From a virus (Duplodnaviria; Caudoviricetes), in IMG/VR virus record IMGVR_UViG_3300049926_000055, positions 1-56,334 of that record: DNA of 56,334 bases. One strand, given 5' to 3'. A model generated the notes under the pieces. It was not told where the DNA came from and did no database searches. It saw only the letters and a list, made by a program, of their open reading frames with translations. Shown here piece after piece: positions 1 through 56,334 of this stretch. How positions within the stretch are numbered: position 1 is the first letter of the stretch; each line of letters starts with the position of its first letter. The translations under genes were made by a program, and so were the position numbers.

Positions 1-20
1 ACCCCCGAAGACCCCGAATG
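1..20. repeat. 20-nt direct repeat identical to the last 20 nt of the window (circular assembly overlap)
   Basis: acccccgaagaccccgaatg at 1-20 and 56315-56334; the protease ORF reads in frame across the junction. Confidence 0.95.
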
Positions 21-99
21 GACGGGCCTCACAGCCCGTCTCGTCACGCCGCCCACCACGGACGACGTGTTCGCACGCCTGAAGGAGGCACTTCTGTGA
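1..99 (+). CDS. 3' end of the ClpP-type prohead protease gene (continues from 55382)
   Basis: Joined frame reads ...EDPEWTGLTARLVTPPTTDDVFARLKEALL* with TGA at 97-99, overlapping the capsid GTG (GTGA). Confidence 0.85.
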   Translation, partial: TPEDPEWTGLTARLVTPPTTDDVFARLKEALL

Positions 100-1577
100 G
101 CACCACAATCACCCCCGGGCAGCGAGCACGCCTGGCCGCCATGGGCTACGCCCCCCGCCACGCTGGCGCCGTGTTCAACCGCGCCGCCGCCCCGGCCGTC
201 CCCGATGGCGTCGCCGTGCCCAAGAACAGCGACGAGCTCGCTGAGATGATGGGCGACTCGGCGTGGCTGGAGAAGGTCATGGCCAGCCGTAGCGGCCTCC
301 ACAGCGTCATGGCCGCGTACGGCGAGAAGCAGCAGGGCGACGGCACCGAGATCCGCGCGCAGGTCAAGGAGATGGCGCAGCAGGAGGTGCGGAACTGGCT
401 CCTGGAGAATGGCGCCAAGGGCGACGGCCCGGATGCCAAGCGCCTGAACCTCGACCCGCAGGCCAAGCGCGGCAACGGCAACATGCTCACCTCGCACCGG
501 CAGGGCACCGCCCACAACCCGGGCGCCCCCGGCGCGTGCCTCGACGCGCACTTCGACACCAACATCGACTACATCCGGGCCATCTGGCACAAGAGCCCCG
601 AGGCGTCCGTTGCCGAGCAGCGCGGTGTCCTCCGCAACGCCGCCTCCAGCGTGTCCCCGTCGGACGGCGGGTTCCTCGTCCCCGAGACGCTGCGCTCCCA
701 GCTGCTCCAGATCGCCCTGGAACAGTCCGTCGTCCGCCCCCTCGCGACCGTCGTCCCCATGGACTCCGCGCGCGTCCCGTTCCCGATGATCGACGCCACG
801 TCCAACGCGTCCAGCGTCTTCGGCGGCATGATTGCCTACTGGGGTGAGGAAGGCGCCACCTTCACCGACGCGAGCCCGAAGTTCGGCCGCGCCGAGCTCG
901 ACGCGAAGAAGCTCACCGGCCTCTCCGCCGTGCCGAACGAGCTGCTCCAGGACTCCATCGTCAGCTTCTCCGCGCTCATCGAAAACCTGTGGCCCAAGGC
1001 CCTGGCGTTCGAGGAGGACTCCAAGTTCATGACCGGAACCGGTGTCGGCGAGCCGCTGGGCTTCATCGGCGCCGCCAACTCCGCGTCCATCGCCGTCGCC
1101 GCCGAGTCCGGGCAGGCCTCCGCGTCGATCGTCTACGAGAACATCGTCCACATGTACGCGAGGATGCTCCCCGCGTCGCTCCAGAACGCCGTGTGGATCT
1201 GCTCCCCCGACGCCCTGCCCGAGCTCCTCACCATGGCCCTGTCCGTCGGCACCGGCGGCAACAGCGTGTACGTCGTCAACGCGCAGGGCCCGGCCCCGCA
1301 GAACATCTTCGGCCGCCCCCTGATCGTGTCCGAGAAGGCCTCCACCCTTGGGGCCCGCGGCGACATCTGCTTCGTCGACCTCTCCTACTACCTGGTCGGC
1401 GACCGCCAGACCATGACCGCCGACTCCTCGACGGACTACAACTTCGGCTCCGACAAGACGACGTTCCGCATCATCCAGCGCGTCGACGGCCGCCCGTGGC
1501 TGAAGTCCGCGATCACCCCGAAGAACGGCTCCAGCAACACCCTCAGCCCGTTCGTCGAGCTCGCCGCACGTCCGTAA
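96..1577 (+). CDS. Major capsid protein (HK97 fold) with long N-terminal scaffold-like region
   Basis: SDGGFLVPE, AYWGEEG, KKLTGLSAVPNELLQDS, IFGRPLIVSE and FRIIQRVDGRP motifs; RBS gaaggagg precedes GTG at 96. Confidence 0.93.
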   Translation: MSTTITPGQRARLAAMGYAPRHAGAVFNRAAAPAVPDGVAVPKNSDELAEMMGDSAWLEKVMASRSGLHSVMAAYGEKQQGDGTEIRAQVKEMAQQEVRNWLLENGAKGDGPDAKRLNLDPQAKRGNGNMLTSHRQGTAHNPGAPGACLDAHFDTNIDYIRAIWHKSPEASVAEQRGVLRNAASSVSPSDGGFLVPETLRSQLLQIALEQSVVRPLATVVPMDSARVPFPMIDATSNASSVFGGMIAYWGEEGATFTDASPKFGRAELDAKKLTGLSAVPNELLQDSIVSFSALIENLWPKALAFEEDSKFMTGTGVGEPLGFIGAANSASIAVAAESGQASASIVYENIVHMYARMLPASLQNAVWICSPDALPELLTMALSVGTGGNSVYVVNAQGPAPQNIFGRPLIVSEKASTLGARGDICFVDLSYYLVGDRQTMTADSSTDYNFGSDKTTFRIIQRVDGRPWLKSAITPKNGSSNTLSPFVELAARP

Positions 1578-1584
1578 CACCCCG

Positions 1585-1616
1585 GCCGGCGGCGGCATTC
1601 AACCCCCGCCGCCGGC
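1585..1616 (+). terminator. Stem-loop after the capsid gene
   Basis: GCCGGCGGCGG-10 nt-CCGCCGCCGGC. Confidence 0.6.
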
Positions 1617-1673
1617 TATCACCCGGGTCGGCAGTGTCGCCCCGACAGGACCCCCAGACGGAAGGAGCCCGAG

Positions 1674-2111
1674 ATGGCTCAGAAGGCACTCGGCAGGCTG
1701 TTCAACACCACGCCTGCCGCAGACGCGAAGTGGATCAACGTGAAGGACGCGGGCGGTGTCGCGTTCCTGTGCTACCTCGCCGCCGCGGCCGGCGACACGT
1801 ACACCCTCCAGGAGGCCAAGGACGCGGCCGGGACCGGGGCGCAGAACCTCGCGGTGATCACCGAGTACTTCACCAACACCGGTGACGGCTCGGACGCGTG
1901 GACGCGCCGTACCCAGTCCGCCGCGGCCACCGTCGTCACCACGGCCACAGCCACGCAGAACGCAGCGGTCTTCGAGGTCGAGAACACGTCCCTGAGCGAC
2001 ACCTACAAGTTCGTCAAGGTCACCAGCACCGGCGCGGGCGCCGTCAACGCGGTCACCCGCGACCTGATGACGCAGCGCGCCGCCGCGAACCTGCCCGCGA
2101 TGGGGGTCTGA
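1674..2111 (+). CDS. Hypothetical virion protein (possible head decoration)
   Basis: RBS gaaggag, Thr/Ala-rich beta-type sequence, directly after the capsid gene. Confidence 0.6.
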   Translation: MAQKALGRLFNTTPAADAKWINVKDAGGVAFLCYLAAAAGDTYTLQEAKDAAGTGAQNLAVITEYFTNTGDGSDAWTRRTQSAAATVVTTATATQNAAVFEVENTSLSDTYKFVKVTSTGAGAVNAVTRDLMTQRAAANLPAMGV

Positions 2112-2113
2112 CC

Positions 2114-2563
2114 ATGTCTGTGATCATCGCGGGCGACCAGCTGCGCACCATCAACTTCGGATCGAGGGTCCAGAAGTCGACGGGCACCCTCGCCGCAACC
2201 ACGGTGCCGCTGTTCACCATCGCCGGCGGTCTCGTGGCCGTCACCAGCATCATCGGCCGGGTCACCACCGCGGTGACCGTCGCCAACAGCTACAAGCTCC
2301 AGCACAATCCGACGGCCGGTACGACCGTCGACCTGTGCGCCGCGACTGACATCGGCACCACTGACACCGTGCTCGGCGAAATCCTCGTCGTCAACGGCGC
2401 CAAGGCGACCGGCCTCACTGTGGGAGCACTCGCCGCACCCAACTACCCGATCCTCATGGACGTCGGGCAGATCGAGCACGTCTCTGCGGGTACTGACGGC
2501 GTGATCCTTTGGGCGCTGACGTACGTGGCGCTGGAGAACGGCGCGTCCGTGGTGGCGGCCTGA
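2114..2563 (+). CDS. Hypothetical virion protein
   Basis: MSVIIAGDQLRTINFG...; coupled to the previous stop; high-GC3 codon usage. Confidence 0.65.
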   Translation: MSVIIAGDQLRTINFGSRVQKSTGTLAATTVPLFTIAGGLVAVTSIIGRVTTAVTVANSYKLQHNPTAGTTVDLCAATDIGTTDTVLGEILVVNGAKATGLTVGALAAPNYPILMDVGQIEHVSAGTDGVILWALTYVALENGASVVAA

Positions 2564-2564
2564 C

Positions 2565-2948
2565 ATGGCCCTGTGGGTGTGCACGGAGTGTTCGACCGCG
2601 TATTCGGTGGGCGCTCCGTGCTGCCCGCACTGCCGGTCCACAGTCCACGTCGAGGAGGGACAAGAGGTCATGGCGAAGATCACCGTGCACGGGGGGCCGT
2701 CGAACGCGGCCGCCGACGCCGAAGCACAGCCGGAGCAGGCCGAGGGGAGTGAGCCGTCATCAGCTGGCAGCAGCTCGCAGACATCTACCGAACCGCCGCA
2801 GCCCTCGCCGAAGACGAGCGAGCCCGAGGACCGATCGCCTGCCCGAACGACGGGGAGCCGCTCACGCAAGGCCCGGACGGCGAACTCTTCTGCCAATGGG
2901 ACGGCTGGCGACCCGGAGGCCGATACGTCGGCCAGTAGCGACAACTGA
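2565..2948 (+). CDS. Zn-ribbon protein with low-complexity C-terminus
   Basis: CTEC...CPHC at the N-terminus; Ser/Pro-rich tail overlapping a nested ORF. Confidence 0.6.
   Translation: MALWVCTECSTAYSVGAPCCPHCRSTVHVEEGQEVMAKITVHGGPSNAAADAEAQPEQAEGSEPSSAGSSSQTSTEPPQPSPKTSEPEDRSPARTTGSRSRKARTANSSANGTAGDPEADTSASSDN
2759..2938 (+). CDS. Nested small protein (59 aa), apparent ATC start
   Basis: ISWQQLADIYRTAAALAEDERARGPIACPNDGEPLTQGPDGELFCQWDGWRPGGRYVGQ*; RBS-like GAGGGGAGTGA upstream. Confidence 0.55.
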   Translation: MSWQQLADIYRTAAALAEDERARGPIACPNDGEPLTQGPDGELFCQWDGWRPGGRYVGQ

Positions 2949-2986
2949 CCACACCACCCCGCCCCACCGCTTGAGAGGAGGAAACG

Positions 2987-4672
2987 ATGGGCGAGACCAT
3001 CCGCAACCGCGACGCCGGATCCTCCGGACTCACCGTCCAGGACCAGCCCGACGGCAACACCACCGACTGCCACGCCCTGGCCGTCACCCTCGCCGCGACC
3101 TCCGGACGCGCCTCCGCTCTTCAGGCCCTCTCCCTCAACCCGTCCGCGCCGGTGGTCGCGGCTCAGGGCCCGGGCACGCTCCTCGACCTGCGCGACGCCA
3201 CCGGCACCACCAAGTTTTCTGTGTCGCAGGCCGGGGCCCTCACCGCAGGTGGGGTGGCGGTGCCCACGGTCAACACCGCGGTGCTCCTCACGGGCAACCA
3301 GAGCATCGACGGCATCAAGACGTTCACGTCCGTGCCCGTGCTGCCGGCGTCCGACCCCACCACGGACAACCAGGCCGGGCGCAAGGCGTACATCGACGCT
3401 CAGGACACGGCGTGGCGGCGTCGGCACATGCCGCCGCTCATCACGCAGAAAGCCCTGTACACCTCGACGGGGGTGGGCGGCACGTGCACGCTGACGCTCG
3501 CGCAGACTTCGACGCCCACCGCTGGCTTCATCAAGTACACGCCGTCGCCGGTGGCACTGGCCGGCAGCAGCAACACCGCGGACAGCACCGGCCCGTACAC
3601 GTACGCAGCGGACGAGATCGCCTTGTCCTCGTCGTCCGTGAACTTCGTCGTGTCCACGTCGATCGACCCGCACATCAACACCAACCCGCAAGGCGTCCTG
3701 TCCGCGAGCTTCGGAACCGACGCCGACATCTTCCAGGTACGACTCCTGCCGCAGCAGACCACCGACGCGATCCGCCTGTTCATCGACGGCGTGCCCGTCC
3801 AGGACAAGCCGATACTGCTGTCGGCGATCGCCACCGAAGGCGCCCTCGGCAACAGCCATCTGCTGACCGTGAACCTCGGGTCCAGCGCCCCGCGCCGGAT
3901 CCGCATCGAGATCTACACCTCCCGCTTCGGCGGGGTCTTCCAGGGCCCCACGTACGACTTCTGGGAGATCGGCCTGCACGGGCCGAAGATCGCCGTCCTC
4001 GGCGACAGCACCTCAGGCGGCTCCTCCGTCAACACCGGCGGCCCCGCCGGGACGTGGTTCCCCTTCATGTGCGACCTGTTCGGCTGGGAAAACCGGTGGA
4101 ACCAGAGCAGGGGCGGCACCGGGTACATCACCACCAACAGCCCGTACACGACGCTCCCCAACAGGGTGGCCCTCGACATCGTCGCGAAGAACTTCGACGT
4201 CGTCATCGTCGACGCCGGCTACAACGACGCGTCTACCGACCAGACCACCTTCCAGGCCGCGGTCACCTCGACTATCTCCGCGATCAAGGCGGGATTGCCC
4301 AAGGCGTGGGTCATCGGTGTCGGCTGCTACTCCACCTCCGGGACCTGGCCGATCTATGCGGCCAGCCCCGTGGCCACCCCCCTTGCGGGTTCGGTCACGA
4401 AGGACTCGTGGCAGCGCACCGTGTTCCAGGCGCAGGGCATCCCCTACATTTCGCAGCTCACCGGGGAGATCCGCGACGCCTCGTGGAACCTGGTGGACAC
4501 CATCGGCCCGTGGATGACCGGGTCCGGCCGCGTCGGCACCACCACCGGCTTCGGCTCCGCGGACCGCTTCCTCGGCGACGGCGCATCGGATGCCATCCAC
4601 CCCAACGACCTCGGCCACAAAGTCAAGGGCATGTGGATGGCCACCGCGATGCGCAAGCTGATGGCGGTGTGA
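2987..4672 (+). CDS. Virion-associated protein with C-terminal SGNH/GDSL hydrolase domain
   Basis: SGNH blocks AVLGDST, GGTGY, DAGYND and DAIHPNDLGH; N-terminal fibre-like LTGNQSIDGIKTF. Confidence 0.8.
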   Translation: MGETIRNRDAGSSGLTVQDQPDGNTTDCHALAVTLAATSGRASALQALSLNPSAPVVAAQGPGTLLDLRDATGTTKFSVSQAGALTAGGVAVPTVNTAVLLTGNQSIDGIKTFTSVPVLPASDPTTDNQAGRKAYIDAQDTAWRRRHMPPLITQKALYTSTGVGGTCTLTLAQTSTPTAGFIKYTPSPVALAGSSNTADSTGPYTYAADEIALSSSSVNFVVSTSIDPHINTNPQGVLSASFGTDADIFQVRLLPQQTTDAIRLFIDGVPVQDKPILLSAIATEGALGNSHLLTVNLGSSAPRRIRIEIYTSRFGGVFQGPTYDFWEIGLHGPKIAVLGDSTSGGSSVNTGGPAGTWFPFMCDLFGWENRWNQSRGGTGYITTNSPYTTLPNRVALDIVAKNFDVVIVDAGYNDASTDQTTFQAAVTSTISAIKAGLPKAWVIGVGCYSTSGTWPIYAASPVATPLAGSVTKDSWQRTVFQAQGIPYISQLTGEIRDASWNLVDTIGPWMTGSGRVGTTTGFGSADRFLGDGASDAIHPNDLGHKVKGMWMATAMRKLMAV

Positions 4673-4676
4673 CCCC

Positions 4677-5723
4677 ATGATGCTGCCGCTGTACGCGACC
4701 CGCGAAGAAGTGAAGAAGCGCCTCGACATCAAGGAGACCGCACGCTCCAACGCGCAGATCGACGACGCGCTGGCCGCCGCGTCCCGCAACGTCGAAGGTC
4801 TCACGCACCGCCGGTTCTATCCGGAGATCGCTACCCGCTACTTCGACTGGCCCCGCCAGTACGCGCGCCCGTGGCGGCTGTGGCTCGACTCCAACGAACT
4901 CATCTCCATCACCACCCTGATGTCCGGCACCCAGACAATCGCCGCATCCGACTTCTTCCTGCGACGCAGCGACGACAAAGACGAACCCCCCTACACGCTC
5001 CTCGAACTCGACCTCGACGGCCCCGCCGCGTTCGGCGTCAGCGCCACCATGCAACGCGACATCGCCGTCACCGGCCTGTTCGGGTACCGCAACGACGAGA
5101 CAGCGGCCGGGACGCTCGCCGCAGCCGTGAGCAGCACAACCGCGACCACGGTCACCGTTGACGGGCCTGCGTCCGCGCTACTCGGTGTCGGCTCGGTGCT
5201 GCGCGTCGACTCGGAGCGGATGATCGTCACCGGCCGGGCGCAGGTCACCACCGGGCAGACGGTCCTCACGCCCCTCACCGCGGCGATGAATGACGAGACC
5301 GTCCAGGTCACCACCCCAGCGGCGTACACCGAAGGCGAGGTGCTGCACGTCGACTCGGAGGACATGCTGGTCACCGCTGTCGCCGCCGCGGTCACCGTGA
5401 AACGCAAGTGGGACGGCAGCTCGCTGGCCGCGCACACCGGGTCCACGATCTACGCCCCCCGCGTCCTGACTGTGGCCCGTGGCGCGCTGGGCACCACGGC
5501 TACCACCCACCTGAACGCCGCCCCCGTGTACCGGTTGGACCCGCCCGGCCCGGTCAAGGCGCTGACGGTCGCACTGGCCATGGAGCAGCTCCTCCAGGAG
5601 CAGGCCGGATACGGCCGCGTCCCCAAGACCGGTGGCCGTGCCGCCACCGTGAGCCCCCTCGATGCCCTGCGGAACCAGGTGTACGACTCCCACGGCCGCA
5701 AGGGCCGGGTGGGGGCGGTATGA
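4677..5723 (+). CDS. Head-to-tail adaptor with inserted beta domains
   Basis: YATREEVKKRL...ALAAASRNVEGLTHRRFY at the N-terminus; position in the head-tail module. Confidence 0.7.
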   Translation: MMLPLYATREEVKKRLDIKETARSNAQIDDALAAASRNVEGLTHRRFYPEIATRYFDWPRQYARPWRLWLDSNELISITTLMSGTQTIAASDFFLRRSDDKDEPPYTLLELDLDGPAAFGVSATMQRDIAVTGLFGYRNDETAAGTLAAAVSSTTATTVTVDGPASALLGVGSVLRVDSERMIVTGRAQVTTGQTVLTPLTAAMNDETVQVTTPAAYTEGEVLHVDSEDMLVTAVAAAVTVKRKWDGSSLAAHTGSTIYAPRVLTVARGALGTTATTHLNAAPVYRLDPPGPVKALTVALAMEQLLQEQAGYGRVPKTGGRAATVSPLDALRNQVYDSHGRKGRVGAV

Positions 5724-6106
5724 GCAACGTCGACATCCACGCCAGCGGCCCGCTGTTCGACGGGCGTGCCCAGCGCGCGGTCGCCCGGGCATCGGTGGAA
5801 GCCCGCGAGGACATCGCCGCGTTCGCTGAGGACCACGCGCTGATGCTGATGGGCGCCGCGTTCAAGCACCCCACCGGCTACTACGAATCGCAGGTCCGCA
5901 CCACCAACGTCAGCGCGGACACCGACCGCGTGTGGGACGACGGCGTCGTCTACGGGCCGTGGCTCGAAGGCGTCGGCTCCCGCAACTTCCCCGTCACCAG
6001 GTTCCGGGGCTACTCGCACTGGCGGCGCACCAAAGACCTCACCAAGACCCGCGCCCCCCACATCGCCGAACAGACCATCGCCCGCCACCTGCCGGAAATG
6101 AGGTGA
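5720..6106 (+). CDS. Head-tail joining / tail completion protein (HK97 gp10-like)
   Basis: PTGYYESQV...VVYGPWLEG motif; synteny. Confidence 0.6.
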   Translation: MSNVDIHASGPLFDGRAQRAVARASVEAREDIAAFAEDHALMLMGAAFKHPTGYYESQVRTTNVSADTDRVWDDGVVYGPWLEGVGSRNFPVTRFRGYSHWRRTKDLTKTRAPHIAEQTIARHLPEMR

Positions 6107-6110
6107 CCCC

Positions 6111-6572
6111 GTGCCCATCGGAATCGACAGCATCCTCAACACGGTCATCTCCCACGCCGCCGCCAGCGGCTGGTTCGAGCAGGTCAACGGCGGCGAACCG
6201 TTGAGCCCCGCCGTACCCGGGCTGACGGCCGCCGTGTGGGTCGACACCCTCGCACCAATCCGCGCCTCCGGACTCGTCTCCGCGTCAGCCCGCCTCGGCC
6301 TCACCGTACGGCTGTACACCTCGGCCGATCAGACCCCGACCGACGCAATCGACCCCAACCTGACGCTCGCCACCGACGCACTCACGCGGGCGTACGTCGG
6401 CGACTTCCAACTCGGCGGCGGCGACGACGTCCGGTACATCGACATCTTCGGCGCGCACGGCGCGGGCCTGGACGCGAGGGCCGGGTACCTGCCGCTGTCC
6501 GGCGTGCAGCTGCGCGTCATGACGATCAGCGTGCCCGTGATCATCAACGACCTTTGGGATGAGGCGGCATAG
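6111..6572 (+). CDS. Tail terminator-like protein
   Basis: Size and position just before the tube genes; RBS gaggtga. Confidence 0.6.
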   Translation: MPIGIDSILNTVISHAAASGWFEQVNGGEPLSPAVPGLTAAVWVDTLAPIRASGLVSASARLGLTVRLYTSADQTPTDAIDPNLTLATDALTRAYVGDFQLGGGDDVRYIDIFGAHGAGLDARAGYLPLSGVQLRVMTISVPVIINDLWDEAA

Positions 6573-7325
6573 ATGGCAAAAACAGGTGGCCTCGGCGACG
6601 CGCTCCTCATCGCTGGCTACAACGCGTCCGGTGACATCGGGAGCCTCGGCAACATCGGCGGCGGCCCCGCCGTGCTGCCCGTCACCGGCATCGACAAGTC
6701 CGCGATGGAACGCCTCGGCGGCCTGCGTGACGGGCGCATCGAATACACGGCGTTCTTCAACCACGTCGCGGTCACCGGAGCGACTCACGACAAGCTCGCC
6801 GTACTCCCGACCACGGACCAGATCCTCACCTACTGCCGGGGCACCACCCTCGGCGCGGACGCGGCGTGCCTGGTGTCCAAGCAGATCAACTACGACCCCA
6901 CCAGGGCCGACGACGGCAGCCTGACGTTCGCCGTCCAGGCCCAGTCGAACGGCTTCGGCATCGAGTGGGGCAACCAGCTCACTGCCGGCCTGCGTACGGA
7001 CACGGCCGCGACGAACGGCACGGGCATCGACACCCTCGCCTCGGCGGCGTTTGGCGCGCAGGCCTACTTGCAGGTCAGCGCGTTCACCGGGACGGACGTC
7101 ACGATCAAGATCCAGGACTCGGCGGACAACTCGGCGTTCGCCGACGTCACCGGTCTGACGTTCACCTCGGTCACCTCGGCGCCGACCACGCAGCGTCTGG
7201 CCACCGTGAACACGGCGACGATCCGCCGCTACCTGCGGGCCGTCACCACCACCACGGGCGGCGTCACCTCGGTGACTTTCAACGTCGTCGTGGTCAAGAA
7301 CGAGATCGCGGGGGTGACCTTCTGA
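6573..7325 (+). CDS. Tail tube-like protein with extra C-terminal domain
   Basis: VTGIDKSAMERL motif shared with 7766 ORF; synteny. Confidence 0.6.
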   Translation: MAKTGGLGDALLIAGYNASGDIGSLGNIGGGPAVLPVTGIDKSAMERLGGLRDGRIEYTAFFNHVAVTGATHDKLAVLPTTDQILTYCRGTTLGADAACLVSKQINYDPTRADDGSLTFAVQAQSNGFGIEWGNQLTAGLRTDTAATNGTGIDTLASAAFGAQAYLQVSAFTGTDVTIKIQDSADNSAFADVTGLTFTSVTSAPTTQRLATVNTATIRRYLRAVTTTTGGVTSVTFNVVVVKNEIAGVTF

Positions 7326-7759
7326 TGGGCGACCTCAACCCGGCGATGCCGCCGCAGTTCTACAAGACCTACGCGGTCGTGACGCCGCTGAGCAGCCACT
7401 TCCGGCGCGGGACCTGCGCCGAAGTCGGCTGCGAACCGTACCTGAAGGGCTGGCGGACCCGCGTCGAGGGCCTACCCCCGGAGATGCTCCACGACGCCCG
7501 CAACTCCGGGCGCCGCTACACCGAGCAGCACGTAGCCGAGGGCGAGACGTGGCTGGTGTTCGAAGCCGGGCAGCCCTGCTTCCGGGCCGAGACGCACCGC
7601 ACCCGCATCGACCGGGCGCCGCTGTACGTGGTCCGCGAGGGCGACCACCGGGGCAACCCGCGCGGCACCAAGGCCCGACTGCACCAGCAGCCGGACAACT
7701 GGCTGGACGACTTCGCCACGCACCAGCAGGCGATCGCAGACGCAATCAAGGAAGGGTGA
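7325..7759 (+). CDS. Hypothetical tail-module protein (Cys/His motifs)
   Basis: ATG overlaps the previous stop; CAEVGC and GQPCF...H. Confidence 0.6.
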   Translation: MGDLNPAMPPQFYKTYAVVTPLSSHFRRGTCAEVGCEPYLKGWRTRVEGLPPEMLHDARNSGRRYTEQHVAEGETWLVFEAGQPCFRAETHRTRIDRAPLYVVREGDHRGNPRGTKARLHQQPDNWLDDFATHQQAIADAIKEG

Positions 7760-7765
7760 TCACCC

Positions 7766-8167
7766 ATGGCGAAGGCCAGCGGACTCGCACAGACAGCACT
7801 CTCGGTGGACACGTCCGCCGGTTCCCCCGTGGACATCCGTAACGACGTCATGAACTGGCAGATGTCCACACCCCGCGCGGTGCAGGACGTGACCGGTGTG
7901 GACAAGTCCGCGAACGAGCGGCTCCTGCTCCTCGCCGATGTGTCCGTGACGCTGAACGGCGTCTTCAACGCGGCGACCTCGCACACCGTGTTCCGCACGG
8001 TGCCGTCGACGTCGGTGAACCGCACCACCACCCTCACCGTCAACGGCGTGACCCTCGCCCCGGAGCTGCTCTACACCGACTACCAGCTGTCGCGTTCCGA
8101 TGGCGGCGAACTCACGTGGTCGGCCCCCGGTGTCCTTGCGGATGGCGTCGTGCCTACCTGGGCCTGA
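7766..8167 (+). CDS. Major tail (tube) protein, minimal
   Basis: Immediately before the chaperone and tape measure genes; VTGVDKSANERL. Confidence 0.65.
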   Translation: MAKASGLAQTALSVDTSAGSPVDIRNDVMNWQMSTPRAVQDVTGVDKSANERLLLLADVSVTLNGVFNAATSHTVFRTVPSTSVNRTTTLTVNGVTLAPELLYTDYQLSRSDGGELTWSAPGVLADGVVPTWA

Positions 8168-8210
8168 GCATGCACATGTCAGATCGAACTGCTCAGAGAA
8201 GGGCCTGACC

Positions 8211-8615
8211 ATGGGCTTCCGGCCACCCCGCAAGATCTACAACCTCGACTTCGCAGGCACCGACTACGACGGCGCCCACGTCCGCATGCGCGGCACCACC
8301 GTCCGCGAAGAAATACGGATCAACGACCTCCGCGCCAGCGAAGACCCCAACTCAATCCGCGAACTCTTCGAAGCCATGGTCGAACTCCTCATCGACTGGG
8401 ACATCGAAGACGACGACGGCCCCGTCCCCACCACCCTCGAAGGCGTCACCTCCCAAGACAGCAGCTTCATCAGCGCCGTCATCACCGCCCTCCAGACCGC
8501 CGTCGCGGGGGTGGAAGCCCCTTTGCCCGAAAGCTCGCCCTCTGGCGAGCTGTCGGCGGTGGCATCGATCCCGATGGAAACCCTGTCACCAAGCCCCGAG
8601 AGCTTGCCCGCGTAG
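8211..8615 (+). CDS. Tail assembly chaperone (gpG-like)
   Basis: LIDWDIEDDDGPVP motif; position before the tape measure gene. Confidence 0.75.
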   Translation: MGFRPPRKIYNLDFAGTDYDGAHVRMRGTTVREEIRINDLRASEDPNSIRELFEAMVELLIDWDIEDDDGPVPTTLEGVTSQDSSFISAVITALQTAVAGVEAPLPESSPSGELSAVASIPMETLSPSPESLPA

Positions 8616-8761
8616 AACTTCTCCTCGGGATCCTCCGCCGCTTCCCCGGATACACCCTCACCACCCTGCTCGACGAAGACACCGAACTACTGAAAATGCT
8701 GGCCATCGCTGAGGCCGGCGGCCTGGACCTGGACGGAGGAGGTGACCCCGATGGCGAATGA
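8519..8761 (+). CDS. -1 frameshift extension of tail assembly chaperone (gpGT-like)
   Basis: Slippery C CCT TTG at 8519-8525; -1 frame is open and protein-like to TGA 8761 (FARKLALWRAVGGG...LLLGILRRFPGYTLTTLLDEDTELLKMLAI). Confidence 0.7.
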   Translation, partial: PFARKLALWRAVGGGIDPDGNPVTKPRELARVELLLGILRRFPGYTLTTLLDEDTELLKMLAIAEAGGLDLDGGGDPDGE

Positions 8762-11700
8762 CGTAGAGATCACCGTCACCGTACGAGACCTGTCCGCCTC
8801 CCACTTCAACCAGCTCAACCAGCGCCTCAACAACGCCCGCGCCCGCGCCACGGCGGCCGGTACCGCGTTCCGGGGCCTGGAGCAGCGCATCGACGGCGCG
8901 ACGTCGGCGCTGCGCACGATGAACGTCCTCACCGGGGCGCTCACTACGAACCTCGCTCACCTCCAGGCCGAGACCCGGGACCTCGCACAGGCCATGGGGC
9001 AGGTCGCCACCCGCACCGGCCGCGTGTCGGACGGGTTCGTTGTCCTGGACGCTGAGGCGCGGATGCTGCGCCACGACATGGACCAACTCGGCGGCAGCCT
9101 CGACGGCGTCCACGGCGGTTTGCGTGACCTCGGTGACGGGTCACGGCAGGCACGGCGGGACGTCAGCGGGTTGGGCGGCGGGCTGGGGGACCTGGACGGG
9201 CACCTCAGCCAGGTCGAGAGCAACGCCGGCGGGGCCGCGTCGGCGCTCGGCTCCGGCGGCGGTGGCGGCGGGGGTCTCGGTGGGGCGCTGGGTGTCGCGG
9301 CTGCTGCGGCGTTGTCGGCGCTGCCAGCGATGGGCGCGTTGGTGCCGATGCTGGCCGGGCTCTCTGTAGCGGCGGCCACCGTCAAGCTCGGGTTCTCTGG
9401 CATCGGTAAGGCGATGACCGACCAGGGCAAGGACTCGAAGAAGTACAAGGCCGACCTCAAGGCCATGTCCCCGCAGAGCCGGGAACTCACCAAGTCCCTC
9501 GTCGACTTGAAGAAAGAATTCTCGGGCACCGGCAAGGCAATTCAGAAGGCCATGCTGCCCGGGTTCACGTCCGCACTGAAGGCAGCAAAGCCCGAGGTGA
9601 AAGCCGTACGCGGCGCGATGGTCGATATGGCCAAGGTGTTCGGTGATGCGGCCAAGGGCGTCGGCAAGCTGATGAAAGACTCCGGGTTTCAGAAAGACTT
9701 CAGTAAGACCCTGAAACTCGGCACCGGCTTCATCAAGGACATGACCACCAGCTTCGGCCCATTCCTCAAATCGTTGATTCACTTCGGCGCGGTATCCGAG
9801 AAGTCACTGAAAGCATTCTCCGGCGGCATCGGCGACCTGCTGAGCAAGGGCGTACCAGGCTTCTTCAAGAACCTGGAGCCCGGCATTGCGGGCGCATCCA
9901 AGCTGATCACCGGCCTGTTCGACGCGATCAACCTGATCCTCCCCGCCCTCGGCAACCTCTCCGGATCCTTGGGTAAAAACCTCGGCCCGCTCTTCGGGGC
10001 GTTCCTCAAAAACGCCGGACTGCTGGTCGCCGCTTTCGCCGACGGACTCACACCCGCCCTCGACGCACTCGCCCCCACAGCGAACTCCGCCGCCGGGGCC
10101 CTGAACACCATGGGCAAATACATCGAACCCCTCGCAAAGGGCCTCGGCACAGCCCTCGGTGGCGCCGTAAAACTGCTGACCCCGGTGTTCAAGAACCTGT
10201 TCGACCTGGCATCCATCGCCCTACCGATATTCGTAGACCTCGCCGGAGCCATCGCCGGACCACTGCTATCGGCGTTCTCCGAAGTGGCCGGTATGGACTC
10301 CAAAACCAAGACGTTCGGCCAAGGCCTGAAAGACTTCGGGAACTGGGTCCACGACAACAAGGGCACCATCGACCAAGCCATGCGCAGAGCCGCCGTCGCA
10401 ATCCTCGACCTCGTCATCACCGCCGTCGGCGCAGCCCCGCAGATCTTCCACGCGTTCGCCGGCATGGTCAACGGCGTGATGACCGTCTTCGGTGTCTTCG
10501 CCCAAGGCGCCGCCGCGGCCTTCGGTTGGATCCCCGGCATCGGCGGCAAAATCAAGTCCGCGGCCTCCGACTTCATGACGTTCCGCCAGGGCGTGCAAGG
10601 CAGCCTCGACACCGCGGGCAAGGACATCCAGGCGTTCCACGACTCGGCGCTGCCCAAGCTCCAAGGCCAGAAGATGAAGCTCGACGTGTCCCCCTACAAC
10701 GCTGCTCTTGGCGCGGCGGGGAAGGCGCTGTCGCGGATGCCGGCGCCGAAGACGGCGAAGCTGAAGGCCGACGACTCGCAGTGGCAGTCCGTCGTCCGCC
10801 AGGCAGGCAAAGCCCTGTCCGGGCTCCCGGCGAAGAAGACCGCGAAGCTCACCGCGAAGGACGCGATATCGGCCGCCGCCCACGCTGCTCAGCGGGCCAT
10901 CGACGCCATCACCGGCAAGACCGTCGTCGTCAACTACGTCGGAAAGAAAAGCGGCTTCGCCGGCGGGAAACTCGCCCACGGCGGAGTCGTCGGGGCGTTC
11001 GCGGACGGTGGGGCGGTCGGCAGCGACGGCGCCCTCGCCCTCGTCGGCGAGCAGGGCCCGGAGCTGGTGCGGCTCCCCATCGGCGGCACCGTGTACCCGG
11101 CGGGCAAGTCGAAGCAGATGATGAAGGACGGTGCGGAACCTGCCCGTGCGTACGCGAAGGGCGGCACGGTCACCAAGGCGGAGGCGTCGGCCCGGTCGGG
11201 CGCGTGGGGTGACCTGACCGTCAGCCACTTCGGGCAGAAAGCGGGCCGCACGAAGTCCGAGTTCGCTACGGCGCTCGGGTCACCGGATTCGCTGAGCAGT
11301 CTCGTCGACAGCCTCAACAAATGGCGCGGCATCATCAAGGCCGCCACGTCCGGGGCGACGGAACGCGGCCTGCTGAAGAGCCTGGACAAGGCTGCCGCCG
11401 GGCTCATCAAACATGAGAAGGCGTTGGCCAAGGTCAACGACGCGTTGACGAAGGCGAAGGACAAGCTGTCGTCACTGAAGGACGCGGCGTCGCAGCTGAA
11501 GGACTCCATCAAGTCGGGGATCATCGGCTCGGCCAACATCACCGGCACCGCATCGTCGGGGGCACGGGTCACCACCGGGACGATCATCGGGCAGCTCACC
11601 GGGAAACGCGACCAGGCCGGGGCTTTCGCTGACGCGCTGAAGGCCTTGAAGAAGAAGGGCCTCAACAGCCAGAGCTTGAGCGAGATCGCCGCGGCCGGGC

Positions 11701-12260
11701 TGGAAGGCGGCGGCCTGGAAACGGCGACGGCCCTCATGTCGTCGTCCAAGGGCGACATCAAGCAAATCAACAGCCTTGAGAAGCAGATCGGGAAGTCCGC
11801 GACCTCGGCAGGATCGACCACCTCGAACGCCGTGTACGGGGCGTCAATCAAGATGGCCGATGCGCTGGTCAGCTCGCTGAAGAAGCAGCAGAGCGCCCTG
11901 GAGAAGGGCATGGAGAAGGCCGCAAAGACCCTGGAGAAGGCCATCGAGCGGGCGTTCAAACACAAGGCGTCGGGCGGCATCATCGGCGCCGCGTCGGGTG
12001 GCGCTCGCGGGGGGCTGACGTGGGTGGGCGAGCAGGGCCCGGAGCTGGCCCGGCTCCCGTACGGGTCGACCGTGTACCCGGCGGGGCAGTCGCGGCGGAT
12101 GGCCATGGCCGGCGGGGGTGGGGGTGGCGGCGTGATTCAGGTGAATTTGATCCTCGACGGCAAGGTCGCCGCGCGCGCTCTCATCGACCCGCTGAAGGGC
12201 GAGGTCAACAGGATCAGCGGCGGCAGCGTACAGAAGGCCCTCGGGCGCGGAAACGGATAG
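8751..12260 (+). CDS. Tape measure protein
   Basis: MANDVEITVTVRD start, long helical Ala/Gly/Lys-rich sequence, two GEQGPEL repeats; RBS ggaggaggtga. Confidence 0.92.
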   Translation: MANDVEITVTVRDLSASHFNQLNQRLNNARARATAAGTAFRGLEQRIDGATSALRTMNVLTGALTTNLAHLQAETRDLAQAMGQVATRTGRVSDGFVVLDAEARMLRHDMDQLGGSLDGVHGGLRDLGDGSRQARRDVSGLGGGLGDLDGHLSQVESNAGGAASALGSGGGGGGGLGGALGVAAAAALSALPAMGALVPMLAGLSVAAATVKLGFSGIGKAMTDQGKDSKKYKADLKAMSPQSRELTKSLVDLKKEFSGTGKAIQKAMLPGFTSALKAAKPEVKAVRGAMVDMAKVFGDAAKGVGKLMKDSGFQKDFSKTLKLGTGFIKDMTTSFGPFLKSLIHFGAVSEKSLKAFSGGIGDLLSKGVPGFFKNLEPGIAGASKLITGLFDAINLILPALGNLSGSLGKNLGPLFGAFLKNAGLLVAAFADGLTPALDALAPTANSAAGALNTMGKYIEPLAKGLGTALGGAVKLLTPVFKNLFDLASIALPIFVDLAGAIAGPLLSAFSEVAGMDSKTKTFGQGLKDFGNWVHDNKGTIDQAMRRAAVAILDLVITAVGAAPQIFHAFAGMVNGVMTVFGVFAQGAAAAFGWIPGIGGKIKSAASDFMTFRQGVQGSLDTAGKDIQAFHDSALPKLQGQKMKLDVSPYNAALGAAGKALSRMPAPKTAKLKADDSQWQSVVRQAGKALSGLPAKKTAKLTAKDAISAAAHAAQRAIDAITGKTVVVNYVGKKSGFAGGKLAHGGVVGAFADGGAVGSDGALALVGEQGPELVRLPIGGTVYPAGKSKQMMKDGAEPARAYAKGGTVTKAEASARSGAWGDLTVSHFGQKAGRTKSEFATALGSPDSLSSLVDSLNKWRGIIKAATSGATERGLLKSLDKAAAGLIKHEKALAKVNDALTKAKDKLSSLKDAASQLKDSIKSGIIGSANITGTASSGARVTTGTIIGQLTGKRDQAGAFADALKALKKKGLNSQSLSEIAAAGLEGGGLETATALMSSSKGDIKQINSLEKQIGKSATSAGSTTSNAVYGASIKMADALVSSLKKQQSALEKGMEKAAKTLEKAIERAFKHKASGGIIGAASGGARGGLTWVGEQGPELARLPYGSTVYPAGQSRRMAMAGGGGGGGVIQVNLILDGKVAARALIDPLKGEVNRISGGSVQKALGRGNG

Positions 12261-12269
12261 GGAGCGAAT

Positions 12270-12779
12270 ATGGCAGTCTTCAAAACGTGGAACGCGGTCA
12301 TGCCAACCACGGCCGCCCAAGCGGCAGTAACCACCGGCACGGCCATCAAGACCATGCTCCAGGTGGCGACACCCGCAACCACCCGGGCCACGCTCCTGTC
12401 GTGGGGTTTCTCCTCGGATGACCCGCCGGGCGCCGACGCCGTGATCGAGCTGATCCAAACGGACGTCGCAGCCACCGTGACCGCGCATTCCGCATCGGGG
12501 ATCCAGGCCCTCGACCCGGGCGCCCCCGCATCGTTCTGCGTCGGCGGCGTCAACGCCACCGGGTTCACCGCGACCGTCGAGGGCACCCCGACAGCCACCC
12601 GCACCTTCGACACGGTCGGTCTCAGTTCCGTGTCGGGGGAGTCCCCGCTCGTCTACAGCTACCAGTTCATGCCCGATGAGCGCCCCGTGGTGGCCTCCAG
12701 CAAGTTCCTTCGCGTCCGGGCTACGACCCCGACCACCGCGATGGATCTGCGCTGCTGGGTCTGCTGGTCGGAGTCGTAA
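12270..12779 (+). CDS. Minor tail protein
   Basis: Position after tape measure; Thr-rich beta sequence. Confidence 0.6.
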   Translation: MAVFKTWNAVMPTTAAQAAVTTGTAIKTMLQVATPATTRATLLSWGFSSDDPPGADAVIELIQTDVAATVTAHSASGIQALDPGAPASFCVGGVNATGFTATVEGTPTATRTFDTVGLSSVSGESPLVYSYQFMPDERPVVASSKFLRVRATTPTTAMDLRCWVCWSES

Positions 12780-12782
12780 CCC

Positions 12783-15491
12783 GTGACCCGTGTCGCACCC
12801 CTCCTCGCAGGCTGGTGGCTCCGCTCAGGCGGGCTCCCAGCCCAGACGCGCGGCACGGGCGACGTCCCCACCGGCGACAACGTCACCGTCGAAATCTACG
12901 TGGACGGCCTGTGGACTGACATCACTCCCCGCGTCATGACCCGCGACGGCTCCCAAAACATTTCGATCAGCGTCGGCCGCAGCGGCGAGAGCGCCACCAT
13001 CAACCCCGGGACGTGCGCGTTCCAGCTCAACAACCGGGACGGATTGTTCAGCCCGAGGAATCCGATGTCCCCGTACTACGGGAAGATCGGCCGCAACACC
13101 AAGATCCGCGTGTCCGTGCCCAACGGCAACGCCAAGAGCTACCGCTTCCAGGGCGAGATCCCCGCGTGGCCGCAGAAATGGGACTCCACCGGCACCGACG
13201 TATGGGTCGACATCGAAGCCGCCGGGATCCTGCGCCGCCTCAACCAGGGCTCCGCGCCGCTGCGCTCCACCATGTACCGAGGCCTCACCTCACCCAGCAC
13301 CATCACCACCAACCCCGCCATCGCCTACTGGCCCTGCGAAGACGCCGTCGGGTCGACATCCATCGCCTCCGCCATCGGCGGCGGCGCACCCATGCGGATC
13401 GTCGGCACCCCCACCCTCGCCAGCTTCGACGGCTTCAACTCATCCGCACCCATCCCCGTCATGGGCGATTCCTCATTCGCCGGAGCCATCCCCGGCGCCG
13501 TCCCCTTCATGACGACCAACACCGGCAGCATCCAAGTCCGGTTCCTCCTCGCCATCCCCGCGACCGGCGCCACCACCAACCAGCGGATCTGTACGTTCAC
13601 CACCACCGGCACCGCCGCCGTCTACAACCTCATCTACACCACCGGCGGAAACCTGACGCTCCAAGCCCTCGACAGCACCGGCGCCGTCCTGCAAACCATG
13701 GGACCCAGCGCGTTCGCCGTCGACGGCGAGCTGCTGCGGGTCTCCATCGAACTCAACCGGCCGGACGACATACCCGTCCTGAGGGCGACCCTCGCCACCC
13801 TCCAACCCGGCGCCACCACCGGCCAGACCCTGTCCGACTCCTGGCTCGGCTACGCCGTCGGCCACATCACGTCCATCACCATGGCCCCCGACGGCGGCTT
13901 GACCGGCACCGCCATCGGCCACGTCTCCGTACAGGGCCAGATCACCACCATCTTCGACCTCGGGTCCCAACTCGCCGCGTACGACGGGGAAGCAGCAGGG
14001 ACCCGCGCAGCACGCCTCATCGGCGAACAGGGCATCGCCGCCAGCAGCCTCGGCACCCTCTCCGACTCCGTCGCCATGGGCCCGCAAACCCGCGACACCC
14101 TCCTCAACCTCCTCCAGGAATGCGAGACCGCCGACCTCGGCCTGCTCTTCGAACGCTGGACGACACTCGGCCTCGGCTACCGGGTCCGCACCAACATCTA
14201 CAACCAAGCCGCCGGCCTGGAACTGGACTACACGGCGTTCGAGCTGGCTGAGGTACCGACGCCCGTCGATGACGACCAGGCGACCCGCAACGACATCACC
14301 GTCACCCGCGTGGGCGGCAGCAGCGCCCGCGCCACCCAGGACACCGGGCCCCTGTCGACCCTGGACCCCCCGAACGGCGTGGGGATCTACGACACCGCGG
14401 TCAACGTCAACGTCCAAAGGGACGATGACCTCCCCGATCAGGCGGCATGGCGGCTGCACATGGGCACCGTCGATGAGGCGCGGTATCCGCAGATCACCAT
14501 CAACCTCGCCCACCCCAGCTTCACCACATCAACGACGCAGCGCAGCGACGCCCTCGGCCTCCACCCCGGGGACCGCGTCACCATCGCCAACACCCCGTCG
14601 TGGCTACCCCCAGGCCTGGTCAGCTTGATCGTCGTCGGCGTCAACGAGACCATCGACAACTTCCAGCACGCCATCACCCTGAACTGCGTACCCGAATCGC
14701 CCTACCGCGTCGGCGTCACCGACGACCCCACCTACGGCCGCGTCGACACCGACGGCAGCACCCTCACCACCGACGCCACCACCACCACGACCGCGCTCAC
14801 CGTCGCCACCAACAGCGGCCCGGTGTGGACCACCGACCACAGCGAGACGCCCTTCGACCTGCGGGTGGGCGGCGAAGTCGTCACCGTCGTCGGACTCGGC
14901 ACCGTCATCAACGACAACGCCCTGCTACTCACCGACGCCTCGGGCTGGACCGCATCCAACTCGACCCTCACCTACACCACCGCCATCACCAACGACGGCT
15001 ACGCGGCGGCGGCGTCCATGCGGGTCGCCCCCGACGGCGTGTCAGCGTCCGGCGGCGTCAACACCACCTCGCGCAGCCCCGTCGGCTCCATCACCCCTGC
15101 GGCCTCGTACACGTGCTGCGCGTGGGTGTACTCGCCCGCTGGCTGGTCGGACCTGCGGACAGCCGTCGACTGGTATGACGCGGGCGGCGGGTTCCTGTCC
15201 ACGTCGCTCGGCTCCGCCACGGCCGTCGCAGCCGGGGTCTGGACGTTCCTGACGCAGACGTTCACCGCGCCCGCCTCCGCCAGTTCCGCCATCACCCGAG
15301 GCCGCTGGGGCAGCACCCCCGCAGCGTCGGACGTCAGCTACTGGTGGGCGATCCGCCTCATCGACGACGCCACCGTGGCCACGACCAGCCCGCAGCGCAT
15401 GACGGTGGTCCGCTCGGTCAACGGCATCGTCAAAACCCAGACCACGGGCACCGATGTGGCCCTCGCCCAACCGATGATCGTCGCCCTGTAG
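12783..15491 (+). CDS. Minor tail / tail tip protein with LamG-like and carbohydrate-binding-like domains
   Basis: [28 protein letters not shown] and TRNDITVTR motifs; C-terminal AVDWYD...[17 protein letters not shown]-like block. Confidence 0.8.
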
Positions 15492-15500
15492 GAGGCTCGC

Positions 15501-16052
15501 GTGACCCAATACCCCGTGATCAACGCGGGCCAACGCGTTACCGGGACACTGCTCAACCACATGATTCCCCTCATGGCCCGCAAAACCGCAGACACCGCCC
15601 GCGCAAGCACCACCACCACAACCGCCGACCCAGAGTTGCAATTCACGCTGGAAGCCAACGCCACTTATGCAATGGACGGCTTCCTCAAATACGACGCCGA
15701 CGCCACAGCGAAAATCTCCATCGACTTCACCGGGCCCGTCGGCGTCCTCGGCGAGTGGGTCGGCTGGGGCGCCGGTGCACCCGCCATCAGCACCAACGGC
15801 AGCCCGGGCGCCCTGATCTCCGACACGTCCTCAACACGCGGATACATGATCCGCAACGAATCCAACGATGTCGAACAGCTGCGAACATTCGGCGCACTGG
15901 GTGTCGGCAACATCCTGACGATCCTCATCAACGGCACGATCCGCAACACCACCGCAGGGACATACACACTCGATTGGGCGCAAGTCAATTCCAGCGCCAC
16001 CGCCACGACCATCTACACCGACTCGTGGCTACGCCTCCAACGCGTCGCATAG
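15501..16052 (+). CDS. Minor tail / receptor-binding-like protein
   Basis: [12 protein letters not shown]-terminus; ADPELQF...LDWAQ...[10 protein letters not shown]. Confidence 0.65.
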
Positions 16053-16069
16053 CGAATGGACCGAACGAC

Positions 16070-16918
16070 ATGACGACCCACATCATCCCCGAGCAGCACG
16101 ACCGGCCGTTCGCTCTCGGCCGGCACGTCCACCACGACCCGCGGTCCCTTGCGTACGCGCACGGCGTCCTGCCCAAGTCCGTCATCAAGTCGGTGGAGTG
16201 GACGCGCCGCATACCGATCCTCGACCAGGGCAACCTGGGCTCCTGCACCGGCAACGCAGGCACCGGCGTGCTGGGCACCGACTCGGCCGGGCGCACTGCC
16301 ACCACCTCCGTGACCATCTCGGCGGCCGGTGCCGCAGCGTCGCACGGCCTGTTCACTGCCGGCGTTCACGTGCTGGACGAGGTGTTCGCGGTCAGCCTGT
16401 ACTCGCTGGCGACGATCCTCGACAGCTTCTCCGGCCAGTACCCGCCGACCGACACCGGATCGTCCGGGCTGGGTGTCGCGAAGGCACTGAAGGCCCTGGG
16501 CCTGGCTGGCTCGTACTCGCACGCGTTCTCCATCGCCGCGTTGAACTCGGCGTTGCAGGCGGGCCCGGTGATGATCGGCATCGAGTGGCTGAAGTCGATG
16601 TTCGACACCGCGACGGACGGCCGGATCCTCGTCGACCACGCGAGCGGCGTCGCAGGCGGCCACGAACTGGAGCTGTCGAAGTACGACGCGGCCACCGGCG
16701 AGTACTGGATCGACAACTCGTGGTCCGAGACGTGGGGCGTGAAGGGCCTCGCCTACTTCACCACCGCCGACCTCTCGTGGCTCCTGTCCCAGCAGGGCGA
16801 CGTCACCGTGCCGCAGCTCACCGCCACACCCACGCCCACCCCGACGCCGGTCCCGGCCGACGCTGACAAGGCGTTCGCCGCCGCCGCCCACACCTGGCTC
16901 ACCGCGAAGGGACTCTGA
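16070..16918 (+). CDS. Papain-like (C1) cysteine peptidase
   Basis: [14 protein letters not shown] (Gln, Cys), GGHE (His), [10 protein letters not shown] (Asn). Confidence 0.85.
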
Positions 16919-16920
16919 CC

Positions 16921-17223
16921 ATGGCCGACGCCAGCGCACTGGACGCGGCCTACCGGGAGCGCGCGCACCTCGTCGCGCACCTCGCGGCCGTCTACTCGTC
17001 ATGCATCGGCTTCACCGACCCGGACGAGCCGGAGTGGGCCGTGGTAACGATCAGCCTGCCCACCGGGCAGGCCACATGGCACGTCGCCCCCAGCGACATG
17101 GATCTCTTCGGGCACGTGCGCACAGACTTCACGGACCCGTGGGACGGCCACACGACCGAGCAGAAGTACGCGCGCCTGGACCAGGCCACGCGCATCAAGG
17201 CTGCCGGAAAGTGGGTGAACTGA
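16921..17223 (+). CDS. Small phage protein with WDGH motif
   Basis: AYRERAHLVA...LPTGQATWH...WDGHTTEQKYARL. Confidence 0.7.
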   Translation: MADASALDAAYRERAHLVAHLAAVYSSCIGFTDPDEPEWAVVTISLPTGQATWHVAPSDMDLFGHVRTDFTDPWDGHTTEQKYARLDQATRIKAAGKWVN

Positions 17224-18218
17224 TGCCCACCTCCCGGGGCATGGACGTCTCCGTCTACCAGGGCCCGCAGGACTGGCCCGCGCTCAAGGCCGGCGGGCTC
17301 GCATTCGCATTCGCCAAGGCCAGCGAAGGCGAGCACTCGCGCGACAACCACTTCGTCCAGCACATCACCGGCATCAAAGCCGCCGGACTCGTCCCCGGGG
17401 CCTACCACTTCGGGTGGCCGACGCAGGACGTGGCGGCTGAGGCCGCGAACTACATCGCCGCGGTGAAGCCCTACGCCGGGCCCGGGTTCATCCACTGGCT
17501 CGACCTGGAGCGCCGCACGGACGGCGCGAACTACAAGGGGCGCAGCGCCTCGCAGATCCGGGCGTGGGCCGCGAAGTGGCTCGCCCTCGTGGCCGCCGCG
17601 TTCCCGGGGCAGCGCGTCGGCTCGTACACGTCGAAGTCCGACCTCGCCGCTGGGCACCTCCCCACCGGCGTCCCCCTCTGGTACCCCGCGTACCCGGGGA
17701 CCTCCGTCGACGAGTACGCGGAGGCCGAGGCCGCGCCCCGGCCGAAGCCATCCGGATGGACGCCGCTGATCTGGCAGTTCACATCGAACCCCCGGACCGG
17801 CCCGAACCTCGACCTCAACATCTGCTACCTGTCCCCGACCGAACTCCGCACATGGGCCAACCCTCAGGAGAACACCGTGACGCTCACCGCGCAGGAAACC
17901 CACGACGCCGTCTGGAAGATCGACGACCTCGCCGCCCCCGCCGACGCACCGGACGCCAAGACCAACCCCACGTGGCAGCCCCAGTCCTACCTGAAGGACA
18001 CCAACACCCGCGTCCGCGACCTGGAAACAGCCACCGCCTCACTGACGTCCTCCCAGACCGCGCAGAGCATCGTGCTCACCGAAATCTCGGCCAAGGTCGA
18101 CGCCCTCCAGCCCGTCCTGTCGGACGCGCAGGTCCAGGCAATCGCCGCGTCCCCGGTGCTGGCCGCAGCGATCGCCGAACAGGTCGCGGCCAAGCTCGCC
18201 GCCCGCCTCGCCTCCTAA
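17223..18218 (+). CDS. Endolysin, glycoside hydrolase family 25 (muramidase)
   Basis: GMDVSVYQG, FAFAKASEG, GAYHF, WLDLE and IWQFTS motifs. Confidence 0.9.
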   Translation: MPTSRGMDVSVYQGPQDWPALKAGGLAFAFAKASEGEHSRDNHFVQHITGIKAAGLVPGAYHFGWPTQDVAAEAANYIAAVKPYAGPGFIHWLDLERRTDGANYKGRSASQIRAWAAKWLALVAAAFPGQRVGSYTSKSDLAAGHLPTGVPLWYPAYPGTSVDEYAEAEAAPRPKPSGWTPLIWQFTSNPRTGPNLDLNICYLSPTELRTWANPQENTVTLTAQETHDAVWKIDDLAAPADAPDAKTNPTWQPQSYLKDTNTRVRDLETATASLTSSQTAQSIVLTEISAKVDALQPVLSDAQVQAIAASPVLAAAIAEQVAAKLAARLAS

Positions 18219-18290
18219 CCCGCTCCCTCGAGGAACAGGTACGGACCAACCCACTGCCGCTCGAGCGGCCCCGCAGAAACGGATCTCCTC

Positions 18291-18590
18291 ATGTATGCGA
18301 TCTTCGTCAACTGGATGCGGACCATCGTGCCGCTCCTCGTCGGCTGGACACTGACCGTCGTCGGGTTCCTCGGCGTCAACCCCGACAGCACCGCCACCGC
18401 TTCGCTGGTCACGGCCCTGCTCACCGGCGCCTACTACACCTTGTTCCGCATCGTCGAGCACGTCGCCGACAAGCTGAACATTCAGCCGCTGCGGGTCCTG
18501 GCCGGGGTGCTGCTGGGCTGGGCACGTCCCCCGCAGGACCCGGGCACCGGCCTGGCCCCGGCCGGGCGCACCGCGCACCCCACCGCTTAG
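18291..18590 (+). CDS. Holin candidate
   Basis: RTIVPLLVGW...AYYTLFRIVE; two or more hydrophobic helices; follows endolysin. Confidence 0.7.
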   Translation: MYAIFVNWMRTIVPLLVGWTLTVVGFLGVNPDSTATASLVTALLTGAYYTLFRIVEHVADKLNIQPLRVLAGVLLGWARPPQDPGTGLAPAGRTAHPTA

Positions 18591-18599
18591 GAGCTCCGC

Positions 18600-18860
18600 T
18601 TGGACGCCACCACCCTCGGCGGCCTACTCACAGGCGGCGCGGCGGTAATCGGCGCGGTGGTGGTGTTCGTCGGGAAACGCGGAGAGAACAAGAACTCGCT
18701 GACCGACCAGCTCCAGGAGGAACTGACCGTGAAGCGAACTGACCTCGCTGCCGCGGAGGCCGAGGTGAAGGTGCTGCAGCGGCAGCATCACGACGACCTG
18801 ATCCGCATGACCCAGCTTGAGATACAGATCATCCGACTCGGAGGACCCCCCAACCCATGA
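18600..18860 (+). CDS. Membrane protein with coiled coil (lysis cassette)
   Basis: N-terminal TM helix then DQLQEEL...QLEIQI heptads. Confidence 0.65.
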   Translation: MDATTLGGLLTGGAAVIGAVVVFVGKRGENKNSLTDQLQEELTVKRTDLAAAEAEVKVLQRQHHDDLIRMTQLEIQIIRLGGPPNP

Positions 18861-19513
18861 CCCGGACTGAGCGCACGATCGTCCAGCACTGGCGCAGCAT
18901 CGGCCTCGCGTGCCTGTTCGTCGCTCTGTTCGGCATCGCATGGGCAACCTGGCACCGCATCGACGCCTCCGACCGCAACTACGCCGCCGCCACCACCGAA
19001 GCCAACAAACGCGGCGACGCCGTCAGCACCCTCACCGGGGACGTACGGGCGCTCCGCGTGCAGATCAAGGGCCTGGGTAAAACGCCGGTAGCGCCCGACC
19101 CGAGCAACGCTGTCCCGTCCCTCCCGGACCGTACGACGGTGCCCGTACCGATACCCGGACCGTCCGGGGCCGCGGGCGCACCGGGCAAGTCCGGGTCCCC
19201 GGGGGCGACGGGATCCCCGGGCGTATCCGGATCTCCCGGGACAACCGGATCGCCGGGCGTCCAGGGCCCGACTGGCCCCACGGGTCCGGCAGGTCCGGCT
19301 GGTCCCGCCGGCGCAGACGGCAAGGATGGGGCCGCGGGCAAGGACGGCACCGACGGGAAAGATGGGCAGTCCTGTCCGACCGGGTACAGCTGGCAGACCC
19401 CGGCGGATGACCCGGATGCGCTGGTGTGCCGCAAGGACGGGGCGCCGTCACCGACGCCGACGTCTACGGGGCTGGCTGTGGGTCTGCCTCCGGACCGGCG
19501 CCGCATCATCTGA
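18857..19513 (+). CDS. Membrane-anchored collagen-like protein
   Basis: TM helix, coiled coil, long G-X-Y run, terminal CPTGY...LVC. Confidence 0.8.
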   Translation: MTRTERTIVQHWRSIGLACLFVALFGIAWATWHRIDASDRNYAAATTEANKRGDAVSTLTGDVRALRVQIKGLGKTPVAPDPSNAVPSLPDRTTVPVPIPGPSGAAGAPGKSGSPGATGSPGVSGSPGTTGSPGVQGPTGPTGPAGPAGPAGADGKDGAAGKDGTDGKDGQSCPTGYSWQTPADDPDALVCRKDGAPSPTPTSTGLAVGLPPDRRRII

Positions 19514-19553
19514 GGTGCGTCCGGGGCCTCATCCTGCCCGCTACGCTCATCTC

Positions 19554-19760
19554 ATGGACCGTCTGACGCGCATGTTCCTGATCGGCCTCACCGTGCCGTT
19601 CGTCGCGTTCGCCGTGGTCGCGTTGGCCGTGCGACCGGACACGCTGCTCCAGTGGGTCGCGGTTGCCGCGACTATCCCCGTGGTGTCCGCCGCCGTAGCG
19701 ATGGCCTACGCGTACCGCGCCCGGACGCCCCCAAGCGTGCCTGCCCGCTCCCGCCGCTGA
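19554..19760 (+). CDS. Small two-TM membrane protein
   Basis: MDRLTRMFLIGLTVPFVAFAVVALAV...; hydrophobic. Confidence 0.5.
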   Translation: MDRLTRMFLIGLTVPFVAFAVVALAVRPDTLLQWVAVAATIPVVSAAVAMAYAYRARTPPSVPARSRR

Positions 19761-19944
19761 CCTACGCGGCCCGTACGAGGCCGCGCTGAGCCTCCAGCCA
19801 CAGGCGCTGCAACTCCGCGAGCTCAGCCAAGTCACGCTCCGACCACGGGCCCGGCCCATGCGCCCGCACATAACGGCGCACCGCCTCATTCGCCTCCGCT
19901 GGTCCCCCACACATGACAGGAATTCTAGGCTCCGCACAAGGCGA

Positions 19945-20214
19945 TCAGCCCTCCACGGGCGGCGCCACCACAAACGACCCCTTGCCCTGCACCGTGTAGA
20001 CGAGGCCCCGCTCCCGCAGCTCCCTGACCGCCCTGCGCGCCGTCAATCGGGCCACCCCGTACTCATCCGCCAGGCGAGTCTCTGCAGGGATCGGCCGGTC
20101 CGGCTGAATCTCCCCGGCCGCGATCTTCCCGGCGACGATGTCGGCGAGCTGCACGTAGACGGGGCGGCCACTGTTGTGGTCGATCAGCTCTGCGGGATCC
20201 TCTACACCACTCAC
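19945..20214 (-). CDS. GntR-family winged-helix regulator (DNA-binding domain only), probably leaderless
   Basis: PVYVQLADIV...IPAETRLADEYGVARLTARRAVRELRERGLVYTVQGKGSFV; TACGTT -10-like box 6 nt before GTG. Confidence 0.88.
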   Translation of the reverse strand: MSGVEDPAELIDHNSGRPVYVQLADIVAGKIAAGEIQPDRPIPAETRLADEYGVARLTARRAVRELRERGLVYTVQGKGSFVVAPPVEG

Positions 20215-20385
20215 AAGATCAACGTAGGGGGGTGCTGACCTGCCCACATCTCCGGATCCGTCCGCACTCCTCTACAGAGGTCTACGTAGCGGTGTAGCGT
20301 GGAATACCCCTAGACAAGGGGAAACCCCCCGCAGCCGATGGCACGGCCCGGGGGGATGGCCAACCTGAAGCGAGAGCAGGTCGAC

Positions 20386-20700
20386 ATGAACGATGCTACG
20401 GCAGACCCCGGGTCAGAGCCCTTCGCCCACCGATCCGAATCGTTGGGCCGCGCGCTCGCCGACCTCCTGAGCGGCGCCCCCGACGCCACCCCGCAAGAGC
20501 AGGCCACGCACGTCCGCAAGGTCACCGAGAGGCTCACCGAGGACTGGCAAACACACGACCGGCCGCCCCGCGTCGAGATCTGCGTCGACTGCGAACAACC
20601 CACCCGCGAGCCCACCCTCGTCCGCTGCGTCGAAGTCGGCTCCGGCCCCGGCGGCATGCTGTACGCCTGCCCCGACTGCGCACCCCGCTACGCCGCATGA
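20386..20700 (+). CDS. Small Zn-ribbon protein
   Basis: CVDC...GSGPGGMLYACPDC; divergent from GntR. Confidence 0.6.
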   Translation: MNDATADPGSEPFAHRSESLGRALADLLSGAPDATPQEQATHVRKVTERLTEDWQTHDRPPRVEICVDCEQPTREPTLVRCVEVGSGPGGMLYACPDCAPRYAA

Positions 20701-20903
20701 CCGCGCCCACCCTCCCCCTCTCGGCCGAGTGCGACATGGCCGCCGACCGGAATGACGCGGAGCTGCACGGCTGGTGCCGCCAAGCCAAGGACGTTCGGTT
20801 GCCGGGGGCACCGCTGGGGCCGCTGCTGGCCACTGCGTGGTGCCGCTGCTGGTGCCACGGAACGAACCCGACGGCTACTCCTCCGACGCGAGGAGCACGG
20901 TGA
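20697..20903 (+). CDS. Small Cys/His-rich protein
   Basis: ATGA overlap; LSAEC...HGWC...CRCWCH. Confidence 0.55.
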   Translation: MTAPTLPLSAECDMAADRNDAELHGWCRQAKDVRLPGAPLGPLLATAWCRCWCHGTNPTATPPTRGAR

Positions 20904-21117
20904 GCGGCACATCGAGGGCGTCGGCCAGCAGCAGGAGATCGGTGAGCGACGGATCGCTCAGCGCATACTCCCACCGGTGGATCGTCTTGTGATCCCGGCC
21001 GATCGCCTCACCGAGTGTCCACTGCGTCAAGTTCGCATACTCGCGGGCCTCTCGGATGCGGTAGCCGATGGCCCGTCGGCGCGCGAGCACCCAGTCAGGT
21101 AACGGATCAAGCGGCAT
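20875..21117 (-). CDS. XRE-family HTH regulator
   Basis: IGYRIREAREYANLTQWTLGEAIGRDHKTIHRWE...LADALDVPL. Confidence 0.88.
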   Translation of the reverse strand: MPLDPLPDWVLARRRAIGYRIREAREYANLTQWTLGEAIGRDHKTIHRWEYALSDPSLTDLLLLADALDVPLTVLLASEE

Positions 21118-21150
21118 CCGCCCAACGCTGGGCCGATCATGACCAAAAGT

Positions 21151-21170
21151 CTTTACCTGGCCAGGTAAAG
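21151..21170. promoter_or_regulatory. Perfect 20-bp palindrome, likely operator of the adjacent XRE
   Basis: CTTTACCTGGCCAGGTAAAG upstream of the XRE start. Confidence 0.7.
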
Positions 21171-21184
21171 CCTGTGATCTAAAA

Positions 21185-21475
21185 CACAGACGCTGGCGCG
21201 ACGGACCGACGCCCCGGCCGCGTAGAACAGGCGTGGGCGGGAGCGTTCACGGCGCATATATGCAACCCCCCGCAACGCTAGCCGCCGACAGGACCGTCAC
21301 ACAGGATTGGTGCTGGAGCCGTGTCCCCGCTCCGCATCGCACACCGGCCGCCCCCACGCGGCTCCGGAGCGACACGATCGCGGGCGTACGCGTATCCGCC
21401 CGGATCGCGTCGTTAGATGCTCAGCTTCGGCCAGAGCATCCCGCCCCGCCTCTGAACCGAGGCGGGGCGGTTTAC
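21185..21475 (+). ncRNA. Candidate structured non-coding RNA
   Basis: Consecutive hairpins, a C(UUCG)G tetraloop and a terminal GC stem followed by TTT; no credible ORF. Confidence 0.45.
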
Positions 21476-21486
21476 GTTGTACGCAG

Positions 21487-21521
21487 AGAAGGCCCGCCGG
21501 ACACATGCCGGCGGGCCTTCC
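21487..21521. terminator. Strong stem-loop
   Basis: AAGGCCCGCCGG-acacatg-CCGGCGGGCCTT. Confidence 0.6.
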
Positions 21522-21687
21522 TCCTGTGGTCCCAACCTCCCCGTCGGGAACTCACAGGCACGCGGAGGGCGCGCATCAGCGCGTGGGGGGAGCTACGCCA
21601 ACCCCCTCCGCATCCCGCATGCTACGCCAGATGCATGGGCGGGCCACTCACTCTTTCGAGTGATGGTAGCCATCATGATCGGCGGGG

Positions 21688-21708
21688 ATGTGGACTCTAT
21701 GCGGACTC
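21688..21708. repeat. Integrase arm-type sites (left)
   Basis: ATGTGGACTC-t-ATGCGGACTC tandem. Confidence 0.7.
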
Positions 21709-21720
21709 TGATCATGATTG

Positions 21721-21750
21721 AGCCCCCTCCGTTCGATTACGGAAGGGGCT
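21721..21750 (-). terminator. Stem-loop downstream of the tRNA fragment
   Basis: AGCCCCcTCCGT...ACGGAAGGGGCT just 3' of the tRNA half on the minus strand. Confidence 0.6.
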
Positions 21751-21760
21751 CTGACCTGCG

Positions 21761-21802
21761 TGCCCCAGGCAGGATTCGAACCTGCGACACCCGCTTTAGG
21801 AG
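21761..21802 (-). other. attP: attP core: 3' half of tRNA-Arg(CCT)
   Basis: Minus strand CTCCTAAAGCGGGTGTCGCAGGTTCGAATCCTGCCTGGGGCA (anticodon loop, T arm, acceptor); no 5' half; next to integrase. Confidence 0.85.
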
Positions 21803-21926
21803 ATCACGTACACCCAAATGTGCAGATGAGAGCACCTGAGACCACCTGAAAGTACCTTGGGAGCGGGATCACAGACCAAGATCGACTGCAATCAGAACCA
21901 CCCGAAAGTCGATCTTGGCAGGGGTG

Positions 21927-21947
21927 ATGTGGACTCCATGTGGACTC
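21927..21947. repeat. Integrase arm-type sites (right)
   Basis: ATGTGGACTC-c-ATGTGGACTC tandem. Confidence 0.7.
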
Positions 21948-21953
21948 CACCCC

Positions 21954-23207
21954 TCACACCGCCCTCAACGTTCGAACAGCCGCCAACGGAGCCTCCATCC
22001 GCACCCGCACCTCCGCCGCCACATCCTCACCCGCATGCTGATAGATCCACGTCACCTTCGACCCGCGATCGTGACCCATCACCGTCTGCGTGTCCTTCTC
22101 CGGAATCCCCAGATCCTTCATCCACGTCGCGAACGTGTGCCGCAGATCATGCACCCGGGGCCACCACTCCTCGCGGCCCGTATCCGGTGACGTCACCATC
22201 CGCGCCAGACCCGCAGCTTTGATGGCCGGCAGCCACGTCCGCCGGAAGTTGTGCCGCGTCAGCAGACCGCCCTGCGGCCCACGGAACACGAGCTCCTCAT
22301 CGTGCATGCCGCCGTCGATCGCCGACTGCGTCCGTGCCGGCCGCCACTGCGCGACCATCGTCTCCACCGCGGCAACCGCTGCCGCGGTCAGCGGGACCGT
22401 CCGGAACCCGGCCGCGGTCTTCGGCGCGGCCTGCCGGAACAGCTTCCCCCGGTCGTCACTGAGCACTTCCTTTACCTTGACGTGCTGAGCCTCCAGATCC
22501 ACATGACACCACCGCAGCCCCGTCACCTCACCCCACCGCATGCCCGTATCCGCGAGGAACCGCACCAACGGCTGGTAGTACATCGGCATGTGCTCAAGGA
22601 TCAACTCCACCTGCGCACGCGACGGCGGCCGCAACTCATCCGGATGCTTCCCAGCCGCAGTCTCGACAACGACCTCAGCGCACGGATTGAAGGGGATCCG
22701 CTTCCCGTCACGCACCGCATCCCGCAGCATCGCCCGCAGCAACTCCAACACCTTCCGCTGCGTGTGATGCCCCTTCACATCGTTGGACAGCCAGCCCTGC
22801 ACCGCCATGTACTCGATATCGCACAACCGGTAGGAGCCCCACTTCGGCGCCACGTGCGCGTTCCACGCGGACAGCTTCCGGTTCGTCGTCGTCGTCCGCC
22901 GCTTCGGCTGCGCCGGCCACCACGTCTCCCACCACTTCGCGAGCGTGATCTCTCCGCGCTTGGGGTCGCTGTACGTGCGGCGCCGCACCCGGGTGCGGAT
23001 GTCGTCGAGGAAGTCGTCCGCATCCTTCTTCTTGGTGAAGTTCTTCGCGCACTGCTTCCCCGTCGGGTCCCGGTAACGGGCCTGCCACGATCCGGTGCAG
23101 TCCCGGCGCCGCTTCCGCTCAGGCTCCGGGTACGCCTCAATGCACTTGTGGCAGCCGCAGGACTTGCTGCGCTTCTGCCTCGGGTTCTCAGTCGCCTTAC
23201 GCGCCAC
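21954..23207 (-). CDS. int: Tyrosine integrase
   Basis: TGMRWGEVTGL, HDLRHTFAT, MGH...TWIYQH catalytic motifs; WQARYRDP arm-binding N-terminus. Confidence 0.95.
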   Translation of the reverse strand: MARKATENPRQKRSKSCGCHKCIEAYPEPERKRRRDCTGSWQARYRDPTGKQCAKNFTKKKDADDFLDDIRTRVRRRTYSDPKRGEITLAKWWETWWPAQPKRRTTTTNRKLSAWNAHVAPKWGSYRLCDIEYMAVQGWLSNDVKGHHTQRKVLELLRAMLRDAVRDGKRIPFNPCAEVVVETAAGKHPDELRPPSRAQVELILEHMPMYYQPLVRFLADTGMRWGEVTGLRWCHVDLEAQHVKVKEVLSDDRGKLFRQAAPKTAAGFRTVPLTAAAVAAVETMVAQWRPARTQSAIDGGMHDEELVFRGPQGGLLTRHNFRRTWLPAIKAAGLARMVTSPDTGREEWWPRVHDLRHTFATWMKDLGIPEKDTQTVMGHDRGSKVTWIYQHAGEDVAAEVRVRMEAPLAAVRTLRAV

Positions 23208-23445
23208 GTGCCACGACCTCCCTCATCTGGACGGGGCCCCGGCGCACCACCGCCGCCATGTCGATGACGGCCCCGCACAAGCAGACTGCCCCCACCGGCG
23301 ACTGTGGCGCGCCGAGTTCTTCGAGAACCGCCCGTACCGCGTACGTGGCGTGCTTGGCGTCGAGGCCGGCGGGGACGGTGATGATTTTCCGGTCCGGGTC
23401 GAACGGCACGGTGACGCGGGCAGAGAGCTGGACGGTGACACACAC
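23197..23445 (-). CDS. Small hypothetical protein between repressor and integrase
   Basis: FDPDRKIITVPAGL...CLCG; overlaps int start; start codon uncertain. Confidence 0.5.
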   Translation of the reverse strand: MCVTVQLSARVTVPFDPDRKIITVPAGLDAKHATYAVRAVLEELGAPQSPVGAVCLCGAVIDMAAVVRRGPVQMREVVARGA

Positions 23446-23608
23446 AGAGTCCCCCAGGGATCGCCGGGACGAATGGGACCAGTGGGGGAGCACTGGGTTC
23501 GACCGACGTTAGACCACCATCAGGTGGTTTTGGGAGGGGTTTGACTGCATCGCGTTCACGAGGTGTGCACAACTAGTGAGTAGGCGTTCAGACTCTGACT
23601 CACGAGAC

Positions 23609-23965
23609 CTACGAACGGTTGTGCTCCGCGAGGGCCTGCATCTCAATGATTTTGGCCCGCTGCTGCTCCTCCGTGAGCTGCTCGAAGTACTTCAGCAGCC
23701 GCTCGGTCGCCTCGGGCGTCAACGGGCCGGGAGTCTCACGGCCGACGGCGGCGAAGATCTCTTCCCGGCTGAACTTGGGGAACTCCTCCGCGAGCCTCTC
23801 CAGCGTCGCGGGGCGCGGGGCGATCCGGCGGCGGTGCACCCAGTTGTTGACCGTGGTGATGGAGATGCCAAGACGGCGCGCGATCGCCGACTCATTGACG
23901 TTGTACTCGTCCTTGAGCCGCTTGATCAGCTGCGCGAAGTCCTCGCCACGCTCCGGTGTGTCCAC
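23609..23965 (-). CDS. Immunity repressor (XRE HTH)
   Basis: NESAIARRLGISITTVNNW HTH; divergent from cro-like gene, upstream of int. Confidence 0.82.
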   Translation of the reverse strand: MDTPERGEDFAQLIKRLKDEYNVNESAIARRLGISITTVNNWVHRRRIAPRPATLERLAEEFPKFSREEIFAAVGRETPGPLTPEATERLLKYFEQLTEEQQRAKIIEMQALAEHNRS

Positions 23966-23986
23966 GCGGTAAGGATGACCTCCACC

Positions 23987-24013
23987 TTCCACTTTTCGCA
24001 AGTGAAAGTGGAA
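23987..24013. promoter_or_regulatory. Inverted repeat upstream of repressor (operator)
   Basis: TTCCACTTT-9 nt-AAAGTGGAA. Confidence 0.6.
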
Positions 24014-24149
24014 GCGTGGCGCGTTTCATACGCAGCGCACAGCGCCTCCCGGACGTACCTGGCGTACGCCCCAGAGCCCAGACAATAGAACGCACATTCG
24101 ACACGCGCCACCCCAGCGTCAGGATCCTCTGAGATACACGCAAGTCCTC

Positions 24150-24186
24150 TTGACTAACTACAACTGCAACTATATAAATGTTGCAG
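24150..24186 (+). promoter_or_regulatory. Early lytic promoter with overlapping operator
   Basis: TTGACT-17 nt-TATAAA; CTGCAAC-9 nt-GTTGCAG; related ACTGCAACTGCAAC at 24485. Confidence 0.65.
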
Positions 24187-24232
24187 CGGCGCCAATCCGG
24201 GCCACTAGGCCACAACGAGGCATGGGGTGCAC

Positions 24233-24589
24233 ATGTGCAAGGTGATTCGCAAGAGCGGCGGCCAGCCACTCAGAGACGCCATGGCGAAAGCCGGGCTCTC
24301 CGGGCCGGCGCTCGCCGAACTCACCAAGCGGATCGACCCCACCGGCAAAGGCGTCAGCTCCAGCACCGTCGGCAACCTCGCCGGCCAAGGCAAGAGCGCG
24401 CAGGACGAATGCCGGATCCGCACCGCGTACCTCATCGCCCTGGCCACTGGAGCCCCCTTCCAGGACCTATTCAGCCTGCCCCCCACTGCAACTGCAACAT
24501 TGGAAAGGTCACAGTCTTATGCCGAACACCGTCACAGCGTCGGTCACGCCACTCCCGGCCGGCCTCACCCCGCGCCTCAAGACCACTGA
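24233..24589 (+). CDS. Cro-like HTH protein
   Basis: LRDAMAKAGLSGPALAE...VSSSTVGNL...IALATGAPFQDLF. Confidence 0.75.
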   Translation: MCKVIRKSGGQPLRDAMAKAGLSGPALAELTKRIDPTGKGVSSSTVGNLAGQGKSAQDECRIRTAYLIALATGAPFQDLFSLPPTATATLERSQSYAEHRHSVGHATPGRPHPAPQDH

Positions 24590-24788
24590 GCTGGCCCGCC
24601 TACACAGCGTCTCGCTGTCCACGGTCGGCAACTGGGTCCGCAAGGGGTGCCCGTTTCACCGCCTCCCCGGCGGCGACCGCCGCTTCGACCCGACCGAGGT
24701 CGAGGTGTGGATGCGAGAGCAGGCGGACGGTGTCGAGGAGTTCGTCACCGAGCGGGCCTCCCGAGCCCGCGCCGCCCGCAGCGCCTGA
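24519..24788 (+). CDS. Excisionase-like HTH protein
   Basis: LKTTELARLHSVSLSTVGNW...LPGGDRRFDPTEVEVW; RBS gaaagg. Confidence 0.78.
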   Translation: MPNTVTASVTPLPAGLTPRLKTTELARLHSVSLSTVGNWVRKGCPFHRLPGGDRRFDPTEVEVWMREQADGVEEFVTERASRARAARSA

Positions 24789-24901
24789 CAACTCGGCCCT
24801 CTTCTCCCCCCACGTAAAGCGGGGCCACCCCGGACGCGCATCCGGAAGCAGCCCCCACAGCACTCTGCCCCACCCAACACACCGAAAGTGAGGCGTCGGC
24901 C

Positions 24902-25300
24902 ATGTCCGATAAGCCTAACGACTTCCCTCCCACCAGCCGCACCACGGTCACCATCGGCCGGATCCCCGCCCCGCCGTCCGAGTTCGAGCGCACCAGCGAC
25001 AACCGCTTCGCCGTGGACGCGCTGCTCGGCTACACGCAACTCCCCGCACCGAGCATCACCGCCCATGCCGACGCGGTGTACGTGACCGTCACCGACGTCG
25101 ATGACCTGGAGCCGTGGCTGGTCCGCCTCGGTGGCGTAATCCACGTGGACGAGTCAGCGCGTGAGGGCTTGCAGTTGTGGACGCTGAACACGGCGACCCC
25201 GCCGCGTAAGGACGGGTCACAGGTGCCGATCCGGGTGACGGCCGTGGTGGTCGTCGGCGAGTTCGTGCTCTCTGGTCTTCAGTCAGCGGTGGCGGCATGA
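24902..25300 (+). CDS. Hypothetical early protein
   Basis: RBS gaaagtgagg; coupled operon. Confidence 0.6.
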   Translation: MSDKPNDFPPTSRTTVTIGRIPAPPSEFERTSDNRFAVDALLGYTQLPAPSITAHADAVYVTVTDVDDLEPWLVRLGGVIHVDESAREGLQLWTLNTATPPRKDGSQVPIRVTAVVVVGEFVLSGLQSAVAA

Positions 25301-25869
25301 GGACGAAGGCGATCACCGCGCTCGCAGACGTGATCTGCCGGGCGCAGCAGCAGGACCGGACACCCGCGGGCATTGCCTTCGCCATCGAGTCCGCGGGGAT
25401 GTTGCAGTCCCCGGAGACGGCCGCCGAGCTGGAGCACCTGCGGAACCAGGTCGACGAGCTCGCAGCCACCTCTTGGCGGTACCGCACCGCCTGGCGCAGG
25501 GCTCGTACCCGCGCCCTCTCGACGGGCGGCGCCGCCGACCGGTACGCCGCCCGGGCGGCCGAGTTGCAGACCGCTTTGCAGGACAGCCTCGTCGGTGTTC
25601 TGGGCGCACAGCTCGAGCGCAACGAGTTGGAGAAGGCGAACCTCGAAGCGGCTGAGCGGGCGCAGAAGGTCATCAACGAACTGCGGGCTCGGGTCGCTGA
25701 GCTTGAGGCCGCGGCTGATGAGTCCCGTCCGGTGGATGAGGACCCCATCGCGTACGAGCTGACCCCGGCCGCCCTCGTCGAGGACCCGCGCCCGGCACTG
25801 GTGAAGCTCAAGGCCCCCGAGACCGTCGCCCGCCTGCGCTGGCTGCTGGGTGGTGGCCCTCGTGGCTGA
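25297..25869 (+). CDS. Hypothetical coiled-coil protein
   Basis: ATGA overlap; LRARVAELE; RPVDEDPIAY. Confidence 0.65.
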   Translation: MRTKAITALADVICRAQQQDRTPAGIAFAIESAGMLQSPETAAELEHLRNQVDELAATSWRYRTAWRRARTRALSTGGAADRYAARAAELQTALQDSLVGVLGAQLERNELEKANLEAAERAQKVINELRARVAELEAAADESRPVDEDPIAYELTPAALVEDPRPALVKLKAPETVARLRWLLGGGPRG

Positions 25870-26071
25870 CGTCCTGCATCCCGCCCCGGTCCTCGACGCG
25901 GCCGCGAACGAGCTGCGCCACCTGTTGGCCCTCGGCTGGCACCCGCGGTGGATCGTCCGCAACGCACGCCTGTGGTGGTACTCGCGCCGTCACCCCGCGT
26001 ACCACGCCGGGCAGCTCGCGGAGCAGCGCCACCTCCTCGACCCGCCGCCGGTGGTGGTCCCCAGTGAGTGA
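25862..26071 (+). CDS. Hypothetical protein
   Basis: Overlap-coupled GTG; LAEQRHLLDP. Confidence 0.5.
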   Translation: MADVLHPAPVLDAAANELRHLLALGWHPRWIVRNARLWWYSRRHPAYHAGQLAEQRHLLDPPPVVVPSE

Positions 26072-26189
26072 CGAACTCTTCGTGCTCCTCCCTCTCCTCG
26101 CCATCTGCGCGTGGGTCGCGTTCTGCGCCCTGATGAACCACTGGGCCGAACCCCTCACCGTCCCCGACGCGACCGGACCCGGGCCGTGA
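26064..26189 (+). CDS. Small membrane peptide
   Basis: MSDELFVLLPLLAICAWVAFCALMNHW...*. Confidence 0.45.
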   Translation: MSDELFVLLPLLAICAWVAFCALMNHWAEPLTVPDATGPGP

Positions 26190-26302
26190 GGCCCGCGCCG
26201 CACTCACCGCGCCCCAGCCCATGCCCACCGGCCGGCACCGCGACCCGCGTTCGGCCACACCGCCCTTCACCTACCGCCCGCTTCGCACCACCGGGGGAAC
26301 CC

Positions 26303-26656
26303 ATGCGCGCTGACCTGAAGATCGGCCTCCACGCCGACAAGCTCACCCCCTACCTGCGGGCCGACGGCATCCGCTACGACACCCTCGTTGCCCTCGCCGC
26401 CGCGTTGATGGACGACCCGGACAACGATTTGATCAACCGGCTTCACGAGCTCGGCCACGCCGTCACCGGGCACCCGGGCGACGGGGAGATCGACGCGCTC
26501 ATCGGCGACGTCGAGGACCTGGCGGACATGGGCCGGGCGCAGATGACGCTGACGCGGGATGAGCTGCGGCAGCTGGCCCGCGAAGCAGCCGACGCGTGCA
26601 ACGCGCTCACCCCGGCGCTCGTGCCGCAGCAGCGCGAGGGTGGTGCTGCCGCATGA
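26303..26656 (+). CDS. Hypothetical protein
   Basis: RBS gggggaa; MRADLKIGLHADKL. Confidence 0.6.
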   Translation: MRADLKIGLHADKLTPYLRADGIRYDTLVALAAALMDDPDNDLINRLHELGHAVTGHPGDGEIDALIGDVEDLADMGRAQMTLTRDELRQLAREAADACNALTPALVPQQREGGAAA

Positions 26657-27111
26657 ACGCCGCCGACCACCTGCACGAGGCCATCGTTGAGGGCTGCACC
26701 CGCGACGACCACAACCACATCGCCGACCACCGCGCCGAGGTGCTGCGCGAGTTCGCGGACCGCCTGGCCCGGCGCGCCACGCTCTACGGCGACAGCCGGA
26801 CCGTGCACGAGGTCATGCGCGACCTCGACCGCCTGGCCACCGACGCAGGGAAGGGCACCGCGTCGAGCGGCGAGTCCACCCAGCCCGCCGACTTCTTCCA
26901 GCCCGGACGCACCTACACCTACGGCGGCAACGGGTTCACCGCACCCGAACTGATCACCACCTTCCGCGTCGACAGCGTCACCACCCACCCCGAGACCGGA
27001 CACCGGTACGCCTTCGGCTGGGCCCGCCAGGGCTTCGAAAAGTGGATCCCCTACTCCGAGCCCGAGGGCGACTTCGCCGCCTTCACCGAGGCCTCCGGAG
27101 GCGACGCCTGA
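26653..27111 (+). CDS. Hypothetical protein
   Basis: ATGA overlap; DFFQPGRTY motif. Confidence 0.6.
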   Translation: MNAADHLHEAIVEGCTRDDHNHIADHRAEVLREFADRLARRATLYGDSRTVHEVMRDLDRLATDAGKGTASSGESTQPADFFQPGRTYTYGGNGFTAPELITTFRVDSVTTHPETGHRYAFGWARQGFEKWIPYSEPEGDFAAFTEASGGDA

Positions 27112-28028
27112 TGACGACTACGACCACGACCGGGGCCACCGCCCCGGCCGGCGGCCGCCGCCGCAAGGCCGCCGCCCCCGCACCCACCGGCACCGACCGC
27201 ATCCCCCAGCCCTCACAGGGCTGGTACCGCGACCCGGTCACCGGCGACAAGCTCCGCCGCGTCACCACGATCCTCAGCCAGGGCTTCCCCAAGCCCGGGC
27301 TCGTCTTCTGGTCCGCCAACCTCACCGCAGCCGACGCCTTCGCCACCCTCCCCACCCTCGTCAACGCCTCCCTCCACCCGGCCGAGAAGGAAGCCGCCTA
27401 CGACTGGCTCCGCAAAGGCCACATCCGCAAGAAGGAAGAACGCGGCGACATCGGGACGGCAGCACACACGCTCGTCGAGTCGCACGTCCTCGGCACCCCG
27501 TTGTCCGAGGAGCTACTCAACGACCCCGAGATGGCCCCGTACCTCGACAACTTCCTCCGCTTCGTCGCCGACTGGGAAGTCGAATTCGAGGCGTCGGAAA
27601 TGACCGTCGGCAACTACGCCCACGGCTACGCCGGGAAGCTCGACTACCTCTTCCGCTCCCGCCTCATCGCCGCCGCGCTGAAGGTGGCCGCCGACACGCT
27701 GTTCCTCGGCGACACCAAGACCGGCGGCGAGCTCGACGAGAAGGGCGTGTACCCGGAGGCCGGCCTGCAGATGTCGGCGTACCGGTGCGCCGAGGTCTGC
27801 TGGCTGCGGGACGGCACACAGATCCCGATGCCGAAGATCCACGACGTGGGGATCGTCCTGCACCTGCGGCCCGAGGGCTACCGGCCGATGCCGCTGAAGT
27901 GCGGTGACGACGTGTTCGCCGCGTTCCTCCACGTGCAGCAGGTCGCCGAGTTCGAGCGCGTCCTGTCCAAGTCCGTCGTCGGCGCGCCCCTCGCCCTCCC
28001 CACCATCACCGAAGAGGGGGCCGCCTGA
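27111..28028 (+). CDS. PD-(D/E)XK exonuclease (RecE/Cas4-like, recombination)
   Basis: RRVTTIL, GTAAH, ASEMTV, YAGKLD, GDTKTG and LQMSAY motifs. Confidence 0.82.
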   Translation: MTTTTTTGATAPAGGRRRKAAAPAPTGTDRIPQPSQGWYRDPVTGDKLRRVTTILSQGFPKPGLVFWSANLTAADAFATLPTLVNASLHPAEKEAAYDWLRKGHIRKKEERGDIGTAAHTLVESHVLGTPLSEELLNDPEMAPYLDNFLRFVADWEVEFEASEMTVGNYAHGYAGKLDYLFRSRLIAAALKVAADTLFLGDTKTGGELDEKGVYPEAGLQMSAYRCAEVCWLRDGTQIPMPKIHDVGIVLHLRPEGYRPMPLKCGDDVFAAFLHVQQVAEFERVLSKSVVGAPLALPTITEEGAA

Positions 28029-29134
28029 TGCCCATCCTTGACCTCCAGATGCGGATGCGTCAGCTCGGCGAAATCCGCATCGGCCACACCATCGACACCG
28101 GCCGCACCGACAAGAACGGCAAGGCCATCAAGCGGCCCGCCAAGCTCAACGCGTTCCGCTTCACCAGCCCCTCCCGCGAGATCCTCACCAGCGTCGCCGA
28201 CCTGTACGGCGGCGAGGTCAAGCCCTGGACCCCCGCCAACGGCGGCCCGTCCGAGTTCGAGGTGTACTCCACCACCAACCGCCTCCCCGTCCTCATCCCC
28301 CCGCGCGACGCCGTATCCCAGTGGTACGAGCTGTACGCCGGATCCAAGTGCCAGCGCCGCTGCGACGGAGTCACCGAGCACAAGTCCGACCGGCCGTGCG
28401 TGTGCAACCCCGAGAAGCGGGACTGCAAGATCACCACCCGCGTGAACGTCATGCTCCGCGACGTCGCCGCCCTCGGCCAGTGGCTGCTCATCTCCAAGGG
28501 CTACTACGCCGGGGTCACCCTGCCGCCCGCCGCCGAACTCCTCGCCCAGGCCGGCGGGTACGTCGCCGGATGGCTCGGCATGGAGGAGAAGAGCGTCGTC
28601 ACCGACGACGGCACGAATCGCTTCTCTATCCCGACGCTGGACGTCGAGATCACCCCGACCGCACTCATGGCCGGACAGATGACCGGCGCGCAGGCCGTGG
28701 CGTCCGGCCCGGAGCGGGTCGCCATCACCGGCGGCCGCCCCGATTATGCGGCGCTCGCCGCGGTGGCGACGACGTCCGCCGAGGTCGCCGATCTGTACCG
28801 GCAGGCGGTCGCTGCCGGGCACATGGACAAGGAGCTCGCCGCCGTGCTCACGGCCCGGGGTGAGGCGCTGAAGCCGAAGCCCGCCACGCCCGCGCCCACA
28901 CCGCCGCCGCCCGCCCCGGTGCCCGACGCAGAGGGCGTGGTTGAGGCCGAGCTCGTCGATGACGACGTCACCGAGATCTGGTTCCAGATCATCGCCGCTG
29001 CCGGCCGCCACAACCTCACCACCGATGAGGTGACCGCCGAGTTCGCTCAGCAGCACGGCGGGCTGCACCCCTCCACCGCGTCCGCCGAGCAGCTGCGCGG
29101 CTTCCTCACCATCCTGAAGGGAGCCCGCGCATGA
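28028..29134 (+). CDS. Gp3-like protein (often annotated recombination directionality factor); candidate strand-annealing partner
   Basis: QLGEIRIG...RPAKLNAFRFTS...CQRRCDG...CKITTRVNVML; follows exonuclease. Confidence 0.6.
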   Translation: MPILDLQMRMRQLGEIRIGHTIDTGRTDKNGKAIKRPAKLNAFRFTSPSREILTSVADLYGGEVKPWTPANGGPSEFEVYSTTNRLPVLIPPRDAVSQWYELYAGSKCQRRCDGVTEHKSDRPCVCNPEKRDCKITTRVNVMLRDVAALGQWLLISKGYYAGVTLPPAAELLAQAGGYVAGWLGMEEKSVVTDDGTNRFSIPTLDVEITPTALMAGQMTGAQAVASGPERVAITGGRPDYAALAAVATTSAEVADLYRQAVAAGHMDKELAAVLTARGEALKPKPATPAPTPPPPAPVPDAEGVVEAELVDDDVTEIWFQIIAAAGRHNLTTDEVTAEFAQQHGGLHPSTASAEQLRGFLTILKGARA

Positions 29135-29883
29135 GCTTTCTCCAGGCACGCAAGGTCGGCTTCGACACGGAGACGACTCACCAGGATCCCAACGAGGCCC
29201 GCATCGTCACCGCCGCGCTCGTCGTACGCGGCGGCGGTAAGCCCGACCAGACCTTCAACTACCTGATCAACCCCGGCGTACCCATCCCGCCCGAGACCAC
29301 CGCCATCCACGGCATCGACGACGCCAAGGCACAGGCCGAAGGGCAGGACCCCAAGGCCGCACTGGAGGACATCGCCACCAAACTCGCCGCCGCCCTGCGG
29401 TACGGCATGCCCGTCATCGCCTTCAACCTGTCCTACGACTGGACCGTCCTCACCCGCGACCTGGCCCGCCACGACCTGCCGTCAATGCCCGAGCGGCTGG
29501 CCGGCATCGGGGCGCCGGCGCTGGTGGACCCGCACGTCATCGACCGCGCCGTCGACCGGTTCCGCAAGGGCACCGGCATGCGGAAGCTCAAGCCGACGTG
29601 CGGCGTGTACGGCATCGAGCTGGAGGACTGGCACACCGCCGAGGCGGACGCGCTCGCCGCCCTGTTGATCGCTGAGGCGCAGTTCACGAAGTACCCGCGG
29701 CTGAACCAGTACTCGCCGGGCGAGTTGTTCGTCGAGCAGCAGAGGTGGCGGGCGGAGCAGCAGGCCGGGTTGCAGGAGTGGTTCCGGACGAAGGCCAGCA
29801 AGGAGCAGGGCGGTGATCCGGACAAGGTCATCGCCGGGCAGTGGCCGTTGATCCCGGCTGCCGCTGAGGGGGTGGCGTCATGA
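29131..29883 (+). CDS. DnaQ-like 3'-5' exonuclease (DEDDh)
   Basis: GFDTETT, IHGI, AFNLSYD, HTAEADA. Confidence 0.9.
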   Translation: MSFLQARKVGFDTETTHQDPNEARIVTAALVVRGGGKPDQTFNYLINPGVPIPPETTAIHGIDDAKAQAEGQDPKAALEDIATKLAAALRYGMPVIAFNLSYDWTVLTRDLARHDLPSMPERLAGIGAPALVDPHVIDRAVDRFRKGTGMRKLKPTCGVYGIELEDWHTAEADALAALLIAEAQFTKYPRLNQYSPGELFVEQQRWRAEQQAGLQEWFRTKASKEQGGDPDKVIAGQWPLIPAAAEGVAS

Positions 29884-30317
29884 GCCTCTTCGGACGGCGC
29901 GAGAAGCGCAAGATCGAGGAGCAGGCGCGCCGCATCGAGCAGCTGTTTGAGCAGCGCAACGAAGCCCGCACCCTCGCCGGGATTCATCAGGGCAACCTCG
30001 TGCGGATGGCGCAGGCCCGCTCCGGCCAGCACGACGAGAACGTCCAGCTCCGCAAGGAAGTCGACAGCCTCGGCCGGATACTCACCCGCGAGGTCACCGA
30101 AGCAGCCGAGGACGTGGCCGCTGCCGAGGCAACCGCCACCCGATACCGGCTGGCCTGGACCTCCGCCCGCTTCCGGGCCGCCGCGTACGGCGAGGGCATC
30201 CTGCGGCTCACCAAGGACCGCGACAGCTACGCCGGATGGCTCCGCGACGAGCAGAAATCCACGGCCAACCTCCGCGCCCTGGCCGGCGCCGTGAAGGACA
30301 GCGAGGCCACCTCATGA
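29880..30317 (+). CDS. Hypothetical coiled-coil protein
   Basis: ATGA overlap; RYRLAWTSARFRA. Confidence 0.6.
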   Translation: MSLFGRREKRKIEEQARRIEQLFEQRNEARTLAGIHQGNLVRMAQARSGQHDENVQLRKEVDSLGRILTREVTEAAEDVAAAEATATRYRLAWTSARFRAAAYGEGILRLTKDRDSYAGWLRDEQKSTANLRALAGAVKDSEATS

Positions 30318-30670
30318 CCATCAACCCCGACATCCCCCAGGTCGCGAGCGGCTTCCTCGGCATCGGCGGCGTGATCGGCGTCGGCCTCATCGTCGACCAG
30401 CTCCGCAAGCCCACCGGCATCCACCGCGTCGAACGGCGCCCGGCCGTCGTCGAGGTCGCCGCCGGCGCCCCGGAAGCCGTGCCGTACGCGGGGTTCCACG
30501 GCGGCCACACCACCGTCGAAACGGCGCTGGGCCTGATCGTCATGGGCTTCCGTTACTGCCCGGCCGAGTTGCAGACGGTCGCCGCGGTGATCCATCCGGA
30601 CGGGTCCGCGACGTGCGCTGATGACGACTGCGGCGCCCACATCCCTGCCACCGAGGAAGGCGCACTGTGA
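30314..30670 (+). CDS. Hypothetical protein with TM segment and Cys motif
   Basis: ATGA overlap; FRYCPAE...C..DDC. Confidence 0.55.
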   Translation: MTINPDIPQVASGFLGIGGVIGVGLIVDQLRKPTGIHRVERRPAVVEVAAGAPEAVPYAGFHGGHTTVETALGLIVMGFRYCPAELQTVAAVIHPDGSATCADDDCGAHIPATEEGAL

Positions 30671-31197
30671 CCGCCGCCATCGAGACCGCCGCTCCCGTAA
30701 CCCCCACCGCGGGGGCGGCACCCGACCTCACCGTCATCGTCCGCGACCACCGGCCGGCCCCGCAGGGAAGCAAGCGGCACGTAGGGCAAGGCCGCCTCAT
30801 CGAACAGTCCAAGCGCGTCACGCCCTGGCGCGTCGCCGTCGACACTGCGGCCCGCAACGCCATGGTCGTCCGCCACGCCCTGAAGTACGGCGGCCGGCCC
30901 GCTGGACCCACGCCGCCGCTCGACGGCCCGCTGTCCGTTGAGGTCGCCTTCACCGTCCGCAAGCCCGCCAGCGCCCCCAAGCGGCGCATCACATGGCCCA
31001 TCACCCGCGACAGCGGCGACATCGACAAGCTGCTCCGCTCGACCCTCGATGCCCTCACCACCTCGGGCGCGATCGCGGATGACTCGATGGTCGTCGAGGT
31101 CGTCGCCCGCAAGATGCACCCCGGCGAGGGCCTCGACGCCCTCGACGCCCCGGGCGCCGTCATCCGCATCTGGCGACTGCCGGCCGGGGGTGCGTGA
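30667..31197 (+). CDS. rusA: RusA-like Holliday junction resolvase
   Basis: PAPQGSK, DIDKLLRSTLDALT and ADDSMVV motifs. Confidence 0.9.
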   Translation: MTAAIETAAPVTPTAGAAPDLTVIVRDHRPAPQGSKRHVGQGRLIEQSKRVTPWRVAVDTAARNAMVVRHALKYGGRPAGPTPPLDGPLSVEVAFTVRKPASAPKRRITWPITRDSGDIDKLLRSTLDALTTSGAIADDSMVVEVVARKMHPGEGLDALDAPGAVIRIWRLPAGGA

Positions 31198-31601
31198 TGG
31201 CCGCCCGCACCCTGCCCGCCTGCCAGTCCGGCACCCGCCACCCCGACACCTGGCACAGCCACCACCCCGACCAGCAAGCCGAAGCCCGCGCGGTGTGCCT
31301 GGCCTGCCCCACCCGGCCCGCCTGCCAGACCGCGGTACTCGCCGCCGAAGCAGGCCTGCCCGCTGCTGACCGGCACGGCATCTGGGCCGCCCTCGACGGC
31401 GACCAACGCGCCGACCTCGACCCCACCACCCCGGCCACCCCGGCCAGCGGCGGGCGGCCGCTCGCCAACTGCGGCTCCTTCTCCGCGTACCGCCGCCACG
31501 CCCGCAACAACCAGCCCATCGACCCGGCATGCCAAGAAGCGGCACGCCAGCACTGGGCTGACGAACGGGCCACCGCCAAGACCCGGGAGGCCGCAGCGTG
31601 A
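31197..31601 (+). CDS. WhiB-family transcription factor
   Basis: C...ARAVCLACPTRPAC...HGIWAAL, plus C-terminal CGS..AYRRH...C. Confidence 0.78.
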   Translation: MAARTLPACQSGTRHPDTWHSHHPDQQAEARAVCLACPTRPACQTAVLAAEAGLPAADRHGIWAALDGDQRADLDPTTPATPASGGRPLANCGSFSAYRRHARNNQPIDPACQEAARQHWADERATAKTREAAA

Positions 31602-31804
31602 CCGGCCGCCCGCGCCGCACCCAGTACGTCGACGCGATCCTCCGCATCGTCGCCGAACCCTCCGTGTCCGCCCACTACCAGTGCCTGCGCTGCGACTTCA
31701 CCCAGTCCGTACGCGGCCGCGCCAAGACCGTCGCCTTCGCCGCAGACATCCGCACCAGCCACCGGGCCATCTGCCCGGTCATCCAGAAAGGCAACGCCGC
31801 ATGA
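31598..31804 (+). CDS. Small Zn-binding protein
   Basis: YQCLRC...HRAICP; GTGA overlap. Confidence 0.55.
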   Translation: MTGRPRRTQYVDAILRIVAEPSVSAHYQCLRCDFTQSVRGRAKTVAFAADIRTSHRAICPVIQKGNAA

Positions 31805-32028
31805 GCGAGACCCGCCTCACCTGCATCAGCGACGCGGCCGCCGCCGCGGTCGTCGCCGAGCACGACGACTACTTCGGCGCAGGCGCCTCCAACACCGTCC
31901 GCCAGGACGGCGCGCAGGTCGTCATCGACTACTTCGACAAGCGCTGGCCCCTCGACATCGCCGAATGGGCCCACGAGATGGGCCACGCCCACGACGCCGA
32001 CGCCGGCCGAGTCATCGCCGCCCTGTAG
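31801..32028 (+). CDS. Hypothetical protein
   Basis: ATGA overlap; RBS gaaagg. Confidence 0.55.
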   Translation: MSETRLTCISDAAAAAVVAEHDDYFGAGASNTVRQDGAQVVIDYFDKRWPLDIAEWAHEMGHAHDADAGRVIAAL

Positions 32029-32071
32029 CGCCCCAGACCCGCAGCACACAACCACCCAGAAAGGCACACCC

Positions 32072-32428
32072 GTGACCGACAGCACCACCACCGAGCGCGC
32101 AGACCTCGCCGCGTTCCTCGCCGGACACCTCAACGGCCGCACCGCCGAAGGCCTCAGCACCGAATTCCACGAGCTGCTGGAAGCCGTCAAGACCCACGGA
32201 AAGAAGGGCTCCCTCACCATCACCGTCGTCGTCGAGCCCCCCGCCAACGGCGTCGACAGCGCCCCGCTCCCCATCGGCATCGAGTCCGCGGTCAAGGCCC
32301 CCAAGCCCACCCCCGTCAAGTCCCTGTACTTCCTCGACGACGCCGGCAACCCCATCCGCGAAGACCCCCGCCAGATGGCCATCGACTTCCGCACCGCACC
32401 CGCCAACAACACCTTCAAGGACGCCTAA
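32072..32428 (+). CDS. Conserved hypothetical partner of DUF2303
   Basis: KKGSLTITV...YFLDDAGNPIREDPRQ. Confidence 0.7.
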   Translation: MTDSTTTERADLAAFLAGHLNGRTAEGLSTEFHELLEAVKTHGKKGSLTITVVVEPPANGVDSAPLPIGIESAVKAPKPTPVKSLYFLDDAGNPIREDPRQMAIDFRTAPANNTFKDA

Positions 32429-32431
32429 CCC

Positions 32432-33241
32432 ATGACCGACATCGACAACGTCCAGACCATCGTCGACACCGCGACCCGCGCCACCGAAGCCGAGGAACTC
32501 ACCCCCGGCAAGATCTACGCCTTCAACACCCCCACCGGAGTCAAGCAGTTCGACCTCACCGGCGAGGAGTACAGCGACACCCCCAAGCGGAAGCGCGGCA
32601 CCACCACCGTCCGCGACGCCGGATCCTTCCTCTCCTACTGGGCCAAGCACTCCAGCGACGCATCCGAGGTCTACGCCGACGCCGACCGCCTCAGCATCAC
32701 CGCCGTCCTCGACGCCCACACCGTCGAAGAGCCCGACTGGGGACAGCACCGCCTCCACCTCCAGCTCCGCGAGACCGACGCATGGCAGCAGTGGGCCGCC
32801 CTCGACGGCAAGCTCATGGACCAAGAACGCTTCGCCGAGTTCCTGGAAGACCACCTCCCCGAACTCCTCGAGCCGTCCGCCGCCGAGATGCTGGAGATCG
32901 CACAGTCCATCCAGGGCGTCGCCAAGGCCGAGTTCCAGTCCGGCACCCGCCTCCAGTCCGGCGAACGGAAGCTCGCCTACGTCGAGACCGTCACCGCCAA
33001 GGCCGGCCAGAAGGGCGAGCTGCTCATCCCCGAGCAGTTCACCATCGGGCTTGTGCCGTTCGAGGGCTCGGAGGGCTACAAGCTCACCGCCCGGCTGCGG
33101 TACCGCATCAACGGCGGCCCCCTCCAGCTCGCCTACAAGCTCGACCGGCCCGCCGACATCCGCAAGACCGCATTCGACGACGTCGTCAAGGCCGTCGCCG
33201 AGCAGATCGACAGCCCGATCATGAACGGCTCTCCCGCCTGA
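32432..33241 (+). CDS. DUF2303 / YfdQ-family protein
   Basis: ITAVLDAH, MDQERFAEFLED, IPEQFTIGLVPFEG, ARLRYR. Confidence 0.85.
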   Translation: MTDIDNVQTIVDTATRATEAEELTPGKIYAFNTPTGVKQFDLTGEEYSDTPKRKRGTTTVRDAGSFLSYWAKHSSDASEVYADADRLSITAVLDAHTVEEPDWGQHRLHLQLRETDAWQQWAALDGKLMDQERFAEFLEDHLPELLEPSAAEMLEIAQSIQGVAKAEFQSGTRLQSGERKLAYVETVTAKAGQKGELLIPEQFTIGLVPFEGSEGYKLTARLRYRINGGPLQLAYKLDRPADIRKTAFDDVVKAVAEQIDSPIMNGSPA

Positions 33242-33540
33242 TGGCCGGGCGCGCGGCAGCACCAGAGGTCGGGCACTCCCGCTGCACGGTCTGCCGCGCG
33301 CCCATCATCCGCACCCGCTGGCTCGGCCTCCCCATCACCGCCACCCTCCGCCCCCTCACCCCCGCCGAACAGACCGCCGTGTGGGACGGAGACGACCGCA
33401 ACCGCCTCGTCTGGTGCCTCCGCGAAAACCGCTGGACCCCCACCCGCCTCATCGAAATCCACCGCCACACCCACCCCGCGAGCTGCCCACACCCACACAT
33501 CGCCTGCCACCGCTGCCCCGTCCAGACCGCCGTCATCTGA
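33241..33540 (+). CDS. Small Cys/His-rich protein
   Basis: CTVCRAPII...CPHPHIACHRC. Confidence 0.55.
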   Translation: MAGRAAAPEVGHSRCTVCRAPIIRTRWLGLPITATLRPLTPAEQTAVWDGDDRNRLVWCLRENRWTPTRLIEIHRHTHPASCPHPHIACHRCPVQTAVI

Positions 33541-33623
33541 CCTGCCAGGAGCCCGCCGTGAACAGCAGAAAGCACCGTCAACAGACCGAAGGTCTGCGAA
33601 CGGTGCTTAGCGTGCGCGGAGGA

Positions 33624-34070
33624 TCAGGCGCCGGAGCGCTGCGCCTCGATCTCCTCCGCCTCGGGCACAGGGACGATCGCAGCGACGCGGCGGCCCCGGC
33701 TCGTGATGTACGTGACCTGCTTCCGCACGGCGGCGGCATGGACGATGTCCGCGATGCGGTTCCGGAAGTGGGCCACCGAGACGTCCGTCAGGTCAGCGAA
33801 GTCCAGCGTGACGTTCATCGGAGCGTCGGACCCCGCCCGGTTGTAGAGCGGGCCTTCCGCCTTGATGGCGTGCGTTTCGTCAAGCTCAGCCGCCGACCGG
33901 TTGGGGCGCCACTCGATCTCCTTGCGCTCAACGAGCGGCCACCACGGAGCGGTGCTGGCGTGCGATTTGAAGCGCTGCTCCGGGTCGCAGGCGATGCCTA
34001 CATACAGAAGCCGCCCAGCCGCATCGAAGAGGCGGTACAGGGCGGTCGGCTGGTCCGTGTCGTGAGGCAC
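33624..34070 (-). CDS. GIY-YIG domain fused to Phd/YefM-like domain
   Basis: ALYRLFD...LLYVGIA...RFKSH...E..AIKAEGPLYN, then VSVAHFRNRIADIV...YITSRGRRVAAIVP. Confidence 0.78.
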   Translation of the reverse strand: MPHDTDQPTALYRLFDAAGRLLYVGIACDPEQRFKSHASTAPWWPLVERKEIEWRPNRSAAELDETHAIKAEGPLYNRAGSDAPMNVTLDFADLTDVSVAHFRNRIADIVHAAAVRKQVTYITSRGRRVAAIVPVPEAEEIEAQRSGA

Positions 34071-34085
34071 GTAACGACTCCTTCG

Positions 34086-34298
34086 TCAGGTCGGCCGCTT
34101 CCCAAGAGCCTCGATCGCGTGCTCGTAGAACTCGGGCGTCACGAGGTACGCCCGGCGACGGCCGCGCACGGTCAGCGCACTGACGAGATCGTCCTCCAGC
34201 ACTTGCTCGATGAGCCGAGTCAGCAGCGGGCGGGCGATGGTCAGCGGCACTTCCTGCACGCCGTCCTCGGCGATCCGAGGTTCCTTATCAGTGGCCAT
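34086..34298 (-). CDS. Phd/YefM-like protein, probably leaderless
   Basis: EVPLTIARPLLTRLIE...LTVRGRRRAYLVTPEFYE; TACACT 6 nt before ATG. Confidence 0.65.
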   Translation of the reverse strand: MATDKEPRIAEDGVQEVPLTIARPLLTRLIEQVLEDDLVSALTVRGRRRAYLVTPEFYEHAIEALGKRPT

Positions 34299-34473
34299 GG
34301 TCAGAGTGTAAGTCATGGTCAACCTTACCACGCTTGCCAAAGTGGTGAGTTTGATAAGATGGCGACGACGGGTGAGACGCGCGCAAAGCCGCCCTGACTC
34401 GGGCAATCAGACACGCCCCGAACCACCGCCCAGCCAGAGCACCAGCGCAACCCTTCTGACCGCAAGGAGCACC

Positions 34474-35979
34474 GTGGAGAACGTCCGCCCGATCAACCCG
34501 CGCGACACGGCGGACGACGACGGCCTCACCCGCAAGCCCCCGGCCAATGTCCCGGCCGAACTGGCCGTGTTGGCAGAGTGCATCCACAAGCCCGAGTCGT
34601 ACGCCGAAGCCGCCGCGATCATCGACCGCGCCGACTTCACCCAGCCCGCCCATCAGCTCGTCTGGGATGTCCTCGGCCAGCAGATCAGCACCAACGCGCC
34701 AACGAGCCCGATAGCACTGCACGCCGAGATCGAACGCCTCGGCCAGCTCCGCCTCGTCAACGGCGGCACCTACCTCTGGGAAATCTCCAGTGCCTTCGGA
34801 GCGGGCAGCGTCGACTACTTCGCCGAACTACTGCGCGACAAGACCCGCGAACGCGACGCCGATGCTCTCGCCACCCGCATCAAGACCGCCATCCTCAAGC
34901 AGGACGGCCCCGACGAGATCGACCGCCTCGTCACCGAGTACCAGCAGCAGCGCACCAGCAGCACCAGCGCCGACCCCGTTGCCTCCCGACTCATCGCCGG
35001 CGGCTCCTTCATCCTTGACCGCCCGGACACCGTCCCCGCCATCTGGGGCGAAGGCGACCAGGTCCTGTGGGCCGAAGGCGAAGGCCTGATCATCGCCGGG
35101 CCGGCTGGAGTCGGGAAGACCACCGTCGGCCAACAGGTCCTTCTCTCCGCCATCGGCATCCGACCCCACGCCCTCGGCCTCGCCGTGCGCCCCGCCAAGC
35201 GCGTTCTCTACCTCGCCTCCGACCGGCCCCAGCAGGCCGCCCGGTCCATGGCCCGCATGGTCACCACCGAACACCGCGACGTCCTCGACGAGCACTTGGT
35301 GTTCTGGCCCGGGCCGCCACCGAGCGACTTCATCAAAGACCCGTCGACCCTCGTCCGGCTCTGCGAGAAGGCCGGCGCCGACATGGTGTGCCTCGACAGC
35401 CTCAAGGACATGGCCGGCGAACTCGCCACCGAGGAAGGTGGCCAGGCCATCAACTCCGCGATTCAGCGCACCCTCGTCGAGGGCGTCGAGGTCATCGCCC
35501 TGCACCACCACCGCAAGCAGGGCGGCGGCAAGGACGGTGGCCGCGAACCCACCAGCCTTGACGAGCTGTACGGCTCCACGTGGATCACCGCGGGCGCGGG
35601 CTCTGTGATCTCCCTGTGGGGTGCGGCCGGTGACCCGATCGTGTCCATGAAGCACCTCAAGCAGCCCGCCGGGGAGTGCGGTCCGTGGCGCCTCAAGCAC
35701 GACCATCCGAACGGCTACACCGAGGTCTGGCACGAGGTCGACATCCTCGAAGTCCTCGTGCACGCCCGCGGCATGCTCACCGCCCAGCAGCTCGCCGCGC
35801 AGATCTACTCCCCGGACAAGGGCAAGCCCACCCCCAGCGAGGTCGAGAAGGCCCGCAGGAAGCTCGACCAGCTCGCCGAGAAGGGCCTCGCCCGGAAGGT
35901 CGGCGGCGGCCCCGGCGGCCGCGGCAAGGAGAGCGGCTACGTCGCGGCGTTCACGCCCGACGGGGTGATCGCCGAATGA
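34474..35979 (+). CDS. Replication protein: DnaB N-terminal domain + RecA/AAA_25-type helicase + C-terminal winged helix
   Basis: PPANVPAELAVL, DFTQPAHQLVW, GGTYL; Walker A GPAGVGKT; CLDS; LHHHRK; YGS; RBS aaggag. Confidence 0.8.
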   Translation: MENVRPINPRDTADDDGLTRKPPANVPAELAVLAECIHKPESYAEAAAIIDRADFTQPAHQLVWDVLGQQISTNAPTSPIALHAEIERLGQLRLVNGGTYLWEISSAFGAGSVDYFAELLRDKTRERDADALATRIKTAILKQDGPDEIDRLVTEYQQQRTSSTSADPVASRLIAGGSFILDRPDTVPAIWGEGDQVLWAEGEGLIIAGPAGVGKTTVGQQVLLSAIGIRPHALGLAVRPAKRVLYLASDRPQQAARSMARMVTTEHRDVLDEHLVFWPGPPPSDFIKDPSTLVRLCEKAGADMVCLDSLKDMAGELATEEGGQAINSAIQRTLVEGVEVIALHHHRKQGGGKDGGREPTSLDELYGSTWITAGAGSVISLWGAAGDPIVSMKHLKQPAGECGPWRLKHDHPNGYTEVWHEVDILEVLVHARGMLTAQQLAAQIYSPDKGKPTPSEVEKARRKLDQLAEKGLARKVGGGPGGRGKESGYVAAFTPDGVIAE

Positions 35980-35981
35980 GC

Positions 35982-36225
35982 CTCACGGAAACTCACGCAG
36001 AAACTCACGGTCATTCTCACGCGGAAACTCACGGCACCTCACGAAACTCACGATCCGGGTCTCTGTGCAGGTCAGAAACTCACGGGCCGAAACTCACGGT
36101 CGAATCTCACGCGGAAACTCACGCACCTCACGGTGATCAAGGAATCCGCAGGTCAAAAACTCACGCACAACTCACGCAAGAAACTCACGCGACCCCCCTC
36201 TCTAAAGAGAGGGGAGGGGGGTCGC
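35982..36225. repeat. Iteron array, putative replication origin
   Basis: 15 CTCACG cores (8 exact GAAACTCACG) followed by inverted repeat GCGACCCCCCTC...GAGGGGGGTCGC. Confidence 0.8.
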
Positions 36226-36275
36226 ACCCCAACCCCAACCACCTCGCCCGGCCCCGGAAGCCACAGGAGCACCCC

Positions 36276-37043
36276 GTGAACCAGACCGTCAGCCTCTACC
36301 GGTTCTACGACACCACCGGCGCCCTGCTCTACATCGGAATCACCAACCGCGTCCCCCGCCGACTCGACGAGCACGGCGACGACAAGCCCTGGTTCCTCCA
36401 CGTCTCCCGGGTCACCGTCGAACACCACCCCGACCGGCACGCCGCGCTGCGCGCCGAGAAGACCGCCATCAAGACCGAGCGGCCCAAGTACAACGTCCAG
36501 CACAACCGCAGCGCCCACCGGACCAAGGTCCAGGACGGCTCCGGCCGCTGGGTCTTCCGGTCCCGCCTCGCCGGCCGCGAGACGCGCACCGACCTCGTCC
36601 TGTACCCGGAGCTCGACTGCTCCGCGATGGTCGACGACGTCTGGGAACTCGACGGGCAAGGCCAGTTCGAGGAGTACCTGCAGTACCTGGAGCACCGCCA
36701 CGCCGAGTGGCTGAAGGCCGATGCAATCCCCATCATCTGGTCCGTCCACGACGGCGGACCCAACGGCGTCTTCGAAGCTGTTCCCTTCACCGCCTGGGGA
36801 GACAGCGTCGGGTGGGGCAACTTCCTCACCCACCACACGTGGCCCGTCGACGCCGTCAATGGCGAGCCCCTCGACTGGTACCAGCTGCCCGTCGTCAACG
36901 ACCGCTTCCCCGAGTTCGCCAAGGCCCTCGCCTGGACGCCGTCACCGCTCCAGCCGACGTGCCCCCTGGCGAGCATCATCCGCAGCCGCAACGGCCAGTA
37001 CGCCGCTCCCAGCCGACCCGCCGGCTTGACCCCATGCCCATAG
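36276..37043 (+). CDS. GIY-YIG domain protein with unknown C-terminal domain
   Basis: SLYRFYD...LLYIGIT...RLDEH...EKTAIKTERPKYN; RBS caggag. Confidence 0.8.
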   Translation: MNQTVSLYRFYDTTGALLYIGITNRVPRRLDEHGDDKPWFLHVSRVTVEHHPDRHAALRAEKTAIKTERPKYNVQHNRSAHRTKVQDGSGRWVFRSRLAGRETRTDLVLYPELDCSAMVDDVWELDGQGQFEEYLQYLEHRHAEWLKADAIPIIWSVHDGGPNGVFEAVPFTAWGDSVGWGNFLTHHTWPVDAVNGEPLDWYQLPVVNDRFPEFAKALAWTPSPLQPTCPLASIIRSRNGQYAAPSRPAGLTPCP

Positions 37044-37096
37044 GGACCACCCCCCGGCATCCCAACCCAGCCGCATCCCAACCCGAGGACAACACC

Positions 37097-37549
37097 GTGA
37101 CCAGCCCAACGGAAGACCGCCCCAACGAAGCCGTCCGCATCCAACGCCGCCGCACCGCCGGCTGGCGCGCACCCGCCGGCGCGAAGTACGTCGGCCGCGG
37201 CTCGAAGTGGGGCAACCCCTGCACTCAGGTCCGCTACCCCGCGCTGGACGGCTCCGAGTGGGAGCAGGAAGGACGCCTCGGCAAGACCAGCGGGCAGCGC
37301 CACGCCTTCGTCCACCCCGACAAGACCGTCACGTGGCACCTCGTGAAGGACGCCACCCGCGAGCAGGCCGTCGCCATGTACCGCGACTGGCTTGACCAGC
37401 GGCCCGACCTCGCGGCAGCAGCGCGCACCGAACTCGCCGGCCTGGACCTCATGTGCTGGTGCCCCCTGCCCGAGCCCGGGGAGCCGGATCACTGCCACGC
37501 CGCGGTGCTGCTGGAGCTGGCCAACGCCGCTGAGGGGGTGCAGCGATGA
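37097..37549 (+). CDS. DUF4326-family protein
   Basis: RIQRRRTAGWR...YVGRGSKWGNP...ELAGLDLMCWCP...CHAAVLLELAN. Confidence 0.88.
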   Translation: MTSPTEDRPNEAVRIQRRRTAGWRAPAGAKYVGRGSKWGNPCTQVRYPALDGSEWEQEGRLGKTSGQRHAFVHPDKTVTWHLVKDATREQAVAMYRDWLDQRPDLAAAARTELAGLDLMCWCPLPEPGEPDHCHAAVLLELANAAEGVQR

Positions 37550-37950
37550 TCCGCGCAGACCGCTTCCTGATCTCCCGCAAGGCCTTCGCCATCGACCTGG
37601 CCACCGTCACCGGCGAACAGCACGAGCGCGGCGACCGCATCGCCTTCAGCGGCAGGGCCAACGCGCTCTGGTTCCGCCGGCAGAACGGCGTCACCCGAGC
37701 CTGCATCGGCTCGCTCGGCCTGTGGAGCCACTACCTGCCCGACCGCCTCAACCTCGACGACCCGCACGCGGTGCTGTCGGCGGACCTCGACGGCCGCTAC
37801 GGCGGCGACTGCCACGGCAGGTGGGACGGCACCGGCTACTGGGGCGCTGAAGACCTCGACGTCCAGGCGCAGCACCTCGCGATCCTGCGCCCGATGCTCG
37901 CCGCGTACCCGACGATCCCTGCTGGCTACGACGGATGGTGGCGGTTCTGA
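37546..37950 (+). CDS. Hypothetical protein
   Basis: ATGA overlap; GRYGGDCHGRWDG. Confidence 0.65.
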   Translation: MIRADRFLISRKAFAIDLATVTGEQHERGDRIAFSGRANALWFRRQNGVTRACIGSLGLWSHYLPDRLNLDDPHAVLSADLDGRYGGDCHGRWDGTGYWGAEDLDVQAQHLAILRPMLAAYPTIPAGYDGWWRF

Positions 37951-38177
37951 TGGGCGTCGAGCGTGCCGGTACGCCCGGCGCCGCGTGGGAGACGGAACTC
38001 AGGTCCCTCGGTGAGGTTGTGGTTCCCGAGGACGACGGGGAGTCGCCGTTTGGTTGGTCCGAGACGCCGCTGTGCGCCCCTGTGAGCCCCGTAGACGCGT
38101 CGGGTGACTCCAGCCCCGCTAACCGGGCGGCGAGGCGCGCAGCGAGGCGCACAGCGCGCCGGGAGGGACGGGCGTGA
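37950..38177 (+). CDS. Hypothetical small protein
   Basis: TGATG coupling; NRAARRA tail. Confidence 0.45.
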   Translation: MGVERAGTPGAAWETELRSLGEVVVPEDDGESPFGWSETPLCAPVSPVDASGDSSPANRAARRAARRTARREGRA

Positions 38178-38317
38178 TCCGGTTCCTGCTGCTCCTGGTC
38201 ACCCTCTTCGGAAGCTGCGTCTCCGTCCCCGCGTACTTCGCCCTCGCCGACGCGTGGCAGCACCACATCAAACCCCGCGTCAACCGCCACCGCGCCGCCC
38301 GGAGGTTCACGCCGTGA
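38174..38317 (+). CDS. Small membrane peptide
   Basis: MIRFLLLLVTLFGSCVSVPAYFAL...; RBS gggagg. Confidence 0.45.
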   Translation: MIRFLLLLVTLFGSCVSVPAYFALADAWQHHIKPRVNRHRAARRFTP

Positions 38318-38472
38318 CCACACCCACCGCCCCGACCGTCGCCACCGCGTGGCCCGATAGCCCGATGTGGCACCAAACAACGGCCGCCGGCCACTGGACC
38401 CCACCACCCGACTGCCCACACCCCGCGAGCCCCGTGTTCGGGCCGTGCGCCTGCCGCGAAGACCGCCCGTGA
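38314..38472 (+). CDS. Hypothetical small protein
   Basis: GTGA overlap; DCPHP...PCAC. Confidence 0.4.
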   Translation: MTTPTAPTVATAWPDSPMWHQTTAAGHWTPPPDCPHPASPVFGPCACREDRP

Positions 38473-38584
38473 TGTGGCCGCACCTTGTCCTCGCCGTCCT
38501 CGCTGTCGCCTGCGGTGTCGCGGGCTGGCGACGCGGCGAACGACCCTGACCCGCACGACCCCACCGACCGAAAGGACCCCCGTC

Positions 38585-38986
38585 ATGGGCTGGTCATCTG
38601 CCAACGAGATCTTCAACCCCGTCGCCCGCGCTCTCATCGAGACCGGAGCCGACGACGACACCAAGACCCGAGTCCTCGGCGACCTCATCGCCGGCCTCCA
38701 GGAAGGCGACTGGGACACCGAAGACGAGTCGCTCGAGGACTTCAAGGACGACCCGGCCATCGTCAAGGCGTTCGCCAACAACGACGTCCACCTCACCGAG
38801 GAGCAGCGCGCGGACGCCGACAGCGCAGTATTCGAGCTGATCGCCGAGATCGCCGGGCGCCTCACGGACGCCACAGACGAGGGCGAGTACCAGGCAGCCG
38901 TGCTGATCAGTGACCTGGCTAACGGCCGCAAGTCGATCGCCGAGGCGCGCGCCGAGCTCGCGGACATCACCTTCCGCCACGTCTGA
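38585..38986 (+). CDS. Hypothetical protein
   Basis: RBS gaaagga; MGWSSANEIF...LQEGDWDTEDESL. Confidence 0.7.
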   Translation: MGWSSANEIFNPVARALIETGADDDTKTRVLGDLIAGLQEGDWDTEDESLEDFKDDPAIVKAFANNDVHLTEEQRADADSAVFELIAEIAGRLTDATDEGEYQAAVLISDLANGRKSIAEARAELADITFRHV

Positions 38987-39045
38987 CCGCCCGCCCCTTG
39001 TGCCCGGTCGGTCGCCCCGGCCGGGCCCCACGAAAGGCATCCCGC

Positions 39046-39528
39046 ATGACCCAGCAGCCCCGCCGCTTCCACCTCCAACGCAACCACGACGTCACAGGAG
39101 CCTCCGGCACCGGCCGCGTCGCCGACGGCGTGCTCTGGCCCGACGGAACCGCCACCCTCCGCTGGCGCGGCGACCGCGCATCCACCGTCCACTGGGACCG
39201 CGTGGACGACGCCGAAGCCATCCACGGACACGGCGGCCACACCCGCATCATCTGGGACGACCCCGAGACTGAAGCCGCCCCCGACCCGCTGACGGTTCTC
39301 AAGCAGGTCGAGCAATCACCCCGCTACGAGGTGGCCCTGGGCTGTCCGCACTGCCCCGATGGGCACACCCCGCCCGACCACGGGCAGCCCTGGGGCGTCT
39401 ACGTCGGCTCCGAGCGCGACGGTGACGGGCAGCCCACGACCATCCATGTTGGTCGGGCGGGTGGGGCGCACGTGGCCGAGTCCGATGCCGAGTGGATCCG
39501 GGTGCGCCTGAACGGAGACCCCGCATGA
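39046..39528 (+). CDS. Conserved hypothetical phage protein
   Basis: FHLQRNHDVTGASGTGRVADGVLWPDG...IHGHGGHT; second CPHCPDGH domain. Confidence 0.7.
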   Translation: MTQQPRRFHLQRNHDVTGASGTGRVADGVLWPDGTATLRWRGDRASTVHWDRVDDAEAIHGHGGHTRIIWDDPETEAAPDPLTVLKQVEQSPRYEVALGCPHCPDGHTPPDHGQPWGVYVGSERDGDGQPTTIHVGRAGGAHVAESDAEWIRVRLNGDPA

Positions 39529-39770
39529 CCGACCAGCTCGAGGCTGCTCACCCTGCGCGTGACGAGTACGTCGTGGAGCGCGCCCTGCCCGGCGGCAGGT
39601 GGGTCGTCGACAGCATCGTTCCTGCCCCGACGCAAGCCGAGGCCGAAGCCGATGCGGCGTGGTTCATGGACCCGAACCCGGAGGACACCTTCCGCACCGT
39701 GCGCCGCACGATCGCCAGCACCGTGGTCGCCATCCGGCCCGGCCGCACCACCGAGGAGCCGACCCCATGA
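39525..39770 (+). CDS. Hypothetical protein
   Basis: ATGA overlap; RBS ggag. Confidence 0.55.
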   Translation: MTDQLEAAHPARDEYVVERALPGGRWVVDSIVPAPTQAEAEADAAWFMDPNPEDTFRTVRRTIASTVVAIRPGRTTEEPTP

Positions 39771-40738
39771 CCCAGCCCACCCCCGGCACCCCGCCCACCG
39801 GACCCGCAGGGGCCAGCAGCGCCAACCCTGAACGCTGCGCCTGTGGCAGCAGCGCCCCCGTCGTCACCCTGTGCAATGAGCAGCCCATGTGCGGGCGGTG
39901 CCTACGATCCATGCAGGTCGCCGACGCTGCGCCCCAGCCGATCATTGACGCGCTCGTCGACATGACCGGCGAACTCCGGCGCGTCGCCGACGCACTCACC
40001 AGGCGCGGCGAAGACAGCCCCACCGAGCCAGACGCCCCGCACGAGAAGTGCCTATGCCCCGAGGGCCTCGCCGCGCTCTGCGACCGCTGCCCAAGCCACG
40101 CGGACAACGCCCGGCCCGAACTCACCCGGCTCCGCACCGAGCTCGCCATGCAGAAGGGCATCAGCGCTGACCTCCGCGTCGAGACCCGGGCACGCGGCGA
40201 CAAGCTGACCGCCGTCCGCGACCTCATGGGCCGCTGGGCCAAGCGCACCGACCAGCTCAAGCGTGCCGCCGAGCTGCTCGAAACCGCCCTTGACGGCCCG
40301 GCCGCCGCCACCCCGACGCCCGAGGCGCAGCAGGCACGCGAGGCCGAGGCCATCCGGCAGCTCGACGCGGAGCAGCACACCGGCACCGTCGTCAAGCCCT
40401 ACACCGAGCACGGCGAAAAGCGTTGGGTGTTCCGCTGCTGGGGCACCGACACGTGCGACGGCTGGCTGTCCCTCGAACACAGCACGCAGTCGTCCGCCGA
40501 AGCCGCCCGGGACCGGCACGTCGCCGAGGAGCACAGCACCGCTCAGCGCGTGCCTTGCACGGCCTCCATCCGACTTGATGGGGGGCACGTCGTCCGCTGC
40601 CATCTGGCAGCCCACCACATGAGGCCGCGTTCCCCCGGCCCCCACGATGGCCTCAACCCTGGCACCAAACTCATGCACTCCTGGTACGACACTGCGCCCG
40701 GCGCGACCCCGCACATCGAGAGCCCCAAGGAGCAGTAA
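39767..40738 (+). CDS. Mosaic hypothetical protein with several Cys/His modules
   Basis: CAC...CGRC, CLC...CDRC and FRCWGTDTCDG...RDRH modules. Confidence 0.6.
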   Translation: MTQPTPGTPPTGPAGASSANPERCACGSSAPVVTLCNEQPMCGRCLRSMQVADAAPQPIIDALVDMTGELRRVADALTRRGEDSPTEPDAPHEKCLCPEGLAALCDRCPSHADNARPELTRLRTELAMQKGISADLRVETRARGDKLTAVRDLMGRWAKRTDQLKRAAELLETALDGPAAATPTPEAQQAREAEAIRQLDAEQHTGTVVKPYTEHGEKRWVFRCWGTDTCDGWLSLEHSTQSSAEAARDRHVAEEHSTAQRVPCTASIRLDGGHVVRCHLAAHHMRPRSPGPHDGLNPGTKLMHSWYDTAPGATPHIESPKEQ

Positions 40739-40741
40739 CCC

Positions 40742-41179
40742 ATGGCCAAGCACTTCACCCCGCGCCGGCAGGAACTCTGCGCATGGCTCACCGCGAACGG
40801 CATCGACCCGAACGTCGTCCCCGTCGACGCAGACCTCACCATCAGCACCGGCCCCGACGGCACCCGCCGCATCCACTACGAGGCCCACGTCCGCAACGAG
40901 AACGGCCGTATCACCCTCAACGAGCGCGGCGACAACCCGGCCATCGAGAAGCTGAGCGTCCCGCTGATCGTCGACCCGCCCGTGTGGTGGCATCCGCATG
41001 TGAAGCCCACCCGCGAGCAGCTCCTCGCCCGCGCCGAACGCGTGCGCGCGCTGCATCGCCGGAACGAGAACACCGCAGAGTGCGAGTACTGCTCGGCGCG
41101 GGATTACCCGGGCTACGCGGTGCCGTTCCCGTGCGGCACGATCCGCGCACTCGACGGCCAGGATCAGCCCGATGCCTGA
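40742..41179 (+). CDS. Hypothetical protein
   Basis: WLTANGIDPNVVP; VRALH...CEYC...PCGTIRALD. Confidence 0.65.
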   Translation: MAKHFTPRRQELCAWLTANGIDPNVVPVDADLTISTGPDGTRRIHYEAHVRNENGRITLNERGDNPAIEKLSVPLIVDPPVWWHPHVKPTREQLLARAERVRALHRRNENTAECEYCSARDYPGYAVPFPCGTIRALDGQDQPDA

Positions 41180-41672
41180 CTTGCACGGCTGGATCACCCA
41201 GCAGATCACCGACACGGCGGCGGCCGCCAACCGGTGGCACGACACCGAATGCGACGTCCATGCCACGACCCTGATCGACGCGGCCGTCATCCAAGGCGCG
41301 ACCCTCTGCGACTGCGGCGGCCCGGCCGCCGTCATTCGTCGCTGCGCCGCCGACCGGAAGATCCTCGAACACCACGCGCCCGCAGGCGGCAACTGGGAGC
41401 CCCACGCCTGCACCGGCTGCGGCGACGACTCCGAATACGGGGCGCTCGTCACCCACACCAACGACTGCCCCACCCTCCAAGCGCTGGCCGAGGGCTACGG
41501 CCTCACCGAGGAGCAGCGCGCGCAACTCGACCGGCCAGAGCCCGAACCACAGCAGCGCCCGTGCGGCACTGGCTTCCTCATCCCGGAGGCGATCTACGGG
41601 CCGCTCCTGCGCCTGGCACTCGCCGACGTCCCGCCCGCGCTACGCGGCCCCAACTGGAAGGCGCAGCAGTGA
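41172..41672 (+). CDS. DUF6221-like protein
   Basis: PAAVIRRCAADRKILEHH...CPTLQALAEGYG. Confidence 0.65.
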   Translation: MPDLHGWITQQITDTAAAANRWHDTECDVHATTLIDAAVIQGATLCDCGGPAAVIRRCAADRKILEHHAPAGGNWEPHACTGCGDDSEYGALVTHTNDCPTLQALAEGYGLTEEQRAQLDRPEPEPQQRPCGTGFLIPEAIYGPLLRLALADVPPALRGPNWKAQQ

Positions 41673-41860
41673 CCGACAAGCCCGGCGAGATCCACGTCCG
41701 GATCGAAGGCGACATCCGGCCGCCCTTCGTCGTCGCCATGGAGACGGCGATGGATATGTGCAAGGACGCGGGGTGGACAGTGGAGGCGGCGATCATCCAC
41801 AAGCTGACGACCGAGGGGCTGTGCATGTGGCGGCTCGACCAGCAAAGCGGCGAGTCGTAG
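41669..41860 (+). CDS. Hypothetical small protein
   Basis: GTGA overlap; last gene before stem-loop 41889-41918. Confidence 0.5.
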   Translation: MTDKPGEIHVRIEGDIRPPFVVAMETAMDMCKDAGWTVEAAIIHKLTTEGLCMWRLDQQSGES

Positions 41861-41966
41861 CGCAGACTCCGCGCACGCCCCGCCCCTCGCGCCCCGCTGC
41901 TCCCGAGTAGCGGGGCGCCCCCATGCCCGGGCATCATCACCCCCACATTCGTCCACAGGGGGACAC

Positions 41967-42521
41967 ATGCACACCCGCACCGCATACGCCGCACTGCTCG
42001 CCACCGTCGCGCTCACCGCCGGATGCACCAGCACCAGCCACGACGACGCCAAGCCATCGACCACACCCACCACCAAGCCGGCCACCGCCAGCCCCACCGG
42101 CCCGCTCACCCTCGGCGCACCCAGCGCCTGGCACGGCGACGGATACGCCGGCACCACCACCGCCCTCACCTACACCCAGCCCGTCACCGGGATCCCCGCC
42201 AACGACGGCCTCGGTGTCAAAGACGGCGTGTGGGCCGTCGCCGAAGTCAAGGTCTGCAACAGCGCGGGGAGCAGCGACATCACCGTCAGTCAGTTCCCGT
42301 GGCAGCTTGGCTACGCGGACGGCACCCGCATCAAAGTCACGGGCTTGAACGGTGGTGATCTGCCGAAGCCCGAGTTCCCCACCGACGACACCACGGTGAT
42401 CGCGGGGGATTGTTTGCGGGGGAAGATCCCGTTCTATGTGCCGCGGACGTCGCGGCCGGACCGGATCATCTATGCGCCGGAGGGCGGGGATTCCGCGGTG
42501 TGGGGGGTGCCCGGGAAGTAG
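41967..42521 (+). CDS. Lipoprotein (DUF4352-like fold; possible superinfection or entry exclusion)
   Basis: Lipobox LTAGC, Thr/Pro linker, EVKVCN...GDCLRGKIPF. Confidence 0.75.
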   Translation: MHTRTAYAALLATVALTAGCTSTSHDDAKPSTTPTTKPATASPTGPLTLGAPSAWHGDGYAGTTTALTYTQPVTGIPANDGLGVKDGVWAVAEVKVCNSAGSSDITVSQFPWQLGYADGTRIKVTGLNGGDLPKPEFPTDDTTVIAGDCLRGKIPFYVPRTSRPDRIIYAPEGGDSAVWGVPGK

Positions 42522-42540
42522 GCTGGCCGCGAAGGACAGG

Positions 42541-42571
42541 GAAGCCCCCCACTTGCCCAGTGGGGGGCTTC
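42541..42571. terminator. Bidirectional terminator
   Basis: GAAGCCCCCCACT-tgccc-AGTGGGGGGCTTC between convergent genes. Confidence 0.8.
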
Positions 42572-42584
42572 GTCGTGTGCGGGG

Positions 42585-42800
42585 TCAGAGTTGGTTGGGC
42601 TCCAGCATGCAGAACAGGGTCGCCCCGCTCTCGATCTCCAGCGCCGCGCAGGCCTTCGAGTACACGTCCTGGTACACCTCCTGCCGCGTCGCGCCCTTGG
42701 CCGCTACGGCAGTGCCCGCGATGGTGTTGACGTTGACGCCGGGGACGCCCTCTTTGACGAACTGGAGGGTGATCACGTAGTGGTACTCGCGCTTGCTCAC
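42585..42800 (-). CDS. Small hypothetical protein
   Basis: YHYVITLQ...TRQEVYQDV...LFCMLEPNQL; coupled to HTH gene. Confidence 0.6.
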   Translation of the reverse strand: MSKREYHYVITLQFVKEGVPGVNVNTIAGTAVAAKGATRQEVYQDVYSKACAALEIESGATLFCMLEPNQL

Positions 42801-43108
42801 GAGCCATCCCTCTCTTCGGCCCTCTTCGGCCGGTCCTTCCATGCGCCTGCATGGCCGCGCACGATGTCCTGCACCACGCCAGCCGACATGGCCAGCCGTT
42901 CCGCGATCTTGCGAATGGGGATCGCGGGGTCCTGGCTGCGCAGGGACAGCACAAGATCGCGGCGCTCCTTGTGCCAGTCCTTGACCTTGCTGGCCTGTAG
43001 TGCCAGCACCTGGTTCCTGGCCCGCACGCGCGCCTCAAGGTCCGTGATGCCGTCGATCTCATCAAGGGCGTCTGACACCCGCTGCACCTCCTCGCCTCTG
43101 TCGTCCAC
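42797..43108 (-). CDS. HTH regulator divergent from the transfer operon
   Basis: IPIRKIAERLAMSAGVVQDIVRG. Confidence 0.75.
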   Translation of the reverse strand: MDDRGEEVQRVSDALDEIDGITDLEARVRARNQVLALQASKVKDWHKERRDLVLSLRSQDPAIPIRKIAERLAMSAGVVQDIVRGHAGAWKDRPKRAEERDGS

Positions 43109-43151
43109 GCGCGTTCCTCTCCGGTAACCGGGAGGCGGCCCGTTCCAACGC

Positions 43152-43185
43152 TTGCATGGAGACCATACATGTGCGTATGGTCTCC
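43152..43185 (+). promoter_or_regulatory. Promoter and palindromic operator of the transfer operon
   Basis: TTGCAT-18 nt-TATGGT overlapped by GGAGACCATAC-6 nt-GTATGGTCTCC. Confidence 0.7.
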
Positions 43186-43304
43186 GTACAACGGCGGAGA
43201 GGAACCGTCTCCGTCAGCTAATAAGAACGGCCCCCGCTCCGCGCCTGGCAGCAATGGAGTGGGGGCCGGACCGCCCGTCACCGCTAAGTACACGGGAGAT
43301 CCAC

Positions 43305-43712
43305 GTGAAGGTTACCGACGACCCCACCCGTCAGCCCAGCCCCGCGCGTGCCGACCACCGCGACGACATCCCCGCCGGCCCCCCGCTGCCGCGCCCCGGC
43401 CGCATGCTGGTCGCCGCCGGACACGTCCACCGCGCCACCGGCATCGCCTACTCAGGCCGCGTCACCAACCGCGCGTTGACCCAAGCACGCAGCACCCTGG
43501 CCACCGCAGAGCAGCAGCTCGCCCACGTCCACGGGAACCGCGCCTGGCGCCTCGGGCTCCGCGTCGACAGCGCCAAGGCCACACTCCGCGCCGCCACGCC
43601 CTGCCCGAGTTGCGGCGGCGCCGGCGGCCGCACCGTCGACACCAGCAGCGGTGGCGTGTCCCGCCAGAGCTGGCAGACGTGCGGGACCTGCCGAGGATCC
43701 GGCACCCGCTAA
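43305..43712 (+). CDS. Protein with DnaJ-like CxxCxGxG Zn finger
   Basis: CPSCGGAGG...CGTCRGSG; first gene of the operon. Confidence 0.6.
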   Translation: MKVTDDPTRQPSPARADHRDDIPAGPPLPRPGRMLVAAGHVHRATGIAYSGRVTNRALTQARSTLATAEQQLAHVHGNRAWRLGLRVDSAKATLRAATPCPSCGGAGGRTVDTSSGGVSRQSWQTCGTCRGSGTR

Positions 43713-43794
43713 CCCCCAGACCGCCGTCGCCTCGGGGTGTTCCCCCACGGCCTGAGGCGACGGTGCCCCACCCCACCGCACCGGAGGAACCCCC

Positions 43795-44817
43795 GTGTCC
43801 GAGCGCCCGACCCTCACGACCACACAGCGATGGCTCACCGCAGCCGTCGCTGGTTTCGCGATCGTCATCGCCGGCATTGGATTCGCCGGCTCCTACGCCG
43901 CCGTGCGGCAGCTGGCGCTCGCGAAGGGCTTCGGCGAGTTCGCCACCGTCTTCCCCATCGGCCTCGACGCCGGGATCGGCGCGACCCTCGCCCTTGACTT
44001 GCTCCTCACCTGGCTGCGGATCCCCTTCCCCCTGCTCCGGCAGACCGCGTGGCTCCTCACCGCGGCGACGATCGCGTTCAACGCGGCCGCCGCGTGGCCG
44101 GACCCGATCGGCGTCGGCATGCACGCCGTGATTCCGATCCTGTTCGTCGTCGTCATCGAGGCCGCCCGGCACGCGATCGGCCGGGTCGCCGCCATCACCG
44201 CCGACCGCCACATGGAGCCCGTGCGCCTGTCGCGCTGGGTCCTCGCCCCGTGGCCGACGTTCCGGCTGTGGCGCCGCATGAAGCTGTGGGAACTCCGGTC
44301 CTATGACGAGGTTGTCCGGCTGGAGCAGGACCGTCTCGTGTACCGGGCGCAGCTGCGGGCGCGCTACGGCTGGGCGTGGCGCCGCCGGGCCCCCGTCGAG
44401 CTGGTGCTGCCGCTACGCCTGTCGCGCTACGGCGTGGCGGTCGCTGATGCTCCGGCCGCTATCGCGTCCGCTACGCCCGTCGCCACAGTTCCCGCTACGC
44501 CGAAGCGGACCCGTAGCGCGGTCGCCATCCCGGCCGCTACGCCCGCGCTGCCCGCCGCCACGGAGCCGCCCGCGACCGTGGCGCCCGCCGAACCGACCGC
44601 CACCGCCACGGCGTACGCCGTCGACGCGTACGAGCCCGGCACACCGCAGCACGTCGTCCACACCCTGTGGATGGTCACCGGCCACCGCCCGGGCGGGCCC
44701 GAGATCGCCGCAGCCCTCGGCACCGCCGGCCTGCCCAACTCTCCGCAGCAGGCCCGCAAGATCCGTGCGCAGGTCGCCCGCGAGATCGCCGACCTGCCCG
44801 GCCCGCGAGCTGCCTGA
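43795..44817 (+). CDS. DUF2637 / Spd-like membrane protein of actinomycete transfer elements
   Basis: GFAGSYAAV...FPIGLDAG...TAATIAFN...HAVIPILFVVVIEAARH...RWVLAPWPTFRLWRRMKLWELRSY; C-terminal HTH-like end. Confidence 0.8.
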   Translation: MSERPTLTTTQRWLTAAVAGFAIVIAGIGFAGSYAAVRQLALAKGFGEFATVFPIGLDAGIGATLALDLLLTWLRIPFPLLRQTAWLLTAATIAFNAAAAWPDPIGVGMHAVIPILFVVVIEAARHAIGRVAAITADRHMEPVRLSRWVLAPWPTFRLWRRMKLWELRSYDEVVRLEQDRLVYRAQLRARYGWAWRRRAPVELVLPLRLSRYGVAVADAPAAIASATPVATVPATPKRTRSAVAIPAATPALPAATEPPATVAPAEPTATATAYAVDAYEPGTPQHVVHTLWMVTGHRPGGPEIAAALGTAGLPNSPQQARKIRAQVAREIADLPGPRAA

Positions 44818-44935
44818 CCGCAACTACAGCCGCAGTCACACCGGCCCCGCGCCACCCACCTGAACAGCGCAAACCCCGCCCCAACCCTGACCGCAGCCGT
44901 AGTCAGGGTTCCAGTCACAGTGAGGAGGCCACCCA

Positions 44936-46402
44936 GTGGCCCGCACCGCACCGCCGCCCGCCGCACCGGTCGCGGCGCCCCCGGCCCCGCCGCCCGCCGC
45001 ACCCGCGGCCGAGCGGCCCTCGCCTGTTCTGGCCTGGCCGTCCGAGTGGCCCGTGCCCGAACCGCCTGCTCGCCAGTCGCGTGCCGGCCGGGGTCTGCCG
45101 ATGGCCCCGGTGATGGCTGCGGGGGGGAACGCCACGGCGATGACCGCTACGGCCGCGTACCAACTCGGTGGGCCGATCGCCGTAGCGGCCACGGGCGTCG
45201 TGGCGGTGGCGGGTGCTACGGCCGCCGTGGTGCGGCGGCGCGCTGCGGTCCGCCGTAGCGTGGCGCAGCGCGCGAGTCGCGCTACCGCTACGTGGGGGAG
45301 CGCTACGGGTGGCGGTGGCGCGTGGCGCAGCGCTACGCCGAAGTCGTCGGGGCGTGGCGGTGGCGGTAGCGGCACGTCGGGTGGCGGCCGTGGCGCCGGT
45401 GGCGGGCAGCGTGGCGGCGCTATGGCGCCATCGGTGAACCGTCCCCGTGGCGCCACCGGTAGCGGTGGAGGTTCCGGTTCCGGTGGCGGCCTGTCAGGCA
45501 AGGACCGCACCAAGGCATCCGGCGCCACCGGCACCGGCGCGTCCGACCGACCCGGCCGCCACGACTCCGGTAGCGGCAAGCGCCACGATCGCACCGGCAG
45601 CAAGGGCCACGGATTGAAGGCCGCCATCGGCCGCGCCCTGCGTGCTACCGCCCGGCCCGACTCGAAGACCCGCAAGACCCTCGGCGCCATCGGCCGTGGC
45701 ACCGTCGGCCGCACCTCACCCGCCGCCAAGACTCTGCGCGCCACCGGACGCGGCGCCAAGGCCGCATGGAACACGCCCGCCCGCCAGGCCGCCACCCGCG
45801 CCACAGCACGACAGGCGAAGCGGCTACGCGGCGCAGCGTGGGACGGCGTGCGCTCCATCCTGTCCGGCGCCCGCACGCTGCTCCACCGACGAGGCGGCAA
45901 GGCTGCGCTCGCGCGGATCCGAGACGTGTGGCACCGCCGCCGTGGCGCCCGCAACACCCCACCCACGCCGCCGCCCGCATCGGTCGCCGCATCCGTACGA
46001 CGCCCCACCGCCACCACAACCACGACCAGCACCGGAGGAACCGCCGTGTCCGGACACCACTTCGTCGCATCCGCCATGGAAGGCGCACGCGCCGCCGCCA
46101 ACTACGACCCCAAGGGAATGCTCGAAGTCGGCGAGGACTTCGCCGGCCTCGAAGAGGCGCTGCGCCTGCACGCCGAGGCTATGAAGGTCACCGTCGAGAA
46201 CGCCGACGCCAAGCTGCCTCTCGACCCGCGAATCATCGAGATCATGCGGCAGATCCACCAGCTTGAGATCAAGGCCGCCGAGATGGCCGCCGAGCTGAAG
46301 CCCGCGTTCGAAAAGTTGCACGACGTTGACCTCAGCCGCCTCCGCAACCCCCGCAAGGGCGTCCAGGGCGAGCGCATGTGGGACGTCACCGCCAACCTCT
46401 GA
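44936..46402 (+). CDS. TraA-like transfer protein (TM, Gly/Arg-rich linker, helical C-terminal domain)
   Basis: Directly upstream of the FtsK-like gene; ends FEKLHDVDLSRLRNPRKG..ERMWDV, resembling Streptomyces plasmid transfer proteins from memory. Confidence 0.55.
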   Translation: MARTAPPPAAPVAAPPAPPPAAPAAERPSPVLAWPSEWPVPEPPARQSRAGRGLPMAPVMAAGGNATAMTATAAYQLGGPIAVAATGVVAVAGATAAVVRRRAAVRRSVAQRASRATATWGSATGGGGAWRSATPKSSGRGGGGSGTSGGGRGAGGGQRGGAMAPSVNRPRGATGSGGGSGSGGGLSGKDRTKASGATGTGASDRPGRHDSGSGKRHDRTGSKGHGLKAAIGRALRATARPDSKTRKTLGAIGRGTVGRTSPAAKTLRATGRGAKAAWNTPARQAATRATARQAKRLRGAAWDGVRSILSGARTLLHRRGGKAALARIRDVWHRRRGARNTPPTPPPASVAASVRRPTATTTTTSTGGTAVSGHHFVASAMEGARAAANYDPKGMLEVGEDFAGLEEALRLHAEAMKVTVENADAKLPLDPRIIEIMRQIHQLEIKAAEMAAELKPAFEKLHDVDLSRLRNPRKGVQGERMWDVTANL

Positions 46403-46443
46403 CCGGCCTCGTCCTAACCACCTCCTCGATTCGGAGCAGCACC

Positions 46444-48537
46444 GTGAAACTCGACTGGGACACCGGCCACGGCCCCGTGACCGGGCCCATCAACACCGGC
46501 GTCGCCGCCCTGGCCGTCGGCTACGCCGGGCACGTCGCCCACATGCCCCCGTCCTGGGCCGCACTCGCGGCCGGGGCGGGGGCGGTCGGCACGCACATCG
46601 CCGGGCGCCGCAAGGACGTCACCGGGGCGACCCTCGCCCTGCGTGCCGCCGGGTGGCTCGGGGTCGGCGGCTGGTGCTCCTACGCCATGGCCAACGGCCC
46701 GTGGTCGCAGTGGGGCATCGGCAGCCTGCTCGCCGGGGCGCTCGGCCTCGGCGCGGCGATGGCCGGGGCGCACCACGTCGAGCACAAGGCTGAAGAGAAG
46801 AAGGCTGTGGCCGAGGCCGCCGCGCGCCGCGCCACCCTCGACGGCAAGCGGAAGGTCATCGCGGACGAGTGGGAGGACCGCATCGTCCGCGTCTGCACCG
46901 GCAGCGTCGTGCAGATCGTCGGCGTCGAGATGTGGGAGTCCGGCGGCGGCTTCGTCCTCGACGGCGAGTGCGGCCCCGGCGGCACCCGCTGGAAAGACAT
47001 CGTCGCGTACCAGGACGCGCTCGCCGCAGACGCCAAGCTGCCCGAGGGCTGCGGCGTTGAAGTGAGGCAGGGCGCCCACCGCGGCGCTGTCCTCATCGAC
47101 GTCTCCACCGTCAATCGGCTGCTCGGAGAGGAGACCTACCCGGCGGACTACTCGCCCCTCACCCTCAACGGGCCGCTGCCGTTGGGCATGCACCGCGACG
47201 GCGAGGGGGCCGCCCCCACGATCCGGGAGTTCACCACGCTGCTCGCCGGCCGCAAGGGCTCCGGAAAGACCAACCTGTCCAACGTCTTCCTGGCTGGCAC
47301 CGCCCGCATGACCGACAACCTGACGTGGGTCATCGACCTCAACGGGGGTGGCCTCGCCCTGCCGTGGCTGCACGCCTGGCACGCCGCCGGACGCCCCGGC
47401 CGGCCGCCGGTCGACTGGGTCGCAGACACCCCGGAGAAGGCCCTGGCGATGGCGAAGGCAGCGCTGCGCATCGCGAAGGCCCGCAAGCCGGGGTACAAGC
47501 ATCTGGAGATCGCCGCCAACGACGACAAGCTGCCCGTGTCGGCCGCCGTGCCGGGCATCCTCATCGCCGGGGATGAGATCGCCGAGTTGTACTCGCCGAA
47601 GGCCAGGCAGAACGAGGTGCTCAAGGAGACGGGCGACATCCTCGTGCAGGTCGTCGAGCTGGCCCGCGCGGTCGCCGTCAACGCGCTCATCACCGCGCTG
47701 CGCGCCACGCAGGACGTGTTGTCGGAGCCTCAGTTGCTTGCGCAGTCCGGCCTGAAGATCGGCATGAAGTCCGACGAGCGGGAACTGTCCTACCTGTTCG
47801 GCTGGAACGACAAGCTGTCGCCGGAGGACGCCCCGTACCCCGGCTGCGGCTTCATGAAGGTGCTCGACGAGCCCGCCCGGCCGTTCAAAGCCTTCCGGAT
47901 GCTCCCGAACCAGATCGCCGACGTCGTCGCCGCCACATCCGGCCTGCACCCCGAGCTCGACGAGTTGTCCCGCAAGGCCGCAGGGCAGGCGTACGAGCAG
48001 CGGTGGATGGGCACCGACCACCTCTTCGGCCTCGGCCCCGCTCCGGTGGCCGAGTCCCAGCCCGACACCCCTGCCGCGCCCGACCAGCCGCGCACGTCCG
48101 GCGTCACGGCCGGCTGGGGCACCACCACGACGGCCACGGCGAGCACCGCGCAAGACGCCATCGACGAGGCCGAGGCCGCCCGGCGGAAGCTGCGCCAGGC
48201 GATGGACGAGGCCGGGCAGCGCGACGGCGACCTCGCCGCACAGTTCCGCAGCGTCGTCGACGGCGGCGGACTCGGCTGGACCCCGCCCACGGTCGACGCG
48301 GCCCCCGTCGAGCTGGGCAAGAAGCCTGACCCGCGCAAGGCCCTCGTGTTCGAGATCGTCGCCGGGTCCGGCGGCCCCGGCATCGGCCCCGAGGCCATCC
48401 GGGAGTTCATCACCCGCCTGCACCCCGACACCGACCCGCCGCACGCCGCGACGATCGGCCGCTGGCTCGACGCCGACCCCCGTATCCACAAGCCCAGTTA
48501 CGGCCGGTACGCCGTCCGGCCCGACCTCGACCAGTGA
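46444..48537 (+). CDS. traB: FtsK/SpoIIIE-family DNA translocase, TraB-like
   Basis: N-terminal TM helices, Walker A AGRKGSGKT, WVIDLNGG, Walker B IAGDEIAE, C-terminal winged-helix-like domain. Confidence 0.8.
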   Translation: MKLDWDTGHGPVTGPINTGVAALAVGYAGHVAHMPPSWAALAAGAGAVGTHIAGRRKDVTGATLALRAAGWLGVGGWCSYAMANGPWSQWGIGSLLAGALGLGAAMAGAHHVEHKAEEKKAVAEAAARRATLDGKRKVIADEWEDRIVRVCTGSVVQIVGVEMWESGGGFVLDGECGPGGTRWKDIVAYQDALAADAKLPEGCGVEVRQGAHRGAVLIDVSTVNRLLGEETYPADYSPLTLNGPLPLGMHRDGEGAAPTIREFTTLLAGRKGSGKTNLSNVFLAGTARMTDNLTWVIDLNGGGLALPWLHAWHAAGRPGRPPVDWVADTPEKALAMAKAALRIAKARKPGYKHLEIAANDDKLPVSAAVPGILIAGDEIAELYSPKARQNEVLKETGDILVQVVELARAVAVNALITALRATQDVLSEPQLLAQSGLKIGMKSDERELSYLFGWNDKLSPEDAPYPGCGFMKVLDEPARPFKAFRMLPNQIADVVAATSGLHPELDELSRKAAGQAYEQRWMGTDHLFGLGPAPVAESQPDTPAAPDQPRTSGVTAGWGTTTTATASTAQDAIDEAEAARRKLRQAMDEAGQRDGDLAAQFRSVVDGGGLGWTPPTVDAAPVELGKKPDPRKALVFEIVAGSGGPGIGPEAIREFITRLHPDTDPPHAATIGRWLDADPRIHKPSYGRYAVRPDLDQ

Positions 48538-48551
48538 CCGGAGACACCGTC

Positions 48552-49001
48552 ATGGACCCCTACCGCACGCCCGAGCAGGTCGACGTGCGCCTGCCCACCG
48601 CCATCTACCCGGCCGCCCCGGTCGAGCCGTACGTACAGCCCGGCCCGGTCGTGTGGGTGCCCGACGCCTACGGCCGCCTCGTCCCCATGCCCAAGGACCT
48701 CGCCCCCGCCCCCGTGCAGGCGACACCGCCTCGGGACCTCACCCCGGTCCCGCTCATCGGCGAGCGCGCGCAGACCATCGCCGCCAGCGGCGTGTTCGCG
48801 GCCGGAGCCGGATGGGGCGTCGGCCAGGTCCTGTCCGGGCTCGCCGGGATCAGCAGCGGCCTCGTCATGTGGATCGCCATCGCGATCGTCGCCGCACGCC
48901 TCGGCGGGCCCGGCGGCGGTGGCACCTCGACCGTGCACAACGAGACGCACATCAACAACCACAACCGCTGGTGGGGCAAGTCCACCACCAACAGCCACTG
49001 A
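48552..49001 (+). CDS. Spd-like Pro-rich membrane protein
   Basis: Pro-rich N-terminus, two TM helices, VHNETHINNHNRWWG tail; coupled to traB. Confidence 0.6.
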   Translation: MDPYRTPEQVDVRLPTAIYPAAPVEPYVQPGPVVWVPDAYGRLVPMPKDLAPAPVQATPPRDLTPVPLIGERAQTIAASGVFAAGAGWGVGQVLSGLAGISSGLVMWIAIAIVAARLGGPGGGGTSTVHNETHINNHNRWWGKSTTNSH

Positions 49002-49014
49002 CCAGGGGGACACC

Positions 49015-49608
49015 ATGGCCACCATCACCCGCGCCACCCGCCGCCGCCGCAAGGTCCGCATCGACGGATGGGGCGCCACCGGCCTCGGCGTCCTCGCCAT
49101 CGCCATCGCCGGATACCTGCACCACCACCCCGGCGTCGCGGTGGCCCTCGGCGTGACCATCGCCGCCAGCATCGCCCTGTACGTCATCGCCCGCCGCCGG
49201 CTCCGACGACGCAAGCCCCGGGCTGCCGGCCGCCGCTTCCTCAAGCTGTCGCCGACCAGCTTCGAGGACGCGGTCGCCGACCTCATGCGGCGCAGCGGTG
49301 TTGCTGACGCCCGGCGTACCGGCGGCGCGGGCGACCTCGGCGCGGACGTTGTGGGCTGGGACCGGGCCGGCCGGAAGGTTGTGACGCAGTGCAAGCGGTA
49401 CGCGGTTGATCGGGCTGTCGGCAGCGAGGACATGCAGCGGTTCATGGGGACCGCCCGCGTCCATCACTGTGCGGGTGTTGCGCTGTTCGTGACGACGTCG
49501 CGGTTCACGAAGCCCGCGCTCGACTACGCCCGGCAGCACGACATTCGGACCGTGGATGGTGAGCAGCTCGCGGAGTGGGATCGCACGGGATACGCCCCCT
49601 GGCTGTGA
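49015..49608 (+). CDS. Membrane-anchored Mrr-type (PD-(D/E)XK) nuclease domain protein
   Basis: Two TM helices, then SPTSFEDAVA, GGAGDLGADV, VTQCKRY, VTTSRFT. Confidence 0.85.
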   Translation: MATITRATRRRRKVRIDGWGATGLGVLAIAIAGYLHHHPGVAVALGVTIAASIALYVIARRRLRRRKPRAAGRRFLKLSPTSFEDAVADLMRRSGVADARRTGGAGDLGADVVGWDRAGRKVVTQCKRYAVDRAVGSEDMQRFMGTARVHHCAGVALFVTTSRFTKPALDYARQHDIRTVDGEQLAEWDRTGYAPWL

Positions 49609-49656
49609 TTCGCCTGCGACACTGATGGTTCACGCCGGGTAGCGCCCGGCATAACG

Positions 49657-49691
49657 AGACCCCACCGCGTTCCCCCGTCGCGGTGGGGTCT
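49657..49691. terminator. Bidirectional terminator ending the transfer operon
   Basis: AGACCCCACCGCG...CGCGGTGGGGTCT. Confidence 0.75.
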
Positions 49692-49705
49692 TGCTGCGTG
49701 CGCGG

Positions 49706-50044
49706 TCAGGCCTGCGGGCAGCCCTCGGTGTGCCAGGTCTCGGTGGTTGTTCCTGTCAGGCTGGCGGTGATGATGCGGGTGTCGCCGGTGCGGGGTGTGG
49801 CGTGGCATTCGGGGCATTCGAGTTTCTGGTGCAGGGCTTCTTGTCCCTCGCGGGTGATGCGCCGCACCGTCTCGCGGCTGTAGCCGGTGGCTTCGATGAT
49901 GTCCTTCTGCGGCATGCCTTCGCCGGCGGCGCGGGCGAAGATCTTGGCGCGCTCGCGGTCGGCGTCGGCACGGATGCGTTCGGCCTCGGCGACTGCGGCG
50001 TCGTGCCGCTTCTTTGCTGCTGCCAGATCGTCCTTGGTAACCAT
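49706..50044 (-). CDS. HTH regulator with C-terminal Zn module
   Basis: GMPQKDIIEATGYSRETVRRI; CPEC...WH..GC. Confidence 0.75.
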   Translation of the reverse strand: MVTKDDLAAAKKRHDAAVAEAERIRADADRERAKIFARAAGEGMPQKDIIEATGYSRETVRRITREGQEALHQKLECPECHATPRTGDTRIITASLTGTTTETWHTEGCPQA

Positions 50045-50066
50045 GCCCTCATGATGCCACATGCGT

Positions 50067-50122
50067 TAGGCCTCGCCTAGTTGTTGACATGCCTCACGTG
50101 CGAGGCCTAGACTATGAGGCAT
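50067..50122 (+). promoter_or_regulatory. Consensus housekeeping-type promoter with operator repeats
   Basis: TTGACA(50084)-18 nt-TAGACT; TAGGCCTCGC/GCGAGGCCTA and ATGCCTCA/TGAGGCAT inverted pairs. Confidence 0.75.
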
Positions 50123-50151
50123 AAGGTAAGTCGCACCGAGGGGGGACCACC

Positions 50152-50547
50152 GTGAAGCACACCAGCCGTCAGCTGAGCGAGACCACCACCGCCGACATGT
50201 ACCGCGCGATGGACCGCCAGCACCCGGTCACCCTCACCTACACCAAGGCAGACGGCAGCGAGACCATCCGCACCGTTGAAATCCGAGACATCCGCACCAC
50301 CAAGGCCGGCGCCCTCATCCTCCGCGCCGCCGACCGCCAGTCCGGCGAGATGCGCACCTGGCGGATCGACCGCATCGAGAGCTACACCACCCACCGCACC
50401 GCCTACGTGGTCGAGCTCCCCGCCAGCGAGACCCCCGCCGCCCCCGTCTTCACCGCGCCGGCCGCGCTCACCGCCTACGAAGAGGCCCGCGACGAGGCCG
50501 CCGCCGACCGCCGTTACTGGACCAGCCGCTACGACGAAGCCGCCTGA
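50152..50547 (+). CDS. Stand-alone WYL-domain protein
   Basis: VTLTYTKADGSETIRTVE...DRQSGEMRTWRIDRI. Confidence 0.8.
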   Translation: MKHTSRQLSETTTADMYRAMDRQHPVTLTYTKADGSETIRTVEIRDIRTTKAGALILRAADRQSGEMRTWRIDRIESYTTHRTAYVVELPASETPAAPVFTAPAALTAYEEARDEAAADRRYWTSRYDEAA

Positions 50548-50558
50548 GGAGCCCCGCC

Positions 50559-50786
50559 ATGACGTACCAGGAAGCCCTTGCCGAAGCCGCCCGCATCGGC
50601 ACCAGCCGCTGCACTGACCCGGCGCTGATGGCCACGATCTGCGAAGAGGTCTTCCCCATCACCGTCGGCGCGATCGCCCCGCAGCTCGTGTGGGAAGGCG
50701 CGCAGAAGCAGGGCCTGACGACCAAGCAGCTCGTCGACCTCGCCGCGAAGGACGTGTTCGCCGTCTCCGACCTCATGTGGCTCTGA
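50559..50786 (+). CDS. Hypothetical protein
   Basis: RBS gaggag; GAIAPQLVWEGA. Confidence 0.6.
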   Translation: MTYQEALAEAARIGTSRCTDPALMATICEEVFPITVGAIAPQLVWEGAQKQGLTTKQLVDLAAKDVFAVSDLMWL

Positions 50787-50840
50787 ACCACCCCGCACAC
50801 CAGACCCGATCACATCGCGCAGACGAGGAAGAGGCACACC

Positions 50841-51107
50841 ATGAGCACAGGCATCTGGATCCTGACCAAGGGCATCGTCCAGGAGGGTGGCGAGGTCATC
50901 GGCGTCTGGACCGGCCCGAACGCCAAGGACGCGGCCAACACGTACTTCGACCAGATCGCGTGGACGGTGAACAGCGACCCGACCGCGATCGAGCGGGGCG
51001 ACGGCGAGCACGACACCGCGTACGTGTCCGGCACCGCGTACGTGTCCGGCCGAGACAAGTGGCTTCACCTGGACTGCCTGGCCAACGGCTGGACCAAGGG
51101 CCACTGA
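50841..51107 (+). CDS. Hypothetical protein
   Basis: RBS gaagagg; contains an 18-bp tandem duplication. Confidence 0.55.
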   Translation: MSTGIWILTKGIVQEGGEVIGVWTGPNAKDAANTYFDQIAWTVNSDPTAIERGDGEHDTAYVSGTAYVSGRDKWLHLDCLANGWTKGH

Positions 51108-51228
51108 CCGACCGCCGCCCATGCCGAAGGGGCCCTGACCGGTGCACCGCCACCAGTCAGGGCCCCACCCACGCGCCTCACCGTTACCATCAAAGCACGA
51201 CCACAGGTAACAACGGGAGGTGACCGAC

Positions 51229-51720
51229 ATGGCAGGCACACCACCCGGCGACCAGACCCGCGGCGGCGACGGCCGATACATCCCCACCCTCACCACCGCC
51301 CAACGCCAAAACGCAGCCGCCGAACTCCGCTCCCAAGGCAAGAGCTACCGCGCCATCGCCGCCGAACTCGGCGTCGACGTCAAAACCGCCCACACCCACG
51401 TCCAAGCCGCACTCCGCGCCATCGTCGAAGAAGCAGCCGAAGACGTACGCCGCATCGAACTCGACCGCCTCGACACCATGTACGCCGCAGCCATGGGCGT
51501 CCTCGAACGACAGCACGTCACCGTGTCCCAAGGCCGCATCATCTACAACGGCGAAGAACCCCTCCTCGACGACGCACCCGTCTTGCAGGCCATCGACCGG
51601 CTACTGCGGATCGCCGAACGCCGCGCCAAGCTCTTGGGCCTGGACTCCGCGCAGAAGGTTGATGTGTCCGGCGGCGTGAAGTACGAGATCGTCGGCGTCG
51701 ACCCGAAGGATCTCGCGTAG
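51229..51720 (+). CDS. terS: Terminase small subunit
   Basis: HTH GKSYRAIAAELGV, ELDRLD, ERRAKLLGLD; adjacent to TerL. Confidence 0.8.
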   Translation: MAGTPPGDQTRGGDGRYIPTLTTAQRQNAAAELRSQGKSYRAIAAELGVDVKTAHTHVQAALRAIVEEAAEDVRRIELDRLDTMYAAAMGVLERQHVTVSQGRIIYNGEEPLLDDAPVLQAIDRLLRIAERRAKLLGLDSAQKVDVSGGVKYEIVGVDPKDLA

Positions 51721-53057
51721 TGACTGCCGGCGCGGCTGGCACAGTCGTCCGGTACGAGCCGCGTGGCGCAGGCCTCGACCTGTTCCACTGCAAGGACAAC
51801 GAGGTGCTGCTCTCCGGCGCGGCAGGCACTGGCAAGAGCGTGGCCGCGCTCATGAAGGTCCACCTCACCTGCCTGTCCGTGCCGAAGGTCCGGGCGCTCA
51901 TCGTCCGCAAGACCCACGCATCACTCACCGCGTCGACGCTCGTGACGTTCCGGCAGAAGGTCGCCGCCGAGGCCCTGGCCACCGGCGCCGTGTCGTTCTA
52001 CGGCGGGTCCGCCCAGGAGCCGGCAGCGTTCCGCTACAGCAACGGCTCGGTCATCGTCGTCGGCGGTCTCGATCGCGCCTCGCGTCTGTTGAGCACCGAG
52101 TACGACCTGTGTTTCGTGGACGAGGCGATCGAGACCACCCCGGAAGACCTCGACACGATCATCACCCGGCTGCGTAACGGGCGGTTGTCCTATCAGCAAT
52201 TGATCTTGGCCACCAACCCCGGTCCGCCCACCCACCACCTGAAACAACGCGCCGACGCCGGGCGCAGCACCATGCTCTACAGCCGCCACGAGGACAACCC
52301 CCGGCTCTACCAAGGCGGCGAGTGGACCGAGTACGGACAGGCCTACCTGGACCGCCTCGATGGCCTCTCCGGGGCGCGCTACCAACGGATGCGCTGGGGA
52401 AAGTGGGTAGCTGCCGAAGGGCAGGTGTACGAGCAGTGGGATGAGTCGCTGCACCTCATCGACCCGTTCCCTGTGCCGCCCGAGTGGACCAGGTGGTGGT
52501 CGATCGACTTCGGGTACACGGCGCCGCTCGTCCTCCAGACGTGGGCAGAGGACGGGGACGGCAGGCTCTACCTGCTGCGGGAGATCTTCCGCACGCGCCG
52601 CCTCGTCGAGGACCACGCTGCGCACATCCTGAGGCTCGTCAGGGACGACGACGGCCAGTGGACCGAGCCCCGCCCGCGCGCCATCATCTGCGACCACGAC
52701 GCCGAAGACCGGGCCACCCTCGAACGACACCTCGGCATGTCCACCGTCGCAGCGAAGAAGACCGTCAGCGACGGCATCCAGGCCGTACAGTCCCGCCTGA
52801 AGGTGGCCGGTGACGGGAAGCCCCGCCTGTTCATCGTGCGCGGGGCGCTGGCCGAGCGAGACCAGGCCCTCGCAGACGCGGTGAAGCCCACGTGCACGGA
52901 GGAGGAGTTCCCCGGCTATGTGTGGGCGGTGAAGCCCGGGGCGGCCGGCGGCCTGAAGGAGGAGCCGGTGAAGCAGGATGACCACGGGATGGACGCGATG
53001 CGGTACATGGTGGCGCAGCGGGATCTCGGTGGCCGGCCGAACGTGCGTTGGCTCTGA
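51720..53057 (+). CDS. terL: Terminase large subunit
   Basis: Walker A SGAAGTGKS, Walker B FVDEA, ATNP, SIDFGY and DHGMDAMRY. Confidence 0.93.
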   Translation: MTAGAAGTVVRYEPRGAGLDLFHCKDNEVLLSGAAGTGKSVAALMKVHLTCLSVPKVRALIVRKTHASLTASTLVTFRQKVAAEALATGAVSFYGGSAQEPAAFRYSNGSVIVVGGLDRASRLLSTEYDLCFVDEAIETTPEDLDTIITRLRNGRLSYQQLILATNPGPPTHHLKQRADAGRSTMLYSRHEDNPRLYQGGEWTEYGQAYLDRLDGLSGARYQRMRWGKWVAAEGQVYEQWDESLHLIDPFPVPPEWTRWWSIDFGYTAPLVLQTWAEDGDGRLYLLREIFRTRRLVEDHAAHILRLVRDDDGQWTEPRPRAIICDHDAEDRATLERHLGMSTVAAKKTVSDGIQAVQSRLKVAGDGKPRLFIVRGALAERDQALADAVKPTCTEEEFPGYVWAVKPGAAGGLKEEPVKQDDHGMDAMRYMVAQRDLGGRPNVRWL

Positions 53058-53081
53058 TCTGACCTATGAAGGAGTGAATCG

Positions 53082-53252
53082 ATGCGGAAGCCCATGCTCT
53101 CGAAACTGAAAGATTTGCGGCCGAGCGCCATGTTGACAGGAGGATTTACACTCATCACAGCAGGCTCGTGGAATATCTTCGGTACAGGCGTCGGTCTCAT
53201 CACCGGCGGCGTCCTCACCGTGATCCTCCAATGGTGGGTCGACAGCGACTAA
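53082..53252 (+). CDS. Small membrane protein between terminase and portal
   Basis: MRKPMLSKLKDLRPSAMLTGGFTLITAGSWNIFGTGVGLITGGVLTVILQWWVDSD*; RBS gaaggag. Confidence 0.65.
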   Translation: MRKPMLSKLKDLRPSAMLTGGFTLITAGSWNIFGTGVGLITGGVLTVILQWWVDSD

Positions 53253-53270
53253 CAGAACGGGAGGGACCGC

Positions 53271-55385
53271 GTGGGTAAGACCCTCCTCGGCTCCCTCGCC
53301 AACGCCGCCGCACGCCGCACCGCTGAGATGCCCATCCCCTACACCGGGCGCAGCGCCTCCAAGACCAGCTTCTTCGGACGTCTCACCGGCGCCGAAGCCC
53401 AACTCCGCGCCATGTCCAGCGTCGGCACCCTCTTCGCCATCGTCGACCGCACATCGAACGCCACCGCATTGGTCGAGTGGAAGCTGTGGCGCAAAGCCAA
53501 ATCCGGCCGCGACGAAGACCGCGTCGAGGTCACTGCGCACGCCGCCCTCGACCTGTGGAACAAGCCCAACCCGTTCATGCCACGGCAGGAATACGTCGAG
53601 ACAAGCACGCAGCACTACGACCTGACCGGCGAGACCTGGTGGGTCATCGCCCGAGCCTCCGGCTACACGATCCCGCTGGAGATGTGGCCCGTCCGCCCCG
53701 ACCGCATGACCCCGGTCCCGGACCGCGAACGCTTCCTCGCCGGATACATCTACACCAGCCCCGACGGCGAGCAGGTCCCCCTCGGCCTGGACGAGGTCAT
53801 CCAGATCCGCCGGCCGAACCCCATGGACCCCTACCGCGGGCTGTCGCCGGTTCTGTCGATCCTTCCCGACCTGGACACCGCGCGGTATTCCGCGGAGTGG
53901 GCGCGGGCGTTCTTCATCAACAGCGCGCAGCCCGGCGGGATCATCGAGTTGCCGTCCAGCCTCGACGACAACGAGTTCAACCAGCTCCGCGAGCGCTGGA
54001 ACGAACAGCACCGAGGCGTCGGCAACGCCCACCGCGTGGCCATCCTGGAGATGGGCAAGTGGGTTGACCGCACCATCAGCCAGCGCGACATGCAGTTCGT
54101 GGAACTGCGAGGCGTCACCCGCGACGCGATCCGCGAGGCCTACGGCATCTCCAAGTCCGCACTCGGTGACTTCGAGGACGTCAACAGGGCCGCATCCCTC
54201 ACGGCTAAGGCCTGGTTCGCAGAGCAGATCACCATCCCCCGCCTGGAACGCATCAAGGCCGCACTGAACCACGACCTGCTCCCCATGTTCGGACCCACCA
54301 CGCAGGGCCTGGAGTTCGACTACTGCAACCCCGTCCCTGCGGATCCCGAGGTCGAGTCCACTCAGCTCACAGCGCGGGCGAACGCCGCAGCAGCCCTGCG
54401 CACAGCGGGCTGGGAGCCGGCCGGGGTGCTATCGGCCGTGGGTCTGCCGGAGATCCCGTTCAGCGGCCCGGCCGCCGCCCCCGCTCTGCCGTCGGCGCCG
54501 CTTCCCAAGGCCCTGGCCGCGCCGGCGGCTGCCTACACGGTCGAGCGCCTGGCGCTCCCGGCCGCGCCGGTGGACACGGCGTGGGACGCGATGGTCGCTG
54601 GGCTGCTGCCCACGTTCACCGCGGCCGTGGACGCTGATCTGACGGCCGTGCAGTCCCTGCACACGTTCGCCCTCGACACTCTCGTGGCGCGCTGGGGCGA
54701 GGACGTTCTACCGGGCCAGTACCAGGCGCTGCGCGAGCAGATCGCCGCCGCTGTCGACGGCAACGACCTCGCCGCACTGTCCACGCTGACGCTGCCCACC
54801 GACGCCGCGGTGACGGTGCTGCGCACCGCACTGGCCGATACGGCGGACTCTGCGGCCGAGCAGGTGGCAGGGCAGGCGCGGGCGCAGGGCGTGGACGTGA
54901 CGGCGCCGAAGGTCGACGAGAGCGTACGCAACAGCGCGTCGCGGCTGCTGGTCGTGGACTTCGGCGCGGAACTGTCCGAGATCGCCGCCGCCACCGCCGG
55001 GCTCCTCGCCGGGGATGTCGTGACGTCGGCGGTCGCGGAGGCCATCCGCCTGTTCGCGCCGGGCGTGGACGGGGCATCGATTGCCGGGCAGGTTGTGGAG
55101 TTCGTCCGCGGCCTGAAGGGCGCGTTCCGTCGCTCCCGGCTGGGTGGGGCACTGCACCGCGCGGTGAACGTCGGGCGGCTGGCGACGATCGCGGAGGCCC
55201 CCAAGGCGGTCCTGACGGCCAGCGAGAAGCTGGACACGAACACGTGCCAGCCCTGTCAGGACATCGACGGCACCGAGTTCGACGATGTCGCCGCGGCGTG
55301 GGCGGCGTACGGCGCCGGCCCGTACTGGGCCTGTGAAGGACGGGACCGCTGTCGCGGCACTGTTACGGCGAGGTGGGAGTCATGA
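53271..55385 (+). CDS. HK97-type portal protein fused to a MuF-like domain
   Basis: KPNPFM, LTGETWW, RGLSPV, FFINSAQPGG, RDMQFVE; C-terminal D.NTCQPC...C.GR.RCRG. Confidence 0.88.
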   Translation: MGKTLLGSLANAAARRTAEMPIPYTGRSASKTSFFGRLTGAEAQLRAMSSVGTLFAIVDRTSNATALVEWKLWRKAKSGRDEDRVEVTAHAALDLWNKPNPFMPRQEYVETSTQHYDLTGETWWVIARASGYTIPLEMWPVRPDRMTPVPDRERFLAGYIYTSPDGEQVPLGLDEVIQIRRPNPMDPYRGLSPVLSILPDLDTARYSAEWARAFFINSAQPGGIIELPSSLDDNEFNQLRERWNEQHRGVGNAHRVAILEMGKWVDRTISQRDMQFVELRGVTRDAIREAYGISKSALGDFEDVNRAASLTAKAWFAEQITIPRLERIKAALNHDLLPMFGPTTQGLEFDYCNPVPADPEVESTQLTARANAAAALRTAGWEPAGVLSAVGLPEIPFSGPAAAPALPSAPLPKALAAPAAAYTVERLALPAAPVDTAWDAMVAGLLPTFTAAVDADLTAVQSLHTFALDTLVARWGEDVLPGQYQALREQIAAAVDGNDLAALSTLTLPTDAAVTVLRTALADTADSAAEQVAGQARAQGVDVTAPKVDESVRNSASRLLVVDFGAELSEIAAATAGLLAGDVVTSAVAEAIRLFAPGVDGASIAGQVVEFVRGLKGAFRRSRLGGALHRAVNVGRLATIAEAPKAVLTASEKLDTNTCQPCQDIDGTEFDDVAAAWAAYGAGPYWACEGRDRCRGTVTARWES

Positions 55386-56334
55386 CGACACGGCGCTTTG
55401 ACGTGCGCGCAGGTTCGACTGCAACTGTCGAAAAGTCACAGCGCCCCGGGCGCCCTGTGGCCCGACAGGCGCAGGGCCGGGCGGGCTGGTACCGCATCGA
55501 CAACCTCGGCCCGACATCGGCCGCGGTGTACGTGTACGACGAGATCGGTTATTGGGGCATCACCGCGGCGGACTTCGTTGCGGAGCTGTCCGAGCTGAAC
55601 GTCACCGCGATCGATCTGCACATCAACTCTCCTGGTGGGGAGGTCTTCGACGGGCTGGCCATCATGAACTGCCTGCGTGCCCACTCCGCGACGGTCACGA
55701 CCTACGTGGACGGGCTGGCTGCGTCGATCGCCTCGGTGATCGCGATGGCTGGGGACCAGATCGTGATGGGCCCCCACTCACAGCTCATGATCCATGAGGG
55801 CTCCGGGCTTTGTATCGGCGACGCCGACGAGATGCGCAAGATGGCCGACCTCCTCGACTTCCAGTCCAACAACATCGCCGGCGTCTACGCCGCGCGCGCC
55901 GGCGGCACCATCGACGAGTGGCGCACCGCGATGCGCACGGAGACCTGGTACACCGCCGAAGAGGCCGTCACCGCTGGGCTGGCTGACGAGGTCGCGCAGC
56001 GCCCCGCTACTGCCGCCCCGGCTGAGCCTGAGCCTGCGATGGCCGCACGGTGGGACCCCGAGCGGTACGGCTTCCGGTACTCCGGCCGCCCGGCCGCTCC
56101 GGCGCCGCCGCTGAACACGACCCCGGTCGAGCCAGCGCCTGCGGAGCCCGAGCCGGTGGTTGAGCCCGCCGCGCCGGAGCCGGTCACCCCCGTCGTGCCT
56201 GCGGCCGAAGCCCTCCCCGAAACGCCCTCGACCCCGGCAGCCTCCCCGGCCGACGCGGACGAGGACCCAGCCGGGGCCGACGGCACCCCCGAGCCCGCCC
56301 CGGCCCCGGCAACCACCCCCGAAGACCCCGAATG
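55382..56334 (+). CDS. ClpP-type prohead maturation protease (continues to position 99; ~343 aa)
   Basis: Not in the ORF track (no stop in window); HINSPGGEVFDG, DGLAASIASVIAMAGD, MIHE, ETWYTAEEAV..GLAD. Confidence 0.9.
   Translation, partial: MTTRRFDVRAGSTATVEKSQRPGRPVARQAQGRAGWYRIDNLGPTSAAVYVYDEIGYWGITAADFVAELSELNVTAIDLHINSPGGEVFDGLAIMNCLRAHSATVTTYVDGLAASIASVIAMAGDQIVMGPHSQLMIHEGSGLCIGDADEMRKMADLLDFQSNNIAGVYAARAGGTIDEWRTAMRTETWYTAEEAVTAGLADEVAQRPATAAPAEPEPAMAARWDPERYGFRYSGRPAAPAPPLNTTPVEPAPAEPEPVVEPAAPEPVTPVVPAAEALPETPSTPAASPADADEDPAGADGTPEPAPAPATTPEDPE

Follow-up and report, generated by a model that had tools for sequence, protein, structure and literature searches.

Results

The cassette and the phage that carries it

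The window, by which we mean the whole stretch of DNA analysed (IMGVR_UViG_3300049926_000055, 56,334 nt), is a complete tailed-phage genome of ~56 kb from a temperate phage with a Streptomyces-like host, and it carries at 42.5-49.7 kb a cassette of rightward genes headed by a divergent candidate regulator (Table 1). Gene calling by third-position GC (GC3) gave an intact rightward set, every frame open, between two hairpins with 12-bp stems. The first-pass annotation had described a contiguous transfer-type operon, and we recovered the same gene order of Zn-finger protein, DUF2637 protein, X, ATPase, small membrane protein and TM-Mrr nuclease; no frameshift was seen, as had been stated, given that X and the ATPase both have relatives of similar length. 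The flanking terminators that it named are present as stems on both sides but carry no T-runs, and the left one was missed by a T-run-based terminator scan. The right hairpin is common to the cassette and a convergent HTH gene (49706-50062, minus strand). The Mrr frame is open from 48919, ATG 49015 being the likelier start, and a WYL gene comes after it. The Zn-finger protein scored 24.3 bits against the DnaJ_CXXCXGXG model, below its cut-off of 32.7, and the GTG start of its gene is preceded by GGGAGA. Searched with the cassette proteins, NCBIfam gave nothing beyond weak HTH rows, and the 85-aa protein encoded 3' of the regulator gene matched nothing in Pfam, PHROG, NCBIfam or PADLOC; its homologues adjoin the cassette in related loci L014/L039 and L022.

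Table 1. Coordinates of the cassette genes and associated features in the window
Feature	Position	Strand	Remarks
Left boundary hairpin	42541..42571		12-bp G+C-rich stem, 7-nt loop; terminator-like, without T-run; read directly
85-aa protein	42585-42842	-	3' of the regulator gene; GC3 0.87
103-aa candidate regulator	42797-43108	-	Divergent; GC3 0.83; HTH_24 E 0.011, marginal
Inverted repeat, operator candidate	43158-43185		Perfect 11-bp arms, 6-nt spacer; in divergent gap
Zn-finger protein, 135 aa	43305-43712	+	First rightward gene; two CxxCxGxG motifs
DUF2637 integral membrane protein, 340 aa	43795-44817	+	PF10935 E 1.6e-40; phrog_29003 E 6e-89
CGCTACG(S) array, candidate clt	44362-45331	both	Local 7-mer enrichment
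Protein X, 488 aa	44936-46402	+	Matches no family; homologue upstream of pump in relatives
Pump ATPase, 697 aa	46444-48537	+	phrog_31069 'FtsK/SpoIIIE-like' E 2.5e-87
Small membrane protein, 155 aa	48534-49001	+	GC3 0.94; one TM, 98-128; start overlaps pump stop
TM-Mrr nuclease	48919/49015-49608	+	TM segment; Mrr_cat E 7.7e-26; PADLOC mREase_IV E 2.6e-18
Right boundary hairpin	49658-49690		12-bp G+C-rich stem, 9-nt loop; without T-run; read directly

The remainder of the window encodes a major capsid protein, portal, TerL, a ClpP-type protease, tape measure, a GH25 endolysin and a DnaB-like helicase, together with a single tyrosine integrase (21954-23207) and a Gp3-like directionality factor. 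Searches of the 56-kb window for Rep, Prim-Pol, RepAM, RepSA and ParA found none, in line with the earlier claim that the cassette is accompanied by no second integrase or plasmid Rep. The record is classed as linear with a CheckV completeness of 100%; its last 20 nt equal its first 20 nt and the protease ORF starting at 55373 continues across the junction, supporting a circular or circularly permuted genome, as the first-pass annotation had it. Synteny with many independent records argues against a chimeric assembly. A sister phage is recorded as a 51.8-kb circular 'plasmid' without a ParA match in a finished Streptomyces assembly, indicating that free circles of such phages occur. A phage-plasmid combines virion genes with plasmid replication and partition genes and is a free replicon, whereas here ParA and plasmid Rep were not found and an integrase is present; an AICE has Int, Rep and Tra without virion genes, whereas here RepSA, RepAM and Prim-Pol were not found and the virion and lysis set is complete.

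Homologues of the 103-aa regulator occupy the same divergent position in L011, L012, L014/L039, L035 and L042. A palindrome lies at the equivalent site in four of the five other loci checked that have such a homologue, exact in L012, L014 and L042, imperfect in L035 (spotted by reading through the sequence and not by the exact-match script) and absent from L011. A G+C hairpin lies in the leader, after the 11-bp inverted repeat. The cassette had been credited with its own repressor, promoter and operator: the divergent gene and the palindrome are there, but the HTH_24 match is marginal and a sigma-70 consensus scan of the divergent gap found no promoter, which leaves the palindrome as the one feature behind the word 'promoter'.

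The pump ATPase and its neighbours

The 697-aa ATPase (hereafter the pump) did not match the Pfam FtsK_SpoIIIE model (PF01580) even at E 10, nor any other Pfam model, and FtsK_gamma was absent in the same kind of search. Its affinity became visible by profile and structure. The family profile built on alignment A2 found the FtsK motor 2iuu as best structure (E 6.5e-13), followed by YukB, TcpA and EccC. The AlphaFold (AF2) model of the pump (pLDDT 88.5) aligned in Foldseek with the FtsK motor 2iut at E 4e-14 over 409 columns, with TcpA at E 2.5e-13, with EccC at E 3e-10 and more weakly with HerA. Walker A reads GRKGSGKT and Walker B reads DE. Four N-terminal helices were modelled (13-31, 37-56, 61-84 and 89-150), of which just one was picked up by hydropathy alone, so membrane association is a prediction. 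The C-terminus forms a winged helix in the model (H630-641, H649-659, H668-677, E681-685, E688-691; pLDDT about 95), and A2 profile rows to the winged helices of Fur and ArgR were weak (E 0.006-0.012). Together, the models support an FtsK-type motor with the layout of TraB, i.e. membrane helices, motor and C-terminal winged helix, and the earlier label of FtsK/TraB-like translocase is upheld by this architecture and by relatives in AICEs and on plasmids.

When named comparators were tested against the family profile, pIJ101 Tra was best with 52.3 bits and a chromosomal FtsK reached 40.1; the direct BLASTP match of the pump to pIJ101 Tra was marginal (E 0.018). In the profile and structure searches EccC ranked below FtsK and TcpA. 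A comparison with TraB, FtsK and EccC had been proposed earlier. Some family members have an extra FtsK gamma domain, detected by Pfam on a plasmid member (E 4e-19) and also by alignment. Identity with chromosomal FtsK was rejected, as the pump has no PF01580 or gamma match and chromosomal FtsK, a host gene product of about 800-950 aa, combines a PF01580 motor with a gamma domain. EccC and EssC string two or three FtsK-like ATPase domains together and lack a DNA-binding winged helix; that identity was likewise rejected, given the single motor domain, the winged helix and the lower rank of EccC. A PF01580 scan of one Streptomyces genome with a sister prophage hit 15 places, the prophage pump not among them.

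Protein X consists of a Pro-rich N-terminus, one TM helix, a Gly/Arg-rich disordered linker and a conserved C-terminal helical domain, the last being the only part modelled by AF2 at pLDDT >=90. X had no family match in Pfam, PHROG or NCBIfam; Foldseek returned nothing at E 0.001 or better, the rows to EsxA/EsxOP-type hairpins being non-significant (E >1), and a protein atlas search gave unnamed clusters only, with scores <0.9. Of 52 related loci, 45 nonetheless have a homologue of X directly 5' of the pump. The predicted complex of the X C-terminal domain with the cytoplasmic part of the pump scored 0.02, which counts neither way. The DUF2637 protein has about four hydrophobic, TM-like segments and a low-complexity tail, and is 41-63% identical to DUF2637 proteins that adjoin the same pump on plasmids. 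The 155-aa membrane protein had no family match, and its homologues follow the pump in 10 loci. Compared with pIJ101 SpdB, SpdA and KilB, the DUF2637 protein, X and the 155-aa protein are unrelated, and among named Spd and TraA proteins none was found to match them; pIJ101 SpdB is not a DUF2637 protein and matched none of the three. Homology to named proteins gave no backing to the earlier labels 'TraA-like' and 'Spd-like'.

Relatives in phages, AICEs and plasmids

A single-protein search of viral contigs retrieved no pump relative, and an alignment-based search was needed. The genome scan used alignment A1, A2 being too diverse, and thus reaches the closer relatives, with distant chromosomal members under-sampled. 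Canonical AICEs and Streptomyces plasmids yielded full-length relatives with 30-41% identity, most with X upstream; those on plasmids adjoin DUF2637, and the AICE-type loci (L049, L050, L052, L055, L058 and L061) encode a GntR regulator, Prim-Pol, DUF3631/RepAM and a tyrosine integrase. In a quick-search tree with SH-aLRT support only and a midpoint root, from which L039 (same sequence as L014), L024, L025 and L053 (cut) and L034 (<450 aa) were left out, the window's pump fell in a phage/prophage clade of 34 rows (SH-aLRT 100) and the AICE pumps formed a separate clade of 7 rows (SH-aLRT 100). The cassette is syntenic in these mosaic phages, closing the early/replication region just 5' of the packaging genes, and dN/dS was 0.15-0.57, below 1 in all 12 pairs tested. 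This survey of phages and prophages, together with the dN/dS values, answers what the first-pass annotation had proposed as a check, and by position and sequence the cassette is an old, kept part of a phage lineage, not a recent fusion. Given this and the absence of an AICE replication/integration module, the term 'phage-AICE hybrid' used there overstates the case.

The idea of virion-free transfer has an experimental precedent in the plasmid-phage pZL12. pZL12/ZL12 (GQ919031) is, like the window, a tailed phage with an FtsK-like pump behind a large protein and a membrane protein (pZL12.71c-73c), and its pump pZL12.71c is 28% identical to that of the window over about 500 residues (E 1e-32). 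Transfer of pZL12 depends on a major tra gene along with two neighbours, according to the account in PMC3583192, and pZL12.71c is probably that 'major tra' gene. The two elements differ in that pZL12 is a 90-kb extrachromosomal plasmid-prophage whose record has a ParA-like match as well as a tyrosine integrase, whereas in the window, an integrative phage genome of 56 kb, neither ParA nor Rep was found. BLASTP at E 1e-3 linked neither pZL12.72c nor 73c to X or DUF2637, Pfam gave no DUF2637 match for 73c, and in the tree the pZL12 pump stands well apart from the clade of the window, on a long branch. FtsK-like translocases are also annotated in isolated Hiyaavirus phages (Hiyaa, Spocter, Galactica, Keanu) and in Thermobifida phage P1312, all of the same phrog_31069. 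Galactica gp99 and P1312 gp63 are 31-38% identical to the window's pump by BLASTP, and phage records showed 34-38% identity over 54-99% of the query by tblastn; in Galactica the pump is preceded by two membrane proteins. Hiyaavirus and P1312 are nevertheless other lineages, with 60-83-kb genomes and long branches in the tree. Both the pZL12 precedent and these annotations are already known, whereas the candidate array directly upstream of the pump is new.

The Tra proteins of AICEs of the Prim-Pol/RepAM type, in the scheme outlined by Ghinet et al. 2011 (PMC3218068), resemble the window in full-length homology, X upstream, three-part layout and a related motif. AICEs differ in that they also encode GntR, Prim-Pol, RepAM and an integrase of their own and lack virion genes; they have the motif array in non-coding DNA after the rep gene, whereas that of the window lies in coding DNA upstream of the pump; and four AICE pumps match PF01580 weakly, unlike the window's pump. 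TraB of pSVH1 and Tra (KilA) of pIJ101 are described as having a membrane anchor, an FtsK-like motor and a C-terminal winged helix, with helper membrane proteins in an operon with overlapping stops and starts and a divergent repressor, a layout that the cassette resembles with its putative helpers and candidate regulator; in pSVH1 and pIJ101 the winged helix reads short repeats, for which the array would be the counterpart here (PMC4447253, PMC3583192). Unlike in those systems, the cassette's regulator is not of the GntR type, and pIJ101 Tra matches PF01580 (E 9e-10), which the window's pump does not.

A repeat array upstream of the pump gene

An exact-repeat search showed no obvious clt, and the 9-mers with at least four copies were mostly peptide-type repeats spaced in threes. 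The informative method was a two-strand scan for local enrichment: no other 7-mer in the window is as strongly enriched locally as CGCTACG (Poisson p 5e-15), which lies in low-complexity, G+C-rich coding DNA where some k-mer enrichment is expected. Thirteen of its 26 genome copies fall within 970 bp (44362-45331) just upstream of the pump gene, as do 12 of the 20 copies of the 8-mer CGCTACGS, and five of the six phase/strand classes are used, i.e. several reading frames and both strands. Of 32 related loci, 31 have an equivalent array at this position, with repeats in several relatives spaced by multiples of 3, as for peptide repeats. The AICE relatives carry a related motif, TCCGCTAC, in 11-13 copies within 200 bp, and the same I-x-R-W-L closes the recognition-helix position of their pumps. 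Motif class and recognition helix change together in part, a link confounded by kinship: of the loci with the helix HAATIGRW, 12 have CGCTACG, 5 have CGCCCCG and 1 has CGCCACG. From these sequence patterns we consider the CGCTACG array a candidate clt and putative docking site of the pump. The iteron array GAAACTCACG (35988-36190) was set aside as clt; it abuts the helicase gene, and we read it as the likelier replication origin.

Discussion

With confidence that is evenly balanced, we favour the reading that the cassette is a TraB-type module for transfer or spread of double-stranded DNA, belonging to the phage itself. In the mechanism that we propose, the pump would be membrane-anchored and would assemble into a ring, assumed to be FtsK-like, and its winged helix would dock on the CGCTACG array of the circular phage genome, excised or replicating. 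ATP hydrolysis would then drive phage DNA from hypha to hypha where they touch, or through a septal cross-wall. Helper roles in membrane and wall, like those of Spd proteins, may fall to the DUF2637 protein, X and the 155-aa protein, and the 103-aa regulator with its palindrome may hold the cassette off until induction. A more far-reaching version, which we rate as less likely than not, is that a whole old lineage of integrative temperate Streptomyces phages is in effect 'conjugative': the excised circle would be loaded by way of a clt within coding sequence onto a TraB-type pump and would reach adjoining hyphae or compartments without virions. It is rather unlikely, by comparison, that the pump acts solely during productive infection, moving replicating DNA through septa into neighbouring compartments, so that the infected unit grows before lysis, and without mating. 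The module occurs in the isolated, plaque-forming phages Hiyaa, Spocter, Galactica and Keanu, and no integrase, large serine recombinase or ParA was found in the Galactica record, which fits a role in infection better than mating from lysogen to recipient; the cassette stands directly before the packaging genes, and pSVH1 offers a parallel in the intramycelial spread that its TraB drives with Spd proteins, as described in PMC4447253. Against such a restriction, the divergent regulator and the boundary hairpins suggest control apart from the lytic cascade, and the AICE and plasmid relatives work in cell-to-cell transfer.

Other functions for the same genes are less probable. The closest structural matches, FtsK and TcpA rather than defence HerA, and a winged helix with an array on the element's own DNA, which fit self-recognition, make it unlikely that the ATPase, its membrane partners and the Mrr nuclease form a prophage exclusion or defence module that blocks or expels incoming conjugative elements or phages. 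HerA/FtsK-superfamily ATPases do operate in several defence systems, and the last gene encodes a type IV restriction-like nuclease with the WYL gene next to it; yet this nuclease gene is a variable accessory, which follows the pump in 5 of 21 close viral loci but in none of the 14 close genomic loci, whereas the pump-X pair is constant, and PADLOC recognised neither the ATPase nor X, DUF2637 or the small proteins. We think it improbable that the pump, like FtsK or SffA, partitions or clears the phage circle or prophage DNA at sporulation septa: the FtsK motor tops the structural matches, some members have the gamma domain and the sister phage, in which no ParA match was found, persists as a free circle, but the phage has an integrase and no need for partition, the relatives are found in transfer modules of AICEs and plasmids, and the array occupies one site instead of being skew-distributed along the genome. 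That pump and X make up a type-VII-like protein exporter, with the C-terminal helical hairpin of X as substrate or partner of an EssC/EccC-like ATPase, is very improbable; the EccC/EssC matches in structure and profile searches and the weak Esx-type rows of X, which prompt the idea, are set against one motor domain instead of three, a DNA-type winged helix at the C-terminus, the gamma domain of some members and the higher scores of FtsK and TcpA. Just as little speaks for a decaying passenger, i.e. a non-functional AICE or plasmid remnant inside the phage: neither an AICE Rep nor a second integrase adjoins the cassette, as might be expected of a remnant, but all frames are intact, the position is the same across the 34-row clade and dN/dS is below 1 in every pair.

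Returning to the TraB-type transfer module, AICE surveys depend on the FtsK_SpoIIIE Pfam model, at least as set out in PMC3218068, and because the pump family is missed by this model such surveys undercount transfer modules. Should the pump move phage DNA, a second transmission route would be open to temperate Streptomyces phages, one that would evade both receptor-based resistance and particle-based counts of phage spread. Mobilisation of host DNA, including antibiotic gene clusters, would then be possible as with AICEs, and on the more far-reaching version of a whole 'conjugative' phage lineage, virion-free phage spread together with chromosome mobilisation would be a common, uncounted gene flow in soil actinomycetes.

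A divergent FtsK-type pump family with TraB architecture

The 697-aa ATPase, the pump of the cassette, matched no Pfam model up to E 10 and had no NCBIfam, PADLOC or direct PDB sequence match, its only family match being PHROG 31069 'FtsK/SpoIIIE-like'. Among 8000 candidates scored, 329 proteins were related to it at E <= 1e-3, and a precomputed Pfam domain was found in none of the best 120 of these 329; clustered at 50%, the family counts 695 representatives at E <= 1e-3. A profile of 55 diverse members matched best the FtsK motor 2iuu (E 6.5e-13), followed by YukB, TcpA and EccC. The AlphaFold model (pLDDT 88.5) predicts N-terminal helices, a small beta domain, a P-loop core, a disordered linker and a C-terminal winged helix, and Foldseek placed FtsK motor structures at the top (E 4e-14, ~410 columns), with the conjugation coupling protein TcpA and then EccC/EssC below them and HerA weaker. 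The first-pass annotation had called the translocase FtsK/TraB-like. When comparators were scored with the family profile, pIJ101 Tra came out on top with 52.3 bits, against 40.1 for a chromosomal Streptomyces FtsK and 46.5 for EccC-like proteins, the latter summed over several domains; pairwise BLASTP of the ATPase with pIJ101 Tra, however, was marginal (E 0.018). Scanning a Streptomyces genome that carries a sister prophage with PF01580 marked 15 places, the prophage pump at none of them. Because of these profile, fold, score and scan results, we conclude from sequence and predicted structure that the ATPase is an FtsK-type motor with TraB architecture, of a family missed by the usual model. 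In five related loci (L015, L023, L027, L046, L048) and one plasmid (L006), a full FtsK gamma domain follows the family's own winged helix, so that these pumps carry two DNA-reading domains.

The cassette and its control region

Cassette genes were told from many spurious frames by third-position G+C. Together with the family scans, this yielded the operon originally described (Zn-finger, DUF2637/putatively Spd-like, putatively TraA-like X, FtsK/TraB-like, putatively Spd-like small TM and TM-Mrr genes), and the hairpins at both cassette ends agree with the flanking terminators claimed for it. The divergent gap contains a perfect inverted repeat; a consensus promoter scan of the gap found no match. 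Of 5 other loci in which the 103-aa gene has a homologue, 4 show a palindrome at the equivalent place: L012, L014 and L042 an exact one, and L035 an imperfect one that was read by eye from the sequence. L011 has none at that place.

The stretch that separates the palindrome from the first gene contains a G+C-rich hairpin of the GGCCCCC...GGGGGCC type, its position conserved in L012, L014, L035 and L042; this hairpin may serve the cassette as a leader terminator or attenuator. Near the lysogeny genes, a 100-aa protein consists of a GntR-type DNA-binding domain only and has tblastn relatives in AICE-type and other related loci; it could be a TraR/Kor-like regulator acting on the cassette from 23 kb away. 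A short WYL-domain gene and a convergent HTH gene separate the cassette from the packaging genes. An inverted repeat stands between these two genes, as does a sigma-70-like promoter, the only one in the region.

Features of the cassette and of the phage genome
Feature	Coordinates	Strand	Basis or remark
Major capsid protein	from 18		PHROG/Pfam
Protein with GDSL lipase/acylhydrolase domain and baseplate-type N-terminus	2987-4672		virion region
Tape measure	8742-12260		PHROG/Pfam
GH25 endolysin	17001-18218		PHROG/Pfam
GntR-domain protein, 100 aa	19945-20247	-	E 1.1e-13
Tyrosine integrase	21954-23207	-	PHROG/Pfam; single in window
Gp3-like recombination directionality factor	28028-29134		PF18897, E 1.5e-37
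DnaB-like helicase	34315-35979		PHROG/Pfam
GAAACTCACG array	35988-36190		8-10 copies within 200 bp non-coding DNA
Excisionase-like HTH protein			PHROG/Pfam
Exonuclease and RusA			PHROG/Pfam
Boundary hairpin	42541-42571		12-bp stem
85-aa gene	42585-42842	-	
103-aa gene	42797-43108	-	marginal winged-helix match only
Inverted repeat in divergent gap	43158-43185		perfect, 11 bp
Leader hairpin	within 43190-43300		G+C-rich
135-aa protein	43305-43712	+	two CxxCxGxG motifs
DUF2637 membrane protein	43795-44817	+	E 1.6e-40
CGCTACG array, candidate clt	44362-45331		13/26 copies of window
X, 488 aa	44936-46402	+	
ATPase (pump), 697 aa	46444-48537	+	
155-aa single-TM protein	48534-49001	+	start overlaps ATPase stop
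Membrane-anchored Mrr-type nuclease	to 49608	+	
Boundary hairpin	49658-49690		12-bp stem
HTH protein	49706-50062	-	convergent
Inverted repeat and promoter	50084-50113		sigma-70-like
WYL-domain protein	50152-50547		short
TerL	51720-53057		PHROG/Pfam
Portal	53271-55385		PHROG/Pfam
ClpP-type protease	from 55373		PHROG/Pfam

The cassette resides in a complete temperate phage

The window (56,334 bp, ~69% G+C) has a CheckV completeness of 100% and the record class 'linear'. The same 20 nt stand at its start and at its end, and the protease frame crosses the junction, with a stop shortly beyond, indicating that the assembly is circular or circularly permuted. When 46 and 52 called genes were scanned with PHROG and Pfam, a full tailed-phage complement was recovered, bearing out the virion, lysis and integration genes first described. 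The absence of a second integrase and of a plasmid Rep was likewise upheld: Rep, Prim-Pol, RepAM and ParA had no match among the called genes. No tRNA gene was found in the window. All close relatives of the cassette are in Streptomyces or Streptacidiphilus.

Gp3 is a partner of serine integrases; the window pairs its Gp3-like directionality factor with a tyrosine recombinase integrase. The GDSL-domain protein of the virion region may be an esterase carried on the tail that attacks the host envelope. Directly after the DnaB-like helicase gene, GAAACTCACG, the second most locally enriched word of the genome, forms an array of probable iterons, most likely marking the origin of phage replication or, less probably, a transfer site.

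A candidate clt embedded in coding sequence

When every 7-mer was counted on the two strands together and scored for enrichment within 1 kb, CGCTACG ranked first in the whole window (Poisson p 5e-15). Half of its copies cluster in an array that runs from the end part of the DUF2637 gene into the first part of the X gene, in 5 of 6 phase/strand classes, and the 8-mer CGCTACGS has 12 of its 20 copies there. Since different copies encode R-Y-G, L-R and A-T-P, the array is not one repeated peptide. The same scan covered 32 loci, two of which (L014, L039) have identical sequence. In 31 of them the top 7-mer lay -2615 to -433 from the pump start, and in the remaining one, L019, this position ranked second. 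The top word was CGCTACG in 12 loci, CGCCACG in 6, CGCCCCG/GGCGCCC in 6, CGGAACC in 3 and others in 5. HAATIGRW occupies the recognition-helix position in all 12 CGCTACG loci and also in 5 loci with CGCCCCG and 1 with CGCCACG. CGGAACC accompanies S-R-x-x-x-T-x-W in 3 of 5 loci, in two distinct parts of the tree, and CGCCACG accompanies N-x-x-V-I-[GA]-R-W in 4 of 5; this helix-motif link is confounded by kinship. The AICE relatives L049, L050, L052, L055 and L056, whose recognition helix is RRPVIQRWL, carry 11-13 copies of TCCGCTAC within 200 bp of non-coding DNA after the rep gene. In PMC3583192, the winged helix of the pump binds clt sites that consist of clustered 5-9-bp repeats, which our array resembles in form. 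We propose this array as a candidate clt, one that sits in low-complexity coding DNA and has repeat spacing in multiples of 3 nt in several relatives.

Relatives in phages, plasmids, prophages and AICEs

Eight phage records matched the pump: Hiyaa (2 records), Spocter, Galactica and Keanu at 37-38% identity, Thermobifida phage P1312 at 34% and ZL12 (2 records) at 27%. The best of 33 plasmid records was the 51.8-kb circular 'plasmid' of Streptomyces sp. NBC_01177 (L002, NZ_CP108596.1; pump 57% identity), a complete tailed phage in which terminase, portal, capsid and tape measure genes stand alongside a serine recombinase and the same cassette. It had no ParA match and represents an excised prophage or else a phage-plasmid. 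True plasmids repeat the trio of DUF2637, a large protein with an X-matching C-terminal domain, and pump. IMG/VR yielded 25 loci with pump relatives, 21 of them close (54-71% identity), and X lies directly upstream of the pump in 20 of these, the remaining locus beginning within the pump gene; in several IMG/VR loci, HNH-like, TerL and portal genes follow within a few kb. Genomes, sampled at one per species, gave 27 loci, 14 close (54-72%), with TerL, portal and capsid downstream in L037, L038 and L042, and 13 distant (30-41%), four pumps of which reach PF01580 weakly. Among the distant loci occur Prim-Pol (L049, L050, L052, L055, L061), DUF3631/RepAM (L049, L050, L052, L055, L058), tyrosine integrase (L052, L055, L056, L059, L061) and full-length GntR regulators near the pump (L052, L053, L057, L058), the AICE make-up as defined in PMC3218068. 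Overall, X precedes the pump in 45 of 52 loci. A quick tree of 55 rows united IMG/VR, prophage-like and NBC_01177 sequences in a 34-row clade and set apart a 7-row AICE clade (SH-aLRT 100 each), with Hiyaavirus, P1312, plasmids and ZL12 on long branches. Pairwise dN/dS of the pump was 0.15-0.57 (12 pairs), values probably inflated by strong codon bias.

Possible function of the cassette

Our best reading, to which we give an even chance, is that the cassette is a putative phage-owned TraB-type apparatus moving the phage's own double-stranded circle, which would pass between hyphae, across cross-walls, or both. The interpretation first proposed is partly supported: the FtsK-type motor with TraB architecture and the AICE and plasmid relatives agree with its anatomical half, and virion-free movement of phage DNA would be the predicted function. 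A variant of our reading, in which the pump acts during lytic growth only, is considerably less likely. The isolated phage Galactica carries the module but showed no integrase, serine recombinase or ParA match, which favours an infection role at least in its own lineage. The main rival outside transfer, a defence or exclusion module, rests mostly on the Mrr gene, but that gene is a variable add-on, and we regard this explanation as improbable.

In pSVH1, according to PMC4447253, TraB is the sole essential transfer gene and Spd proteins are spread factors. In the available sections of two papers on new Streptomyces phages, FtsK-like genes are mentioned only as possibly replicative or host-like, and the open-access literature searched contained no paper connecting integrative actinophages with TraB-type transfer. 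What is new here is the combination, in one lineage of integrative phages, of a divergent Tra family with a candidate clt embedded in coding sequence.
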